The position numbers and the translations under genes are program-made. Source: an uncultured bacterium (lineage in GTDB: Bacteria; Eisenbacteria; RBG-16-71-46; DASYSL01). From it: a DNA stretch of 47,535 nucleotides. Of this stretch, positions 1 through 47,535 are shown piece after piece (positions within the stretch are counted from its first letter, which is position 1; every line of letters starts with the position of its first letter). The stretch is from contig CAYLSO010000258.1 in assembly GCA_964386525.1 (NCBI GenBank), positions 1 through 47,535 on the forward strand, written 5' to 3'. The notes under the pieces are model-generated. The model was not told where the DNA came from, searched no databases, and worked only from the letters and a program-made list of their open reading frames with translations.

Positions 1-793
1 CGAAGCGCGGCAGGCGCTCCGCGAGACGAGCCACATCCTCGGCGGGCGGACCACCCTTGTGGCGGAAGCCGCCGAGGAGCAGCACCACCGGACAGCGGAT
101 CTCGGGTAGACGGACGCCGAGCGATTCCGGCTCGGGGGCGCGGCCCATGGCGGAGAAGGCGCGCAGCGCGGCACCGGGATCGCGCTCGACGCCGGCGAAG
201 TAGCTGTCGACGACGGCTTCGGTCACCCAGGCCGGATCCGCGGACACCGAGCGCAGATGCTTCGCGAACTTGCCCTTGATCCACCCGCTGCCGGCGATCA
301 GCCGCATCCACCTCGCGACCTTCATGGCGCGGCGAAAGCCGGGGGTGGCGGCGGACTCGGCGGGCCCGCCTTCGATCGACACCACGCCCCGCACCAGCCC
401 TGGGTGGCGGTACGCCAGGCGTAGTGCCACGGCGCCACCGATGCCGTGGCCGACCACGAGCGCGTCGCGAACGCCGCGCCGCTCGAGCTCCGTGGCCACG
501 CGGTCGGCCTGGGCGACGAGCGAGTAGTCGGCGCGCTCCGGCCGCGGCGAGAAACCCACGCCGAGTGGCTCGACGATGAGCGTGCGGTAGCCGGCGGCGT
601 GCAGCCCGGAGACCACATGGCGGAAGCCGAAGGCGCAGCCGCTGAGGCTGGGGATGAGCACGACGCCCGGTCCGCTCCCTGAGTCGAAGCAGGAGAGCGT
701 CTCCGGCGGCGGCGGCGCTGCAGCGCCTCTGGCCGGCGCTCCGGCGATTCCCCCCAGCGCCAGGGCCACGAGCAGAAGCATCTTCGCCCACAT
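1..793 (-). CDS. alpha/beta-hydrolase fold protein with signal peptide; 3' end runs off the window
   Basis: It is absent from the ORF track because it has no stop inside the window. Reverse translation from ATG (complement of 791-793) gives MWAKMLLLVALALGGIAGAPARG... (signal peptide), then GVVLIPSLSGCAFGFRHV...LVVGHGIGGAVALRLAYRHPGLVRGVVSIEGG. This is the typical alpha/beta-hydrolase layout. The nucleophile elbow reads GHGIG, with Gly where Ser is expected. Confidence 0.7.
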   Translation of the reverse strand, partial: MWAKMLLLVALALGGIAGAPARGAAAPPPPETLSCFDSGSGPGVVLIPSLSGCAFGFRHVVSGLHAAGYRTLIVEPLGVGFSPRPERADYSLVAQADRVATELERRGVRDALVVGHGIGGAVALRLAYRHPGLVRGVVSIEGGPAESAATPGFRRAMKVARWMRLIAGSGWIKGKFAKHLRSVSADPAWVTEAVVDSYFAGVERDPGAALRAFSAMGRAPEPESLGVRLPEIRCPVVLLLGGFRHKGGPPAEDVARLAERLPRF

Positions 794-1012
794 GGGCGCC
801 TCCCCCTCCGCGATGCCCGCACCGGCCAGGCTCCCGTTCCCCGCCCGGCGGGGCCGGCCAGTGCTCGCTTCGCCCGCACGCGATCCCCGGGCCAGGGCGT
901 GGCGCGGGCGCTGAGCCGAGGGAGGGTCGGAGGGCTGCGCCGAAGGGAACGGGGAGGCGGACGGCGCCCCGGCGTTCGCTACCGCCGCGGATCGAGCCGG
1001 TGAGAGCACCGA

Positions 1013-1038
1013 GGCCCCGGGGCGGTGACCCCGGGGCC
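1013..1038 (-). terminator. GC-rich hairpin downstream of the cytochrome gene (possible terminator, no U-tract)
   Basis: Perfect 10-bp inverted repeat GGCCCCGGGG / CCCCGGGGCC around a 6-nt loop. It lies about 85 nt after the stop at 1122. Confidence 0.35.
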
Positions 1039-1121
1039 TGCGGGCTGCTGCGTGGACGGTGCCGCCGCCGCGGGCTCGCGGACCCGCCGCGGTCTCGCGG
1101 TCCCGCCGCGATCTCACGGTC

Positions 1122-2084
1122 CTACTCCGTCACCACCGCTTTCGCCGTGACCACGGCTCCGCCCTGGATCAGCCGCACGAGGTACACCCCGGCGCGCAGC
1201 GCGCGCCCGGGCGCGAACTCCACCGAGTGGCGTCCGGCTCCCAGCGCACCCACGTCCTGACGCGCCACGCGGCGGCCGGTCACGTCCATCAGATCGAGCG
1301 TCGCCGGCCGGGCGGACGGCAGGGTGAAAGCCACCCGCACGGCGCCGCGCGACGGATTGGGCTGCACGCCCTCGAGCGTCAGCCCGAGCTTGGCAGCGGG
1401 CCCGTCCTCGACACCCACCTGGCAGTCCGTGTCGGTGGCGTCGTAGACCAGGTCCCCGTCGTTGTCCAGACCGCGGGTCGGGGCTACAAGACTCTCGGAG
1501 CCGTTCCCGTTGCAGGGGTCGGTAGGCTTGTTCGGGTGCGCCGCATCGGGGGTGAAGTAGTACAGCGGCTTCACCGTCTCCGGAGCGGTCGTGAAGTTGG
1601 CCGGGTTGGAATCCGTGTGGCAGCTCACGCACTGCGTGACGCCGGCGCGATAGTGATGCTGCCGCAGCCCGACCGCCTTGACCGCGCCACCCGCCGCCGG
1701 CTCCGCCCGCCCGTGGCAGCCGTTGCAGCTGATCGCCGCGAAGCCGGTCCCGCCGTCGGAACTGGCGAGCAGCACCGGAAAGCGCTGCGCTCCGTGGCAG
1801 ACGTTGCAGTCGCCGCCCAGCATGTCGGTGCGGTGGCCGTTGTGCAGGCTGGTGCCGCCCGCCCACGCCACGTCGTCGGAGTTCGACACGTAGCCGCTGG
1901 CCCGGAAGTCCCCGTGGCAGGCCGCGCAGTTGTCCGCCTGGTTCGTCGAGTACTGCTCGTAGGCGGCCGCCGGCGTCCAGAGGTAGCCGCCGATCGCCAC
2001 GGCGGCCAGCACGACCAGCGTGACTGCAGCCGCGGTCACGGTCAGCCCTGGGACGATTCTCTCCTTGTTGCAGATGCGCTCCAT
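1122..2084 (-). CDS. tetraheme c-type cytochrome with N-terminal signal/anchor and FlgD-Ig/T9SS-like C-terminal domain
   Basis: This is the C-terminal 320 aa of the 790-aa track ORF, starting at MERICNKERIVPGLTVTAAAVTLVVLAAVAIGG. It has four CxxCH motifs (CAACH, CNVCH, CNGCH, CVSCH) plus spare His pairs (HNGH, RQHH). A DNDGD acidic stretch follows. The terminal ~85 aa (QPNPSRGAVRVAFTLP...GVYLVRLIQ...) resemble the other C-terminal domains (CTDs) in this window. Confidence 0.85.
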   Translation of the reverse strand: MERICNKERIVPGLTVTAAAVTLVVLAAVAIGGYLWTPAAAYEQYSTNQADNCAACHGDFRASGYVSNSDDVAWAGGTSLHNGHRTDMLGGDCNVCHGAQRFPVLLASSDGGTGFAAISCNGCHGRAEPAAGGAVKAVGLRQHHYRAGVTQCVSCHTDSNPANFTTAPETVKPLYYFTPDAAHPNKPTDPCNGNGSESLVAPTRGLDNDGDLVYDATDTDCQVGVEDGPAAKLGLTLEGVQPNPSRGAVRVAFTLPSARPATLDLMDVTGRRVARQDVGALGAGRHSVEFAPGRALRAGVYLVRLIQGGAVVTAKAVVTE

Positions 2085-2317
2085 CGTCACCCTCTTCGCT
2101 GTCTGGGTTGGTCCCCGAGGGCGGCCGGCGGCCTCGACTGCCCAGCTTCCCGCCCGCATTGCCCGGGCGGCGTCACATCCCGGCTTTCGCGGTGCCCGGC
2201 CCCGTTGGGAGGGGCGCGGCCCACGAAAGACCAAGAACAGGATAAGGTCCGCAGCCGCGTCACCGCAAGGAGTGCCGGAGGGCGATCGGCACGATCCCCC
2301 CCGAGCCAGCGCCCGCG

Positions 2318-3166
2318 TCAGCTCCGCGTCCGCCGCACCCGCGGCCGCCCCGCGCCCTCGGCACTGCGCCCGCCGCTCCCGCTGCGAGCCCGCGGCCGCT
2401 GACTGACGATCCCGGTCACCACGTACGTCCCGCTGCGCTCGTCCTTGCGCAGCGTGACCACGCCGGACTCCTGCGCGTCCTCCAGCAGCTCGCTGAAGCT
2501 GCCGTAGCCCAGCGCGGCCTCGCTGAACGCGGGCCGCTTGCGCTTCATGGTGTCCTTGACCAGGGAGGCCTGGATGAGCTCGAAGTTCTCGCGCTGCAGG
2601 GCCCGCACGGTGTCGACCAGCAGGCGGAACGGCTCGTCCTTGCCGCGCGCCGGCGCGGCGTCGGTCTTGGGCGGCTCGGCGCCGCGCTCGAGGTCCTCGT
2701 AGTAGATGAACTCGTCGCAGCCGTTGGCCAAGAGCGGCAAAGTGGAGGCCTTCATGCCGAGGCCGATGACGTGCTTGCCGTTCTCCTTGAGCTTGGCCAC
2801 CAGCGGGGAGAAGTCGCTGTCGCCGGAGACGATCACGAAGGTGTCGATGTGCGCCTTGCTCCAGCTCAGGTCCATGGCGTCCACCACCAGCCGGATGTCG
2901 GCCGAGTTCTTGCCGGTGGTGGCGCGGCGCGGGATCTCGATCAGCTCGATGCCGTTCTCGTGCAGGCCCTCGGTGTGGCTGCGGAAACGGCCCCAGTCGG
3001 CGTAGGCCACCTTGGCGATGACCTTGCCCTTCTCGAGCAGCCGGTCGAGGACGCGCCGCACCTCGAAGGGAGCGCTGGCGTCGCGCAGGCCCATGGCGAT
3101 GTTCTCGAAGTCGATGAACACGGCGATCTGCAGCTGCGGGCCGGCGGTCGGGGGCGAAGCGGGCAT
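2318..3166 (-). CDS. NYN (LabA-like) domain protein with C-terminal OST-HTH/LOTUS domain
   Basis: IAVFIDFENIAMG...NSADIRLVVDAMD...IVSGDSDFSPLVAKLKENGKHVIGLG is the NYN/LabA pattern. The C-terminal part (VKDTMKRKRPAFSEAALGYGSFSELLEDAQESGVV) is OST-HTH-like. I chose ATG at 3166 because GGAGG lies 8 nt upstream; the track ORF starts at GTG 3175. Confidence 0.85.
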   Translation of the reverse strand: MPASPPTAGPQLQIAVFIDFENIAMGLRDASAPFEVRRVLDRLLEKGKVIAKVAYADWGRFRSHTEGLHENGIELIEIPRRATTGKNSADIRLVVDAMDLSWSKAHIDTFVIVSGDSDFSPLVAKLKENGKHVIGLGMKASTLPLLANGCDEFIYYEDLERGAEPPKTDAAPARGKDEPFRLLVDTVRALQRENFELIQASLVKDTMKRKRPAFSEAALGYGSFSELLEDAQESGVVTLRKDERSGTYVVTGIVSQRPRARSGSGGRSAEGAGRPRVRRTRS

Positions 3167-3369
3167 GGGGCGCACCTCCAGGAGCGGGGGGACGACGGCG
3201 ACCGGTGCATCTTAGGAGCCGCCCGGCCGCAGGTCCACCCCCACCTGCGCGTCCGCCGCCGCCCGGCCGCCCCTTGCCCCCGGTGCTAGAATGCAGCCCG
3301 GTCGCATCCCCCGCGCGCCCGCGCCGCGACGGATCCGCGGCGCCCCTCGTCCACCCACGGGAGCACGCC

Positions 3370-5262
3370 ATGAAAGCCGCCCGCCTCGCCGTCCGGTCCC
3401 TGGTCGTCTCGGCCCTGGCGCTGTCGCTCGCCGCCGGCTTCACCGCCGGCGCGGAGCGCGCCACCATCGACGACAAGTACAAGTGGAAGGTCACCGACGT
3501 CTATCCGTCCGACGAGGCCTGGCGGGCGGCCAAGGACGAACTCGCCAAGCGCATCCCCGAACTGGCCAAGTTCCAGGGCCGCCTCGGCGAATCGGCCGCC
3601 ACGCTCTACGACGCCTTCGCGGCGCGCAGCGAAGCGGACCGCCGGCTGGCGCGCCTGCAGGTCTACGCCTCGATGCGGGCCGACGAGGACACGCGCAGCC
3701 AGTCGTACATGGCCATGCAGCAGGAGATCGAGAAGCTCGGGGTGGACTACGGCGCCGCCACCGCCTACCTGCGGCCCGAGGTCCTGGCCCTGGGCCAGGA
3801 GAAGGTCAAGGCGTTCGTCGCCGCCGAAGCGCGCCTGGCGCCCTACGCCATCGTGCTCGACGAGATCGTGCGCTGGGCCCCGCACACGCTGAGCCCGGCC
3901 GAGGAGCAGATCGTCGCCAAGACCGACGACCTGGCCGGCGCCGGCGGTTCGATCCGCGGCGTCTTCAGCAACGCCGAGCTGCCCTTTCCCACGGTCACCC
4001 TCTCCACCGGCGACTCGCTGCGCCTCGACCCCGCCACCTTCGGCCGCTGCCGGGCGCTGCCCGAGCGCGAGGACCGGCTCAAGGTCTTCCGCGCCTACTT
4101 CAGCACCTACAAGCAGTACGAGGGCACATACGGCACGATGCTCAACGCGCACGTCAAGAGCCACGTATTCGAGAAGGAGGTGCGCAGGTTCGACAGCTGC
4201 CTGGCGTCGGCGCTGTTCGCCAGCAACATCCCGACCCCGGTCTACTCGCAGTTGCTGCGGGACGTGCACGCCAACCTGCCGACCCTGCACCGCTACCTCA
4301 AGCTGCGCCAGAAGATGATGGGCCTCGACGAGCTGCGCTACGAGGACCTCTACGCGCCCATCGTCAAGAAGGTGGACCTCAAGTTCACCCCCGAGGAGAC
4401 CCAGGAGCTGGTGGTGGCCGCGGTCGCGCCGCTGGGGCCGGACTACGCCGCCACGCTGCGGCGGGCGTTCGCCGAGCGTTGGATCGACTGGATGCCGTCC
4501 ACCGGCAAGCGCTCCGGGGCGTACAGCACCGGCATCTACGACGTGCACCCGTATCAGCTGCTCAACTTCACCGGCCTCTACGACGACGTCTCGACGGTGG
4601 CCCACGAGGGCGGGCACGGCATGCACTCGTACTCCTCGAGCCAGGGGCAGCCCTACCCGACCTGGCGCTATCGCACCTTCGTGGCCGAGGTGGCCTCGAC
4701 CCTCAACGAGGCGCTGCTGCAGGACTACATGCTGCAGCGGACCAAGGAACTCGACACGCGGCTGTTCCTGCTCGGCAGCCGACTCGAGGACCTGCGCCAG
4801 ACGCTCTTCCGCCAGGTGCTCTTCGCGGAGTTCGAGCTCAAAGCCCACGAGCTGGTGGAGCGCGGCGAGCCGCTCACCGGCGAGAAGCTCACGCAGCTCT
4901 ACCTGGGGCTCTTGAAGGACTACTACGGGGACGCGGCCGGGGTCTGCAAGGTGGACGACCTGTACGGCGTCGAGTGGGCGCTGGTCCCCCACTTCTACCG
5001 GGAGTTCTACGTCTACCAGTACGCCACCAGCATCGTGGCCTCCGCGTCCCTGGCCGACGGCATCCTGGCGGAGGCCAAGGCCACGAAGGGCAAGGCGCCG
5101 CGCCGCGATGCGTACCTCAAGCTGCTCGCCGCCGGCGGCTCGAAGTACCCCATCGACCTGCTCAAGGATGCGGGCGTGGACATGACCACCTCGGCCCCGT
5201 TCGCCGCCGCCATGGCCGCGATGAACCGAGTGATGGACGAGATGGAGGAGCTGCTGCGGTAG
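3370..5262 (+). CDS. pepF: oligoendopeptidase F (M3B metallopeptidase), secreted
   Basis: Contains the HEGGHGMH zinc motif (HExxH) and is M3-like along its length. The start is at MKAARLAVRSLVVSALALSLAAG (signal peptide), with GGGAG upstream. The upstream 55 codons of the track ORF are Pro/Arg-rich. Confidence 0.9.
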   Translation: MKAARLAVRSLVVSALALSLAAGFTAGAERATIDDKYKWKVTDVYPSDEAWRAAKDELAKRIPELAKFQGRLGESAATLYDAFAARSEADRRLARLQVYASMRADEDTRSQSYMAMQQEIEKLGVDYGAATAYLRPEVLALGQEKVKAFVAAEARLAPYAIVLDEIVRWAPHTLSPAEEQIVAKTDDLAGAGGSIRGVFSNAELPFPTVTLSTGDSLRLDPATFGRCRALPEREDRLKVFRAYFSTYKQYEGTYGTMLNAHVKSHVFEKEVRRFDSCLASALFASNIPTPVYSQLLRDVHANLPTLHRYLKLRQKMMGLDELRYEDLYAPIVKKVDLKFTPEETQELVVAAVAPLGPDYAATLRRAFAERWIDWMPSTGKRSGAYSTGIYDVHPYQLLNFTGLYDDVSTVAHEGGHGMHSYSSSQGQPYPTWRYRTFVAEVASTLNEALLQDYMLQRTKELDTRLFLLGSRLEDLRQTLFRQVLFAEFELKAHELVERGEPLTGEKLTQLYLGLLKDYYGDAAGVCKVDDLYGVEWALVPHFYREFYVYQYATSIVASASLADGILAEAKATKGKAPRRDAYLKLLAAGGSKYPIDLLKDAGVDMTTSAPFAAAMAAMNRVMDEMEELLR

Positions 5263-5347
5263 GGCGTCGGTCGCGGCGGCGCGATAGGCTGGCGGCGGGC
5301 GGTGACTCCGCCTGCCGCTTCGCAGTACAGCCCGCGGCGCGCGCCGC

Positions 5348-6064
5348 TTACCGGTGCGTCGCCTTCAGCTTGCCCCAGGTGGTGATCAAGGTCGGCACCG
5401 CGCAGTCGGCGTCGCTGCCGTCGTAGGTCGTGTCGCCGTCGTTATCGAGGCCCAGCGGCCCGGCCACCAGACTCTCCGCACCGTTCCCGTTGCAGGGATC
5501 CGTGGGCTTGTTGGGATGCGCCGCGTCCGGCGTGAAGTAGTACAGCGGCTTCACCGTCTCCGGGGCCACCGCGAAGCCCGCGGGATTCGCGTCCGAGTGG
5601 CAGTTGACGCACGCCGTCACCCCGGAGCGGTAGTGGTGCTGGCGCAGCCCGGTGCCCTTCACCGCGCCGCCGGCCGCAGGCTCGGCGCGCCCGTGGCAAC
5701 CGAGGCAGCTGATCGCCGCAAAGCCGGTCCCACCGACCGAGCTCTTCAACAGCACCGGGAAACGGGAGGCCGCGCTGTGGCAGACGTTGCAGTCACCGCT
5801 CAGCATGCTCGTCCGGTGCCCGTTGTGCAGGCTGGTGCCGCCCGTCCAGGCGACGCCGTCGGCGTTCGAGACGTAGCCGCTGGCCCGGAAGTCCCCGTGG
5901 CAGGCCGCGCAGTTGTCCGCCTGGTTCGTCGAGTACTGCTCGTAGGCTCCGGCCAGCCGGATGCTTCCCGCGGCGACGGCCAGAACGACGATCCCTGCCG
6001 CACCCAACGCCGTGGCGACCATCCCCCGCCGCGCACCGGCGGCGTGCCCGTATCGATCCCGCAT
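5348..6064 (-). CDS. tetraheme c-type cytochrome, paralog of 1122..2084, ending in a short TTWGKLKATHR tag instead of the CTD
   Basis: Has the same four CxxCH motifs (CAACH, CNVCH, CLGCH, CVNCH). Long stretches are nucleotide-identical to the first copy. The start at MRDRYGH has GGAGGA 5 nt upstream. Confidence 0.85.
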   Translation of the reverse strand: MRDRYGHAAGARRGMVATALGAAGIVVLAVAAGSIRLAGAYEQYSTNQADNCAACHGDFRASGYVSNADGVAWTGGTSLHNGHRTSMLSGDCNVCHSAASRFPVLLKSSVGGTGFAAISCLGCHGRAEPAAGGAVKGTGLRQHHYRSGVTACVNCHSDANPAGFAVAPETVKPLYYFTPDAAHPNKPTDPCNGNGAESLVAGPLGLDNDGDTTYDGSDADCAVPTLITTWGKLKATHR

Positions 6065-6585
6065 GCGAATCCTCCTGAGTGGAACGCTGAGGGAACCGGG
6101 GTTCCCTCTCCTAAGGCCGGCCTGCGCCGGCACCTCTTCCCCCGCGGCCACGCCAGGAAGTGAGATACCGGTTTACCCCCAGACAGATCCGCCGAGTTCC
6201 CTGTAAACGCTGTAAATCAATGGGTTCGGTGGATCGGCCGACGGTTGGGGCATAGCGAGAAGCGAGCCGCCGCCCGGCTGGGTCCGGTGGATTGATGTTT
6301 AGTACTGGTAATCCGTCATATGACCGCAATCACATAGACCCCGCCGAAGGCCTCCTGTGGCCCCGGCCACCCGCCCGGCGGCGCCAGCCTCCCCCCGCCC
6401 GCCCACTGCATACTGAGGCGTCGGCCGTGCACGATCCGGCCCGGCACGCCCTCCCGACCCGCCCGCTGGGAGCGCTGGGTCCAATCGCGTATGCTGCCGC
6501 GGACTTTGCCGGCGGCCGGCCACGACCCGCGACGCCGCCGGCCCGGAAGGACCCGATCGCCCACGCCCAGCCGGAGGAGCCGCTC

Positions 6586-7758
6586 ATGCAGCACCTGCTG
6601 ACCGAGGACCAGAGGAGCATCCGCGACCTGGCGCGCACCATCGCCGAGGAGAAGGTGAAGCCCGTGCGGGCGAGGTACGACGAGGAGAACATCTTCCCCC
6701 ACGACATCGTCGCGGAGCTCGCCAAGGTCGACCTCTTCCGCGTCTTCGTTCCCGTCGCCTATGACGGGCTGCTCGAGGAAGGCTACGGCATCACCAACAT
6801 GTGCCTGGTGACCGAGGAGATCTCCAAGGCCTGCGCCGGCATCGCCCTGGCCTTCGCCGGCACGGCCCTGGGGGCCTTCCCCATCCTCCTGTTCGGCTCC
6901 GAGGAGCAGAAGAAGCAGTATCTGCCCGTGCTCGCCTCGGGCAAGAAGCTCGCCGCCTTCGGCCTCACCGAGCCCATGGCCGGCTCCGACGCCGGGGCGC
7001 TGCGCACCACCGCGCGGCGCGACGGCGACGAGTACGTCCTGAACGGCACCAAGGTGTTCATCACCAACGGCGGCGAGGCGGACATCTACACCACGGTCGC
7101 CCTCACCTCGCCGGAGAAGGGCGCCCGCGGCGCCACCTGCTTCCTCGTCGAGAAAGGCACACCCGGCTTCTCCTTCGGCAAGAAGGAGAAGAAGATGGGC
7201 ATCCACGCCAGCGTCACCAGCGAGCTGATCTTCGAGGACGCGCGCGTGCCGGCCAGGAACGTCCTCGGCCGCGAGGGCCTGGGCTTCATCGTCGCCATGA
7301 AGACCTTCGACATCTCGCGGCCGGGCGTGGCGGCCCAGGCCCTGGGCATCGCCGAGGGGGCCCTCGAGGAGACGCTCAAGTACGCCCACCAGCGCCGCCA
7401 GTTCGGCCAGAGCGTCGTGAACTTCCAGGGGATCCAGTGGATGCTGGCCGACATGGCCATCCAGATCGAGGCGGCGCGCTCGCTGATCTACGGCCTCGCC
7501 AACCGCATCGACTCCGGCGACACCAAGGACATCGCCCACCTGTCGGCGATGTGCAAGGTCTTCGCCTCCGACACGGCGATGAAGGTGACCACCGACGCGG
7601 TGCAGATCTTCGGCGGCTACGGCTACATGGCCGACTACCCGGTCGAGAAGATGATGCGCGACGCCAAGATCACGCAGATCTACGAGGGCACCAACCAGAT
7701 CCAGCGCAACGTCATCGGCTCGCACCTGGCCAAGGAGGCGGCCCGGCTGGCGCAGTAG
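6586..7758 (+). CDS. acyl-CoA dehydrogenase (short/medium-chain type)
   Basis: MQHLLTEDQRSIRDLARTIAEEKVKP...GLTEPMAGSDAG...IYEGTNQIQRNVIG is the canonical ACAD pattern. GGAGGAG lies 6 nt upstream of ATG 6586. The upstream 98 codons of the track ORF are Pro/Arg-rich and unlikely to be coding. Confidence 0.9.
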   Translation: MQHLLTEDQRSIRDLARTIAEEKVKPVRARYDEENIFPHDIVAELAKVDLFRVFVPVAYDGLLEEGYGITNMCLVTEEISKACAGIALAFAGTALGAFPILLFGSEEQKKQYLPVLASGKKLAAFGLTEPMAGSDAGALRTTARRDGDEYVLNGTKVFITNGGEADIYTTVALTSPEKGARGATCFLVEKGTPGFSFGKKEKKMGIHASVTSELIFEDARVPARNVLGREGLGFIVAMKTFDISRPGVAAQALGIAEGALEETLKYAHQRRQFGQSVVNFQGIQWMLADMAIQIEAARSLIYGLANRIDSGDTKDIAHLSAMCKVFASDTAMKVTTDAVQIFGGYGYMADYPVEKMMRDAKITQIYEGTNQIQRNVIGSHLAKEAARLAQ

Positions 7759-7843
7759 CGGCGGCGGAACCAGGGCGGACGCAGCGCGGCGCGACCCGCA
7801 ACGGGCCGCGCCGCCGGTGTTTCCGCGGCTCCTTAGGCCCGCC

Positions 7844-8620
7844 CTACAACCCCATGATGTGGTACCCGGCGTCCACGAAGAGGATCTCGCCGGTCACCCC
7901 GCTGGCCATGTCGGAGAGCAGGAACAGCGCCGCCGAGCCGACCTCCTCCTTGGTGATGTTGCGCTTCAGGGGCGCCCGCTCCGCGTGGTGGTGCTGCATG
8001 CCGACGAAGCCGTGGATGCCACGCGCCGCCAGGGTGCTCACCGGCCCCGCCGAGATGGCGTTGACGCGGATCTTCCTCGGCCCCAGCTCGAAGGCCAGCT
8101 GCCGCACGCTCTGCTCGAGCACCGCCTTGGCGCTGCCCATGACGTTGTAGTTCGGCACCGCGCGCTCGGCCGCCAGGTAGGTGAGCGTCAGGATGCTGGC
8201 CCCGTGCCTGTGGAGCAGCGGCAGCATGTGGTTGGTGACGTTGAGCAACGAGAAGGCACTGACGTCGAGGGTGGCCATGAAGCCGTCGCGCGAGGTGGCC
8301 ACGAACTTGCCCTCGAGGTCCTCCTTGCGCGCCCAGGCGACGCCGTGCACGAGGATCTCGAGCGACCCCCAGGTGCGCTCCAGCTTGCGGTGCAGCGCGT
8401 GCACCGTGCGGTCGTGGGTGACGTCGCACTCGGCGGTGATCGCCCCGGGCAGATGCAGGGCCAGCTCCTCGACGGCGGGACGCAGGCGGTCGTTGGCGTA
8501 GGTCAGGCAGATCCGGGCGCCGGCCTCGTGCAGGGCCCGGGCGATGGCCCACGACAGGCTGCGATGGTTGGCCACGCCCATGACGAGGGCGTGCCGGTAG
8601 CTGAGATCGACGGCGTACAT
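7844..8620 (-). CDS. fabI: enoyl-[acyl-carrier-protein] reductase (NADH), FabI
   Basis: ALVMGVANHRSLSWAIA...YNVMGSAKAVLEQSVRQLAFELGPRKIRVNAISAGP contains the Tyr-x6-Lys FabI signature. A GGAGGGAGGA RBS lies upstream. Confidence 0.9.
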   Translation of the reverse strand: MYAVDLSYRHALVMGVANHRSLSWAIARALHEAGARICLTYANDRLRPAVEELALHLPGAITAECDVTHDRTVHALHRKLERTWGSLEILVHGVAWARKEDLEGKFVATSRDGFMATLDVSAFSLLNVTNHMLPLLHRHGASILTLTYLAAERAVPNYNVMGSAKAVLEQSVRQLAFELGPRKIRVNAISAGPVSTLAARGIHGFVGMQHHHAERAPLKRNITKEEVGSAALFLLSDMASGVTGEILFVDAGYHIMGL

Positions 8621-8708
8621 GCGTCCTCCCTCCGTGACGGAACGCTGGAATATACGGCCGGCGGGAGACGCCGTTCAAGTGCCGCGCGGGCCGTCGGGCG
8701 GGCCGGGC

Positions 8709-10883
<2,175 letters not shown>

Positions 10884-11003
10884 GCGCGCACCTCCCGGGA
10901 GCATGTTGCGACGGATGGAGCCGCCAGGCAAGAGTGGTTCGCGGCGCGCCGCAACGACAGCCCCCCGGGGGGACGGCCGCGCCGCCCCCCGGGACCCCGA
11001 CGA

Positions 11004-12206
11004 TCAGAAGGCGAAGTCGACCCGCGCCGTGACGAAGGACTCGACGGCGTCGTCGGTGGCCGTCACGTCGGCCAGCTTCCGGTGCGAGTACTCGAGGTGC
11101 AGCGCCACGTTGTCCACCGCGTAGTACCGCCCGCCCGCCGTCCAGCGCGTGATGTCGCGGCCGTCCACGTCCGGGGCCTGGACCAGGTCGAAGCGCGCGA
11201 AGCCTACGAGATTGACGGCCGGCAGCACGCTCAGCTCGGCGAAGCCGCCGGAATAGGTGACGGCATCCACGGCGCCCCACAGGTTCTGGTCGTCGCGCGA
11301 CCACAGGTACTGGAGCGCCAGGTTAACGTGGGCGGCGTTGAGGCTGGCGTCCACCCCGGCACGGTAGAACGGCTCCAGCGAGGTCGGACCCCCGAGCTCA
11401 TCGGCCGGACGCGCCCGGCCGAGGTAGCCCACCAGGCCGAGGCGCTGGCCGGCCGTCTGCCCCTCGCCCGGCCCCACCACGTACGCGGCACGGGCGTAGA
11501 CGTCGGAGGGCGTGTCGTACGGGCGGTTGGTCTCCGACCCGGTGACCACGCCGGCCGCATACTGGAAGCGGTTGCGCCCGTAGCCGGCCGCCTCGACTCC
11601 GCTGCGCGTCTCGGAGAGCAGCGGACCGGCCGGGAACGAGTAGTCGTAGACCTCGTACGGGGCCACGCCCAGCTGGCGCTTGACGCTGAACGGCACGAAG
11701 GCGGGCTCGAAGCGTCCGGCGCGCAGGTTCAGCCACGAGCCGGCCAGACCGCTGAACACCACGCTGGCCATCTCCAGCGCCCCGTCCTGCGGCGCCACCC
11801 CGCGCGCTTCGCCGATCTGCGGCAGGTAGACCATGAAGTAGCCGATCTTGGGGCCCAGCATCCCGGCCGAGAGCAGGTCGAGGCCGTTGAGCCGGAAGTC
11901 GCTCTCGCAGCCGCCGCCGGCGGCGTCGTTGCGGTCGGCCCCCGTGTAGCCGACGCTGGTCCTGAGGGCCACCGGCGCGGGCGATTGCAGCACCGTCTTC
12001 TCCTCGCTCTCGCGGCCCGGCAACCGGTAGCCGTTCATCCGGTAGCGGGCGCCGAAATCGTTGAGCCGGGGCATGTTCGAGTGGCACATGGTGCACTGGA
12101 AGCCGTACTTGCGGGCGAAGACGGGGACGGCCGCGGCGCGGCCCGGCCACGCGGCCGCGAGGATCCCGGCCAGCGCCAGAAGCGTCCAGAGGCTACGGGC
12201 TCTCAT
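11004..12206 (-). CDS. monoheme cytochrome c fused to an outer-membrane beta-barrel (Cyc2/Cyt572-like architecture)
   Basis: The signal peptide MRARSLWTLLALAGILAAAWPGRAAA is followed by VPVFARKYGFQCTMCHSNMPRLNDFG, which holds a single CxxCH. About 350 aa of Gly/aromatic-rich alternating segments follow, ending in VDFAF (an aromatic OMP-type C-terminus). The ATG overlaps the upstream stop (ATGA at 12203-12206) and a GGGAGG RBS is present. Confidence 0.6.
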   Translation of the reverse strand: MRARSLWTLLALAGILAAAWPGRAAAVPVFARKYGFQCTMCHSNMPRLNDFGARYRMNGYRLPGRESEEKTVLQSPAPVALRTSVGYTGADRNDAAGGGCESDFRLNGLDLLSAGMLGPKIGYFMVYLPQIGEARGVAPQDGALEMASVVFSGLAGSWLNLRAGRFEPAFVPFSVKRQLGVAPYEVYDYSFPAGPLLSETRSGVEAAGYGRNRFQYAAGVVTGSETNRPYDTPSDVYARAAYVVGPGEGQTAGQRLGLVGYLGRARPADELGGPTSLEPFYRAGVDASLNAAHVNLALQYLWSRDDQNLWGAVDAVTYSGGFAELSVLPAVNLVGFARFDLVQAPDVDGRDITRWTAGGRYYAVDNVALHLEYSHRKLADVTATDDAVESFVTARVDFAF

Positions 12207-13252
12207 CGCAGGCCTCCCTTCGCGTCGGCTTGCGGATCCGGCCCCTCCGGGAACTTCGGCACCTCCACCTTGGGCACCGGGCCGGTGAGCGCATCGAGGA
12301 ACGCGACCAGGTCGGCTTTCTCCCGCCGCGTCAGCGCCAGCGGCAGCACCAGCCGGTCGAGCCGCGGGTTCGGCACGCCGCCCCGGTCGTAGACGTCGAT
12401 GACGTCCATCAGGGTCTTCGCGGAGCCGTCGTGCAGGTAGGGCGGGGTCTGCGCCACGTTGCGCAGGCCCGGCGTCTTGAAGCGGCCCTGGTCGGCCGGG
12501 TCCTTGGTGTGGTCGTAGCGGCCGAGATCGGGCTTCTCCTTGTCCATCCCCACGCCGAGGTTGCGGAAGGACTGGTCGGAGAAGGCCGGGCCGCTGTGGC
12601 ATGGGGTGCAGTGGCCCTTGCCGTTGAACACGCGCAGGCCGCGCTCCGCCGCCGGACTCATGGCGCCGCGCTCCCCCATCAGGTAGCGGTCGTACGGCGA
12701 CGGCCCCGAGACGATCGTGCGCTCGAAGGCGGCGATGGCCTTGGCGATGCCGTCGGTGTTGGCGTCCGTGCCGAAGACCTGCTGGAACTGTTCGCGGTAG
12801 CCGGGGATGGCGTTGAGCTTGTTCACCACGTTCTCGTGGGTCTCGCCCATCTCGATGGGATTGTGGATCGGCCCCAGGGCCTGCCCCTCGAGCGAGGCCT
12901 CGCGGCCGTCCCAGAACTGGAAGCGCATGTAGGCGGAGTTGATGATGGTCCCCGAGTTGCGCCCGCCGACCTGCCCCTTGATGCCGGTGTCGATCGGGTG
13001 GGGGTTGGCCCATCCGGTGCGCGGGTCGTGGCAGGTGGCGCAGCTGATCGTGTTGTCCGCCGACAGCCGGGTATCGAAGTAGAGCTGCGCCCCGAGGCGG
13101 ACCTTGGCGTCGGTCTGCGGGTTGTCGGCGGGGACGGGCACGGGCGGGAGCGGCCCGTTCTCCAGGAACTGTCCTGCGGCCCAGACGGTCGGCTGGCCCA
13201 GCCACCAGCACAGGCCGAGCGCCGCCAGGGCTGCCAGTGCGATCCTCATCAT
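12203..13252 (-). CDS. di-heme cytochrome c peroxidase (CcpA/MauG family), periplasmic
   Basis: Signal peptide plus two heme motifs (CATCH and CTPCH). FWDGREASLEGQALGP and PPYLHDGS are typical of bacterial CCPs. An AAGGAGG RBS lies upstream. Confidence 0.9.
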   Translation of the reverse strand: MMRIALAALAALGLCWWLGQPTVWAAGQFLENGPLPPVPVPADNPQTDAKVRLGAQLYFDTRLSADNTISCATCHDPRTGWANPHPIDTGIKGQVGGRNSGTIINSAYMRFQFWDGREASLEGQALGPIHNPIEMGETHENVVNKLNAIPGYREQFQQVFGTDANTDGIAKAIAAFERTIVSGPSPYDRYLMGERGAMSPAAERGLRVFNGKGHCTPCHSGPAFSDQSFRNLGVGMDKEKPDLGRYDHTKDPADQGRFKTPGLRNVAQTPPYLHDGSAKTLMDVIDVYDRGGVPNPRLDRLVLPLALTRREKADLVAFLDALTGPVPKVEVPKFPEGPDPQADAKGGLR

Positions 13253-13513
13253 CCGAACCTCCTTGCTACGGACGGTACCTCCTGACTCAGGATCGTCAGG
13301 CGCTCATCCGGGCCGCTGCGAAGATCGGTCCTTCGCCTGCCGGCCCCGCGCTGCGGCCGGCGCGTACCCGCACACAAGGGGAACTGGCGGCAGCATCGCG
13401 CCGCTCGGCAGGGAACGCAAGCGCGGCGACCGGCGGACCGGTCCGGGCCCGCGGCGGCAGCGCTGACTCCACTCCCGCGCACCCGTGGGAGCCGCGCGAA
13501 GCGAAGTTATTTA

Positions 13514-13543
13514 TTGCATTCCTCCGGCGCGGACGCGTATACA
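13514..13543 (+). promoter_or_regulatory. possible sigma70-type promoter for the histone-like gene
   Basis: TTGCAT, 18 nt, TATACA lies inside the only AT-rich patch of a 480-nt intergenic region. It would give a leader of about 185 nt. This rests on pattern match only. Confidence 0.25.
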
Positions 13544-13732
13544 AGATTGTGGCTGACGTGTGGCCCTGGACGGTGTCGTGAAGATGCCGCCGCCGGGCGC
13601 GCAGCGTCGCCGGTTTCCAAGGGGACTCGGCCTTCTGTCATGTCACCAACGGTCTGATCACCGCCCGGTCCCGCTGCCCCCGCCCGGACACGGAACCCGT
13701 CCGGAGCCTTGGCTCAAACAAAGGAGTCTGCC

Positions 13733-14041
13733 ATGAAGAGGACCACGAAGAGGCGCGTCAAGCGCGTGGTGCGTAAAGTGAAGCGCGCCAAGAAGGTAGC
13801 TCGCAAGAAGGCCGTCAAGCGCGTCATCCGCAAGCGCGCGGTCAAGAAGGCCGTCCGCCGTCGCGTCGCCAAGAAGGCCGTCCGCCGCCGCGTCGTCAAG
13901 AAGGCGCTCGTCAAGCGCGCCATCAAGAAGGCGCTCGTCAAGCGCGCCATCAAGAAGGCCGTGGTGAAGAAGGCCATCCGCCGCGGGGCGAAGCCGCCGG
14001 CTTGGCCGCCGATGCTCGGTGGTCCGGAGGGCGGGATCTAG
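13733..14041 (+). CDS. histone H1-like / Lys-Arg-Ala-Val repeat DNA-binding protein
   Basis: MKRTTKRRVKRVVRKVKRAKKVARKKAVKRVIRKRAVKKAVRRRVAKKAVRRRVVKKALVKRAIKKALVKRAIKKAVVKKAI... AAGGAG lies 7 nt upstream of ATG 13733 and an intrinsic terminator lies just downstream. Confidence 0.8.
   Translation: MKRTTKRRVKRVVRKVKRAKKVARKKAVKRVIRKRAVKKAVRRRVAKKAVRRRVVKKALVKRAIKKALVKRAIKKAVVKKAIRRGAKPPAWPPMLGGPEGGI
13898..13951 (+). repeat. exact 27-nt tandem duplication inside the histone-like gene
   Basis: AAGAAGGCGCTCGTCAAGCGCGCCATC occurs twice back to back (13898-13924 and 13925-13951), encoding KKALVKRAI x2. A degenerate 24-nt pair (KKAVRRRV) precedes it. Confidence 0.95.
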
Positions 14042-15455
14042 CTCCGACTCACCTCCGGGCCCGGAGGTCCGAGGCGACAGACCGAGGGGCGGCCGGTGCG
14101 GCCGCCCCTCTGTGTTTGCGGACCCCGCTCGCCGAGCGCCGGCGGCGGCTGCGGGCGCAGCCAGACCGAGGTTCGCACCTCTGCCCCCGGCACTCCGGCG
14201 GTGGAGAGCCGCACGAAGTAGACGCCGGACGGAGCCGGCGACCCATCCTCCGCCCTCCCGTCCCAGGTCACGCTGTACTGCCCCGGGGCGCACACCCGGT
14301 CCGCCAGCCGGCGGACGGCCCGGCCCGACACGTCGAGCAGGCTCAGTTGCACGCGACCCGCCCGCCCCGCCTTCTCCCCCACCGTGAAGGCGACCGTCGC
14401 CGTGCCCCACGCCGGGTTCGGCCAGGCCGGGGCCAGGCTCGCGCGGGCCGCCGGCGCGGGCCCGACCGGGGTGCCAGGCGCGCGCAGCTCGCAGTTGGCG
14501 ACGTAGAACAGACTCACGAACCCACCCGAGGTATTCCAGTCCCAGCCCCCGAACGGCCCGCTCCCTGGCGGCACGCGCACCATGCAGTTGTCCGGGAAGA
14601 ACGACGGCACCCGCATCCAGCCCAGCTGGTCCACCCGCACCAGCCCCTCGGAGCGCGGCTCGTAGAGGTCCAGCCGGCTATCGGCGTCGAGCTGGAAGCC
14701 GATCTCGCCGTTGAGACCCTGGTAGACGGAGTGCGCGTGGGCCGGCTCGATCGGATCCTGGACCCCACTCGGGAACAAGGGGCGGATGAAGTATCCATCG
14801 GAGAGCATCCAGCCGCCGATGTCCACGGTGACCGGACGCGGATTGTAGAACTGGACGGCGGTGTGCCGCGGGTCGTACGCGTAGACCCCGTTGATGCGCA
14901 CGCTGCTGCCCAGATCGGGGGCGGCGGTCACGGGCGTGTTGGAGGCGTTCGGTGTCGGCCGGCCGATGTCGAAATCGGCGGCGTCGTTGCCGATGTCGTC
15001 GCCGTCCGGGGAGCGGCCGCCCGACATGGCGGTGGTGTCGTACTCCGTGGCCAGGGCACCTTTACCCTCCACGCCCTGCCGCCCGAGGACCTCCGATCCG
15101 AAGGGAAGTGGCTGCAACAGGGGGCAGGAGACGGGGGCGCCTCCGAGATTCCCGCAGCCCACCTCGTCGACCACCGCGCCCGTGCTGTCGCGCAGCACGA
15201 TCACGCCACCGCGATCGGCCAGAAAGTCCTCCCCGATCAGCGCCGCGGCATCGGGGTCGAGCACCTGCGGCCCGCCCAAGCAGGTCGGACAGAAGGGCAG
15301 GAACTCGTTCGCGACGGCCAAGAACCCGTGCCCGGGGATCGGGTCCCGGCGGCGAACGTGTGGGTACGGACGAGGGTGGGCGCGTGCACCGCAAGCGTCC
15401 AGCCGGACAGATCGATCGCCCCCACGGTGGTGTTGAGCAGCTCGATGAACTCATC
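14038..15455 (-). pseudogene. 5'-truncated and frameshifted paralog of the lamin-tail-domain surface protein (28296..30293)
   Basis: 15455-15340 encodes DEFIELLNTTVGAIDLSGWTLAVHAPTLVRTHTFAAGTR (LTD core) in one frame. The continuation IPGHGFLAVANEFLPFCPTCLGG... is in another frame, implying a 1-nt loss near 15338-15345. There is no signal peptide or plausible start: the csp terminator sits immediately upstream, and the track start at 15321 is a TTG. The C-terminal FlgD-like domain is intact, but the reading frame runs 40 codons past the WLR end seen in the paralog. Confidence 0.65.
14084..14118 (+). terminator. intrinsic terminator of the histone-like gene
   Basis: A 12-bp stem GAGGGGCGGCCG / CGGCCGCCCCTC with loop GTG is followed by TGTGTTTG. 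Confidence 0.7.
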
Positions 15456-15475
15456 CCGGCACCCGGCCCGATCCG

Positions 15476-15515
15476 CATCAAAAGGCAGGGGCGGCGCCCC
15501 GAAGGGCGCCGCCCC
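15476..15515 (-). terminator. intrinsic terminator of the cold-shock gene
   Basis: On the minus strand, a 12-bp stem GGGGCGGCGCCC / GGGCGCCGCCCC with loop TTCG is followed by TGCCTTTTGATG. Confidence 0.8.
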
Positions 15516-15543
15516 GATCGCGGGAAACGGATCTCCGAGCGAC

Positions 15544-15744
15544 CTAGACCTTGCGAACGTTCGCCGCCTGCAGCCCCTTCGGGCCTCGCGTCACGTCGAA
15601 CTCCAGCGCCTCACCCTCGGCGAGCGTCTTGAAACCCTCGCCCTGGATGGCCGAGAAGTGCACGAACACGTCCTCGCCGTCCTCCTGCGAGATGAAGCCA
15701 AAGCCCTTCGCCTCGTTGAACCATTTCACCGTACCACGTGCCAC
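15544..15744 (-). CDS. cspA: cold-shock protein (CspA family)
   Basis: [64 protein letters not shown], 66 aa, with RNP1/RNP2 motifs. The start is GTG with AAGGAG 6 nt upstream. The rest of the 119-aa track ORF is upstream leader. Confidence 0.95.
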
Positions 15745-15976
15745 GGAATGCTCCTTGTAGGCGGGCGGTCTGCCCGCGTGCTTTGCCGCCATATGCCGCG
15801 GCGGCGGCGCCCGGTCACTGTGACCGATTCTCCGTTCGAGCGGCGCCGATTGACGCAACGCCGCCGGGGGTGTCCCTGGCGGCGTTGATCGCGTATCGCA
15901 CATCCGCAGCGACCGAAGACCGGTCCACTATGCGCCTTCCCCGGCCGCGATGCAAGGGCCTTCCCCGCGGCCCCCG

Positions 15977-15997
15977 GGGCGCCGGGGGGGGGCGCCC
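15977..15997 (-). terminator. hairpin after korB (GGGCGCC / GGCGCCC around a homopolymer loop); possible terminator
   Basis: A 7-bp inverted repeat flanks seven bases of a nine-base G run (15984-15992). It lies about 45 nt downstream of the korB stop and has no U-tract. Confidence 0.3.
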
Positions 15998-16038
15998 GCC
16001 GGCGCTCCGCCCGCCACCGGCGGCCAGCCCGGCCGGGG

Positions 16039-16872
16039 CTACTCCTCCACCCCCATCTTGTCTTCCTCCACCTCGGCGGCCCGGGGCTCGTCCATCTCCA
16101 CCTCCCCCTTGGCGCGGTGCCCGGGGTCGCGGCGATAGATGACTCCGAGCATGATGTTCGGGGTCTGGGTCATGCGCACCGCCGCCAGCAGGTCGGACGG
16201 GTCGTGGTCGGGCGGGATCAGCTCGCAGCGCTCGTAGAGCAGCTTCGCGTAGGCCGGCGTTTGGTAGGTCACGCACGCCGCCAGCACGTGCACGAAGGCG
16301 AAGCCCGGATAGGCGATGGCCTCGCGGAAGATCTCGCGCATGTGCGGCAGGTTGCCGGCGTGGGTGCGGGCCACGAAGCCGCAGCCGGTGCCGAGCATGA
16401 ACAGGACGGGCTTCAGCGGCCGCTCGTCCTCCCCCGCCAGCCCGCGCTCGTGCTTGAACTCCGGGTCGGTGGTGGGCGAGGCCTGCCCCTTGGTCAGCCC
16501 GTAGATGCCGTTGTCGAGGACGGCGTACATCATGTCGAGGTTGCGCCGCGCGGCGTGCGGGATGTGGCCGACCCCGATCGAGAAGCCGTCGCCGTCTCCC
16601 CCCACGATCACGGTCGTCATGTCGGGCTTGGCCGCCTTGATGCCGGTCGCGATCGGCAGGGCGCGCCCGTGGACCGAGTTGAAGGCGTAGGAGTTGGTGT
16701 AGCCCGGCAGCCGGCTCGAGCAGCCGATGCCCGAGATCATCGCCAGCTTCTCCGGCGGCACCTGGAGGTCGGCCAGCGCCTGGGTGAGCCCCTTGAGCAC
16801 GCCGTAGTCGCCGCAGCCGGAACACCACACCGGCTTCAGGGTGGAACGGAAGTCCTTCGCGGATACGGTCAT
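16039..16872 (-). CDS. korB: 2-oxoacid:ferredoxin oxidoreductase, beta (TPP-binding) subunit
   Basis: MTVSAKDFRSTLKPVWCSGCGDYGVLKGL...GIGCSSRLPGY...VGGDGDGFSIG is the KorB/OorB pattern. The ATG overlaps the korA stop (ATGA at 16869-16872). Confidence 0.9.
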   Translation of the reverse strand: MTVSAKDFRSTLKPVWCSGCGDYGVLKGLTQALADLQVPPEKLAMISGIGCSSRLPGYTNSYAFNSVHGRALPIATGIKAAKPDMTTVIVGGDGDGFSIGVGHIPHAARRNLDMMYAVLDNGIYGLTKGQASPTTDPEFKHERGLAGEDERPLKPVLFMLGTGCGFVARTHAGNLPHMREIFREAIAYPGFAFVHVLAACVTYQTPAYAKLLYERCELIPPDHDPSDLLAAVRMTQTPNIMLGVIYRRDPGHRAKGEVEMDEPRAAEVEEDKMGVEE

Positions 16873-18626
16873 TGCCGGGCTCCTTCCACGAGCTGGTCGA
16901 GCTCGGGTCCGGACAGCGGCACTCCGCCGCTGCGCGTCAGGCCGTGGGTGCTGCCCATGTCGGTGAGGCCGCAGAGAAAGCGGCGCAGCTGGCCGCGGTA
17001 GGAGAGCTCCACCACCCCCAGCCACTCGAGGCCGCGGCGCCACTCCTCAAACGCCGCCAGCGGGTACGGGAAGAGGATCTCCGGCAGGAAGGCGCGGTAC
17101 TCGGGGTGCCGGACCACCCACTCGCGCAGCAGCCCGTAGGTGCTCCCCCAGGCCAGGATGCCGCGCTTGGCGTCGGGCCGGCCGAGGGTGCGGAACCAGC
17201 CTGCGGTCTCCTCGGCCATCGGCTCCACCTTGAGGAAGCGCTTGACGTTCATCTGGTGGTGCGTGCCGGTGTCGGCGGTCGGGAAGCCCTCCGGCGTGTG
17301 CTCGATGCCGGCCGCCAGGTAGGTGCCCCCCGGGGTCCCCGGGATGCGGAACGGCGCCACCACCTCGCCCTCCTGGAGCTTGAAGCGCAGCGGCTCGTCG
17401 CCGGCCTTCCAGATGCGCCGCTGCGGCGGCGGCGGCAGCTCGCCGTGAGGATCCCGGATCTGCCGGCGCTGGGCGATGTAGGCGTCCGACAGCACGATGA
17501 CCGGGATCTGGTAGGTCTCGGCCAGGTGGAAGGCCTTGTGCATGACGTCGTGCGCGTGCACCACGTCGTAGACCCCGAGCACGGCGCGCGGGAAGTCCCC
17601 GTGGCCGCCGTAGATGGAGTGGTCGAGGTCGGCCTGCTCCATGCGCGACGGCTGGCCGGTGGCCGGCCCGCCCCGCTGGCAGTCCACGATCACCGACGGC
17701 ACCTCGGCCATGCTCGAGAGCCCGATCATCTCGGTCATCAGGGACAGGCCCGGGCCGCTCGTGGCGGTCATCGCCGGCACGCCGGCGAAGCTCGCCCCGA
17801 TGACCATCCCCATGGCCGCCATCTCGTCCTCGGCCTGGATGAGCTTGCCGCCCGCCTCCGGCAGCTCGTCGATCAGGGTCTCCATGATCTCGGACGACGG
17901 CGTGATCGGGTAGCCGGCGAAGAACCGCATGCCGGCGTCGATGCCGCCGCGCGCCGACGCCTCGTTGCCGCTCTCCACCACCAGTTGCTTCCCGCTGCCC
18001 TGCAGCCGGGCCAGCGTCGCGGGCGCCTCGCCCGCCCAGGCGCGGTCGAGCGCCGCCAGGTTCTTGGCGAGCACCGGCGGCCGGTGGCCGAAGCGCTCGG
18101 TCAGCACCGCGCGCGCCAGCTCCTGCGGCCAGCCCAGCATGCGGCAGAGCAGCGCCAGGCCCACCATGTTCTTGGGCTCGCCCGGCACCTCGACGCCGTT
18201 CTCGATGCGCGCGAAGGGGAAGCGCCAGGGCGTGCCTTGGTAGCCGAGCCAGGCGGGCAGCTGCCCCTCGTCGTGCGCGTCGAGCAGCACGTGGCACTGC
18301 GGGCCCAGGCGCACCGTCCCCTGGAAGCGCTGCATGTCCGTGGTGCGGAAGCAGAGCAGCACGTCGACCTGGTCGCCCTCGTACTGGATCTCGGATTCGG
18401 CGACGCGCAGCACGACGGCCGACTCGCCGCCGCGGATCTGCGGGCCGTACGACTGCACCATCATGCCGTACAGTCCCTGCTTGGCCGCGGCTTGCAGCAG
18501 CAGGTGGCCGAGCAGGACGACGCCGTCGCCGCCGCTGCCGACCATGGCGATGCCGACCGAGCCGGTTCTTGCCTCGGGTCCCGCGCTCACGGGCTCTGCC
18601 TTCTGCCCGAGGGTGGGTGTGCTCAT
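16869..18626 (-). CDS. korA: 2-oxoacid:ferredoxin oxidoreductase, alpha subunit with fused N-terminal gamma domain
   Basis: The N-terminus (GSGGDGVVLLGHLLLQAAAKQGLYGMMVQSYGPQIRGGES) is a gamma domain. It is followed by the alpha domain (GYPITPSSEIME...MTATSGPGLSLM). The gene starts 4 nt after the rnfB stop. Confidence 0.9.
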   Translation of the reverse strand: MSTPTLGQKAEPVSAGPEARTGSVGIAMVGSGGDGVVLLGHLLLQAAAKQGLYGMMVQSYGPQIRGGESAVVLRVAESEIQYEGDQVDVLLCFRTTDMQRFQGTVRLGPQCHVLLDAHDEGQLPAWLGYQGTPWRFPFARIENGVEVPGEPKNMVGLALLCRMLGWPQELARAVLTERFGHRPPVLAKNLAALDRAWAGEAPATLARLQGSGKQLVVESGNEASARGGIDAGMRFFAGYPITPSSEIMETLIDELPEAGGKLIQAEDEMAAMGMVIGASFAGVPAMTATSGPGLSLMTEMIGLSSMAEVPSVIVDCQRGGPATGQPSRMEQADLDHSIYGGHGDFPRAVLGVYDVVHAHDVMHKAFHLAETYQIPVIVLSDAYIAQRRQIRDPHGELPPPPQRRIWKAGDEPLRFKLQEGEVVAPFRIPGTPGGTYLAAGIEHTPEGFPTADTGTHHQMNVKRFLKVEPMAEETAGWFRTLGRPDAKRGILAWGSTYGLLREWVVRHPEYRAFLPEILFPYPLAAFEEWRRGLEWLGVVELSYRGQLRRFLCGLTDMGSTHGLTRSGGVPLSGPELDQLVEGARQ

Positions 18627-18630
18627 AGGG

Positions 18631-19506
18631 TCAGGCCTCCACGACGGCCGCCGCGGGGGCGGCCTCGGGCTGGGGTGGCTGGCCGATGCGGTGCATGATC
18701 GTGCTGGGACAGATGTCCACGCAGGCTTCGTTGCACGACGGACCGTAGGCCAGGCACTTCTCGTGATCGATCCGGATCGTCGTCCCGTCCCAGGCGATGG
18801 CCCCGGCCGGGCACTTGGCGACGCAGCGACGGCAGATCGTGCAGCCCACCATGCAGGTGGGCCGGACGGTCGACTTGTTGTCCCGCGCCACGCAAGACAG
18901 CTCGATGCGGCGGTCGCGCGGGTAGAGCTCGAAGAGCTCCTTGGGGCACGACGGCACGCACAGGCCGCAGCCGGTGCACTTGGCGTTGTCCACCTCCGCG
19001 ATGCCCGAGGCGCCGACGTGCAGCGCGTCGAAGGGGCAGACCTGGACGCAATCGCCGAGCCCCAGGCAGCCGTTCTTGCACGCCTTGGGCCCCCCGAACA
19101 CCAGCGAGGCGGCCGCGCAGGTCCGCACGCCGCGGTACTCCGCCTCGTCGCGGGCGTAAGCGCTGGTGCCGTGGCAGCGCATGACCACCAGCCGGTCCGG
19201 CACCGCGCCCACGGCCTTGTCGGTCAGCTCGCCGAGCGCCTTGGCCACCGCGCCGCGCCCCGGCGTGCACAGATTGGTAGGCACGTCGGCGCGCTCCACC
19301 ACCGCCTCGGCGTAGACCTGGCAGCCGGCGAAGCCGCAGGCGCCGCAGTTGGCCGAGGGCAGTTGGTCGCGCACCGCCTCGACCACCGGGTTCACCGGCA
19401 CCTTGAAGCGCAGCGCCGCCGCGGCCAGGGCAAAGCCGAAGAAGACCCCGAGCAGCGTCAGGACCGCGAAGCCCCAGAGGGCGATGGCGAGAGTCTGCTG
19501 GTCCAA
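18631..19506 (-). CDS. rnfB: Rnf complex subunit B (polyferredoxin-type Fe-S protein with N-terminal membrane anchor)
   Basis: An N-terminal TM helix is followed by LPSANCGACGFAGC. Several CxxCxxCxxxCP ferredoxin motifs follow (CLGLGDCVQVCP, CTGCGLCVPSCP, CTICRRCVAKCP). The start codon is apparently TTG. Confidence 0.85.
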   Translation of the reverse strand: MDQQTLAIALWGFAVLTLLGVFFGFALAAAALRFKVPVNPVVEAVRDQLPSANCGACGFAGCQVYAEAVVERADVPTNLCTPGRGAVAKALGELTDKAVGAVPDRLVVMRCHGTSAYARDEAEYRGVRTCAAASLVFGGPKACKNGCLGLGDCVQVCPFDALHVGASGIAEVDNAKCTGCGLCVPSCPKELFELYPRDRRIELSCVARDNKSTVRPTCMVGCTICRRCVAKCPAGAIAWDGTTIRIDHEKCLAYGPSCNEACVDICPSTIMHRIGQPPQPEAAPAAAVVEA

Positions 19507-19515
19507 GTCCGTCCC

Positions 19516-20451
19516 CTAGCGGAAGGGGTTCAGCCCCGCGAAACCCATGAACGCGAGGGCGAACAGGCCGGTCAGCGCGAACGCGATGGGCAGGCCCTCG
19601 AAGCTCTTGGGGACCCGCGCCAGCTCGGCCTTCTCGCGCGCGCACGACATCAGGAACAGGGCGATGGCGAACCCCGCGCCCGACCCCACGGCCAGAGCCA
19701 GGGCCTCCCAGGGCCCGGCGTTGGCCGAAGCGTTGAGCAGCGGCACCGCCAGGATGATGCAGTTCGTGGTGATCAGCATCAAGTAGATGCCGAACTTCTG
19801 GTGCAGCAAGCGGTTGAGCTTCTTGAGCACGGTGTCCACCAGCTGCACCAGGAAGGCGACGATGCCGATGAACACCAGCACCTGCAGGAAGCGCAGGTCG
19901 AGCGGGCTCAGCACGTACGTGTAGATGGCCCACGACAGCATGGCGCTGGCCACCATGACCACCGTGAAGGTGATCCCCATGCCGATGGAGGTGTCCTGCC
20001 GCTTGGACACGCCGAAGAACACGCACAGCCCGAGGTAGCGCGTGAACACGAAGTTGTTGATCAGCGACGCCGACAGCACCACCGAGAGCAGCAGCGCCCA
20101 GGCGGCGGGCTTGACCTCGCGCACGGCCCGCGGGCGGTGGATCTCGAGCCGGTAGTGGTTCTGCGGGCTCACCGTCTGCGCCAGCGTGAGCCACAGCTTG
20201 CCGTCCGGCCGCACCGTGACCTCCGTCACCTCCATGGCCACGTCCGGCGCCAGCGCCTCGGTGACGCGGAAGTTGCCCGGCGACAGGTCGGCCACCGGCT
20301 GGCCCAGCTGCACCAGCACGTGGTGGGGCGCCAGCATGCGGGCGTTCTCGATCACCGGCGCGGCGGCCGCCGCGGCCCCCCCGGCCCACAGCGCCGCCAC
20401 GGCGGCCGCCAGGGCGCCGGCGGCCGCCCGCGTCCGCATCCGCCTAGCCAT
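19516..20451 (-). CDS. rnfA: Rnf complex subunit A with a ~113-aa N-terminal exported extension
   Basis: The C-terminal ~195 aa (LLLSVVLSASLINNFVFTRYLGLCVFFGVS...TNCIILAVPL...) is canonical RnfA/NqrE. The N-terminal part (MARRMRTRAAAGALAAAVAALWAGGAAAAAAP...) has a signal/anchor followed by a beta-rich segment. A strong GGAGGAGGGG RBS precedes ATG 20451. Confidence 0.85.
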   Translation of the reverse strand: MARRMRTRAAAGALAAAVAALWAGGAAAAAAPVIENARMLAPHHVLVQLGQPVADLSPGNFRVTEALAPDVAMEVTEVTVRPDGKLWLTLAQTVSPQNHYRLEIHRPRAVREVKPAAWALLLSVVLSASLINNFVFTRYLGLCVFFGVSKRQDTSIGMGITFTVVMVASAMLSWAIYTYVLSPLDLRFLQVLVFIGIVAFLVQLVDTVLKKLNRLLHQKFGIYLMLITTNCIILAVPLLNASANAGPWEALALAVGSGAGFAIALFLMSCAREKAELARVPKSFEGLPIAFALTGLFALAFMGFAGLNPFR

Positions 20452-21109
20452 GCGCCCCTCCTCCCCCGCCGGGCCGCCGGGCCGCGCCGCCGGACAGGCG
20501 CCGCTCGACCAAGTTGAAGAACGCCATGAGCAGCGCGATCGAGAAGAACCCGCCGGCCGGCAGGATGAAGAACAGGAGCGGCTTGTGCGGCAGGAGGGCG
20601 TGCCCGGCGATGGCGCCGCCGCCCAGCAGCTCGCGGAAGGCGCCGATCACGACCAGCGCGAACAGGAAGCCGAGACCCATGCCGAGGCCGTCGAAGAAGG
20701 TCGGCACCAGCGGTTGCTTGGAGGCGAACAGCTCGAGGCGCGAGATGATGATGGCGAAGGCCACGATGAGCTTCACGTAGAGGCCGACCTGCGCGTACAG
20801 CGCCGGGAAGAACGCCGCCAGCACCATGTCGATGCAGCTCACCCACACGGCGATGATGATGGTGTAGACCGGGATGCGCACCCGCGGGTGGATGCTGCGC
20901 CGGACCAGCGCCACGCTGACGCTCGACAGCACTTGCACCACCAGCACCGCCACGCCCAGGATGAGGCCGTTCATCACCGTGGTGGTGACGGCCACCGCCG
21001 GGCACAGCGACAGCGCCAGCCGGAACACCGGGTTCTCGGCGAAGATGCCGTTGAGCAGCAGCCGGCCGGCGCCGGGCGCCGGGGGCCGCGGGACGGCGGC
21101 GGTGCTCAT
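20444..21109 (-). CDS. rnfE: Rnf complex subunit E
   Basis: LLLNGIFAENPVFRLALSLCPAVAVTTTVMNGL... is the RnfE/NqrD pattern. The ATG overlaps the rnfG stop (ATGA at 21106-21109) and a GGAGAG RBS is present. Confidence 0.9.
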   Translation of the reverse strand: MSTAAVPRPPAPGAGRLLLNGIFAENPVFRLALSLCPAVAVTTTVMNGLILGVAVLVVQVLSSVSVALVRRSIHPRVRIPVYTIIIAVWVSCIDMVLAAFFPALYAQVGLYVKLIVAFAIIISRLELFASKQPLVPTFFDGLGMGLGFLFALVVIGAFRELLGGGAIAGHALLPHKPLLFFILPAGGFFSIALLMAFFNLVERRLSGGAARRPGGGGGAHG

Positions 21110-21975
21110 GGCTTCTCTCCCAGCAGCGGAGAGACCAGCGACCAGCGGTAGCGGAAGCGGTTCACGGTGCTGCGCACCCCCATGGTGAGGGCCCGACTCG
21201 AGATGGTGGCGCCGGTGACGGCGTACACCGGCTGGACGCTCTCGCGCTCCAGGAGCCCGCCGTAGCGCGAGCGCCATTGCGCCGGCGGCAGGCGCTGCAG
21301 CTCGAGCAGGGCGGCCCGCCAGTCCTCGGGCATGGGGTCCTTGGTCACGTCCAGCGTGCTGGCGCCCTCGGCCGTGCGGCCGAAGTATTGCCCCTGAAAC
21401 CACGGGGCGGCGATCTCGGCGCCCAGCCCCGGGTCCTCCTCGTGCTCGATGACCCGCACCCCGAGGATGTCGAAGGCGGCGTCGAGGGCCACGAAGAAGC
21501 GCACGATGTTCTTGTAGCCGCGCGTCTCGCCCTCGATGACGAAACCGGTGGTGGAGTCGCCCTGCATGGCCACGAAGATGCGGCCCAGCGGCTTGAGCCC
21601 CTCCTCGGCCTCGCCGCCGCGCAGCCCGGCGCGGGCCCGCCCGAGCAGCTGGCCGCTCAGCGCGAAGGTCAGCTCGGTGCCGGTCTCGGCGCCCCTGGGC
21701 GCGGCGCGATAGACCACCTGGTCGCGCGCCGGGTCGAGGTACTGGCGGATCTCGACGACGCTGGCGTCGGGGCCGAGGCGCAGCAGCTGCGCGATGGAGC
21801 GGTGCTCGGAAGCGGCGCGCGCCACCTCCTGGTAGCGGTTGGTGGCCACGTAGGTGGCGCCCAGGATGGCCCCGCCGAGGGCGCAGTAGAGCGTCACCGA
21901 GCCGGCGATGCGCAGGATCTCGCCCAGCGGCCGGCCCTCGCCGCGCGGCGCCGGTGCGGCGGTCGGACGGTTCAC
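21106..21975 (-). CDS. rnfG: Rnf complex subunit G (FMN-binding)
   Basis: A TM anchor is followed by an FMN_bind-like domain with the flavinylation motif AVTGATISSRA. The GTG start overlaps the rnfD stop (GTGA at 21972-21975). At 289 aa it is longer than typical RnfG. Confidence 0.8.
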   Translation of the reverse strand: MNRPTAAPAPRGEGRPLGEILRIAGSVTLYCALGGAILGATYVATNRYQEVARAASEHRSIAQLLRLGPDASVVEIRQYLDPARDQVVYRAAPRGAETGTELTFALSGQLLGRARAGLRGGEAEEGLKPLGRIFVAMQGDSTTGFVIEGETRGYKNIVRFFVALDAAFDILGVRVIEHEEDPGLGAEIAAPWFQGQYFGRTAEGASTLDVTKDPMPEDWRAALLELQRLPPAQWRSRYGGLLERESVQPVYAVTGATISSRALTMGVRSTVNRFRYRWSLVSPLLGEKP

Positions 21976-22952
21976 GACGGCACCCCCACGGGCATGGTGC
22001 GCGGCGGCCGGAACCAGTTGTTGAGCGCCGGCGTCAGCGTGTTGCCGATGAGGATGGCGTAGCAGATGCCCTCGGGGTAGCCGCCGTAGACCCGGATCAG
22101 GCCGGTGAGCACCCCGACCACCAAGCCGAAGACGATCTGACCGTTGCGGGTCTTGGGCGAGGTGACGTAGTCGGTGGCCATGAAGAAGGCCCCGAGCCAC
22201 AGCCCGCCGCTCAGCAGGTGCAGGGCGCTGGCGCCGGTGAACGAGGTCACCAGGGCGACGCCGCCGATGACGCTCAGCGGGATGGTGGGCTTGATGATGT
22301 CGCGGATCAGAAGCACCAGCGCCCCCAGCCCCAGCATGGCCACCGAGACCTCGCCGATGGAGCCCGGGCGCAGGCCCATGATGAGGCTCACGTAGGGGCC
22401 GCCGGGCCCGCTCAGCAGCTGCATCGCCTTCTCCGGCCCCTGCTCGCGCAGCACCACCAGCGGCGTCGCCGTGGTCACCGCCTGCAGCTTGTCGCCGTAC
22501 CAGAGGCGCGGCCAGGCCCAACCGGTGGTCATGACCACCGGGAAGGTGGCGAGCATGAAGGCGCGCCCGATCATCGCCGGGTTGAAGAGGTTGTAGCCCA
22601 GGCCGCCGAAGATCATCTTGCCGAAGACGACGGCGAACGCCCCGCCGAGGGCCGCCTGCCAGGGGGCCACCAGCGGGGGCAGCGTCAGGGCCAGCAGCAA
22701 TCCGGTGCAGAACGCGCTGCCGTCGCGCAGCGAGCTGCGCGCCTTCATGGCCCGCGCCGCCAACCACTCCCCGATCAGGGCCCCGGCGACGGAGCCCACG
22801 ATCACCCACGCGGCGCGAGGGCCGAAGAGGAAAATCCCCCAGGCGCTGGCCGGCAGCAGCGCGCCGTTCACCCACCACATGATCTCCGCGGTGGAGGCCC
22901 CGGCGCGCACGTGCGGGCCCGGGGCGACGACGAAGCGGCGCTCCTCGCTCAT
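21972..22952 (-). CDS. rnfD: Rnf complex subunit D
   Basis: MSEERRFVVAPGPHVRAG...FNPAMIGRAF...GAFFMATDYVTSP... is the RnfD/NqrB pattern. The ATG overlaps the rnfC stop (ATGA at 22949-22952). Confidence 0.9.
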   Translation of the reverse strand: MSEERRFVVAPGPHVRAGASTAEIMWWVNGALLPASAWGIFLFGPRAAWVIVGSVAGALIGEWLAARAMKARSSLRDGSAFCTGLLLALTLPPLVAPWQAALGGAFAVVFGKMIFGGLGYNLFNPAMIGRAFMLATFPVVMTTGWAWPRLWYGDKLQAVTTATPLVVLREQGPEKAMQLLSGPGGPYVSLIMGLRPGSIGEVSVAMLGLGALVLLIRDIIKPTIPLSVIGGVALVTSFTGASALHLLSGGLWLGAFFMATDYVTSPKTRNGQIVFGLVVGVLTGLIRVYGGYPEGICYAILIGNTLTPALNNWFRPPRTMPVGVPS

Positions 22953-24298
22953 CCGGCCTTCACCTGGCGGGCCCGGCGCAGCGCCGACTTGGCGATCTGC
23001 ATGAACTGCAGGAGCGGGCGCTCCGCCGGGCAGACGTAGGTGCAGCAGCCGCACTCGTAGCAGTCGGTCGCGCCGAACGGGTCGGTGTCCAGGGTGCGCC
23101 CCGCCTCGACCCGCACCGACACCGCGTCGGGCTCGAGGCCGAGCGGGCACGCCTCGATGCATCGCCCGCACTGGATGCAGGGGTGGTAGCCCCCCTCGAG
23201 GGGGCCAGCGCCGGTGAGCAGCGTCAGCCCGTTCATGCCCTTGAGCAGCGGCAGGTCGAGGCGCGGCAGCGCCCGCCCCATCATCGGGCCGCCGGCCACC
23301 AGGCGGGTGGTGCCGTCGGCCATGCCGCCGCAGAAGCTCACCAGCTGGCTGAGCGGCGTGCCGAGCGGGGCGAGGACGTTCTTGGGGTCCAGGATGCCCG
23401 GGCCGGTGACCGTGATGACGCGGTCGAGCAGCGGCCGGCGGTAGCGCACCGCCTCGTACACCGCCTGTGCCGTGGCCACGTTCTGCACCAGAACGCCCAC
23501 CGCCAGCGGCAGGGCCCGCGCCGGCACCACGCGGCCGGTGAGCGAGGTCACCAGCTGGCGCTCGGCCCCCTGCGGGTAGCGCACCTCGCAGGGCACGACC
23601 TCCACGGGGAGGCCGCCGGGGATCTCCGCCGCGGCGCGCTCGAGCGGCTCTCTGGCCTCGAGCTTGTCGGCCTCGATGCCGATGAGCACGCGCCCGCCGC
23701 CGGTCAGCCGCGCCATGAGGCGCGCGCCCTCCACGACCTCGAGCGGGTGGGCGAGCATGGTGCGGAAGTCGGCGGTCAGGAACGGCTCGCACTCCGAGCC
23801 GTTGATGACCACGGTGTCGACGGTCGTGCCCTCGGGCAGGGCGAGCTTGCGGAAGGTCGGGAACGCCGCCCCACCGAGGCCGACGATGCCGGCCTCGCGG
23901 ATGCGCGCCAGCATCTCGTCGCGCGGGCAGTCGCGCCAGAGCGGGTCTCCGGGGAACGCCAGCGGCGGCGGGGCGTCGGCCGCCGCTTCGATCACCATCA
24001 TGGGCGCGTTGACGAGCGTCGGATGCGGGCGTTTCACCGTCGGCTTGACCCGCCCCGAAAGGCTGGCGTGCACCGGCACGCCGCCGGGGCCGGCCTCGGC
24101 GACCTTCTGGCCGCGCGCCACCAGGTCGCCCTTCTTGACGATCTCGGTGGCGGTGGCGCCGAAGCTCTCCACCAGGGGAAGCCACACCTCGCGCGGCGGC
24201 GGCACGAGCGGCTCGATGGGCTTGTGCGCGGTGCGCTCCTTGCCCGAATCGACGTGGACCCCGCCCTTGCCGAAGCTCCGCAGCTGGATGGCCTGCAT
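22949..24298 (-). CDS. rnfC: Rnf complex subunit C (NADH-binding, 2x[4Fe-4S])
   Basis: GIVGLGGAAFPTFRK and INGSECEPFLTAD are present, along with the two cluster motifs CIQCGRCIEACP and CYECGCCTYVCP. The start MQAIQL lies 5 nt after the apbE stop. Confidence 0.9.
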   Translation of the reverse strand: MQAIQLRSFGKGGVHVDSGKERTAHKPIEPLVPPPREVWLPLVESFGATATEIVKKGDLVARGQKVAEAGPGGVPVHASLSGRVKPTVKRPHPTLVNAPMMVIEAAADAPPPLAFPGDPLWRDCPRDEMLARIREAGIVGLGGAAFPTFRKLALPEGTTVDTVVINGSECEPFLTADFRTMLAHPLEVVEGARLMARLTGGGRVLIGIEADKLEAREPLERAAAEIPGGLPVEVVPCEVRYPQGAERQLVTSLTGRVVPARALPLAVGVLVQNVATAQAVYEAVRYRRPLLDRVITVTGPGILDPKNVLAPLGTPLSQLVSFCGGMADGTTRLVAGGPMMGRALPRLDLPLLKGMNGLTLLTGAGPLEGGYHPCIQCGRCIEACPLGLEPDAVSVRVEAGRTLDTDPFGATDCYECGCCTYVCPAERPLLQFMQIAKSALRRARQVKAG

Positions 24299-24303
24299 CC
24301 CGC

Positions 24304-25323
24304 CTACCCGATGAAGTGGGCCGCCCGCGCCCCGGCCCAGCCGCGGAAGCGGTCGGGCCCGAGCAGGAAGGCGACGGTGGAGAGCACGTCGGATTCCGTG
24401 CCGGTGGCAGCCAGGATGCTGACGGAGAGCGGCCCGTCGGCCGGCCGCCCGCGGCGGGCGTCGAGCAGGTGGCCCACCTCGCGCGCGCCCAGCGGATGGT
24501 GCTGCTCGGCGTTGCCGCTGGTGGCCACGGCGGCGTCGCGCAGGTGGAAGGTGCGGTCGATGCGGCCGGTGGCCGGGTGGAGCACGCCCACCGCCCAGCC
24601 CGCCGCGCCGTCCTCCGGCACGCCCAGGCCGTAGACGTTGCCGCCCACGTCCACCAGGCCCGACTCGATCCCCGCGGCGCGCAGCGCGGCGACGGCGCGG
24701 TCGAGGGCCCAGCCCTTGCCGATGGAGCCCAGGTCGAGGCCGGCGCCGGAGCGCGCCAGGCCGAGAGTGCCGGCCGAGCGGTCCGCCACCACGTGCGACC
24801 AGCCGGTGCGCGCCAGCGCGTCGGCGATCTCGCGGTCGGTGGGGAAGCGCCGGCGTCCGGAATCGTAGAAGCCGTAGAGGCGCATGAGCGGCAGCACGGT
24901 CGGGTCGTAGACGCCGCCGCTGGCGCGGGCCGCCGCCGCGGCGCGCTCCGCGACCCCGAGCAGCGCGGCGTCCACGCGCACCGCGCCGCGCCCCGCCGCG
25001 GCGTTGACGCGCGCCAGCTGGCTGTCGGCGCGGTGCAGGCTCATCTGGGCGTCCACCGCCCGCAACGCGGCGAACGCCCCGGCGATGGCGCGCTCCGCCC
25101 GCGCGGGATCGCCGCTGCGGGCCACCACCCGCACCCAGGTCCCGAGGGCCGGGCGACTGGCTTCCACGCTCGTCGGCCGGGCGCCGCGGTCGCGCAAGAA
25201 CAGCGGAGCCACGGCGCCGGCGCCGGCGAGCGCGCCGAGGCCGGCGAGGAAGCGGCGTCGGCTCAGCGAGTCGCCGGCCGGCTGGCGCCAAAGCAGACGC
25301 CGTAGCAATGTATTTGCTTCCAT
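24304..25323 (-). CDS. apbE: FAD:protein FMN transferase (ApbE), Tat-exported
   Basis: Contains a twin-arginine motif (SRRRFLAGLGALAGAGA) and the ApbE core (DPTVLPLMRLYGF...LDLGSIGKGWALDRA). A GGAGGG RBS lies upstream. It is the first gene of the rnf operon. Confidence 0.85.
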   Translation of the reverse strand: MEANTLLRRLLWRQPAGDSLSRRRFLAGLGALAGAGAVAPLFLRDRGARPTSVEASRPALGTWVRVVARSGDPARAERAIAGAFAALRAVDAQMSLHRADSQLARVNAAAGRGAVRVDAALLGVAERAAAAARASGGVYDPTVLPLMRLYGFYDSGRRRFPTDREIADALARTGWSHVVADRSAGTLGLARSGAGLDLGSIGKGWALDRAVAALRAAGIESGLVDVGGNVYGLGVPEDGAAGWAVGVLHPATGRIDRTFHLRDAAVATSGNAEQHHPLGAREVGHLLDARRGRPADGPLSVSILAATGTESDVLSTVAFLLGPDRFRGWAGARAAHFIG

Positions 25324-25461
25324 GGGGTCCCTCCGCTGGGCTCAGAGCGCATTCTACACCTCGCGCGTTCCCGCAGAATCCTCTATCTTATCGAAGAACA
25401 GGCGGCAAGGGCCCGTCCGCCAAGCGAACCGGGCCCACCAGATCCAACGGGAGAAATCACG

Positions 25462-25668
25462 ATGGGCAAGCTGCCCGAGTTCTACGTCGATGCCGATCTC
25501 TGCACCGAGTGCGAGGACTGCTACAAGCTCCTTCCCGGCATCTTCCGCAAGGTGGACGGCGAGGAGATCGCCGAGGTGTTCAACACCGATATCGACGAGT
25601 CGCAGAAGCCGGCGGTCGAGAAGATCATGGCGGAGTGCCCCGGCCACGCCATCCTGTGGAAGAAGTGA
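25462..25668 (+). CDS. small single-cluster ferredoxin
   Basis: 68 aa with CTECEDC (CxxCxxC) near the N-terminus and a distal CP (AECPGHAI). GGGAGA lies upstream. It is transcribed divergently from apbE. Confidence 0.8.
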   Translation: MGKLPEFYVDADLCTECEDCYKLLPGIFRKVDGEEIAEVFNTDIDESQKPAVEKIMAECPGHAILWKK

Positions 25669-25820
25669 GGCGACCGTAACCGTCCCCGATCCGCAGACCA
25701 GCCTGCGGGATTCCGTCCTGGAGATCCGGGGCGACGGCAAGGCGGGCGGCGGCCTCCGTCGCGCTCAACACCCGCCACAGCCCCGAGGAGTGCGCGCGCC
25801 ACTGCCGCCTCTCGGGCCGC

Positions 25821-26021
25821 GTGTTCACGGTGCCCGGCGACGACATCGGGCGCAGGTACCTGAAAGCCGCCATCGGCAACGCCTCGGTCTACCTGATCAT
25901 GAAGGACAAGGAGACCGGGCAGCCGGTGGCGCGACCCGGCCGCGAGGAGCAGGTCGAGAAGCTGCGCGGCTGGGTGCAGGACAACGTCGAGCGGCTGTAC
26001 AAACCGGCCGAGCTGAAGTAG
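25821..26021 (+). CDS. hypothetical small protein (66 aa)
   Basis: GTG start. Strong GC3 codon bias suggests it is coding. I recognise no motif and see no convincing RBS. Confidence 0.4.
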   Translation: MFTVPGDDIGRRYLKAAIGNASVYLIMKDKETGQPVARPGREEQVEKLRGWVQDNVERLYKPAELK

Positions 26022-26045
26022 GACGCGGCCGCGCCGAGGGCCGCG

Positions 26046-28076
26046 CTACCCGTCGTACTCCGGCGCCGGCTTGCCCAGGAGCCACTTGTCGAACCAGGCG
26101 CGGATGTGGCGCTGGTTCTGCACGCGGCGCGACGGCGTGCCGCTGCGCGTCAGCTCGTGGCCCTCGCCCGGGAAGCGCACCATCACCGCCGCCTTGCCCT
26201 GCTGCTTGAGCGCCCGGAACATGGTCTCGCCCTGGCCGATGGGCGTGCGCCAGTCGGTCTCGCTGTGGATGATCATCAGCGGCGTCGTGATGCGCGCCGC
26301 GAAGCTCACCGGTGAGCGCTCGCGATACTCCTCGGGATCCTCGTAGGGCGGCTTGCGGAACCAGGTCGGCCGGAACAGCGCGAAGTCGGAGCTGTAGTAC
26401 ATGGAAGCCCAGTCCGCCACGCAGCGCTGCGTGACCGCCGCGGCGAAGCGGTCGGTCCGGGTCAGCAGCCAGTTGGTCAGGAGCCCCCCGCCGCTGCCGC
26501 CGGTCACGCCCAGCCGCCCCGGGTCCACGTAGCCGCGCCGGATCAGCTCGTCGACGCCGGCCATGAGGTCGCGGGCGTCGTCGCCGGGATAACGGTACTG
26601 GATGACGTCGCCGAACTCCTGCCCGTAGGTGGTGCTGCCGCGCGGGTTGGGGTAGAGCACGACGTAGCCGGCCGCGGCCAGCCCGCGGAATTCGTGGAAG
26701 AAGCCCGCCCCGTACGCCACGTGCGGCCCGCCGTGGATCTGGAGGACGAGCGGGTAGCGTCTGCCCGGATCGAAGTCCGGCGGCTTGACGATCCACGCCT
26801 GGATGCGGCGGCCGTCGAACGACGGGTACCAGATCTCCTCGACCTCGCCGAGCGGGGTCTCGGCGAGCAGGGCGGCGTTGGGGTCCCACAGCTCGCGCCG
26901 CTCGGCGCGCTCGACGTCGTGGAGGCAGAGCACGCCGGGGCGAGCGGGGCTGCCGAGGACGAGCGCGACCCGTCGCCCGTCGGCGCTGACGCTGCCGGCC
27001 TGCACCTCGAGCCCGTCGCCGGTCAGCTCCGCGACGCGACCGTCGGCCAGGCCGACCCGCGCCAGCCGGGCCGCGCCGTGCTTGCCGAGCACCGTGAGCA
27101 CCTCGCGGCCACCCGGCAGGAGAGCCAGAGGCATGGCGCCGGCGGCGCGCGGCGGGTGCGCGTCGGCGACGATGTACACGGCGCCGAACTCGAAGTCGCA
27201 GTCGGGCGCGACGACGCGCCCCGGGCGTCCCGCCGCCTCGAACAGGTAGAGCTGCGGCTGGTCGTAGGAGCGCGGCGGCTCGGTCGGACGGAAGCCGGTC
27301 GCGACCAGCCGTCCGTCCTCGGCCTGGGTGAAGGCCGTGAGCATCTGGCCGTCCCCCGCCGCGACCGCCAGGGCCGCCCCGTCGGTCGGCTCGGCGAGCC
27401 CGGGGTCGACGGCGTAGACCTCGGCGCGCTCGGCCTCGTTCCAAGGTTCGCGCCGCCGGTCGGAGAGAAAGAGCACCCGCCGCCCGTCGCGCGACCAGGC
27501 CGGCGCCTCGGCGGCGAACCCACCGCAGGTCAGCTGCCGCGCCTCCCCTCCCGCCGCCTCGATCACCCACACCTGCGGGCGGTGGGCGAAGTCGCAGAAG
27601 CCCTCGTTGTCGAGCCGGAACTCGGGGCGCGTCACGACGCGCGCCGGCTCGTTCTTGGGCTTCTTCTTCTCCGCCTCCTCGCCGTCGAGCGCGGGGTTGG
27701 TCTCGCTCAGGAAGGCGAGGCGCGTGCCGGCGGGAGACCACGCCGGGCTCGCCGCCCCCTTGGCCAGCGCGGTGAGCTTGACCGCCTCGCCGCCGGCCAT
27801 CGGCAGGAGATGGATCTGCGCCGCAGCCTTGGGGTCGGCCGCGCCGCGCACGAAGGCCAGCGTGCGGCCGTCCGGGGACCAGCGCGGCTGCGAGTCCCGG
27901 GGACCGCAGGTCAGCGGCCGGGGCTCGCCGCCGGCGGCATCGGACAGCATGAGGCAGGTGCGGTACTCGTCGGCCTCGGCGTCGATCCAGACCTTGGTGA
28001 AGGCGACGTTCGCGCCGTCGGGCGAGATCTGCGGGTCGGCGGCCCACACGAAGCGCAGCAGATCCTCTTCGCGCAT
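26046..28076 (-). CDS. S9 family serine peptidase (acylaminoacyl-peptidase / prolyl oligopeptidase-like) with N-terminal beta-propeller
   Basis: The N-terminal half has WSPDG-type propeller repeats (ISPDGANVAF, WSPDGRTLAF, WSPAGTRLAF). The C-terminal half has the GGSGGG nucleophile elbow, ...HSETDWRTP and ...FPGEGHEL. An AAGGAGAG RBS is present. Confidence 0.9.
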   Translation of the reverse strand: MREEDLLRFVWAADPQISPDGANVAFTKVWIDAEADEYRTCLMLSDAAGGEPRPLTCGPRDSQPRWSPDGRTLAFVRGAADPKAAAQIHLLPMAGGEAVKLTALAKGAASPAWSPAGTRLAFLSETNPALDGEEAEKKKPKNEPARVVTRPEFRLDNEGFCDFAHRPQVWVIEAAGGEARQLTCGGFAAEAPAWSRDGRRVLFLSDRRREPWNEAERAEVYAVDPGLAEPTDGAALAVAAGDGQMLTAFTQAEDGRLVATGFRPTEPPRSYDQPQLYLFEAAGRPGRVVAPDCDFEFGAVYIVADAHPPRAAGAMPLALLPGGREVLTVLGKHGAARLARVGLADGRVAELTGDGLEVQAGSVSADGRRVALVLGSPARPGVLCLHDVERAERRELWDPNAALLAETPLGEVEEIWYPSFDGRRIQAWIVKPPDFDPGRRYPLVLQIHGGPHVAYGAGFFHEFRGLAAAGYVVLYPNPRGSTTYGQEFGDVIQYRYPGDDARDLMAGVDELIRRGYVDPGRLGVTGGSGGGLLTNWLLTRTDRFAAAVTQRCVADWASMYYSSDFALFRPTWFRKPPYEDPEEYRERSPVSFAARITTPLMIIHSETDWRTPIGQGETMFRALKQQGKAAVMVRFPGEGHELTRSGTPSRRVQNQRHIRAWFDKWLLGKPAPEYDG

Positions 28077-28212
28077 GAGACGCTCTCTCCTTGTGGGGTG
28101 CGTTCGGTGGCGCCCGCTGCCGCGCAGCCGGGCGGCGGCTCGCGGCGGGCGGCGCCATCCTAGCGCATCGGCGCCCGTCGCGGCGCGGGGTTCGCGGCGG
28201 CGCTGGGTTCGC

Positions 28213-28255
28213 CGAAAACGATGCGGCCGGAAGGTCGAGGAGACCTCCCGGCCGC
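28213..28255 (-). terminator. intrinsic terminator of the LTD surface-protein gene
   Basis: On the minus strand, a 14-bp stem (GCGGCCGGGAGGTC / GACCTTCCGGCCGC, one mismatch) with a 5-nt loop is followed by ATCGTTTTCGG. Confidence 0.7.
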
Positions 28256-28295
28256 GGTAGCCCGGCGCGGCCCGCGTGGCGTCTTCAGACGGAGC

Positions 28296-30293
28296 CTAGT
28301 CGCGCAGCCAGACCACGGTGCGCACCTCGCCGGCCGGGCGCCCGGCGACGAAGAGCCTCGCGAAGTAGACGCCGGGGGCCGCGGGGCGCCCGTCGGCGGC
28401 GGTCCCGTCCCAGATCACGGTGTGGCGTCCAGGCGGGTACGCGCCCTCGCCGAAGACCCGCACGCGCCGCCCGGCGACATCGTAGACGGCCACCTGGGCG
28501 GTCGCGCCGCGGCCGTGCTGCTGCCCGACGGCGAACTCGAAGCGCGCCGCGCCGCGCGCCGGGTTGGGCCACGGCGGGGCCAGGGCCGAGACCGCTCCGC
28601 TCAGCGGCTCGACGCCGACGTTGGGAGCCTCGAGGCCGCAGCCGTCCTGGTAGAAGAGGAAGACGAAGCCGCCCGAGGTGTCCCAGTCCCAGCCGCCCGA
28701 GGGGCCGACGCCGTCCGGCACGCGCGTGAAGCAGCTGTCCGGGAAGAACGTCGGCAGGCGCGACCAGCCCAGCTGGTCGATGCGCACCAGGCCGTTGGGG
28801 CGCTCCTCGTAGAGATCCACGCGGTCCTCTTCCTCGAACTCGAAGCTGATGGTGCCGTTCAGGCCGTGGTACACGGTGTACTTCTGCGCCGGCTCCAGCG
28901 GGATCGCGTCACCCGGCTGGAAGATCGGCTGGATGAGGTAGCCGTCGGAGATGCGGTAGGTGCGGACGTCCTTGATCGCCGGCGTCGGGTTGTAGAACTG
29001 CAGCGACTCGTTGAGCGGGTCGACGTCGCTGTTCAGCGGGTACACGTAGACCGAGTTGATGCGCGTGCTGCTGCCCAGGTCGGGCGGCGCGGCCTGGTTG
29101 GCGGCGTCCGGCGTGGGCGCGCCGATATTGAAATCGGCGCCGTCGTTGTTGGTGTCGTAGCCGTCCGGGAAGCGGTTGGTGCTCGTGGACAGGGTCTCCG
29201 GCTCGGCCACCCCCTGGTCCGGGTGCATCGCGCCGGGCGGGCTGCCGTCGTAGTCGAAGCCCGGGACGGCGCCGCCGAAGCCCGGCGGCCGCGAGTAGCC
29301 CGCCGGCACGACGATGGGGCAGGAGATGGGGGCGCTGCCGGCGTTGCCGTAGGCCACCTGGTCGATGACCTGGGCGCTGTCGTCCAAGAGCAGGATGATG
29401 CCGCCGGCGTCGAAGAGGAAGTCCTCTCCGACGGCGGCCGTGCCCTCGGTGCCGAAGACCCGCGGCCCGGCGAGGTAGTACTGGCAGTTGTAACAGAACT
29501 GGTCGAAGGTGCTGTCGGCCTGCGTCCCGAAACCCTCGGGCAGGAGGCTGTCGCCCGGCGCGAACTGCGAGAGGCTGACGGTCGAGTAGTCGCGGTTGAA
29601 GACCTGGATCGACCACCCGGTGAGGTCCACGGGAGCGCCGCTGACGTTGAGGATCTCCACGAACTCCACGTCCGGCGCCTGCGGGCGCACCAGGAACTCG
29701 TTGATCACCACCGGGGCGGTCTGCGGGGTAGGATTGTTCAGCGGGCTCTGCGGCAGCGACCCGATGGCCCCGCCGAAGTCCACTTCCCGACCGTGCTTGA
29801 TGGCGACGGCATTGGGGTGCTGGCCGGACAGCGAGGGCCGCACCGATGAGTAGAAGACGAAGCGCCCGCTGCCCGTCTCGCCGGTGTAGCAGCCGACCTC
29901 GAGAGGCTCGAACTTCACGGTCGCGCCCAGGGCGTCGAAGGGGATCGACGGGTCGGTCTTGCAGAGGAACTCGCCGCGGTAGTTGAGATTGCAGGACTGC
30001 CCGAAGTCGTCCTCACCGGTGGAGTACCCGGCGGGATACGGAAAGCGGACGGCCTCGCCGTTGCAAGTGTCGTTGAAGGCCGCCAGGTCGAGGAAGAGAT
30101 CGAGGTGCCCCAGATCGTGGCTCTCGAGCGACCAGGTCACGATCACCGTGTACTTGTAGAGCCCCTCGAACCCCGGATCCTGGCTGAACGCCACCGAGGA
30201 CGAAGCCTCGATGACATCCGCTGCCCGCGCCGGCGGGGCCAGGACCAGGAGGAGCGCGGCGCAGGATGCGGCGAGGAGAAGTAGCTTTCGCAT
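28296..30293 (-). CDS. secreted multidomain surface protein: unrecognised Cys-rich N-terminal domain + lamin-tail domains + FlgD-Ig/T9SS-like CTD
   Basis: The start MRKLLLLAASCAALLLVLAPPARA (signal peptide) has GGGAG upstream. The LTD signature is VINEFLVRPQAPDVEFVEILNVSGAPVDLTGWSI. The C-terminus is WPNPARGAARFEFAV...GVYFARLFVAG...VVWLRD. Confidence 0.85.
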   Translation of the reverse strand: MRKLLLLAASCAALLLVLAPPARAADVIEASSSVAFSQDPGFEGLYKYTVIVTWSLESHDLGHLDLFLDLAAFNDTCNGEAVRFPYPAGYSTGEDDFGQSCNLNYRGEFLCKTDPSIPFDALGATVKFEPLEVGCYTGETGSGRFVFYSSVRPSLSGQHPNAVAIKHGREVDFGGAIGSLPQSPLNNPTPQTAPVVINEFLVRPQAPDVEFVEILNVSGAPVDLTGWSIQVFNRDYSTVSLSQFAPGDSLLPEGFGTQADSTFDQFCYNCQYYLAGPRVFGTEGTAAVGEDFLFDAGGIILLLDDSAQVIDQVAYGNAGSAPISCPIVVPAGYSRPPGFGGAVPGFDYDGSPPGAMHPDQGVAEPETLSTSTNRFPDGYDTNNDGADFNIGAPTPDAANQAAPPDLGSSTRINSVYVYPLNSDVDPLNESLQFYNPTPAIKDVRTYRISDGYLIQPIFQPGDAIPLEPAQKYTVYHGLNGTISFEFEEEDRVDLYEERPNGLVRIDQLGWSRLPTFFPDSCFTRVPDGVGPSGGWDWDTSGGFVFLFYQDGCGLEAPNVGVEPLSGAVSALAPPWPNPARGAARFEFAVGQQHGRGATAQVAVYDVAGRRVRVFGEGAYPPGRHTVIWDGTAADGRPAAPGVYFARLFVAGRPAGEVRTVVWLRD

Positions 30294-30583
30294 GGGATAC
30301 TCCCGAGTCTCCGGATGGACACAACTGGACAGGGGCGCGGGACGGGCTCGGTCACGCGACGCCAAACACCACCTTGCGGGTCGGATAGACCACGACTGAG
30401 CTTAGGTCCGTCCGCGCAGTGGCGTCAATCGTCGTTTGTGCCGCGGCGGCTCCCGGGGCCCTCGGGCCGGCCCTGGGCCGCCCCTTTTCCCCGCGGCCGC
30501 CTTGCGGCAGCATGGGGGCGAGTGCGTGTCGCGCCCGGCTGCAGCGGTGGCCGTCGGTGCGCCGCGGGGAGCGACCCATCGCG

Positions 30584-31438
30584 ATGTTCAGCAGGACGAA
30601 ATCGGAGACCACGCCGGCCGGGCGCCGGGCGGCGCCGGACGGCGGACCCGGCTGGGCCGCGGGCCTGCCGGCCTGGCTGCGCCCGGGCCGGCGCTGGATC
30701 CTGCCCGGCGCCATCGCCGCCGTCCTGCTCGCCGTTGCGCTGCCGCTGTGGCTGCTGCAGGCGCGGGTGTCGGCCCTGCGCGAGTTTCGCGCCGCGGCGC
30801 CGGGCTGGATCTACCCCTCGCACGTCTACTCCGACTGGATCGACCTCGATGCGCGCCACGACCTGCCGCGCGGCTACCTCGAGGCCTCCCTCCTGGCGCG
30901 CGGCTACCACCCCGCCGGCCGCCCGCTGGCCGAGCCCGGCACCTTCGCCGCCGTCGGCGGCGGGCTCGAGGTCTACCTGCGCGCCTTCGCCTATCCCGAG
31001 AGCCTCTGCCGCCCGGCGCGCGTCCGGCTGGAGTTCGCCAAGGGCCGGCTGAGCCGCGTGCTCGTCGGGCGCGGCGGCCTCCGCGCCCCGCGCCTCGAGC
31101 CGGTGCTGCTGCGCGTCTACTCCTCGACCGAAAATCCGGTGGAGCGGACCTTCGTGCGCCTCGAGGAGATCCCGCCGGCCGTGCGGGCCGCGCTGGTCTC
31201 GGCCGAGGACCGCCGCTTCTTCCAGCATCTGGGCGTAGACGTGCGCGGCACCGGCCGCGCCCTCTACCACAACGTGCGCGGGGGCGGCGGGCTGCAGGGC
31301 GGGAGCACGCTGACGCAGCAGCTGGCCCGCAGCCTGTTCCTGAGCCGCCGCCGCTCGTTGGGCCGCAAGCTCGAGGAGTCGGCGCTCGCCGTCGGGCTCG
31401 AGCTGGTGCTGCGCAAGCGCGACATCCTCGAGATGTAA
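30584..31438 (+). pseudogene. class A penicillin-binding protein, N-terminal fragment (TM anchor + most of the GT51 transglycosylase), ended by an in-frame TAA
   Basis: The GT51 motifs EDRRFFQHLGVD, GGSTLTQQLAR and RKLEESALAVGLE are present. KRDILEM-TAA-LNSVYLG follows, with the stop sitting where the conserved Tyr of ILExYLN belongs. The start at 30584 is uncertain; ATG 30512 is an alternative. Confidence 0.75.
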
Positions 31439-33058
31439 CTGAACTCCGTCTACCTGGGCAACGCCGGCCCGGTCGAGATCGGCGGCGTGTCCGAGGGGGC
31501 GCGCTACTTCTTCGACAAGTCCGTGCACGAGCTGACCCTGCCCGAGGCCGCGCTGCTGATCGGCGTGATCCCGGCGCCCAACCTGTACTCGCCCTTCCGG
31601 AGTCCGAAGCTGGCCCTGGCGCGGCGCAACCAGGTGTTGCGGGACATGGTGGAGGCCGGCCGTCTCGACTCGACCGTGGCGCGGCGCGCCATGGCCGCCC
31701 CGCTGACCCCGCGCCGCGGCCGCGCCCGGCCGGTGCTCTTCCCGTTCTTCACCGACTACGCGGTGGCCGAGCTGGGCCGGCACCTGCCGCCCGGAGACCT
31801 CGAGTCGCGCGGACTGCGCGTCTTCACCACGCTCGATCCCGTCTGGCAGTCGCGCGCCGAGACGCAGCTGGCGCTGGGGGTAGCCGACGTCGAGCGCTGG
31901 TACGGGCGGCGAGGCCCGCAGCCTCTGGAGGGCGCGGCCTGCCTGCTCGAGCCCGGCAGCGGCCGCGTGCGCGCCCTGGTCGGCGGCCGCGACTACCGCC
32001 GCAGCCCCTTCAACCGGGCCACCCAGTCGCTGCGCCAGCCGGGCTCCGCCTTCAAGCCGATCATCTACGCCGCGGCCTTCGATCGCCACTGGCGGGACAA
32101 GGACTTCTCCGCGGCCACCACCGTGCCCGACCTGCCGCGCGAGTTCCCGACACCGGAGGGCCCGTGGCGGCCGCGCAACGACGACGGCACCTACCACGAG
32201 CGCGTCACGCTCGCCCGGGCGCTGGCCAAGTCGCTCAACGTGGCCACCGCCAACCTCACCGAACGCATCGGCCCGCGCACCGTCGCCCAGTACGCCGCGC
32301 GGCTCGGCCTGGGCGGCGTGCGCCCGGTGATCAGCATCGGGCTGGGCACCAGCGAGGTCACGCCGGCGCAGCTCGCCGCCGTCTTCGCCACGCTGCAGAA
32401 CGACGGCGTGCGCGTCGAGCCGCAGCCCCTGCGGCTGGCGGTGGCGGCCGGCGGGCGCGTCGAGTTCCGCCCCGCCCCGCCGCACGAGCGCGTCTTCCAG
32501 GCGACGGCCGCGCGGCTCACCGTGCAGCTCCTGCGCGGCGTCGTGGACTTCGGCACCGCCTACTCGCTCAAGAGCCAGTGCGGTTTCTTCCGGCCCGCGG
32601 CCGGCAAGACCGGCACCACCGACGACTACAAGGACGCCTGGTTCGTGGGCTTCACCCCGGACGTGCTGTGCGCCGTGTGGCTCGGCTACGACCAGCCGAC
32701 CCCGCTCGGCGACACCGCGGCCGGCACGGCGGTGCCGGTGTGGGCCCGGATCGTGGCGGCGGTGCTCGCCGAGTTCCCGCCGCGCCCCCTGCCCGAGCCC
32801 GCCGAGTTCGAGTTCGCGCTCATCGACCCGTACTCCGGCGGCCTCGCGACCCCCTACTGCCCGTCGCGGATGCGCGCCGCCTTCCTGCGCGGCACGGCCC
32901 CGGCGCGCGTCTGCGGGGCCGATCACAGCGCCGAATGGATGGTCGGCCCGCTGCTGGAGGACGCGGCGGCCGAGTCGCTCACCGTCGTCGAATCCGGCGG
33001 TAGCGCCGACAGCCTGTCGGCGGGCCCGCCGGCCCCCGCCGCCCCGCCGGCGCCGTAA
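31439..33058 (+). pseudogene. class A penicillin-binding protein, C-terminal fragment (end of GT51 + transpeptidase), same frame as 30584..31438
   Basis: It continues LNSVYLGNAGPVEIGGVSEGARYFF...LPEAALLIGVIPAPNLYSP. The transpeptidase motifs are SAFK (GSAFKPIIYAAAF), SLN and KTGTT. The first possible restart codon is GTG at 31487. Confidence 0.75.
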
Positions 33059-33189
33059 GCACCGGTTTCAAGAGGCCTCCGAAACCGCGAGTCGCGCATC
33101 CCGCGCGGCGCGACGCGCGCACCGTGCATCCTGCACGGCGTACGCGGCGCGGAATTCACAGAGAATCCCACGCGCCGCGGCGCCCCGGC

Positions 33190-33219
33190 TTGACGGCCCC
33201 CGCGCCCGCTCCGTACACT
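33190..33219 (+). promoter_or_regulatory. possible sigma70-type promoter for 33319..33927
   Basis: TTGACG, 18 nt, TACACT lies about 100 nt upstream of the ATG. This rests on pattern match only. Confidence 0.3.
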
Positions 33220-33318
33220 TATAGCGTCACTTCCAGGGAAGAGCCGCAGCGCAGTCCCTCGGCGGCTCGTCGGATTACCCTTCAAAGGAATGAGTCAGAG
33301 ACAGTTTGGAGGAGGAAG

Positions 33319-33927
33319 ATGCGTACCTCGCTATCTCTGTGTTTGCTCGTTTGCGGCCTCGTGCTCGCCGTCGCCCAGCCCGCCGCCGCGCAGACGTGCG
33401 CCTCGGGGACGGTGACCGCCGTGTTCAACGCCGACCCCGCCTTCCCCGGCATGTGGAAGTACTGCGCCGAGGTGAGCTGGAGCTTCGACAAGTACCAGGT
33501 GTCTCACCTCACCACCTTCCTGTGGTTGCCCAACTGCGCTTGCATCTGCGATCCCCGCTTCATCCGGTTCGGCGACCCGGCCGGCCATTCGGTGAACACC
33601 TCCTCCGACCCCACCTGCGAGCTGGACTACTCCGGGGACTACGTGTGCACGGGCGACCCCTCGCTGCCCGACCAGTACAACGGCCCGGCGATCAAGTTCC
33701 TTCCCGAGTCCGATTTGGGCTGCGAGCCGGGGATCTCGGGTTACGGGACCTTCTGCTTCTACTCGCCGATGCCCCCGCAGGACCCCTCGGACGATCCGCA
33801 GGGCCTGGCGATCAAGCACGGCCAGCAGATCTGCTACGGGATGCTCTCCGGCCAGATGCCCAGCTGCGACTGCGCGCTGCCGACGCAGACGACGACCTGG
33901 GGCTCGCTGAAGGCTACGTACCGCTAG
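33319..33927 (+). CDS. small secreted Cys-rich protein: unrecognised domain shared with 28296..30293, ending in a TTWGSLKATYR tag
   Basis: GGAGGAGGA RBS, then the signal peptide MRTSLSLCLLVCGLVLAVAQPAAAQ. About 150 aa are colinear with the N-terminal domain of the LTD protein. The C-terminus is DCALPTQTTTWGSLKATYR. Confidence 0.8.
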   Translation: MRTSLSLCLLVCGLVLAVAQPAAAQTCASGTVTAVFNADPAFPGMWKYCAEVSWSFDKYQVSHLTTFLWLPNCACICDPRFIRFGDPAGHSVNTSSDPTCELDYSGDYVCTGDPSLPDQYNGPAIKFLPESDLGCEPGISGYGTFCFYSPMPPQDPSDDPQGLAIKHGQQICYGMLSGQMPSCDCALPTQTTTWGSLKATYR

Positions 33928-33946
33928 GGACCACTTCCCGCTTTCC

Positions 33947-33973
33947 CCGGAGGCGCGCCGTGCGCGTCTCCGG
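33947..33973 (+). terminator. GC-rich hairpin after 33319..33927 (possible terminator, no U-tract)
   Basis: A 12-bp stem CCGGAGGCGCGC / GCGCGTCTCCGG (one G-U pair) with loop CGT lies 20 nt after the stop. Confidence 0.35.
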
Positions 33974-34110
33974 CGCACAGGGGCGCGGCGCCTGAGGACC
34001 TCCTCCCTCGGCGCGCGCCCCGACTCTTTGCGGCGACCTTGCCGGCGGCCCCGCGCCGGCGGGGCACCGCGCCTTGCCCCCGAGACCCTTCCGCCGCTAG
34101 GCTCCGCCCC

Positions 34111-36882
34111 GTGAACCCATCGACCTCTCCGCTTACCAATCCCTACGAGCCGGCCGGCGATTTCGCGGCCGAAGCCGCCGCCCTCGACGCCGGGCGCCTC
34201 GAGGAACTCGACGCCTGGGCCGCCGGCATGGCCCGCCATCCGCAGGGCGGCGAGTGGCACAAGCGCGGCGAGCGGCGGCTGGCCGAAAACCAGGCCGGAG
34301 CGCAGGCCCAGTACGCGCACGCCGCGCTGCTGGAGGCGCAGGGCGAGCGGGCCGAGGCGGCGCGGCTCCTGGTGGGCTTGTGCGAGCGCCTGGCGCAGGC
34401 CGCGGCCTGGCCGGCGGTCGCACTCGTGGCCCGCCGCGCCCTGCGTGCCGAGGCCGGGCCGCCCGCGGCCCGCTGGCTGGTGCACGCCGCCGACGAGACC
34501 GGCGGCGAGGACGAGCGCTTCGAGGCGCTGATCGAGGCCCACGAGGCCGCCCCCGGAGAGGCCCGTCTGGCGTGGCGCCTCTCCCGCCAGTACGAGGCGC
34601 GTGGCGAGCGCGAGAGCGCTCTCGACGCCACCGGCCGCGCCCTCGACGCGCTCGCCCGCCGGCACGACGCCGAGGGCATGGAGGAAGCCCTTCTCAGCCT
34701 GCTCGACGAGAGCGATCCCGCCTACCTGCGGTTGGCGCTGCCGCCGCTGCCGCTGTTCGCCAAGGGCGGCGAGGCGGAGCGCGTGGCGGGCTTCCTCGAG
34801 CTCTCCTGGCCGGCCCTGCGCGCCGCGGGACTGGCGGGCGCGACCTGGCAGACGCTGCGCGCCATGCTGCTCGACCTGGCCGAGCCGGGCGGCCTCGTGG
34901 CGCTGGTGCCCGAGGTGGTCGAGGCCGCCCTGCCCCAGGGAGCCGCCGCTCGCGCCCTGCTCGAGGACGCCGGCTACGGCGCCGATCCCGCGGCATCGTG
35001 GCTGCCGCTCTTCGAGCGCCTGCTGCCGTTCGTGCCGGGTGCCTACGCGGAGCACGGCTCGTGGGGCGTCGGCCGCGTCTCGAGCTTGACGCGCGAGGAG
35101 GTCTGGATCGATTTCCCCGGCCGCCCCGGCCACCGCATGACCCTGCGCGGTGCGCACCAGGCACTCGTCCCGCTCGACCCCGAGGACCTCGCGGTGCTCG
35201 CCGCGTGGCAGGCCGACCGGCTGGCGGAGCTGCGCGCCGCCGACCCCGTGGACCTGATCGTGCGAGCCCTGCGGCGGCTGGGCGGCGACGCCGCCGGCGC
35301 CGATCTCAAGAAGTTGCTCGTGCGCTACGCCGTACCGGAGACGGAGTGGACCGCCTTCTGGAACGCCGCCCGTTCCCGCCTCCCCGCCGACCCGCGGGTC
35401 GACGGCAGCGCGGCTTATCGCGGCCGCTACCGGCTCATCGCGGCAGGGCCGGGAGCGCCCGCCGGCGCCATCGAGCCGGCAGTGCCGCTGCCCCGCTTCG
35501 ACCGCGGCGCCGACGCGCGCCAGGTGCTGACCACGCTGCGCCGGTTCCTCGCGCAGCATCCGGACGAGGCGGTGCGGCTGGCGCAGGAGCGCGGCTCCGT
35601 GCTGCGCGCCTGGCGCGACGACCCGGCGCTGGCATGGCGCGAGCGCGTCGGGGCCCTGCTCGTGCTCGCCATCGTCGCCGACGCGGAATCGGCGGCCGCC
35701 GCGCCCGCCGTGCTGGCGCGCGCCCTGGCCGACGGCTTCGATCCGCGCGAGCTGCCTTCGGGGCCGGAGCAGCGGCAGACCATCGAGTGGGGCCTGGCCT
35801 CGGCCGAGTGGGAGGCCGCGGTGCGCTCCGGCATCGCCGCGCGCTTCACCGACGTCAAGGATCTCGCCTTCGAGAGCCTCCTGGCGCGCCTGGGCGAGGG
35901 CGCCGGCGGGTTCCTCACCACCCTGGCCCGTCGCGCCGTGGAGTGGCCCGACGCCGCGCTGGCCGTCCTCGAGCGCGCGTACGGCGTCCGCGCCCCGGCG
36001 CGGGGCGCCGGCGCGGGCCCCGGCGGCTTCCCGGCCCTGGATCCGTGGGAGTCGGCGTGCGGCCTCGCGGAGCTGCTCGAGAGCGGGCCCGGGCCACAGC
36101 GCGTGAAAGCCGGGCTGCCCCTGCTCGCCACCGACGGGCCGCTGGCGCTCGCCGCCGCCGCGGCCGTCCCCGGCGCCGAGACGCGGGCCCGCATCGAGCG
36201 GCTGCTGCTCGGCTGGCGCGGCAGCGACCGCTCGCTGCTCCCCTTCCTCGAATGGGCGGAGACCGCCGGACTGGCCGACTTCGCGGCCCGAGTGCGGGAG
36301 AAGCGCCACATGGCCGCCCGCGCCATCACCGCCAACAGCGGCAAGGTGGAAGCGCACGAGCTGCCCCGTATCTTCCTGACGCGGGCGACGCTGCTACGCC
36401 TGCGGCGCGAGGCCAAGGGCCTCGACCAGGCGCTGCGCGGCGAGATCCCGGTCGCCATCCAGAAGGCACGCGAGCTGGGAGACCTGCGCGAAAACGCCGA
36501 GTACGAATCGGCGAAGCTCAAGCAGCGGCAGACGCAGGCGCGGCTCGCCCAGCTCGGGGCCAGGCTCGCCAACGTCTCGGTCATCGACGATCTCGACCGC
36601 CCGCCCGGCGTCGCCGGCCTCGGCACCGAGGTCGAGCTCGAACTGCCGGACGGCGGCTCGCGGCGCCTCTGGATCCTGGGCGAGGGCGACGACCGGCTCG
36701 GCCCCGAGGTGGTCTCCTACCTCGCCCCGCTCGGCCGCGCGCTGCTCGGCAAGCGCCCCGGCGACGCGGTGGAGCTGCCCGGCGACGGCGCGGCGCACTC
36801 GGCCGTCGTGCGCGCCGTGCGGCCGCGCTTGCCCGAGCCCGGCGATCCGGCGGCGGGCAGCGCCGCGCCGACCGCGGCGTGA
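34111..36882 (+). CDS. large GreA/GreB-family protein (~920 aa) with long N-terminal extension
   Basis: The last ~160 aa are GreA-like: LTRATLLRLRREAKGLDQALRGEIPVAIQKARELGDLRENAEYESAKLKQRQ..., followed by an FKBP-like C-domain (VSYLAPLGRALLGKRPGDAVELP). The N-terminal ~750 aa are helical-repeat-like, with a CarD/TRCF-RID-like stretch (HGSWGVGRVSSLTREEVWIDFPG). The start is uncertain: GTG 34111 or TTG 34039. Confidence 0.7.
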   Translation: MNPSTSPLTNPYEPAGDFAAEAAALDAGRLEELDAWAAGMARHPQGGEWHKRGERRLAENQAGAQAQYAHAALLEAQGERAEAARLLVGLCERLAQAAAWPAVALVARRALRAEAGPPAARWLVHAADETGGEDERFEALIEAHEAAPGEARLAWRLSRQYEARGERESALDATGRALDALARRHDAEGMEEALLSLLDESDPAYLRLALPPLPLFAKGGEAERVAGFLELSWPALRAAGLAGATWQTLRAMLLDLAEPGGLVALVPEVVEAALPQGAAARALLEDAGYGADPAASWLPLFERLLPFVPGAYAEHGSWGVGRVSSLTREEVWIDFPGRPGHRMTLRGAHQALVPLDPEDLAVLAAWQADRLAELRAADPVDLIVRALRRLGGDAAGADLKKLLVRYAVPETEWTAFWNAARSRLPADPRVDGSAAYRGRYRLIAAGPGAPAGAIEPAVPLPRFDRGADARQVLTTLRRFLAQHPDEAVRLAQERGSVLRAWRDDPALAWRERVGALLVLAIVADAESAAAAPAVLARALADGFDPRELPSGPEQRQTIEWGLASAEWEAAVRSGIAARFTDVKDLAFESLLARLGEGAGGFLTTLARRAVEWPDAALAVLERAYGVRAPARGAGAGPGGFPALDPWESACGLAELLESGPGPQRVKAGLPLLATDGPLALAAAAAVPGAETRARIERLLLGWRGSDRSLLPFLEWAETAGLADFAARVREKRHMAARAITANSGKVEAHELPRIFLTRATLLRLRREAKGLDQALRGEIPVAIQKARELGDLRENAEYESAKLKQRQTQARLAQLGARLANVSVIDDLDRPPGVAGLGTEVELELPDGGSRRLWILGEGDDRLGPEVVSYLAPLGRALLGKRPGDAVELPGDGAAHSAVVRAVRPRLPEPGDPAAGSAAPTAA

Positions 36883-36929
36883 CCGCCGCCGGCTGGCCGC
36901 CCCCGCCGGCCGATGCTAAGGTGACCGGC

Positions 36930-37907
36930 ATGATCCTGGCCGGAGACGTCGGCGCGACCAAGACCAACCTGGCGCTCTTCGAGGCGCGCGGGGAGACGCT
37001 CGTCGAGCGGCGCGCGCAGCGGCTGGAGAGCCGCCGCTACCCCGACCTGCCGAGCCTGGTGCGCGACTTCCTCGGCCCCCATCCCGAACCGGTCGAGCGC
37101 GCCGGCTTCGGCGTCGCCGGCCCGGTGGTGGACGGGCTCTGCTCGGCCACCAACCTGTCGTGGACGGTGGACGCGCGCGACCTGGCGGAGCTCCTGCCGG
37201 GCAGCGCCGTCGTCCTGGTCAACGACCTCGTGGCCACCGCCGCCGGCGTGCTCGACCTCGCCCCCGCCCAGCTCGCGCAGCTGCTGCCGGGAAGGCCGCG
37301 CAACGGCGGCACGCGGGCCGTCATCGCCCCGGGCACCGGCCTCGGCGAGTCCATCCTGTTCTGGGACCGCGGCGCCTACCACGCCGTCCCCACCGAGGCC
37401 GGGCACGCCGATTTCGCGCCCCGCGGCGAGGAGGAGATCGCGCTTCTGCGCTACCTGCTCGAGCGCGGCCCGCGCGTCACCTGCGAGCACGTCGTCGCCG
37501 GGCCGGGCCTGGCGCGCATCCACGAATTCCTGCGCGACACCGGGCGCGCCGCGGAGCCGCCGTGGCTGGCGCAGGAACTGGCCGCCGCCGCGGACCGCAA
37601 CGCCGCCATCAGCCGTGTGGCCCGCGACGGCCGCGCCGCGATCTGCGCGCGCGCCCTCGAGCTGTGGCTCGGCGCCCTCGGCGCCGAGGCCGGCAACCTC
37701 GCCCTGCGCGCGGTGGCTGCGGGGGGGATCTACGTGGCCGGCGGCATCGCGAGCCCGCTCCTCGAGGCGCTGCGCGGCGCGGCGTTCCGCGAGGCCTTCC
37801 TCGCCAAGGAGCCGCTGCGCGCCTTCCTCGAAACCGTGCCCGTGCGGGTCGTGCTCGAGGAGAGGGCGGCGCTCTTCGGCGCCGCGCGGCTGGCGGCCCG
37901 GGCCTAG
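36930..37907 (+). CDS. glk: glucokinase
   Basis: MILAGDVGATKTNLALFE...VLVNDLVATAAG...APGTGLGES...EAGHADFAP is the Glk family pattern. It is read from the frame of the long track ORF 34254..37907. Confidence 0.85.
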   Translation: MILAGDVGATKTNLALFEARGETLVERRAQRLESRRYPDLPSLVRDFLGPHPEPVERAGFGVAGPVVDGLCSATNLSWTVDARDLAELLPGSAVVLVNDLVATAAGVLDLAPAQLAQLLPGRPRNGGTRAVIAPGTGLGESILFWDRGAYHAVPTEAGHADFAPRGEEEIALLRYLLERGPRVTCEHVVAGPGLARIHEFLRDTGRAAEPPWLAQELAAAADRNAAISRVARDGRAAICARALELWLGALGAEAGNLALRAVAAGGIYVAGGIASPLLEALRGAAFREAFLAKEPLRAFLETVPVRVVLEERAALFGAARLAARA

Positions 37908-37940
37908 CGGCCACCCGGGGCACCCCCGGCCGGCCGGCGG

Positions 37941-38720
37941 CTAGCGCTTCTCGAGCGCCGGGCCCAGCCGCGAGGCGGCGGCCCGGTCCAGTACCCAGTG
38001 CACGCGGGCGCCGGGCGGGCGGACGCCGCGCGCCGGCAGGCGCTCGAGCGGCTCGTCGCCCTCGAGCACCCGCTGCACGACCTCGGCCTTGTCCGCACCC
38101 GTGACGTAGAAGAGCACCACGCGGGCCGCGTTGAGCACCGGCAGGGTCAGCGTCAGGCGCCGTTCGAGCGGCGGCGGGCCCGGGGCGGCCACCACCCAGC
38201 GCGACGGCTCGGCCAGCACGGGGCTGCCGGGGAAGAGCGAAGCCACGTGGCCGTCGGGGCCGAGCCCGAGGTGGATGACGTCGAAGCGGGGCACCCCGCC
38301 GCGCGCGAAGCCGGCGAGGCAGCGTCCGTAGCGCGCCGCCTCCGCCTCGAGGTCGGCCGCGTCGCCGCGCAGGCGGTGCACCTGAGTGAGGGTGAGCGGG
38401 ACGCGGTCGAGGATGGTCTCGCGCACCAGCCGGTAGTTGCTCTCCTCCGACGACGCGGGCACGGCGCGCTCGTCCGCCCAGAACACGTGCAGCGATTTCC
38501 AGCCCGCCCACCGCGCGAAGCCCGAGCCGCCCAGCCGTTCGAAGAACTGGCGCGGGGTCTTGCCGCCCGACAGCGCCACGCTGGCGCGGCCGCGCACCCA
38601 GGCGGCCGATTCCACCTCGCGACGAAAGATGTCGCTGGCGTCGTAGGAGGCCGTCCCCGCGTCGGCGTGCACGCGGATGTGCACCTCGGGACCGGCCGCG
38701 TGCACGGGAGATCCGTTCAC
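37941..38720 (-). CDS. pgl: 6-phosphogluconolactonase
   Basis: VALSGGKTPRQFFERL...VFWADERAVP...FDVIHLGLGPDGHVASLFPGSP is the Pgl/DevB pattern. The GTG start overlaps the pgi stop (GTGA at 38717-38720). The upstream part of the 421-aa track ORF is shadow sequence. Confidence 0.8.
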   Translation of the reverse strand: MNGSPVHAAGPEVHIRVHADAGTASYDASDIFRREVESAAWVRGRASVALSGGKTPRQFFERLGGSGFARWAGWKSLHVFWADERAVPASSEESNYRLVRETILDRVPLTLTQVHRLRGDAADLEAEAARYGRCLAGFARGGVPRFDVIHLGLGPDGHVASLFPGSPVLAEPSRWVVAAPGPPPLERRLTLTLPVLNAARVVLFYVTGADKAEVVQRVLEGDEPLERLPARGVRPPGARVHWVLDRAAASRLGPALEKR

Positions 38721-40447
38721 GGCGCGCCGCGGATCGCCGTCAGGCGCTCGAGCCACTCCTCGACGGCTCCCAGATCCCCGTCCACCGTCAACTGCAGGCG
38801 CAAGACCGGCAAGTTGCGCCCGGCCAGCGACCGCGCGTCGCCGAGCGCCTGGGCGCGGATCAACTGCTCGAAGCCGAAGCCGCCGCCGGGCACCGGCAGC
38901 TCGGCGGGCGTGTCGGCCGTGATCTGCAGGAAGGCGCCGGTGGGCGGGCCACCCTTGTGCAGCTGCCCGGTCGAGTGCAGGTAGCGCGGTCCGAAGCCGA
39001 GGGTGACCGCCAGCCGCTGGCGGTCGCGCAGCCGGGCGCGGATGTGCTCGAGGCGCGCCTCGGTGCGCTCGTCGAGCGGCAGGTAGGCTTGCACCGCGAG
39101 GTAGTGGCCCGCCGGGATCGCGTCGAGCCACTGCCGCAGCAGGCCGATGAGTTCCTCCTCGCCGCCGGCGCCGCCGGGTCGCGGCGGCAGGCCGGGCGGC
39201 CCGCACAGCCGCACGCCGCGCGCCTGGGCGCAGGGGGTCTCGCGCTCCGAGCGGTCGGTGGCCTGGTAGGCGGCCAGCACGCGGCCCGTGTTCTCCTTGC
39301 TCTCGCCCACGTTGGGCTCGTCGAAGGCGTTGACGCCGAGGTCCACGGCCGCCACCGCGGTGGCGAACTCCCAGCGGAAGAACTCGGCGCCGAGATCGTA
39401 GGCGTCGTCGAGGGCGATGCGGATCACCGGGTGCCCCGCCGCCTCGAGGCGCCGCAGCCGCTCACCGTCGGGGCCGCGCGCGCCGTGCATGCCGAGGTGA
39501 ACGAAGAGGCGGTCCTGGCCGTAGACGTCGGGCCCCCCCAGCGGCTCTCCCGCCACCGGCACGAGGCCCTTGCCCTCCTTGCCGAGGCTCTCCGCCAACA
39601 GCTGCTCGGCCCACAGCCCGAAGCTCGCCAGCGGCGGGTCAACCACGAAGGTGACCTTGTCGCGCCCGGCCCGCGCCAGCTCGGCCAGCGCCGCGCCGAG
39701 GACCAGGCCGGGGTTCTCCTCGCCCCGCGCGCGGCACGACTCGCGCATGCGTCCGGCGCGGCCGATCAGCTTGCCGAGATCCACGCCGAGGAGCGCGGCA
39801 GGCAGCAGGCCGAAGGGCGTAAGCGCCGAGTAGCGCCCGCCTACGTCCGGGGGCCCGGAGAAGACGTGGCGCCAGCCGCGCTCGCGCGCCTCGCGGTCGA
39901 GCGGGGTGCCCGGGTCCGTGACGGCCACGAACGCCGGCCCCGCCCCCGCCGGGCGCGCCGCCTCGCAGACCTCCCAGAAGTAGCGGAGCAGGGAGACCGT
40001 CTCGATGGTCGTGCCCGACTTGGTGGAGACGACGAAGAGCGTGCGCGGCAGCGGTGCGGCGCGCTGCGCCGCCAGCACGGTGACCGGATCGGTCGAGTCG
40101 AGGACGGTGAGCGACGGGGAGCCGTTGGCCGGCGGGAAGGTGCGCCGCAGCACCTCGGGGCAAAGGCTCGAGCCGCCCATGCCGAGCAGCATCACGTGGA
40201 CGAAACCGTCGGCGCGGACGCGGGCGGCGAACGTCTCGAACTCGGCCCGCGACGGCTCGGCTGCCAGCGGCGCGTCGAGCCAGCCCAGCCGGTTGGCGAC
40301 CGCGCGCGCCGCTTCCGGGGTGGTCGCCCACAGGCTGGTGTCGCGGCTCCAGGTCTGCTCCACGACGCGGGCGCGGACGAGGTCGGCCAGGCGGGCGCGA
40401 ACCCTGTCCGCGTGGACGCCGAGCGAAAGCACGGTCGGACCGCTCAT
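38717..40447 (-). CDS. pgi: glucose-6-phosphate isomerase (SIS-domain PGI)
   Basis: LLGMGGSSLCPEV...FVVSTKSGTTIETVS...GGRYSALTPFGL is present, with a GGAGGAGGG RBS. Confidence 0.85.
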   Translation of the reverse strand: MSGPTVLSLGVHADRVRARLADLVRARVVEQTWSRDTSLWATTPEAARAVANRLGWLDAPLAAEPSRAEFETFAARVRADGFVHVMLLGMGGSSLCPEVLRRTFPPANGSPSLTVLDSTDPVTVLAAQRAAPLPRTLFVVSTKSGTTIETVSLLRYFWEVCEAARPAGAGPAFVAVTDPGTPLDREARERGWRHVFSGPPDVGGRYSALTPFGLLPAALLGVDLGKLIGRAGRMRESCRARGEENPGLVLGAALAELARAGRDKVTFVVDPPLASFGLWAEQLLAESLGKEGKGLVPVAGEPLGGPDVYGQDRLFVHLGMHGARGPDGERLRRLEAAGHPVIRIALDDAYDLGAEFFRWEFATAVAAVDLGVNAFDEPNVGESKENTGRVLAAYQATDRSERETPCAQARGVRLCGPPGLPPRPGGAGGEEELIGLLRQWLDAIPAGHYLAVQAYLPLDERTEARLEHIRARLRDRQRLAVTLGFGPRYLHSTGQLHKGGPPTGAFLQITADTPAELPVPGGGFGFEQLIRAQALGDARSLAGRNLPVLRLQLTVDGDLGAVEEWLERLTAIRGAP

Positions 40448-40573
40448 GAGCCCTCCTCCGGACGGCGCTGCCCGCCCCAGGCTGTGTCTGCGGATTCGAT
40501 CCGGCGCGGGGGCCGGCGCCCAGGCATTATGGCACCGCCGTGCCCCCAGGGCGAGCGGCGGCTGACGCGGCGC

Positions 40574-42649
40574 TCAGCGGGCAGCCGGCGCGGCCGGGCG
40601 CAGCAGGGCGGCCAGAGCGGCGAGCGAGGTCAGGGTGAGCCAGGAATGGGCGAGCGCCAGGCCGCCCAGCGCCCGCGAGAAGGCCGGCGGCAGGATCGCC
40701 GCGGCGAGCAGCACCACGGCAGCGGCGGCCGGCCGACTGCCGCGTTGTGAGCGCGCGATGAGGACCACCAGCGGCAGGTAGAGCACCGCGAAGTGGACGG
40801 TCCAGGAGCCCGGCGAGGTGAGGAGCAGGGCGAGGGCCGCACCGGCCCACAGGTCGGCCCAGGCGGCGCGGCCTGAGCCCTCTGCGTCCCCCGCCGCCCG
40901 CGCCCTTCGCGCCAGGAGCCAGACCGCGCCGAGGACGAGCAGATCGAGGACCACCTCGACGCTGCGCGCCGCCGATGCGCCGAGCGCCAAGGTGGGCACG
41001 GCCCGCACGCCGGCGGTGTGGACCTCGGCGCCGCCGACGTAGCGGTCCACCAGGCCGCGCAGCGACTGGTTGTCCGCCCGGCCCAGGGAGAGATCGCCCG
41101 GGCGCGGCGCCGCCTCGCGCAGGAATCCCAGTCCGGCGCCCGGCGCGAGGCGCTCGAGTGTGGCCGCCGAGGCCAGCGTGAGTGCGGCCGCGGCCGCCAG
41201 CGCCGGTAGCGCCCAGCGCAGGCGGCCGGCGAGCAGGGCGGCCACCGGGGCCCAGACCGGGGTGGCCTTGACCGCGATCCCGCCCACCGCGGCGGCTCCG
41301 GCCGGCCCGCCGCGGCCGGCGGCCACCGCCGCGGCCACCGCGAGCAGCAAGACGAGCACGAGCGTGTTCGTGTTGCCGTACTGCAGGTCCATCGCGACGA
41401 GGCGGCCGGCCACCCACAGGGCGAGCCACTCGGGGTGCGCCCACCAGGGACGCGAGCGCCCGGCGGTCGTGCCGGCCGCGACGCGCGGCGACAGCCCCCG
41501 CCGGGCCAGCGGCACGCACCACGCCGCCGCCACCACCTTGAGTCCGAACCACGCGAAGGCGGCCACGCCGAGCGGCACCCACGGCAGGAGCCCGCACGCC
41601 AGAACGAAGGGCGGTGGGTTGAGGACGCGCTCGGGAGTCAGGGCGTAGGGACTCACCCCGGCCCACAGCGCCAGGCCGGCGGTGTCGTAGACCTTGAAAT
41701 CGCTGCGCGGGCCGAGGGTCACCACGGCGAAGCGCACGCCGAGCAGCGCCAGCGGCAGCGTCCACGCAGTCCACGCGCGGCGGCGCACCAGGGCGCTCCA
41801 GGCGCCGGCGCAGACCGCCGCCCCTGCCAGCGGCAGCAGGGCGAGTCCGAGCGCCGAGAGACCCAGCGGGGCCTCCCAGCGCCAGCCGCTACGCCCGGGC
41901 ATGAGCGTCCACAGCGGGCCGATCCCTTGCGCATCGGGGATCCACGACATGGCCGCGTCGAGGCACCACAGGGCGCCGCCGGCCAGGGCGTAGGCGGCCA
42001 GCCCCGCCGCCGTCGAGGAGGCGGGACCGCGGGGTGCGGCCGGCCCGCCGCGCCGCTCCCGGGCTCGGGCCCAGGCGGCGGCCGCCGCGCCGGCCGCCGC
42101 GCACGCGGCGAGGGCGAGGCCGAGGCGCGCGAGGAAAGCCCAGAACCGACCTGCGTACGGCCAGGCGCGCGCCGCGGCGTCCCACACGGCCCATTCGCTC
42201 GCCACCTCGACGCGCGCGAGCCGCAGCGCCGAGCCGCTCGCCCCGTCTTTCCAGACCACGCGCCGTGTCTCAGCCTCGCGGGCACGGAAGGTGAACTGGT
42301 AGGTGCGCTCGCCGCTCCGCGCCAGATCGAGCGGCCGCAGCGCGAGGGCCTCGGGGTGCCACGGCCGCCCCTGCGGCACGATGCCGAACCACGCCGCGGC
42401 GGCGGCGGCGGGCCCGCGCGCAACCACGCCGCGCGCCACGGTCAGACGGCAGCGGAGCCGCTCCCCCGGCCGCACCTCGATCGCCGGCCCCCAGCGCAAG
42501 CCGGCGGAATCGGGGGTTGAAAGGAACGGCGAGCCGATGACCCGCGGGGACTCGAGCCGCATGCCGGCCACCGCCAACGCCAGGGCGGCGACGGCGGCGC
42601 CGGTCAGGATCCAGCGGCGACGGGACTTCGATTCACGGGGTTCGGTCAT
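40574..42649 (-). CDS. polytopic GT-C type membrane glycosyltransferase (DUF2029/GT87-like) with ~180-aa N-terminal extracytoplasmic domain
   Basis: There are many predicted TM helices. The SDFKVYDTAGLALWAGVSPY motif resembles the DUF2029 catalytic-loop region. The N-terminal part follows a single TM anchor. Confidence 0.55.
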   Translation of the reverse strand: MTEPRESKSRRRWILTGAAVAALALAVAGMRLESPRVIGSPFLSTPDSAGLRWGPAIEVRPGERLRCRLTVARGVVARGPAAAAAAWFGIVPQGRPWHPEALALRPLDLARSGERTYQFTFRAREAETRRVVWKDGASGSALRLARVEVASEWAVWDAAARAWPYAGRFWAFLARLGLALAACAAAGAAAAAWARARERRGGPAAPRGPASSTAAGLAAYALAGGALWCLDAAMSWIPDAQGIGPLWTLMPGRSGWRWEAPLGLSALGLALLPLAGAAVCAGAWSALVRRRAWTAWTLPLALLGVRFAVVTLGPRSDFKVYDTAGLALWAGVSPYALTPERVLNPPPFVLACGLLPWVPLGVAAFAWFGLKVVAAAWCVPLARRGLSPRVAAGTTAGRSRPWWAHPEWLALWVAGRLVAMDLQYGNTNTLVLVLLLAVAAAVAAGRGGPAGAAAVGGIAVKATPVWAPVAALLAGRLRWALPALAAAAALTLASAATLERLAPGAGLGFLREAAPRPGDLSLGRADNQSLRGLVDRYVGGAEVHTAGVRAVPTLALGASAARSVEVVLDLLVLGAVWLLARRARAAGDAEGSGRAAWADLWAGAALALLLTSPGSWTVHFAVLYLPLVVLIARSQRGSRPAAAAVVLLAAAILPPAFSRALGGLALAHSWLTLTSLAALAALLRPAAPAAR

Positions 42650-42716
42650 GCCGCGGCGACATTACTTCCGGCGGCGCTCGACGGGAAGGCGCAACACCCC
42701 TCATGCGCAGCGCCCC

Positions 42717-43673
42717 TCAGCAGCAGGCGCTCGGGGAGCCGGGCGCGGGCCGCGCCGCAGCGCCCCCCGTCACGCACACGTCCGGCACCACCGGCCGCCG
42801 GCCGGAGAGCACCTGCCACCAGCGCACGCCGGCCTCCACCAGGACCAGGGCCATGCAGGTCATCATGATCGCAGTGAGGGTCGCGTTGAGGCCGCCCTGG
42901 AAGGCCTGGCCCGGATCTCCAGCGGTGAGCCTGGGCAAGTAGTTGTCGCGGATGGACAGGAAACCGGCGGTCTGCGTGATGGCCGTCACGCCGACCAGCG
43001 GCACCGCGGTCACCCACGCGTAGCGCGCGCCCCCCGAGTTGATCAGAATCGTGGTGCCGACGGTGAGCGCCACGCCCGCCAGCAGCTGGTTGGCGATGCC
43101 GAACATCGGCCAGATGGTGCTGATCGAGCCGGTGAGGATGAAGTACGTCCAGCCGCCGCATACCAGCAGGCTGGCGACCGCCGCGCCCGGAAGCCAGTCG
43201 GTGCGCCCGAGCGGCTTGTGCACGCGCCCGGCCTCCTCTTGCAGGATGAAGCGCGCCACGCGCGTGCCGGCGTCGATGGTCGTGAGGATGAAGAGCGCCT
43301 CGAACATGATGGCGAAGTGGTGCCAGTAGCCCATCAGACCGCGCATGCCGGGGATGCCCGAGAAGATCTGCGCCATGCCCACGGCCAGCGACACCGCCCC
43401 GCCGGTGCGCCCGGCCAGCGTCTCCCCCACCTCGGCCTGCAGCTCCGCCAGGTTCACCGGCACGAGCCCCAGGGCGGCGAACTTCTCCGGCGTCACGTTG
43501 ATGGCGAAGTAGTCGGCCGGGTGCAGCGAGGTGGCGTCGATGAGCGCCATGACGCCGACCACGCCCTCGCACAGCATGGCGCCGAAGCCGATCGGCCGCG
43601 CGTCGCTCTCGCGGTCCAGCATCTTGGGCGTGGTGCCCGAGCCGACCAGCGAGTGGAAGCCCGAGATGGCCCC
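42717..43673 (-). CDS. cstA: carbon starvation protein CstA, C-terminal part (in frame with 43674..44582, downstream of an in-frame TGA)
   Basis: It reads [34 protein letters not shown]...[26 protein letters not shown]...[14 protein letters not shown], colinear with E. coli CstA. The track ORF begins at the internal Met at 43622. Confidence 0.85.
43620..43668 (-). other. stem-loop immediately downstream of the cstA in-frame UGA (candidate SECIS-like element)
   Basis: The outer stem pairs CAUCUCGGGC with GCCCAAGAUG (one mismatch). The inner stem closes a GGUC tetraloop at 43647-43644, which is 27-30 nt after the UGA. It was folded by eye only, and GC-rich RNA forms hairpins easily. Confidence 0.3.
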
Positions 43674-44582
43674 TCAGGCGATGGTGATGAAGAGGAAGGG
43701 GAAGAGCGGCCCCGGGACGATCGGCCCGCCGCCGGCGGCGTACTCGGTCACCGCCGGCATCTTGAGTACGGGGTTCACCAGGCAGACGCCGAGCGCCAGC
43801 AAGGCGATGGTGCCGAGCTTCATGTAGGTCGAGAGGTAGTCGCGAGGGGCCAGCAGCAGCCACACCAGCAGCACCGAGGCCACGAAACCGTAGGCCGCCA
43901 TGGCCAGGGTGAGCTGCGTCTTGCCGAGGGTGAAGACGGCGCCGAGCGGCGTCTGCGGGATCCAGCGGCCGAGGATCACGCAGGCCATCATCGCGAGCAC
44001 CCCGGCCACCGTGGCCTCGGCGACGCGGCCGGGCCGCAGGCGGTGCATCCACAGCCCCATCGCCACCGCGATGGGGATCGACATGGCGACGGTGAACGTG
44101 CCCCACGAGGACTCGCGCAGGGCGTTGACCACCGCCAGCCCGAGGCCGGCCAGGGCGATGACCACGATGAACAGGATGGCGACGGCGGCGAGGACGTAGG
44201 CGCGCGGCGAGATCTCGCTGCGCGCGAGCTCGGCCAGGGAGCGGCCGTCGCGCCGCGTGCTGGCCACCAGGATGGTGAAGTCGTGCACGGCGCCGGCCAC
44301 CACCACGCCGACGACCAGCCAGGCGAGGCCGCGGAAGCAGCCGAACTGCGCCGCCAGCACCGGCCCGATGAGCGGCCCGGCCCCGGTGATGGCCGCGAAG
44401 TGGTGCCCGAAGAGCACCCAGCGACCGGTCGGGTAGTAGTTCTGGCCGTCGTAGAGGCGGTGCGCCGCGGTGCGGCGCGCGTCGTCGAGCACGAGCACCC
44501 GGGCCGCCAGGAAGGCGCTGTAGTAGCGGTAGGCCAGGGTGAGGACTGCGGCCACCACGAGGACCACGAAGAGGCCGCTCAC
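43674..44582 (-). CDS. cstA: carbon starvation protein CstA, N-terminal part ending at an in-frame TGA (43674-43676) that replaces the conserved Cys
   Basis: The start is GTG with GGAGGA 8 nt upstream. VLFGHHFAAITGAGPLIGPVLAAQFG...LLLAPRDYLSTYMKLGT...LFPFLFITIA-TGA matches E. coli ...FPFLFITIACGAVSGFH. Confidence 0.85.
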   Translation of the reverse strand: MSGLFVVLVVAAVLTLAYRYYSAFLAARVLVLDDARRTAAHRLYDGQNYYPTGRWVLFGHHFAAITGAGPLIGPVLAAQFGCFRGLAWLVVGVVVAGAVHDFTILVASTRRDGRSLAELARSEISPRAYVLAAVAILFIVVIALAGLGLAVVNALRESSWGTFTVAMSIPIAVAMGLWMHRLRPGRVAEATVAGVLAMMACVILGRWIPQTPLGAVFTLGKTQLTLAMAAYGFVASVLLVWLLLAPRDYLSTYMKLGTIALLALGVCLVNPVLKMPAVTEYAAGGGPIVPGPLFPFLFITIA

Positions 44583-44647
44583 GCGCCGGTTCCTCCGCTC
44601 GGCCTCTGCCCTGTTTCAGGAGTTACACGAAGCCCCAGAAGCCGCCG

Positions 44648-44941
44648 TCAGTTGCTGCGCGCCCCGGTGGTCGGCGGCGGCGCCAGCTCCTCGTTGGCGT
44701 AGCCGCGCTGCAGCCAGCGGTTGTCGACCCCGATCACCCCGGCGTGTGAGGTGCCCGTGCCGGGGGTCCAGTACTTCGGGTTGGGGATCAGGTCGAGCCG
44801 CTTCTCCACCTGCTGGAGGAGCGCCGGCAGCACGCGGGCGCGCACCTTGCCGCAGCGCTCGCAGCGCTCGCGCTGGAAGCCGCTGGTGGCGGCCACGGGG
44901 CGGTACTTGTGACGGAGCGTGAGCAGACAGATGAGACGCAT
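44648..44941 (-). CDS. hypothetical 97-aa protein upstream of cstA
   Basis: MRLICLLTLRHKYRPVAATSGFQRERCERCGKV...PNPKYWTPGTGTSHAGVIGVDNRWLQRGYANEE. A GGAGAGGA RBS and GC3-biased codons support coding. I recognise no family. Confidence 0.5.
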   Translation of the reverse strand: MRLICLLTLRHKYRPVAATSGFQRERCERCGKVRARVLPALLQQVEKRLDLIPNPKYWTPGTGTSHAGVIGVDNRWLQRGYANEELAPPPTTGARSN

Positions 44942-45114
44942 CGGGCTTCCTCTCCGGCGCAGACGCGGGGACGCCGCGCCGCCGCTCGCCGGGCGGCGCC
45001 AAGGGTTCGCTGTCGCGCGCAGTATACGGCATGCCGGCCCCAGGAGGGGCAGGATGCGGGGGCTTCGCGGGAGAATTCGAGTGCCGCGGGAAGCGCCGCC
45101 CGGGCGGCCGGGGG

Positions 45115-46332
45115 TCAGCGGAGCAGCAGGATACGGCGGGCCGCGGCCGTGCCGCCGGCCGTCAGGCGGACGACGTAGACGCCCGGGGCCGCCCGCGCCC
45201 CCGAGGCCTCCCGGCCGTCCCACACCGCCGCGTGGGCCCCGGCCGCCCGGCGCCCGCGCGCCAGTTGGGCGACGCGCCGGCCGGAGACGTCGTAGACCGA
45301 CAACGCGACGTCGGCGGCCGCCGGCAGCTCGTAGCGCACGGCGGTGGCGGCCGTGAAGGGATTGGGCACGTTCGCCAGCAGGCGCACCCGCGCCGCGCCG
45401 TCGGGCTGGTCCACGGCGATGCCGGGCGCGGACGCCGGATCGAACACCACGACGTCGTAGGCGAAGGTCCGCGGCGCGCCGCCCACGCGCACGTTGCTGA
45501 GCGCGACGTGGTAGCGCACGTCGCGCGCCGGCTTGCTGCCCGAGTAGTCGAGGACGGTCCAGCAGAGCGTGTTGTCCCCGTAACCGTTGGCGACGGTCTC
45601 GAGGCGCACGGGGGCCGCCGCGCCGTCCCGGGTGAGCGCCACGGCGGCGGCCGAGAAGTCCGCACCGGGGTACGAGAACGACCACAGCGCGCCGGCCGTC
45701 TGGTACGGGACGTAGCCGGCGGGCGGCCAGGCCACCCACTCGGGCGCCGGCGGCCGCGCGCCGGCCCCGCCGATGACCCACAGATCGTACGCCGGGTAGC
45801 TGTTCCCGAAGGTCGCCCCCACCCCCATCGTCTGCTGCGGCGGGTAGAGGATCCAGCGCCGGTGGCCGGCCGAGGGCACGCCGCCGTCGAGGATCCAGCC
45901 CGTCACGGCGGCCGGCAGCGTGGCGTAGCCGCCGGCCAGATTGGACTTGCCCGCCGCCTCGGCGCCGCCCGCCGTGTAGCAGGTCCAGGAAGCCGGCGGC
46001 GAGTGCGAGAGCTGCCGGTTGGCGGTCATCATCAGGGCGGCGTCCTGGCACTTGGCGTTCCAGTCGGCGCGCAGCGCCACGTCCGACGGCAGCCCTGCCA
46101 TAGCGCGGAAGTAGGCGAGGCGCCGCAGTCCGGCGTCCCGGTACGCGGCGGAGACGTCACCCGCCGCGCACGCCGCGTAGTTGCCGCTGAAACCCGAGGG
46201 CACGCCCTCGGAGGCCAGGTAGACGCTGTCGAAGAGCGCCGCCACGGCGCCGCGGTCCTGCGTGTCCACGGTGAGGGCGCGCGCGGGAGCGGCGAGGAGG
46301 AGAAGGACGGCGGCGGCGGTGAGGTATCGCAC
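45115..46332 (-). CDS. secreted CAP/SCP (PR-1/YkwD-like) domain protein with FlgD-Ig/T9SS-like CTD
   Basis: A signal peptide (RYLTAAAVLLLLAAPARA) is followed by an SCP-like core (RRLAYFRAMAGLPSDVAL...AALMMTANRQLSHSPP...GHRRWILYP). The C-terminus is NVPNPFTAATAVRYELP...GVYVVRLTAGG. The start codon is GTG. Confidence 0.65.
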   Translation of the reverse strand: MRYLTAAAVLLLLAAPARALTVDTQDRGAVAALFDSVYLASEGVPSGFSGNYAACAAGDVSAAYRDAGLRRLAYFRAMAGLPSDVALRADWNAKCQDAALMMTANRQLSHSPPASWTCYTAGGAEAAGKSNLAGGYATLPAAVTGWILDGGVPSAGHRRWILYPPQQTMGVGATFGNSYPAYDLWVIGGAGARPPAPEWVAWPPAGYVPYQTAGALWSFSYPGADFSAAAVALTRDGAAAPVRLETVANGYGDNTLCWTVLDYSGSKPARDVRYHVALSNVRVGGAPRTFAYDVVVFDPASAPGIAVDQPDGAARVRLLANVPNPFTAATAVRYELPAAADVALSVYDVSGRRVAQLARGRRAAGAHAAVWDGREASGARAAPGVYVVRLTAGGTAAARRILLLR

Positions 46333-46339
46333 GACGGCC

Positions 46340-47476
46340 CTACGCCGCCAGCCGCGAGCTGCGGTTGGGCTCCGGCTCGCGGTCCGCCCGCGGTGCGCGC
46401 TCGGCCGCCCGCCGCGCCTGCTGCGCGTCGGGGTGCAGGTCGCCGTAGCCGCGAAAGAGATGCACGGCGGCGTCGGTGACCTCGGGGTCGAACTGCGTGC
46501 CGCGGTTCGTGAGCAGCTCTTCCTGGATGCGCGAATAGGGCAGCGCCGGGCGGTACGGACGCTGCACCGACATGGCGTCCAGCGCGTCGGCCACGGCCAC
46601 GATGCGCGCCGCCCGTGGCAGTTGGGTGCCGCGCAGGCCGAGCGGGTAGCCGTGGCCGTCGTAGCGCTCGTGGTGGCCGACGATGCACTCGGCGGCGGTG
46701 CGCAGGAAGGGCAGGTCGCGCACGATGCCGAAGCCGACGCGCGGGTGGCTGCGCATCACCCGCCACTCCTCGGCGGTGAGCGGCCCCGGCTTGAGCAGGA
46801 CCGAGTCCGGGATGCCGATCTTGCCGAGGTCGTGCAGCAGCGCGCCGTGGAAGATCTTCTGCTTGTGGCGCTCGGGCAGCTGCATCACGTCGGCCAGCCG
46901 CAGCGCGTACTCGGCGACGCGCTTCGAGTGGCGCTGGGTCTCGCCCTCGCGCGCGTCCAGCGCGGCCACCAGCGACTCGAGCGCCAGGCGGTAGGCGCGC
47001 CCGGCGCGGCGCAGCGAGCGGCGCAGCTCGCGCGCCCGCTCGCGCATCTCGCGCTCCAGGGCGGCCCGCAGCTCGCCGTTCTCGTGGCGCAGGCGCGCCC
47101 GCTCCAGCGCTCGGCGGACCGCCAGCTGCAGGTCCTCGGGACAGCGGTCGCGCCGCAGGACGTCGTCGGCGGCGTCGGGGACGGCGGCCTGGGCCAGAGC
47201 GGCGTCCTCGGGGGCGGCCACGAGCACCAGGCCGGGCTGCGGCCACTCCTCGCGCAGGCGCGGCGCCAGGGGAGCGCCGGCCCCGTCGCGGAGCCGCAGG
47301 TCGCAGAGCACGGCATCGTACGGCGTGCCCCGCAGCGCGGCGAGCGCCTCCTCGGCGTCGCCGGCGCCGCGCGCCGCGTAGCCGTCGAGGCTGAGCAGGC
47401 CCACCACGCGCTCGCGCTGCGGGGTCTCGCGGTCGGCGACCAGGATGCGGCGGCTGTGGAAGCTGGCGAAGTGCAC
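46340..47476 (-). CDS. response regulator with HD-GYP output domain (c-di-GMP phosphodiesterase type)
   Basis: The receiver domain reads RILVADRE...YDAVLCDLRL. The HD-GYP domain reads HSKRVAEYA...LLHDLGKIGIP...GHHERYDGHGYPLGL. The frame stays open upstream of the GTG to the window edge, so the true start may lie outside the window. Confidence 0.8.
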   Translation of the reverse strand: MHFASFHSRRILVADRETPQRERVVGLLSLDGYAARGAGDAEEALAALRGTPYDAVLCDLRLRDGAGAPLAPRLREEWPQPGLVLVAAPEDAALAQAAVPDAADDVLRRDRCPEDLQLAVRRALERARLRHENGELRAALEREMRERARELRRSLRRAGRAYRLALESLVAALDAREGETQRHSKRVAEYALRLADVMQLPERHKQKIFHGALLHDLGKIGIPDSVLLKPGPLTAEEWRVMRSHPRVGFGIVRDLPFLRTAAECIVGHHERYDGHGYPLGLRGTQLPRAARIVAVADALDAMSVQRPYRPALPYSRIQEELLTNRGTQFDPEVTDAAVHLFRGYGDLHPDAQQARRAAERAPRADREPEPNRSSRLAA

Positions 47477-47535
47477 GGTCTCCCCCGATGCCGGACCCCC
47501 CGCCGGGGAGAAGGCCTCCGCGGGGCGGTCCGCAG

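Follow-up and report, generated by a model that had tools for sequence, protein, structure and literature searches.

A Cyc2-type heme-porin gene in a conserved pair with the gene of a di-heme CCP_MauG-family enzyme

The window (the whole stretch of DNA analysed, 47,535 nucleotides from an uncultured member of the Eisenbacteria) carries a two-gene unit in which the gene of a di-heme enzyme runs directly into that of a 400-residue protein, which is, by its signature motifs, predicted fold and profile homology, a Cyc2-type heme-porin, a kind of protein known from iron-oxidising bacteria. The pair recurs in other genomes and probably serves to break down hydrogen peroxide at the expense of electrons drawn from outside the cell. 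No description of a Cyc2-type heme-porin paired with a di-heme gene was found in the literature, in line with the sequence-only reading of this DNA, whose author was aware of none. The heme-porin gene and its parts are:

11004..12206, minus strand: Cyc2-type monoheme cytochrome-porin, 400 residues plus stop (from ORF, motifs, fold and profile)
12129..12206, minus strand: signal peptide of the heme-porin, residues 1–26, predicted cleavage after AAA (from sequence features only)
12063..12131, minus strand: cytochrome signature A-V-P-V-F-A-R-K-Y-G-F-Q-C-T-M-C-H-S-N-M-P-R-L, residues 26–48 (AXPXFAR[Q/K][T/Y], CXXCH and PXL)
11007..11972, minus strand: predicted 16-strand β-barrel, residues 79–400, with a terminal Phe (from the AlphaFold2 model, Foldseek and Pfam)
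11607..11708, minus strand: long loop between strands 5 and 6, residues 167–200 (FEPAFVPFSVKRQLGVAPYEVYDY), strand-free in the model

The translation bears out the description in the sequence-only reading of a 400-residue open reading frame with a signal peptide, exactly one CxxCH and a terminal VDFAF. The N-terminus reads MRARSLWTLLALAGILAAAWPGRAAA before and VPVFARKYGFQCTMCHSNMPRLNDFG after the predicted cleavage site, and the last residue is Phe. The signal peptide has a positively charged N-region, a hydrophobic core and a cleavage site between AAA and V, and in all homologues the conserved motif begins right after the mature N-terminus. The single CxxCH is CTMCH (residues 38–42 of 400); each of the 75 aligned homologues likewise has exactly one CxxCH (75/75). 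Membership in the Cyc2 family was assessed by the criteria of Keffer et al. 2021 and FeGenie, which include a length of at least 365 residues, here exceeded with 400. The defining motifs of the family are AXPXFAR[Q/K][T/Y], CXXCH and PXL, and Keffer et al. 2021 (PMC8406198) describe the first of these, upstream of CXXCH, as found in Cyc2 alone. AVPVFARKY at residues 26–34, just upstream of CXXCH, fits this motif, and PXL is present in H42-S-N-M-P46-R-L48, four residues after CXXCH. Residues P28, F30, A31, R32, K33, Y34, C38, C41, H42 and L48 are at least 97% conserved among the 75 homologues, and PxFARKY (PxFARQY in one locus) is found in 74 of 76 related loci. Met40 of CTMCH occurs in 73 of the 75 sequences of the clade whose members are paired with a di-heme gene, and this clade-specific Met sets it apart from its unpaired relatives, which have CS[AL]CH, CTACH or CNGCH. 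As to a distal heme ligand, the 75 homologues share no conserved Met or His in the porin outside CxxCH. The protein has no NCBIfam match, and look-ups of its cluster members returned only the name 'hypothetical protein'.

The sequence-only reading had proposed a structure prediction as a check on the barrel, and AlphaFold2 and Foldseek gave a 16-strand porin barrel, the count being 16 if the split elements 154–157 and 160–166 are taken as one. The AlphaFold2 model has a mean pLDDT of 76.7 and a pTM of 0.76; the heme domain has pLDDT below 50, and the model does not give its placement relative to the barrel and the partner. Foldseek matches are Omp32 (2fgq, 7.9e-13), OprP (2o4v, 3.4e-12, TM 0.61) and OprO (4rjw, 1.1e-10), and Pfam Porin_O_P matches residues 338–400 with an E of 1.6e-4 (21.5 bits, cut-off 20.9). 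No part of the barrel region is better conserved than the loop at residues 167–200, in which E167, S174, R177 and Y187 are at least 97% conserved among the 75 homologues; from general porin architecture, we infer that this loop may serve as an L3-like constriction loop. Numerous Arg, Glu and Asp residues in the barrel are invariant. Acidithiobacillus ferrooxidans Cyc2, Mariprofundus Cyc2PV-1 and Leptospirillum Cyt572 share with this protein the signal peptide, the single N-terminal CXXCH, the AXPXFAR[Q/K][T/Y] and PXL motifs, a length of about 400 residues and a 16-strand barrel resembling OprO/OprP, which is predicted here. In size and in barrel conservation, the paired clade stands apart from the wider family. 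It is compact, with 400 residues, whereas the unpaired relatives examined have 389–546, and the conservation of its barrel and L3-like loop is unusual among Cyc2 proteins, with 35–87% identity across phyla, whereas the porin part is poorly conserved in the family generally (Keffer et al., PMC8406198).

A search with the heme-porin family profile returned 3706 relatives, and the profile matches cyc2-like genes in cyc2–c4–cox contexts with E values of 9e-30 to 9e-51. PLSDB plasmids contain only weak Ralstonia Cyc2-like matches, which lack a di-heme neighbour; they served as a bridge for hhalign, which aligned the family profile to a Ralstonia Cyc2-like protein with 97.1% probability (E 5.9e-11). 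The proposal that the protein is a Cyc2-like heme-porin is thus upheld by both the family signature and the profile homology to genes in cyc2–c4–cox operons. Three genes outside the paired clade have surroundings classical for iron oxidation: P0246 is followed by genes of a c4 di-heme cytochrome, COX2 and COX1; P0151 lies between a cupredoxin gene and a c4 cytochrome gene; and P0158 comes after COX2, COX1 and SCO1 and before a c4 cytochrome. As the neighbours in these sister clades are c4, cupredoxin and aa3 oxidase genes, the gene next to the porin normally appears to encode a periplasmic electron acceptor, and the comparison points toward a di-heme enzyme having taken this acceptor slot in the paired clade. 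Related Cyc2-like genes are also found alone or as tandem paralogues.

The junction of the two genes in the window comprises the following elements:

12203..13252, minus strand: di-heme CCP_MauG-family enzyme, 349 residues, with a signal peptide; upstream gene of the pair (from Pfam)
12203..12206, minus strand: ATGA stop/start overlap of the di-heme gene and the heme-porin gene (from sequence)
12213..12218, minus strand: Shine-Dalgarno-like GGGAGG within the last part of the di-heme gene, six nucleotides ahead of the heme-porin ATG (from sequence)

The ATGA overlap reported in the sequence-only reading is indeed there: the heme-porin ATG (12206–12204) overlaps the TGA (12205–12203) of the upstream 349-residue ORF (13252..12203). 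The earlier suggestion to look for the same synteny in related genomes was followed as well, and every one of the 78 related loci that could be evaluated, all from other genomes, has the di-heme gene immediately upstream, on the same strand and in the same order. The intergenic gap is −4 nucleotides in 25 of 76 related loci and mostly 2–27 nucleotides in the rest. About a dozen phyla carry the pair, among them Eisenbacteria, Elusimicrobia, Armatimonadota, Acidobacteriota, Myxococcota, Ignavibacteriota, Bacteroidota, Zixibacteria, Krumholzibacteria, Planctomycetota and Pseudomonadota, and it is also present in one Geoanaerobacter MAG. In a search seeded from the di-heme gene, all relatives with at least about 66% identity are followed by the porin, provided that the contig extends far enough; pairing first fails at L095 (65% identity), which has His at position 288. 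Clustering of all ORFs in 80 loci left the pair as the only conserved genes, every other ORF cluster present in more than 12 loci being an overlapping or antisense ORF of the two. No fusions of the di-heme and porin proteins were found among the 120 and 150 matches listed, the longest of which has at most 546 residues. A neighbour-joining tree groups 75 sequences into a single paired clade with P0138 as sister, with low bootstrap support (43/100). Similarity to Cyc2, a barrel fold and a conserved pairing, the lack of any of which the sequence-only reading had named as speaking against it, were all found.

A Ser/Thr kinase with TPR repeats (ATG at 10883) begins 120 nucleotides downstream of the heme-porin, and the window holds two ORFs with four CxxCH each, one at 5348–6151 (minus strand) and one formed by the C-terminal part of 1122–3494 (minus strand). 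These genes exist as described earlier; the suggestion that they may belong to the same physiology found no support, since none of them is conserved around the pair. A kinase homologue is present within 5 of 80 loci and never directly downstream of the pair, and the kinase and the tetraheme cytochromes were rejected as members of the module, only the two genes being conserved across the 80 loci. The GC-rich hairpin after the porin gene is no stabler than shuffled sequence (z = −0.61), and no promoter or terminator consensus was found. The upstream regions of the Eisenbacteria loci share no common conserved block, and a search ahead of the pair for Fur-, PerR- or OxyR-like signals gave none; a Fur-box-like upstream motif (8 of 69 loci against 13 of 345 shuffles) was discarded as too weak.

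The di-heme enzyme matches Pfam CCP_MauG (PF03150) with an E of 7.7e-59 and has two heme motifs, which confirms its earlier assignment to the CcpA/MauG family. The sites that distinguish it are:

13028..13042, minus strand: first heme motif CATCH, residues 71–75, peroxidatic heme site (from sequence)
12596..12610, minus strand: second heme motif CTPCH, residues 215–219, electron-transfer heme site (from sequence)
12389..12391, minus strand: Tyr288 in VIDVYDRGG, predicted axial ligand of a six-coordinate heme of the Tyr-His type (from alignment)

Its best sequence matches in the PDB are bacterial cytochrome c peroxidases (bCCPs), namely Shewanella CcpA (3o5c, 3.8e-61), Geobacter MacA (4aal) and the Nitrosomonas enzyme (1iqc), with which it shares the two CXXCH motifs, a top overall similarity of about 1e-61 and the Gln/Glu/Trp set; Trp114, Gln124 and Glu134 of the peroxidatic pocket are invariant in 75 of 75 partner sequences. 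Other PDB entries follow at 6e-45 (MbnH, 6e1c), about 1e-29 (MauG) and 2.5e-12 (BthA), and MbnH 6e1c is the entry most similar to the C-terminal half (E 2.4e-17). Unlike canonical bCCPs, the enzyme has Tyr in place of the Met ligand of the electron-transfer heme (in Shewanella CcpA, the Met of NTM). In an ungapped alignment of KDPADQGRFKTPGLRNVAQTPPYLHDGSAKTLMDVIDVYD with MauG 256–295, Tyr288 falls on Tyr294 (AILFYN); it also aligns with the MbnH motif VIDIYSEGG and is invariant in 74 of 74 genome-derived partners and 18 of 18 paired metagenome loci. The distal His loop of bCCPs (GHxW), which serves reductive activation, is missing, the site reading GIKGQ; of the 75 partners, 73 have Ile or Val at the distal His position and one has His. 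The electron-transfer heme is therefore predicted from alignment to have Tyr-His ligation as in MauG, MbnH and BthA, with which the enzyme also shares the conserved inter-heme Trp and the lack of a distal His of the bCCP type. With Tyr at the MauG Tyr294 position and the bCCP distal His absent, its chemistry could be MauG/BthA-like rather than that of a canonical CcpA-type H2O2 reductase, and the portrayal of the partner in the sequence-only reading as a periplasmic H2O2 reductase calls for amendment. The scores against TIGR03791 (MauG; 227 bits, cut-off 443.85) and TIGR04039 (MbnH; 241 bits, cut-off 362.85) are below the NCBIfam cut-offs, and there are no mau genes (mauA/mauB) or mbnP nearby. 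BthA was rejected as the closest relative, given its E of 2.5e-12 and its pairing with a phosphatase (PMC6405878).

Among Tyr-type relatives of the di-heme enzyme at 47–60% identity, 43 are unpaired and 18 are paired with a heme-porin; the Tyr is thus ruled out as an adaptation to the porin. The residues that separate porin-paired from unpaired Tyr-type enzymes (N210, G213, H214 and S225) adjoin the second heme motif, a cluster that may mark a specialised electron-entry site near this heme and that favours the cassette proposed below.

The best explanation, given about an even chance of being correct, is that the pair is a self-contained redox cassette spanning the outer membrane and the periplasm, with one c-type heme on the short N-terminal domain of the porin. 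It builds on the Cyc2 identity of the porin, the sister-clade contexts, the synteny and the complete heme pocket that the enzyme retains for reaction with peroxide. Starting from the di-ferric enzyme, H2O2 would generate a high-valent state, be it compound I or the bis-Fe(IV) form known from MauG and BthA, and the porin heme would quench this state by passing on one electron in each of two steps. A reductant entering by way of the pore, in the most likely case dissolved Fe(II), would then reduce the porin heme again. The net reaction at the cell boundary, 2 Fe(II) + H2O2 + 2 H+ -> 2 Fe(III) + 2 H2O, would remove both Fenton reagents without energy conservation. We infer a physical complex and a direction of electron flow from Fe(II) as donor to H2O2 as acceptor; the whole path, from extracellular Fe(II) through the porin heme and the di-heme enzyme to H2O2, is put forward with moderate confidence. 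The choice of Fe(II) is an assumption taken solely from the characterised Cyc2 proteins, and the potential of 208 mV of strain PV-1 Cyc2 (PMC8406198) would be suitable for reducing a high-valent di-heme state. BthA, a Tyr-His di-heme protein, forms bis-Fe(IV) and, once supplied with an electron donor, turns H2O2 over as well (PMC6405878), so Tyr-His enzymes can be true peroxidases. Counted against the cassette are the low pLDDT of the heme domain, the lack of a conserved Met or His as distal ligand in the porin outside CxxCH, the prevalence of unpaired Tyr-type relatives, the absence of Fur-, PerR- or OxyR-like signals and the Tyr-His pair itself, a hallmark of MauG that alignment also indicates in MbnH, both of which oxidise a protein encoded next to them. 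A trans-outer-membrane peroxidase, in which a MauG/BthA-like enzyme would store the two oxidising equivalents of H2O2 and discharge them through the porin heme onto outside reductants (Fe(II), possibly Mn(II) and humic substances), is offered more tentatively.

MauG and MbnH each act on the protein encoded beside them. In the main rival reading, conceivable if unlikely, the di-heme enzyme would similarly modify the heme-porin with H2O2 or O2, for example at a conserved Tyr, a Met or in the heme environment, and the mature porin would then use unlinked partners. The match of invariant Tyr288 to MauG Tyr294 and the MbnH motif, the MbnH-like C-terminal half, the lack of the bCCP distal His and the Met40 specific to the paired clade (73/75) all suit such a maturase. 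An obvious clade-specific target is lacking, however: the invariant aromatic residues Y34 and Y60 of the cytochrome domain, and Y187, are shared with unpaired Cyc2 relatives, and the 75 homologues share no invariant Trp, the residue that is the substrate of both MauG and MbnH. Translational coupling also points to synthesis in equal amounts, as is commoner for the parts of a complex than for a catalyst and its substrate, the enzyme is overall nearer to bCCPs (1e-61) than to MauG (1e-29), and BthA provides a precedent for Tyr-His enzymes that are true peroxidases.

Two further accounts are less probable. By way of the porin heme, periplasmic H2O2 might drive the oxidation of extracellular Mn(II), sulfide, humic or phenolic compounds or mineral-bound Fe(II). 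The anatomy would be identical to that of the cassette, the well-conserved barrel and L3-like loop suggest a dedicated route for the substrate, many Arg, Glu and Asp residues of the barrel are invariant, and the host phyla are not known as iron oxidisers; with all biochemically characterised Cyc2 family members oxidising Fe(II) (PMC8406198, PMC7029218) and no pointer to another substrate in the sequence, this account is nonetheless quite unlikely. Least probable, and very unlikely, is that the two proteins are co-expressed and otherwise independent, the enzyme drawing on ordinary periplasmic donors and the porin serving solute or peroxide entry or iron sensing. Although most Tyr-type di-heme relatives have no heme-porin neighbour and Cyc2-like relatives may be solitary or tandem, independence is hard to reconcile with a synteny of 78/78 that keeps one order and almost no spacing in at least a dozen phyla whose surrounding genes are otherwise unrelated, or with the uninterrupted pairing of di-heme relatives above about 66% identity.

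Cyc2 is the main marker gene for inferring microbial iron oxidation from genomes and metagenomes, e.g. with FeGenie, and from Cyc2 matches a potential for iron oxidation has been deduced in Krumholzibacteria, Aminicenantes and Zixibacteria; one paired locus (L078) belongs to a DeMMO Zixibacteria genome. The present data describe a large conserved Cyc2 clade that is tied to a peroxide-reacting di-heme enzyme, not to a c4 cytochrome and an oxidase, and part of this inferred potential may therefore be peroxide or Fenton defence at oxic–anoxic interfaces rather than energy metabolism. If the trans-outer-membrane peroxidase is real, H2O2 would act as a terminal acceptor of electrons taken up from outside the cell in many non-lithotrophic phyla, and a sizeable share of metagenome 'Cyc2 iron-oxidase' matches would be markers of peroxide defence, not of iron-based energy metabolism. 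The pair would also give MauG-like Tyr-His enzymes a new kind of partner, an outer-membrane heme protein, and as a two-gene system it is small enough for testing the passage of electrons from a monoheme porin to an acceptor in the periplasm.

The pair combines features of several known systems. As in the cyc2–cyc1–cox/rus operons, a Cyc2-type gene adjoins the gene of its presumed periplasmic redox partner. Unlike in those operons, the partner is a peroxide-reacting di-heme enzyme, whose CCP_MauG gene always precedes the porin, with no Cyc1-type cytochrome after it; oxidase genes are not linked, no inner-membrane route is encoded, and the implied terminal acceptor is H2O2, not O2. The hosts of the paired clade, unlike those of Cyc2 and Cyt572, are not known iron oxidisers. 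The strict linkage of a di-heme gene to a specific partner gene recalls MauG with preMADH and MbnH with MbnP, whereas here, unlike for MauG, MbnH and BthA, the partner is itself an outer-membrane heme protein. Compared to canonical bCCPs, the presumed donor is a porin-fused heme, not a soluble cytochrome or cupredoxin. EfeUOB with the DyP peroxidase EfeB is a functional analogue in that it performs peroxide-dependent Fe(II) oxidation in the cell envelope; it consists of unrelated protein families, is coupled to iron uptake via the EfeU permease and has no outer-membrane component. MtrCAB, PioAB and MtoAB also provide a β-barrel route for electrons across the outer membrane (PMC8406198), with 26-strand barrels around separate decaheme proteins, whereas in the paired clade a predicted 16-strand barrel is fused to a single heme.

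The gene for the 400-residue heme-porin directly follows that of a di-heme protein in the window, and the features considered here are as follows.

1122-2201, minus strand: tetraheme c3/c7-like cytochrome with a C-terminal Por_Secre_tail (type IX secretion) sorting domain
5348-6151, minus strand: tetraheme c3/c7-like cytochrome
8709-10883, minus strand: Ser/Thr kinase with a central TolB_N-like segment and many C-terminal TPR repeats
12206..11004, minus strand: heme-porin gene, translated into 400 residues
13252..12203, minus strand: upstream di-heme gene, 349 residues, two CxxCH motifs, Pfam CCP_MauG (E 7.7e-59)
13709-14041, plus strand: 110-residue ORF divergent from the di-heme gene, nearly all K/R/A/V repeats (KKAVRRRVAKKAV...)

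The ATG of the porin gene overlaps the TGA of the di-heme ORF (ATGA at 12206-12203), and GGGAGG lies six nucleotides 5' of it. The porin carries a typical signal peptide (MRARSLWTLLALAGILAAAWPGRAAA) and a single CxxCH motif (CTMCH, residues 38–42), while the rest of the chain is Gly/Tyr-rich and ends in VDFAF. The Ser/Thr kinase with TPR repeats starts 120 nt downstream of the porin gene. Re-translation and re-reading of the window confirmed everything that the sequence-only reading had stated about these ORFs, their motifs, the overlap and the kinase distance. The kinase and fabI form one flank of the cassette, and the other comprises the 13709-14041 ORF, a FlgD_ig-domain protein, a cold-shock gene and 2-oxoacid:ferredoxin oxidoreductase genes. 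The 13709-14041 product resembles a histone H1-like or nucleoid protein and has no match in a Pfam search. The sorting domain of the 1122-2201 cytochrome suggests that this protein may be surface-exposed. The GC content of the window is about 69–78%, reaching 0.76–0.78 at 34001-42000 compared to 0.69–0.74 across most of the window, and AT skew is strongly positive at 40–44 kb.

The most striking property of the pair is its conservation. The scan seeded from the porin, with one genome per GTDB species, returned 326 relatives; inspection covered the best 80 loci. They belong to Eisenbacteria (the closest, which makes this the probable phylum of the window), Elusimicrobia, Armatimonadota, Acidobacteriota, Myxococcota, Ignavibacteriota, Bacteroidota, Zixibacteria, Krumholzibacteria, Planctomycetota, Pseudomonadota and a Geoanaerobacter MAG. 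A di-heme homologue (48–82% identity) is found directly upstream on the same strand in 78 of these 80 loci, and the remaining two begin at a contig edge, so the proposed synteny of a ccpA-type gene with the heme-porin does recur in related genomes. In 25 of 76 loci the two genes overlap by 4 nt (ATGA), and the gap in the others is mostly 2–27 nt, with start codons outside the window picked by a simple rule. The neighbourhoods of the cassette are mutually unrelated, and clustering of all ORFs in the 80 loci found nothing conserved beyond the pair. A kinase homologue is present within the fetched locus in five of the 80 and directly downstream of the pair in none; the tetraheme cytochromes show no synteny with the pair in the other genomes. 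Both are thus ruled out as cassette members, and the earlier suggestion that they may share the physiology of the pair is not supported by the same data.

The reciprocal metagenome scan, seeded from the di-heme protein, gave 80 loci: 18 paired, 7 without room downstream and 55 unpaired. For di-heme relatives of about 66% identity or higher, the porin is always the next gene if the contig extends far enough. The first unpaired locus, L095 (65% identity), has a His at position 288 of the di-heme protein, and the 55 unpaired loci have no neighbour in common.

The 400-residue protein has only a marginal Pfam match (Porin_O_P, at its C-terminus) and none in an NCBIfam search. A large protein collection contains 394 relatives, and the best 120 of these are almost all 395–430 residues long; their identity is 52–87%, and all lack a protein name. 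Across 24 aligned members the N-terminal block A-x-P-V-F-A-R-K-Y-G-x-x-C-T-x-C-H-S-x-x-P-R-L-N-D does not vary, nor do many positions in the barrel. The Cyc2 family is defined by the motif AXPXFAR[Q/K][T/Y] upstream of CXXCH, which is called unique to Cyc2, together with PXL four residues further on, a minimum length of 365 residues and a 16-strand porin similar to OprO/OprP (Keffer et al. 2021, PMC8406198). The window protein, with AVPVFARKY...CTMCH-SNM-PRL, displays every one of these sequence features. The AlphaFold2 model (mean pLDDT 76.7, pTM 0.76) places 16 strands within residues 79–399, and strands 5 and 6 are joined by a long conserved loop; the pLDDT of the heme segment (residues 19–64) is below 50, so the model is unreliable there. 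Foldseek matches the model to the 16-strand porins Omp32 (7.9e-13), OprP (3.4e-12, TM 0.61) and OprO. The predicted β-barrel fold and the likeness to Cyc2 both stand, the latter on these motifs and on the cyc2-type gene contexts of distant relatives. Met40, in the middle of CTMCH (window 12087-12089, minus strand), is shared by 73 of 75 paired homologues; unpaired Cyc2 relatives have Ala, Leu, Gly or Ser instead. It could have a role when the di-heme enzyme interacts with the porin or modifies it.

The profile of the porin family matches a Cyc2-like protein of a Ralstonia megaplasmid (NPLFARQTGLECASCHTIYPELTPFG...) with 97.1% probability (E 5.9e-11, 244 columns). Among 1.84 billion representatives it finds 3706 relatives at E <= 1e-3 and 118 at E <= 1e-30. 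Gene context was looked up for seven more distant ones.

P0246, 491 residues, 9e-30: followed by a c4-type di-heme cytochrome, a CarboxypepD_reg protein, COX2 and COX1
P0151, 421 residues, 9e-51: flanked by a cupredoxin and a c4 cytochrome
P0158, 391 residues, 1.6e-45: preceded by COX2, COX1 and SCO1, followed by a c4 cytochrome
P0147, P0154 and P0244, 467–546 residues: no adjoining di-heme peroxidase gene
P0138, 389 residues, 7e-84: two tandem cyc2-like genes, no di-heme neighbour

The contexts of P0246, P0151 and P0158 match the gene arrangement of the Acidithiobacillus rus operon (cyc2-cyc1-cox), and on these grounds the window protein is assigned to the Cyc2 superfamily, in a compact clade of its own. 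In a neighbour-joining tree, the 75 paired sequences form a single clade with a bootstrap of 43/100, i.e. its monophyly is weakly supported. In the P0138 context (locus L168), the tandem paralogues (1107-2276 and 2399-2947) are preceded by a STAS/HATPase anti-sigma-type gene, and no cytochrome partner is present within the 2.9-kb contig. In loci L082/L083, L169 and L170, Cyc2-like genes share operons with genes for c4 cytochromes, a cupredoxin, SCO1 and subunits of an aa3-type oxidase. These arrangements resemble full modules for aerobic iron oxidation, outside the groups classically known for it. The L082/L083 gene clusters at 90% identity with a sequence labelled Candidatus Acidoferrales (Acidobacteriota).

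Over its full length, the di-heme protein is nearest to canonical bacterial cytochrome c peroxidases (bCCPs), with Shewanella CcpA (3.8e-61) ahead of Geobacter MacA and a Nitrosomonas enzyme, followed by MbnH (6e-45), MauG (about 1e-29) and BthA (2.5e-12). For the C-terminal third, the best match is MbnH (2.4e-17). There, VIDVYDRGG aligns with VIDIYSEGG of MbnH and, ungapped, with MauG 256–295, which places Tyr288 on MauG Tyr294, the axial ligand of the six-coordinate heme. Unlike canonical bCCPs, which have a Met ligand at the aligned site, the protein carries Tyr288, invariant in 74/74 genome partners and 18/18 paired metagenome loci, and has Ile or Val instead of the distal His (GHxW). Its earlier assignment to the CcpA/MauG-family peroxidases thus holds for the family, and not for a canonical CcpA. 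Tyr–His ligation of the heme is predicted from the alignment, and the NCBIfam cut-offs for MauG and MbnH are not reached. All partners retain Trp114 between the hemes and Gln124 and Glu134 in the pocket, from which the peroxide-reacting site is judged to be intact. Tyr at position 288 is also found in 43 unpaired relatives (47–60% identity), which rules it out as a feature special to the paired enzymes; positions around the second heme motif, including N210, G213, H214 and S225, tell paired and unpaired Tyr-type enzymes apart. A very abundant metagenome CCP_MauG clade (L095-L167, 47–60% identical to the window protein), without heme-porin or common neighbour, has Tyr at the site aligned with MauG Tyr294 and, less often, Leu, Met, Phe, His or Lys.

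In the sister clades, cyc2 adjoins the gene of the presumed periplasmic acceptor for the porin heme, a c4 cytochrome through which electrons reach an oxidase. In the paired clade, the peroxide-reacting di-heme enzyme occupies this position. That the gene order is fixed, the spacing near zero and both proteins strongly conserved speaks for a stoichiometric complex of the two products. Together, the acceptor slot and the putative complex favour a route, to which we give about even chances, in which electrons from Fe(II) would pass via the porin heme to the di-heme enzyme and on to H2O2. Going beyond anatomy, family assignment and synteny, we infer that H2O2 would oxidise the di-ferric enzyme to a high-valent state, that the porin heme would deliver two electrons singly, and that Fe(II) entering the pore would re-reduce the porin heme. 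Peroxide would be detoxified and Fenton chemistry pre-empted at the cell boundary, and energy would not be conserved. The bis-Fe(IV) state of MauG and BthA rests on Tyr–His ligation, and BthA nevertheless catalyses H2O2 turnover if an electron donor is supplied (Rizzolo et al. 2019, PMC6405878). A Tyr–His enzyme would need no reductive pre-activation and could hold oxidising equivalents until single electrons come, which would suit a monoheme donor with intermittent supply.

The Tyr–His signature and the one-enzyme-one-neighbour pattern would also fit a MauG/MbnH-like maturase acting on the porin, with the clade-specific Met40 as the one unexplained candidate target. The conserved aromatics of the cytochrome domain are, however, common to unpaired Cyc2 relatives, and the porin contains no invariant Trp, so that maturation appears rather unlikely. 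A somewhat slimmer chance is given to the same machine running on other extracellular reductants, and it is improbable that the two proteins have independent functions and are merely co-expressed, which the synteny disfavours.

In the literature covered, i.e. full text with subscription journals mostly outside it, together with the principal papers on Cyc2 phylogeny and that on the di-heme superfamily, a Cyc2/di-heme pairing is not described. Each of the two proteins comes from a known family; the novelty lies in their obligatory combination. Recognising the paired clade could alter the reading of Cyc2 matches taken as iron-oxidation potential. FeGenie-based studies have reported such matches in Krumholzibacteria, Aminicenantes and DeMMO communities, and one paired locus (L078) is from a DeMMO Zixibacteria MAG.

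Follow-up and report, generated by a model that had tools for sequence, protein, structure and literature searches.

Which proteins a bacterium displays or releases is predicted chiefly from their C-terminal sorting signals. Small C-terminal sorting domains have been characterised by eight attributes (10.1101/2023.06.07.544157, section 5), which include a strongly hydrophobic transmembrane (TM) segment (attribute 4), a basic cluster (attribute 5), an N-terminal signal peptide in most carriers (attribute 6), carriers that are otherwise unrelated (attribute 7), and homologues with other sorting signals or none (attribute 8). WGxxGxxG-CTERM (NF038039), a putative sorting signal that is still an orphan, is described as resembling this tripartite, TM-containing architecture (Haft, 10.1101/2023.06.07.544157). 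The T9SS type A C-terminal domain (CTD) folds into a β-sandwich of 60-100 aa that contains motifs B, D, and E (PMC11285876, PMC11969387), and T9SS is known only from the FCB superphylum (PMC12421860). To our knowledge, no short C-terminal sorting signal without a TM helix has been described, and within this superphylum the only TM-less signal known is the large domain of T9SS. Short hydrophilic terminal peptides that are found on unrelated cargo and read by a soluble receptor are represented by PTS1 (SKL-COOH/Pex5), the secretin S-domain with its pilotin, and encapsulin cargo-loading peptides. Here, a tail of ~19 residues is described that is likely to serve Eisenbacteria and allied FCB-superphylum lineages as a new C-terminal signal, free of any TM segment, for sorting or anchoring. 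Its function is inferred; there is no experimental evidence of localisation or processing.

Two proteins encoded in the window (the whole 47.5-kb stretch of DNA that was analysed, probably from Eisenbacteria) end in this tag. The first, at 33319..33927 (+), is a 202-aa exported Cys-rich β-sandwich protein with a signal peptide at approximately residues 1-24 (33319-33390) and the C-terminus ...SCDCALPTQTTTWGSLKATYR-stop; its tag module, DCALPTQTTTWGSLKATYR, comprises residues 184-202 and, with the TAG stop, occupies 33868..33927 (+). The same gene is also called in near-identical contigs, where the synteny is unchanged. The second, at 5348..6064 (-), is a 238-aa tetrahaem c-type cytochrome (Pfam Cytochrom_c3_2 and Paired_CXXCH_1) with the C-terminus ...DADCAVPTLITTWGKLKATHR-stop, in which the tag module, DCAVPTLITTWGKLKATHR, comprises residues 220-238 and, with the TAA stop, occupies 5348..5407 (-). 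An acidic 'GLDNDGDxxYDxxDxDC' repeat lies N-terminal of the tag in the cytochrome, and the NCBIfam model acid_disulf_rpt matches residues 205-222 at 21 bits, below its cut-off of 41. When the two proteins are compared by BLASTP, only the last 19 residues align, 14 of them identical (E 3e-7), and both N-termini are signal-peptide-like (MRTSLSLCLLVCGLVLAVAQPAAA/Q and ...GIVVLAVAAGSIRLAGA/YEQ). Thus, the claim of a sequence-only reading of the window, that two unrelated secreted proteins with N-terminal signal sequences share a 19-residue tail, has held. In the six frames of the window, WGx[LIVMF]Kxx[YFHW][RK]-stop is found only at these two proteins, and a degenerate DNA pattern for the tag matches twice, against 0.00 matches expected.

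Such a resemblance could be non-functional, a product of chance, of a DNA repeat common to the two genes, of a gene-conversion tract, or of the conserved edge of a structural domain. In favour of this explanation, the window itself shows only two copies, whose DNA has 78% identity over 123 nt. The DNA of the two tags differs at synonymous sites and in the choice of stop codon. Against this explanation, not one of 100 shuffles of the window gave even a single match. Furthermore, a degenerate DNA scan of species-representative genomes, which gives no measure of prevalence or of the exact taxonomic range, has revealed at least 126 terminal tag matches in 117 loci outside the window. The next codon was TAA, TAG, or TGA in 126 of these 126 matches and never TGG, which was allowed as a control. 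Among the 3189 ORFs of the 117 loci, the relaxed motif was present 126 times one residue before the stop and 6 times internally, the latter being approximately the chance expectation. All but one of the 126 DNA 33-mers are distinct, the wobble positions vary, and the GC content of the loci ranges from 0.43 to 0.74; this points to selection at the level of the protein. In addition, the passenger folds are unrelated, and the tag is predicted to sit outside the passenger fold. In the AlphaFold model of the Cys-rich protein (pLDDT 82.6, with a weak CBM3-like fold match), the β-sandwich stops at approximately residue 181 and is followed by a coil (182-193) and a short, low-confidence helix (194-201). 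The confidence over the tag is low, since the block-mean pLDDT falls from 94 (171-180) to 70 (181-190) and 54 (191-200) and is 47 over the tail, and the prediction rests on this protein only; the model of the tagged cytochrome (pLDDT 42) was not usable, presumably for lack of haems. The sequence-only reading would have been refuted by a motif limited to the two window proteins or by a tag that proved to be the edge of a structural domain, and neither is the case. Non-functional resemblance is thus virtually ruled out.

The carriers are mostly from Candidatus Eisenbacteria, with some from Krumholzibacteriota, Latescibacterota, Gemmatimonadota, Zixibacteria, and 'Fibrobacteraceae' metagenome bins (MAGs); these taxa are the labels of the MAGs, some of which are clearly mislabelled or mis-binned. 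No Bacteroidota carrier was found in the scan despite the heavy representation of that group among the genomes, the sole Saprospiraceae match being an ORF of 17 aa. Besides the two copies in the 47.5-kb window, at least some 24 MAGs have 2-5 matches, with up to 5 in one MAG, in a scan that was strict and partial. A search of a 5.8-billion-protein index with a 42-aa profile containing the tag gave 376 candidates and 3 matches, which is no gauge of prevalence. The tag is therefore a widespread, strictly C-terminal, and portable module of Eisenbacteria and allied uncultured phyla.

The module has the consensus C-x(0-2)-P-[VT]-P-[TVA]-x-x-[ST]-T-W-G-x-[IVL]-K-[AS]-L-Y-R-COOH. It consists of a Cys, present in many carriers, with which the passenger domain closes (at -18 to -20 in 72 of 117 carriers), a Pro-rich linker of fixed length, P-[VT]-P-[TVA]-x-x-[ST], and a terminal decapeptide, T-W-G-x-[IVL]-K-[AS]-L-Y-R-COOH. 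Positions -17 to -14, which were left free by the DNA search, are nevertheless dominated by P, [VT], P, and [TVA]. In 27 homologues of the Cys-rich protein that were collected without constraint on the tag, down to 47% identity, W, G, K, and Y never vary, and the conservation of T and R is at least 90%. Across the two focal families, variants of the form [ST]-W-[GS]-x-[ILVM]-K-x-x-[YF]-[RKHEQ] with 0-4 extra residues were also seen.

Signal peptides were called by a strict rule; a more permissive heuristic flagged 48% of the controls. By the strict rule, 86 of 120 tagged ORFs have a signal peptide versus 23 of 154 conserved control ORFs (Fisher p 3.7e-22), an enrichment that had been put forward as a check on the sequence-only reading; the same rule finds one in 9 of 14 ORFs with a T9SS CTD. 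The carriers, which have the NCBI product name 'hypothetical protein', are diverse: in 108 of them, 24 different Pfam families were found, and the mean pairwise identity of the carriers is ~20%. Their passenger domains include LTD, β-helix/NosD, NHL, PMP repeats, CHRD, CBM20, M10 protease, and plastocyanin. In NCBIfam, carriers match families that are named for other anchors, namely choice-of-anchor V/L/Y, ExeM-GG (GlyGly-CTERM), the ScyF PEP-CTERM protein, and MYXO-CTERM families. For the tag itself, no covering Pfam or NCBIfam model was found in a scan of 3 window proteins and the 108 carriers, the tag profile has no match among PDB sequences, and no paper describing the tag was found in the literature searched (the motif; sorting, T9SS, or secretion in Eisenbacteria; choice-of-anchor).

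The junction that bears the tag can also be occupied by other signals. In the window, a paralogous tetrahaem cytochrome of 320 aa (1122..2084, -) is 76% identical to the tagged cytochrome through residue 223 (...DTDCQV) and diverges afterwards; instead of the tag, it carries a T9SS type A/FlgD_ig-like sorting domain at residues 242-318 (approximately nt 1131-1361; TIGR04183, 29.3 bits, cut-off 23). In a neighbour-joining (NJ) tree, the clade of this paralogue is the sister of the tagged cytochrome clade. Within the cytochrome family, the C-termini include 36 tags, 28 T9SS CTDs, and 7 tails with Cys/PEP, a TM segment, and Arg, among other endings; individual homologues end in a dockerin-type (PF00404) or SLH (PF00395) domain, and the NJ tree of the family requires at least 20 changes of C-terminal type. 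For the Cys-rich family, an exhaustive profile search yielded 225 representatives, and the C-termini were typed in the best 150, of which at least 88 have the tag, ~9 a FlgD_ig/T9SS-type CTD, and ~11 a PEP-CTERM-like tail that replaces the tag directly after ...LPxC. Thus, in both focal families, the tag alternates with T9SS CTDs or PEP-CTERM-like tails at one junction. The sequence-only reading, which had noted the divergence of the cytochrome paralogue after ...DTDC and its FlgD-Ig/T9SS-like domain, and had regarded the tag and the large CTD as interchangeable C-terminal modules, was correct on each point, and the interchange extends to the Cys-rich family as well as the cytochromes.

When measured against the eight attributes of small C-terminal sorting domains, the tag meets 1, 2, 3, 6, 7, and 8, so that its carriers mostly have signal peptides, are otherwise unrelated, and have homologues with other sorting signals or none. 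For attributes 1-3, the observations are the strictly terminal position with internal matches only at chance level, the several copies per genome, and the invariant residues with the conserved P-x-P linker. The tag does not meet attributes 4 and 5; consequently, the analogy to the classical sorting signals is functional rather than structural. Like PEP-CTERM/exosortase, LPXTG, GlyGly-CTERM, MYXO-CTERM, and PGF-CTERM, the tag lies at the extreme C-terminus, is present in several copies per genome, is borne by unrelated proteins with signal peptides, and is replaced in homologues by other anchors. There is also a likeness to PEP-CTERM in that both are Pro-rich after a Cys (C-x-[IV]PEP... versus C-x-P-[VT]-P-[TV]...). 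However, unlike the tripartite CTERM signals, the tag has neither a TM helix nor an Arg cluster, its invariant residues are located at the end of the module rather than at its start, and no cognate enzyme is known. No hydrophobic stretch or TM segment is present in the tag (on the Eisenberg hydrophobicity scale, the last 10 residues average -0.12), and in place of the 2-5 basic residues of an Arg cluster, there is a single terminal Arg and one Lys at -5. The earlier description of the tag as lacking a hydrophobic helix and differing in this from PEP-CTERM, LPXTG, and GlyGly-CTERM has therefore held. As with WGxxGxxG-CTERM, the tag is a putative sorting signal known only from comparative genomics, for which no sorting enzyme has been found; NF038039 was not among the NCBIfam matches of the window proteins or the 108 carriers.

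The type A CTD of T9SS provides another comparison, since it is likewise a TM-less C-terminal signal of Sec-exported proteins in the FCB superphylum, is present in the same genomes, and is swapped with the tag between close paralogues. The tag might then be a minimal or alternative T9SS entry signal, in which PorV/SprA or a lineage-specific adaptor reads the decapeptide instead of a CTD of 60-100 aa. In support of this idea, almost all labelled carriers come from FCB-superphylum lineages, and FlgD_ig/T9SS-type cargo is encoded in 23 tag-bearing loci and by 4 genes in the window. The latter include a cargo protein with LTD and a FlgD_ig CTD (28296..30365, -), which shows that one genome uses the large CTD signal and the tag in parallel, and further T9SS-type cargo genes at 14038-15321 and 45115-46332 (both -). 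The abundance of CTD cargo in these loci is only indirect evidence that the host genomes encode the T9SS core (SprA/Sov, PorV, GldKLMN). No T9SS core gene or sortase-like gene is present in the window. However, several results argue against the idea. Unlike the T9SS CTD (TIGR04183/PF18962), the tag consists of 10 conserved residues and a linker, ~19 aa in all, for which the model shows coil and a short helix. TIGR04183 or PF18962 matches neither any of the 108 carriers nor either tagged window protein, and motifs B and D are missing from the tag, whereas even the 'short' CTDs of Prevotella keep B, D, and E, spread over some 60 positions of the alignment (PMC11969387). With a PSSM of the last 9 residues built from 36 co-resident CTDs, CTDs score +10.2 bits, tags -18.4, and control C-termini -17.1; consequently, the tag is no mimic of the last CTD strand. 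In addition, the scan yielded no Bacteroidota carrier, and the parallel presence of tagged and CTD-bearing paralogues in one genome suggests that the two have different fates. A T9SS entry signal thus remains possible, but it is not the preferred reading.

It is also conceivable that the tag anchors its carrier in the envelope by itself, without any sorting machinery, acting as a short amphipathic peptide on a membrane leaflet, LPS, or peptidoglycan, or forming a cross-link like that of Braun lipoprotein (...YRK-COOH). Comparable cases are Lpp, which has ...KYRK at its end, and PBP5, with its C-terminal amphipathic helix. The aromatic and basic character of the tail (net charge ~+1.9 over the last 20 residues), the short helix that AlphaFold places in it, and the lack of a partner gene nearby would all suit such an anchor. 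However, the last 10 residues have a hydrophobic moment (0.45 at 100 degrees) that is not distinguishable from that of shuffled tails (0.36 +/- 0.17), the mean hydrophobicity is negative, and the terminal residue is Arg versus Lys in Lpp. Lipid-binding helices can drift considerably in sequence, whereas W, G, K, and Y of the tag are invariant in register with the stop across families, down to 47% identity. Furthermore, CBM20, protease, nuclease-like LTD, and choice-of-anchor passengers point to the exterior, and passage through the outer membrane would be needed. A self-sufficient anchor is consequently judged to be unlikely. A strongly amphipathic membrane helix was rejected, as the moment does not exceed that of the shuffled controls. 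The BAM β-signal and the Braun lipoprotein C-terminus resemble the tag in being C-terminal aromatic/basic motifs of envelope proteins, but the likeness extends to no more than two or three residues. The β-signal was rejected as well: the passengers are β-sandwiches, β-helices, propellers, and cytochromes, with no β-barrels, and the tag ends in Arg rather than Phe, Tyr, or Trp.

The preferred reading, a TM-less sorting or anchoring signal, can be given as a series of steps. First, the carrier would be exported by Sec, as its signal peptide implies. The passenger would then fold and leave the linker and decapeptide exposed, a step for which the AlphaFold model provides support. A dedicated soluble periplasmic or outer-membrane receptor, as yet unidentified, would bind the decapeptide together with the free carboxy terminus; its gene would lie elsewhere in the genome, such that one receptor could serve many cargoes. 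Finally, the receptor would pass its cargo on for export at the outer membrane or attachment to the surface, perhaps with cleavage in the P-x-P linker. Because the tag has no TM segment, it cannot be retained in the inner membrane for processing by a membrane-embedded enzyme of the sortase, exosortase, rhombosortase, or myxosortase type. By analogy, the logic of recognition may be nearer to that of CTD-PorV, secretin S-domain-pilotin, or PTS1-Pex5. PTS1, the secretin S-domain, and the encapsulin peptides operate in other compartments and organisms and have no sequence relation to the tag, and any likeness to them would be one of mechanism alone. The destination is inferred to be most probably the cell surface or the exterior, because the passenger families use surface anchors elsewhere; for the cytochrome or plastocyanin passengers, it is possible that the protein is retained in the periplasm.

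A search for the machinery in the gene neighbourhoods has revealed no partner. All-against-all clustering of the 3189 ORFs revealed no recurrent non-carrier neighbour gene in the 117 loci, and when 113 flanking ORFs were scanned with Pfam, only T9SS-type cargo, Ser/Thr kinases at approximately background frequency, and the synteny of orthologues were seen. Thus, neither the window nor the neighbourhoods of the 117 loci yielded a candidate for the receptor or for a processing enzyme. The suggestion of the sequence-only reading that the tag is a distinct sorting, anchoring, or processing signal is supported, but with no partner gene found, the sorting function itself stays an inference. One further alternative is that the tail serves maturation or turnover rather than location, as a C-terminal pro-peptide or degron for a periplasmic tail-specific (PDZ) protease. 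The strict dependence on a free C-terminus would suit recognition by a PDZ or tail-specific protease, and the fixed P-x-P linker is a potential cleavage site. However, the tag fills the slot of bona fide sorting signals in two families, there is no obvious reason why dozens of unrelated secreted proteins in one genome, enzymes and binding proteins alike, should share a degron, and S41 or PDZ proteases are not enriched near carriers. This explanation is regarded as highly improbable.

A bolder version of the sorting hypothesis can also be considered. In this version, the tag would be the address for a previously unrecognised diderm export or anchoring pathway in which a dedicated receptor with PTS1-like logic reads a hydrophilic peptide of roughly 10 residues and its free carboxy terminus and routes Sec-exported proteins, dozens in each genome, to the surface, independently of T9SS, of T2SS plus a sortase, and of the tripartite CTERM signals, and which would be a hallmark of Eisenbacteria, Krumholzibacteriota, Latescibacterota, and relatives. 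The balance of the evidence falls a little short of favouring so specific a pathway.

Under the more modest reading, the tag offers a bait for an unknown receptor or processing enzyme, which could be sought by phylogenetic profiling, and a simple tag HMM could be added to annotation pipelines. The presence of the tag on only one of two near-identical tetrahaem cytochromes suggests that the paralogues are sent to different envelope locations, which would be relevant to the organisation of extracellular or periplasmic electron transfer in these organisms. Eisenbacteria, Krumholzibacteriota, Latescibacterota, and their relatives are abundant in soil, sediment, and wastewater. If the tag is indeed a sorting signal, then the surface proteomes of these lineages are currently mis-predicted.

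The Cys-rich protein (33319-33927, + strand; 202 aa) and the tetrahaem cytochrome (5348-6064, - strand; 238 aa) end in ...SCDCALPTQTTTWGSLKATYR-stop and ...DADCAVPTLITTWGKLKATHR-stop, respectively, and their BLASTP alignment comprises only the last 19 residues, 14 of which are identical. When all six frames of the window (47,535 bp, 73% GC) are searched, WGx[LIVMF]Kxx[YFHW][RK]-stop is found at only two sites, the tagged genes themselves. The matching degenerate DNA pattern likewise gives 2 matches vs 0.00 expected, with no match in any of 100 dinucleotide-preserving shuffles, and the DNA of the two tags differs at synonymous positions and in the stop codon. A paralogous cytochrome (1122-2084, - strand) is 76% identical to the tagged one up to ...D-x-D-C-x-V (residue 223); beyond this point, it carries a T9SS type A sorting domain (CTD; TIGR04183, 29.3 bits with a cut-off of 23), and FlgD_ig is also matched. 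The sequence-only reading had described these two tails and the diverging paralogue, and in the six-frame search, BLASTP, and the TIGR04183 match, it held in every detail. The 19-residue extent that it proposed also held, agreeing with the module deduced from carrier conservation.

A scan of one genome per prokaryotic species with the pattern ACN TGG GGN NNN NTN AAR NNN NNN TAY CGN TRR returned at least 126 matches in at least 117 DNA stretches. The scan contains its own control, as TRR admits TGG (Trp) besides the three stop codons; the last codon is TAG in 66 matches, TGA in 43, TAA in 17, and TGG in none. Of the 126 DNA 33-mers, 125 are distinct; with variable wobble positions and a locus GC between 0.43 and 0.74, this places the conservation at the protein level. 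Furthermore, a relaxed motif sought in the 3189 ORFs of the 117 loci has 126 occurrences that end one residue short of the stop and only 6 internal ones, about the chance number. Among 27 homologues of the Cys-rich protein, down to 47% identity, all 27 end in TWGxLKxxYR-stop, with W, G, K, and Y invariant. Positions that the search left free are also conserved in the carriers: P-[VT]-P-[TVA] at -17 to -14, S or T at -11, I, V, or L at -6, A or S at -4, L at -3, and a Cys at -18 to -20 in 72/117. The module can consequently be written C-x(0-2)-P-[VT]-P-[TVA]-x-x-[ST]-T-W-G-x-[IVL]-K-[AS]-L-Y-R-COOH. Broader family searches show that T->S, G->S, Y->F/H, and replacement of the last R by K, H, E, Q, or N are tolerated, as are 1-4 additional, often acidic, residues. 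The tag is a terminal, portable element under strong purifying selection.

By record title, the 117 loci belong to Candidatus Eisenbacteria/Eiseniibacteriota (46), unclassified 'bacterium' (43), Krumholzibacteriota (6), 'uncultured Fibrobacteraceae' (5), Latescibacterota (4), Gemmatimonadota (3), Poribacteria (2), and Zixibacteria (1), with 7 odd labels, mostly short contigs and including one 17-aa chance ORF. At least ~24 MAGs have 2-5 tags each. Tagged genes lie on MAG contigs labelled Limnocylindria, Polyangiaceae, Verrucomicrobiia, Acidobacteriota, and Phycisphaera (L022, L109, L032, L056, L090, L105); since several of these are short, mis-binning or mislabelling is likelier than a wider range. 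Two Poribacteria chromosomes (L002:292-966, L084:318-983) encode orthologous 220-aa secreted proteins that end in ...KGKAATTWG[ST]LKKAYR-stop and have no P-x-P linker; this may be the same signal occurring beyond the FCB group or a coincidence within one orthologue. One Eisenbacteria MAG (L003:1222-6244) has three tandem right-handed beta-helix (NosD-like) paralogues, all three of which have a signal peptide and tag of their own. Three database 'proteins' of 54-63 aa that end in the tag (P0148-P0150) appear to be truncated gene calls of a tagged family of ~280-300 aa present in L020 and L102.

A classic signal peptide is present at the N-terminus of nearly all complete carriers. Under a strict rule, used in the same way for tagged and control ORFs, 86/120 tagged ORFs pass vs 23/154 conserved controls (p 3.7e-22), as do 9/14 T9SS-CTD proteins; a looser heuristic flagged 48% of controls. 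Thus, on the basis of their N-terminal sequences, carriers are Sec-exported. Their Pfam passenger domains are mutually unrelated: LTD (9), beta-helix/NosD (7), NHL, PMP repeats, CHRD, CBM20, matrixin, reprolysin-like, and plastocyanin. NCBIfam places several carriers in families whose defining anchor is a different one (choice-of-anchor V, L, and Y, ExeM-GG, the ScyF PEP-CTERM protein, and two MYXO-CTERM-linked families). The carriers have no Pfam or NCBIfam family in common, and consequently these libraries contain no model of the tag.

AlphaFold2, given the Cys-rich family alignment (mean pLDDT 82.6), predicts a beta-sandwich to about residue 181, coil at 182-193, and a short helix at 194-201, with block-mean pLDDT falling toward the C-terminus from 94 to 70, 54, and 47. 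The tag lies outside the fold and is not an edge strand of the Cys-rich domain, as far as a model with low pLDDT over the tag can show it. The passenger weakly resembles CBM3-type sandwiches (TM about 0.4). The model of the tagged cytochrome failed (pLDDT 42). Given the shuffled-window, stop-codon, and structural results, the explanation that the tag is a chance or structural artefact is all but excluded.

The 120 best matches of a cytochrome-family search have in common the haem core and an acidic 'GLDNDGDxxYDxxDxxC' repeat and differ at the C-terminal end: 36 have the tag, 28 a FlgD_ig/T9SS CTD, 9 a choice-of-anchor-D-type domain, 7 a Cys/PEP-TM-Arg tail, a few a dockerin-type domain, one an SLH domain, and the remainder other endings. 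A neighbour-joining tree built from the cores shows at least 20 switches of C-terminal type, and the clade of the window's tagged cytochrome is sister to that of its CTD paralogue. An exhaustive profile search gave 225 Cys-rich representatives; in the best 150, 88 have the tag by a strict rule, plus several close variants, about 9 proteins of 600-800 aa end in a T9SS-type CTD, and in about 11 a PEP-CTERM-like tail (...[IV]PEP-TM-RRR) starts directly after the same ...LPxC junction. Given these alternating endings, both families behave as 'choice-of-anchor' passengers, and the tag alternates with bona fide surface-sorting signals. That it is instead a degron or a pro-peptide is very unlikely.

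Other endings recur in the cytochrome family. In some homologues of 5348-6064, such as P0109 and P0131, the tag is replaced at the same junction by a second short TM-less ending, C-x-[VI]-P-V-E-L-M-x-F-E-I-E-stop, whose start, 'C-x-VPVE', is common to tags such as ...DCLVPVEPTTWGAIKAIYATR; it might be another unannotated terminal signal. A third, ...F-x-DGFETGDTSRWSxxxP-stop, occurs in P0087, P0091, P0115, P0120, P0127, and P0142.

Haft set out eight attributes of small C-terminal sorting domains (10.1101/2023.06.07.544157, section 5). The tag meets six (location, multiplicity, invariant residues, signal peptides, unrelated carriers, and alternative anchors in homologues) but lacks the transmembrane segment and Arg cluster; consequently, it is signal-like in working, yet outside the tripartite class. 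The tag was rejected as a T9SS CTD, since 0 carriers match CTD models. A PSSM built from the final nine residues of 36 co-resident CTDs gives +10.2 bits for CTDs, -18.4 for tags, and -17.1 for control C-termini; this result also opposes a CTD variant, as does the fact that even 'short' Prevotella CTDs retain motifs B, D, and E across roughly 60 alignment positions (PMC11969387). The tag might still feed into T9SS through a lineage-specific adaptor, but this is unlikely, as CTD models, motifs, and the PSSM all find it unlike a CTD. A lipid-binding amphipathic helix is unconvincing: tag tails have a hydrophobic moment of 0.45, shuffled tails one of 0.36 +/- 0.17, and the mean hydrophobicity of the tag tails is below zero. 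A machinery-free envelope anchor is very unlikely for the same reasons.

The genes flanking both tagged window genes look unconnected to the tag: PBP1A, a GreA-domain fusion protein, and glucokinase beside the Cys-rich gene; acyl-CoA dehydrogenase, an SDR, a Ser/Thr kinase with TPR repeats, and an ORF that is taken to be an M3-type peptidase, with no domain search behind it, beside the cytochrome. An S9 peptidase and four FlgD_ig/T9SS-type cargo genes lie elsewhere in the window. Apart from genes whose recurrence reflects synteny of orthologues, only T9SS-type cargo (in 23 of the 117 loci) and Ser/Thr kinases (in 9, by a rough estimate about background) recur as non-carrier neighbours. When 113 flanking ORFs were scanned against Pfam for a partner, no family appeared in more than 4. 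A receptor or enzyme, if one exists, would be encoded elsewhere, in a one-to-many arrangement like that of most sorting systems.

Other features of the window may be recorded. The stretch 16869-25323 (- strand) encodes a 2-oxoacid:ferredoxin oxidoreductase (TPP-binding and POR/POR_N subunits), a 4Fe-4S ferredoxin-type protein, two Rnf/Nqr membrane subunits, and ApbE, with RnfC adjoining this cluster in related contigs; together with a di-haem peroxidase (12203-13252, - strand), it is read as a respiratory/electron-transfer context for the paired cytochromes. CstA (carbon-starvation protein) is split into ORFs at 42717-43622 and 43674-44582 (both - strand; Pfam positions 2-303 and 322-560), and is a single 621-aa protein in two near-identical contigs (L118, L119), so a frameshift or assembly error is likely. 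An LTD + FlgD_ig cargo protein (14038-15321, - strand; CTD residues 312-374) continues for ~50 aa after '...VWLR', perhaps through a lost stop codon or frame error; its paralogue (28296-30365) ends '...VWLRD' without the extension. The GreA fusion (34039-36882, + strand; 947 aa) has a long N-terminal extension and GreA/GreB N- and C-terminal domains at its end, an architecture kept in related contigs, where the predicted protein has 923 aa and matches HTH_GRAD.

Taken together, the tag is likely a sorting or anchoring signal, although this function is inferred. In this model, the free C-terminal decapeptide would be read by a soluble periplasmic or outer-membrane receptor, which would route the tagged protein to the surface or exterior, perhaps with cleavage in the P-x-P linker. 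NCBI annotates carriers as hypothetical proteins, and no description of the motif was found in the literature searched. C-terminal sorting tags as such are already known; what is new, on the literature, Pfam, and NCBIfam searched, is a short one without a TM segment and with an unidentified reader. The pathway behind it has a substantial chance of being new as well.

Follow-up and report, generated by a model that had tools for sequence, protein, structure and literature searches.

Does an in-frame UGA on the conserved cysteine of a CstA-family transporter specify selenocysteine (Sec), or does it end translation? The question is raised by a 47,535-nucleotide contig from an uncultured bacterium, the whole of which is called the window here. 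Selenoproteins are classically recognized by a UGA where homologs have Cys. The preliminary description of this DNA had offered two readings, a selenocysteine candidate served by a downstream hairpin or a fresh nonsense mutation. We find that the TGA is very probably a one-step TGC-to-TGA nonsense mutation in an allele of cstA on which selection has ceased, in one strain lineage of this uncultured, high-GC bacterium. The locus has the following features.

44582..42717, minus strand: very probable pseudogene allele of cstA, a CstA/BtsT-family transporter gene (621 codons plus stop; PF02554, with intact orthologs).

43676..43674, minus strand: premature stop TGA at codon 303 (TGC in six ENA contigs; TGA in the window and in contigs L013 to L016).

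43620..43668, minus strand: SECIS-like hairpin proposed earlier (pairing possible, but not the favored fold, not above background, and unchanged in Cys alleles).

As first described, the open reading frames (ORFs) at 43674..44582 and 42717..43622 form a single minus-strand frame of 1866 nt, whose sole interruption is the TGA at 43676..43674. The gene is colinear with intact 621-aa orthologs. It has no frameshift and no second stop, and the frame beyond the UGA is open as far as the normal C-terminus. Pointers to the taxonomy are the high GC content, FlgD_ig/LTD-domain proteins, and the best CstA matches, which are found in Zixibacteria, Bacteroidota, and Ignavibacteria, at 66 to 68% identity. 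Both halves match the Pfam CstA profile (PF02554), the N-terminal 302 codons over profile positions 2 to 303 (E = 8.6e-113) and the next 318 codons over positions 305 to 560 of 560 (E = 2e-81). The profile is thus matched over the whole domain, and the stop fills one profile position. That this position is the conserved Cys also proved correct: in an alignment of 118 diverse homologs, 109 of the 110 sequences that cover the column have Cys. A search by sequence found no relative in the PDB. Genome-wide reassignment of TGA is excluded, because TGA is the ordinary stop of many window genes, cstA itself included.

CstA and BtsT are pyruvate/peptide:H+ symporters (PMC7730263, PMC5847655). The window gene resembles members of this family (TC 2.A.114, PF02554) in its full-length colinearity, and its intact sister alleles are typical members. 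Intact members have an uninterrupted ORF and keep the family-invariant residues, whereas the window allele is truncated at codon 303 and is mutated at five invariant positions. The window clade also differs from the family in that its proteins are short (621 aa) and end in Cys-Cys. This C-terminus reads ...PSACC in the window lineage (42720-42725, minus strand) and ...TYGCC in the lineage of contig L001, which is 66% identical (7849-7854). It resembles the Arg-Cys-Cys end of the DUF466 partners (YbdD/YjiX) of E. coli CstA/BtsT and the Cys-Sec end of a Campylobacter homolog; the small DUF466 partners are described as ending in Cys-Cys, or in Cys-Sec in Campylobacter (bioRxiv 10.1101/2022.07.06.499078). 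The Cys-Cys tail had no Pfam match even at E ≤ 10, and no DUF466 match was found in the neighbors of cstA (a 97-aa ORF and GT87).

Near-identical alleles of the same locus carry both codons. Clusters of the two ORF halves at 90% identity contained four 302-aa fragments, all ending in ...FITIA, together with several full-length 621-aa proteins that have Cys303 and read ...FITIACGAISGFH.... Codon 303 is TGC in six ENA contigs (L007 to L012) and TGA in the window and in four JGI contigs (L013 to L016). These four were assembled independently from four samples (3300036980, 3300036982, 3300037041, and 3300037468). Locus order (CAP/FlgD_ig gene, 97-aa ORF, cstA, GT87) is syntenic in TGC and TGA contigs, and the intact gene is syntenic in L007 to L012 and in L017 and L018. 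Intact alleles dominate the ENA samples.

The window and the intact alleles are separated by 23 to 25 differences over 1866 nt (98.7 to 98.8% DNA identity). Codon 303 changes from TGC (Cys) to TGA by a single C-to-A substitution (G to T on the plus strand; C909A of the gene). This is the sole difference between the window and the intact alleles across gene nt 739 to 1045, with 170 nt upstream and 136 nt downstream identical. The ancestral state of codon 303 is TGC. Furthermore, because the downstream sequence is identical in the TGC alleles, nothing evolved together with the UGA. The TGA is common to several contigs, and its alleles have come to differ by up to 13 nt, which rules out a read error. 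That the allele persisted long enough to diversify counts against the pseudogene reading. It also qualifies the description of the mutation as fresh: the stop is a nonsense mutation, but one that is not especially recent, having diverged by up to 13 nt across the window and the four JGI contigs.

Other variation was seen around the locus. The spacer between cstA and GT87 is indel-polymorphic: the window (at about 42704) does not have 32 nt that are present in L017 just downstream of the cstA stop, and the spacer is 16 nt shorter in L010 and L011 than in L007. Over 7.4 kb, L014, whose cstA is identical to that of the window, shows one indel against the window. The GT87 gene of L014 (3797-7380, equivalent to window 40574-42649) was called in fragments only (170 aa), pointing to a frameshift in that gene. 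A response-regulator/HD-domain gene at about 46340-47525 of the window (minus strand) has a pS of 0.26 and 50 amino-acid changes against L008, where all its neighbors have a pS of about 0.01 to 0.04. The contig end seems to carry a segment that has recombined or is hypervariable.

Missense changes bear on whether cstA is decaying. Compared with intact cstA, the window has 13 nonsynonymous differences (12 missense plus the stop) and 11 synonymous differences. The resulting pN/pS is 0.44. In a comparison of neighboring genes over 22.7 kb at 98.8% identity, most had values of 0.07 to 0.33, and one small hypothetical gene reached 0.62. The excess of cstA over its neighbors is not significant alone (Fisher p = 0.12), and the argument for decay therefore rests on which residues changed. 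The 13:11 ratio is below the strictly neutral expectation, and some of the divergence probably arose before inactivation or through recombination.

Invariance was judged on columns covered by 38 to 118 diverse homologs, with 29% of assessable columns being invariant. Five of the nine assessable missense changes fall on family-invariant columns, against 2.6 expected without selection and about 0 under purifying selection; this placement fits an absence of selection. These five, with one accompanying change, are as follows.

44466..44468, minus strand: P39A, replacing a Pro kept by all 115 homologs that cover it; confined to the window, L014, and L015.

44331..44338, minus strand: Y82C (44338-44336) and P84R (44333-44331), in the conserved motif FG[YF]xPG, both present in all TGA-lineage alleles (all 118 homologs have Pro at 84, and 114 of the 118 have an aromatic residue at 82).

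43866..43868, minus strand: P239L, in an invariant LPVW motif (Pro in all 118 homologs); shared by the window and L016, absent from L013.

43536..43538, minus strand: A349D, which introduces a charge where all 83 homologs have Ala.

43320..43322, minus strand: Y421H, in an invariant 10-residue motif (Tyr in all 38 homologs).

Two of the five, A349D and Y421H, come after the UGA. With five invariant columns changed, the gene does not bear the mark of purifying selection, and this includes the part 3' of the UGA. The earlier remark that both halves show no other lesion is thus right for stops and frameshifts, but it overlooks the 12 missense changes, of which 5 strike residues that are invariant in the family. 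Counting the stop, changes relative to the intact allele number 8 in L013, 11 in L016 (which has 450 codons on its contig), and 13 in the window. Judged from these alleles, changes build up stepwise in the TGA lineage.

We propose the following course of events. One C-to-A substitution would have turned TGC into TGA in cstA, and translation would then stop at codon 303 to leave a 302-aa N-terminal transporter fragment. The allele, now without function, would drift in one strain lineage while missense changes gather at invariant residues. The downstream ORF would still look coding-like only because a divergence of about 1.3% is too recent to have erased its codon bias. No full-length CstA product would be expected from the TGA allele.

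In all of this, the window gene resembles a unitary bacterial pseudogene of the kind produced by nonsense mutation and strain-level decay. It has a single-step premature stop where near-identical relatives have intact alleles at the same locus; constraint appears to have been lost at conserved residues; and another inactivating allele, a deletion, occurs in the same population. We see nothing material that sets it apart, and the stop mimics the Sec signature by the coincidence of falling on a Cys codon.

The deletion allele comes from two further JGI samples.

L023 20-1057 and L024 1552-2589: deleted cstA allele (window equivalent 44374..43547 deleted).

The deletion is in frame, spans 828 nt (gene nt 209-1036), and is flanked by 9-nt direct repeats (CGCTCATCG). 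Codons 70 to 345 are lost, codon 303 included. As read from these contigs, it is a second cstA knockout, of independent origin, at this locus and within the metagenome series that also contains the TGA lineage.

Two independent loss-of-function alleles in one metagenome series, the TGA lineage and the 828-nt deletion, invite a more specific version of the pseudogene reading, in which cstA inactivation was positively selected, for example, by closing an entry route for a toxin or phage. Adaptive loss would explain the recurrent knockouts, and the five changes at invariant sites, against 2.6 expected under neutrality, point the same way. However, this excess is not significant (p = 0.09), relaxed selection alone accounts for the data, and the ENA samples are dominated by intact alleles. 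We regard adaptive loss as unlikely, if still worth considering.

Nonsense mutation is also seen elsewhere in the window. The preliminary description had counted two other disrupted genes; one of them was confirmed.

30584-33058, plus strand: PBP1, a class A penicillin-binding protein gene (UB2H, transglycosylase, and transpeptidase domains), split by a TAA.

The TAA at 31436-31438 replaces TAC at codon 285; L017, which is 98.8% identical, has TAC (Tyr285). The PBP1 ortholog is intact at 824 aa, the other cluster members are all 824 aa, and the truncated form occurs in the window contig only. Because TAA cannot encode Sec, the window lineage demonstrably carries plain nonsense mutations. The PBP1 stop may be genuine, hitting a gene that normally matters, or may stem from misassembly. 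The second disrupted gene was not found by Pfam scans of candidate ORFs over 1-33 kb, in which only PBP1 is split and Rnf, POR, kinase, peptidase, cytochrome, and other genes are intact.

Two further gene arrangements were noted in the window. At 16039-24298 (minus strand), a pyruvate:ferredoxin oxidoreductase gene pair adjoins a complete Rnf cluster (RnfC, D, G, E, A, and B) and ApbE, all seemingly intact. Thus, cstA, a likely pyruvate importer, would be lost in a genome that keeps its pyruvate-oxidizing machinery. At 34079-36850 (plus strand), an unusually long protein of 923 aa combines HTH_GRAD with the GreA/GreB N- and C-terminal domains, and it is kept in all relatives.

The TGA allele might alternatively retain some function, either through low-level near-cognate read-through of the UGA or through separate translation of the two halves, with re-initiation at the ATG at 43622, and their assembly. 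Long ORFs are kept in both halves, an ATG lies 17 codons past the stop, and the allele persists in the population. Nevertheless, a split protein would be without an invariant 17-residue segment, and the radical changes at invariant residues (P84R, P239L, A349D, and Y421H) argue that function is no longer selected. Residual function is, in our judgment, very improbable.

Under Sec recoding, SelB and tRNA-Sec would read the UGA as Sec, guided by the downstream hairpin, and a functional Sec-containing CstA would result. If true, this would be the first Sec-containing CstA-family transporter. The gene does share traits with bacterial selenoprotein genes (Sec-UGA plus bSECIS, e.g., E. coli fdhF): its in-frame UGA falls exactly on a near-invariant position at which homologs have Cys, and a GGUC-loop hairpin can be drawn within 16 to 37 nt of the UGA. 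The open frame as far as the normal C-terminus and the occurrence of the TGA allele in several samples also fit recoding. However, the nearest alleles carry TGC with identical flanks, and the hairpin sequence is unchanged in these Cys alleles; no SECIS evolved with the TGA.

The pairings proposed earlier can indeed be drawn (43668-43659 with 43629-43620, with a GGUC loop at 43647-43644, 26 nt after the UGA), but they do not form the favored fold. This structure has a free energy of −11.7 kcal/mol. The 49 nt reach a minimum free energy (MFE) of −16.9 kcal/mol in a fold whose interior differs, and −14.3 kcal/mol when the GGUC loop is imposed. In a 71-nt context, the MFE structure uses other pairings and places the UGA itself within a stem. 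This fold has z = −1.7 against dinucleotide shuffles, with 11 of 200 shuffles folding at least as well.

We then scored the region against a bSECIS model (PMC13188914), using our own coding of the consensus, which is an implementation other than bSECISearch. The model asks for an apical loop of 3 to 9 nt, an upper stem of 4 to 16 bp, a G in the first two loop positions, a distance of 16 to 37 nt from the UGA, and an MFE of −7.5 kcal/mol or lower. Its strict form takes a contiguous upper stem of at least 4 bp, and its relaxed form allows bulges. The cstA UGA fails the strict model, having no contiguous upper stem of at least 4 bp, whereas 38 to 44% of controls pass (271 of 621 cstA codon positions and 572 of 1500 random window positions). 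Under the relaxed model, the cstA UGA passes at −10.1 kcal/mol, but so do 913 of the 1500 random positions (61%), and 48% of random window positions score equally well or better. Even the UAA of PBP1 has a "SECIS-like" hairpin, of −27 kcal/mol. Rfam gave no matches in the window at gathering thresholds, and at E ≤ 10 on 43560-43720 it gave no SECIS match and chance small RNA matches only. Given these control rates and the absence of an Rfam SECIS match, the hairpin is what chance gives in sequence of 73% GC.

For TGA-bearing cstA genes elsewhere, we scanned for the pattern T-[IV]-[AS]-TGA-G-A-[IV]-S-G-F-H, with counts that refer to the TGA form only. There was one match in 185,579 species genomes, a Lachnospiraceae MAG in which the motif lies near a contig end. 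Four matches were found in 241 million metagenome records, one being the same Lachnospiraceae contig. The metagenome matches and L001 (reached via protein P0005; 66% identical to the window protein) fall in unrelated CstA subfamilies. In the L001 lineage, the TGA is a singleton, with its siblings L020 to L022 carrying TGC. Within the first 560 codons, F301I and C308* are all that separates L001 from L020 and L022, and L021 adds one synonymous difference at codon 375. A 297-aa fragment from this lineage (P0209) was considered as a second TGA allele and rejected, being merely a gene cut by a contig end. A protein at 76% identity (P0002), which has odd sequence after FITIA, is a single read-derived fragment.

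Among five TGA-bearing cstA genes (those of the window and L001, with L004, L005, and L006 from the metagenome scan), no shared structure was found in the 60 nt downstream of the stop; the consensus fold has −1.24 kcal/mol, with an unfavorable covariation term (a penalty). Unlike the UGA of selenoprotein genes such as fdhF, that of cstA is conserved in no clade, and orthologs do not share it with a Sec-specific SECIS.

Further observations weigh against recoding. The TGA lineage has other residues at five invariant positions, and in the deletion allele codon 303 is gone. As a symporter of pyruvate and peptides, CstA is no redox enzyme (PMC7730263, PMC5847655). Full-text literature searches turned up no description of a Sec-containing CstA; the closest connection was the Cys-Cys or, in Campylobacter, Cys-Sec end of the DUF466 partners. 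Points on the other side, which speak against the pseudogene reading, are the lack of a frameshift or second stop, the position of the UGA on a Cys codon, and the proposal of a selenoprotein permease in a different family of transporters (bioRxiv 10.1101/2022.07.06.499078). For the Sec machinery (selA, selB, selD, and tRNA-Sec), the analysis covered the 47.5-kb contig, which has no tRNA genes and no sel genes among its scanned ORFs. We consider Sec recoding scarcely credible. The same holds for the broader claim that the UGA at the invariant Cys is read as Sec or otherwise read through, with Cys and Sec alleles coexisting in one population, which we think has next to no chance of being right. 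An artefactual A in a single assembly is extremely unlikely as well: TGA is one base from TGC, the PBP1 TAA is seen in the window contig only, and the other TGA matches include a contig of 1.4x coverage (L006) and a contig-end case (L002), but the same TGA occurs in four independently assembled JGI contigs from four samples, and these contigs differ elsewhere.

A nonsense mutation in a decaying cstA allele thus remains our reading. A strain-level nonsense pseudogene of a common transporter is of an ordinary kind, and biologically it is of little weight. The case does advise caution. TGC becomes TGA in one mutational step, and GC-rich coding RNA meets the bacterial SECIS consensus at roughly half of positions; therefore, a UGA at a Cys position with a drawable hairpin is weak evidence alone. 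Comparison of near-identical alleles settles such Sec-or-nonsense cases fast. Ecologically, there is a small point to add: with two knockout alleles of independent origin, this population seems able to do without cstA or to be losing it.
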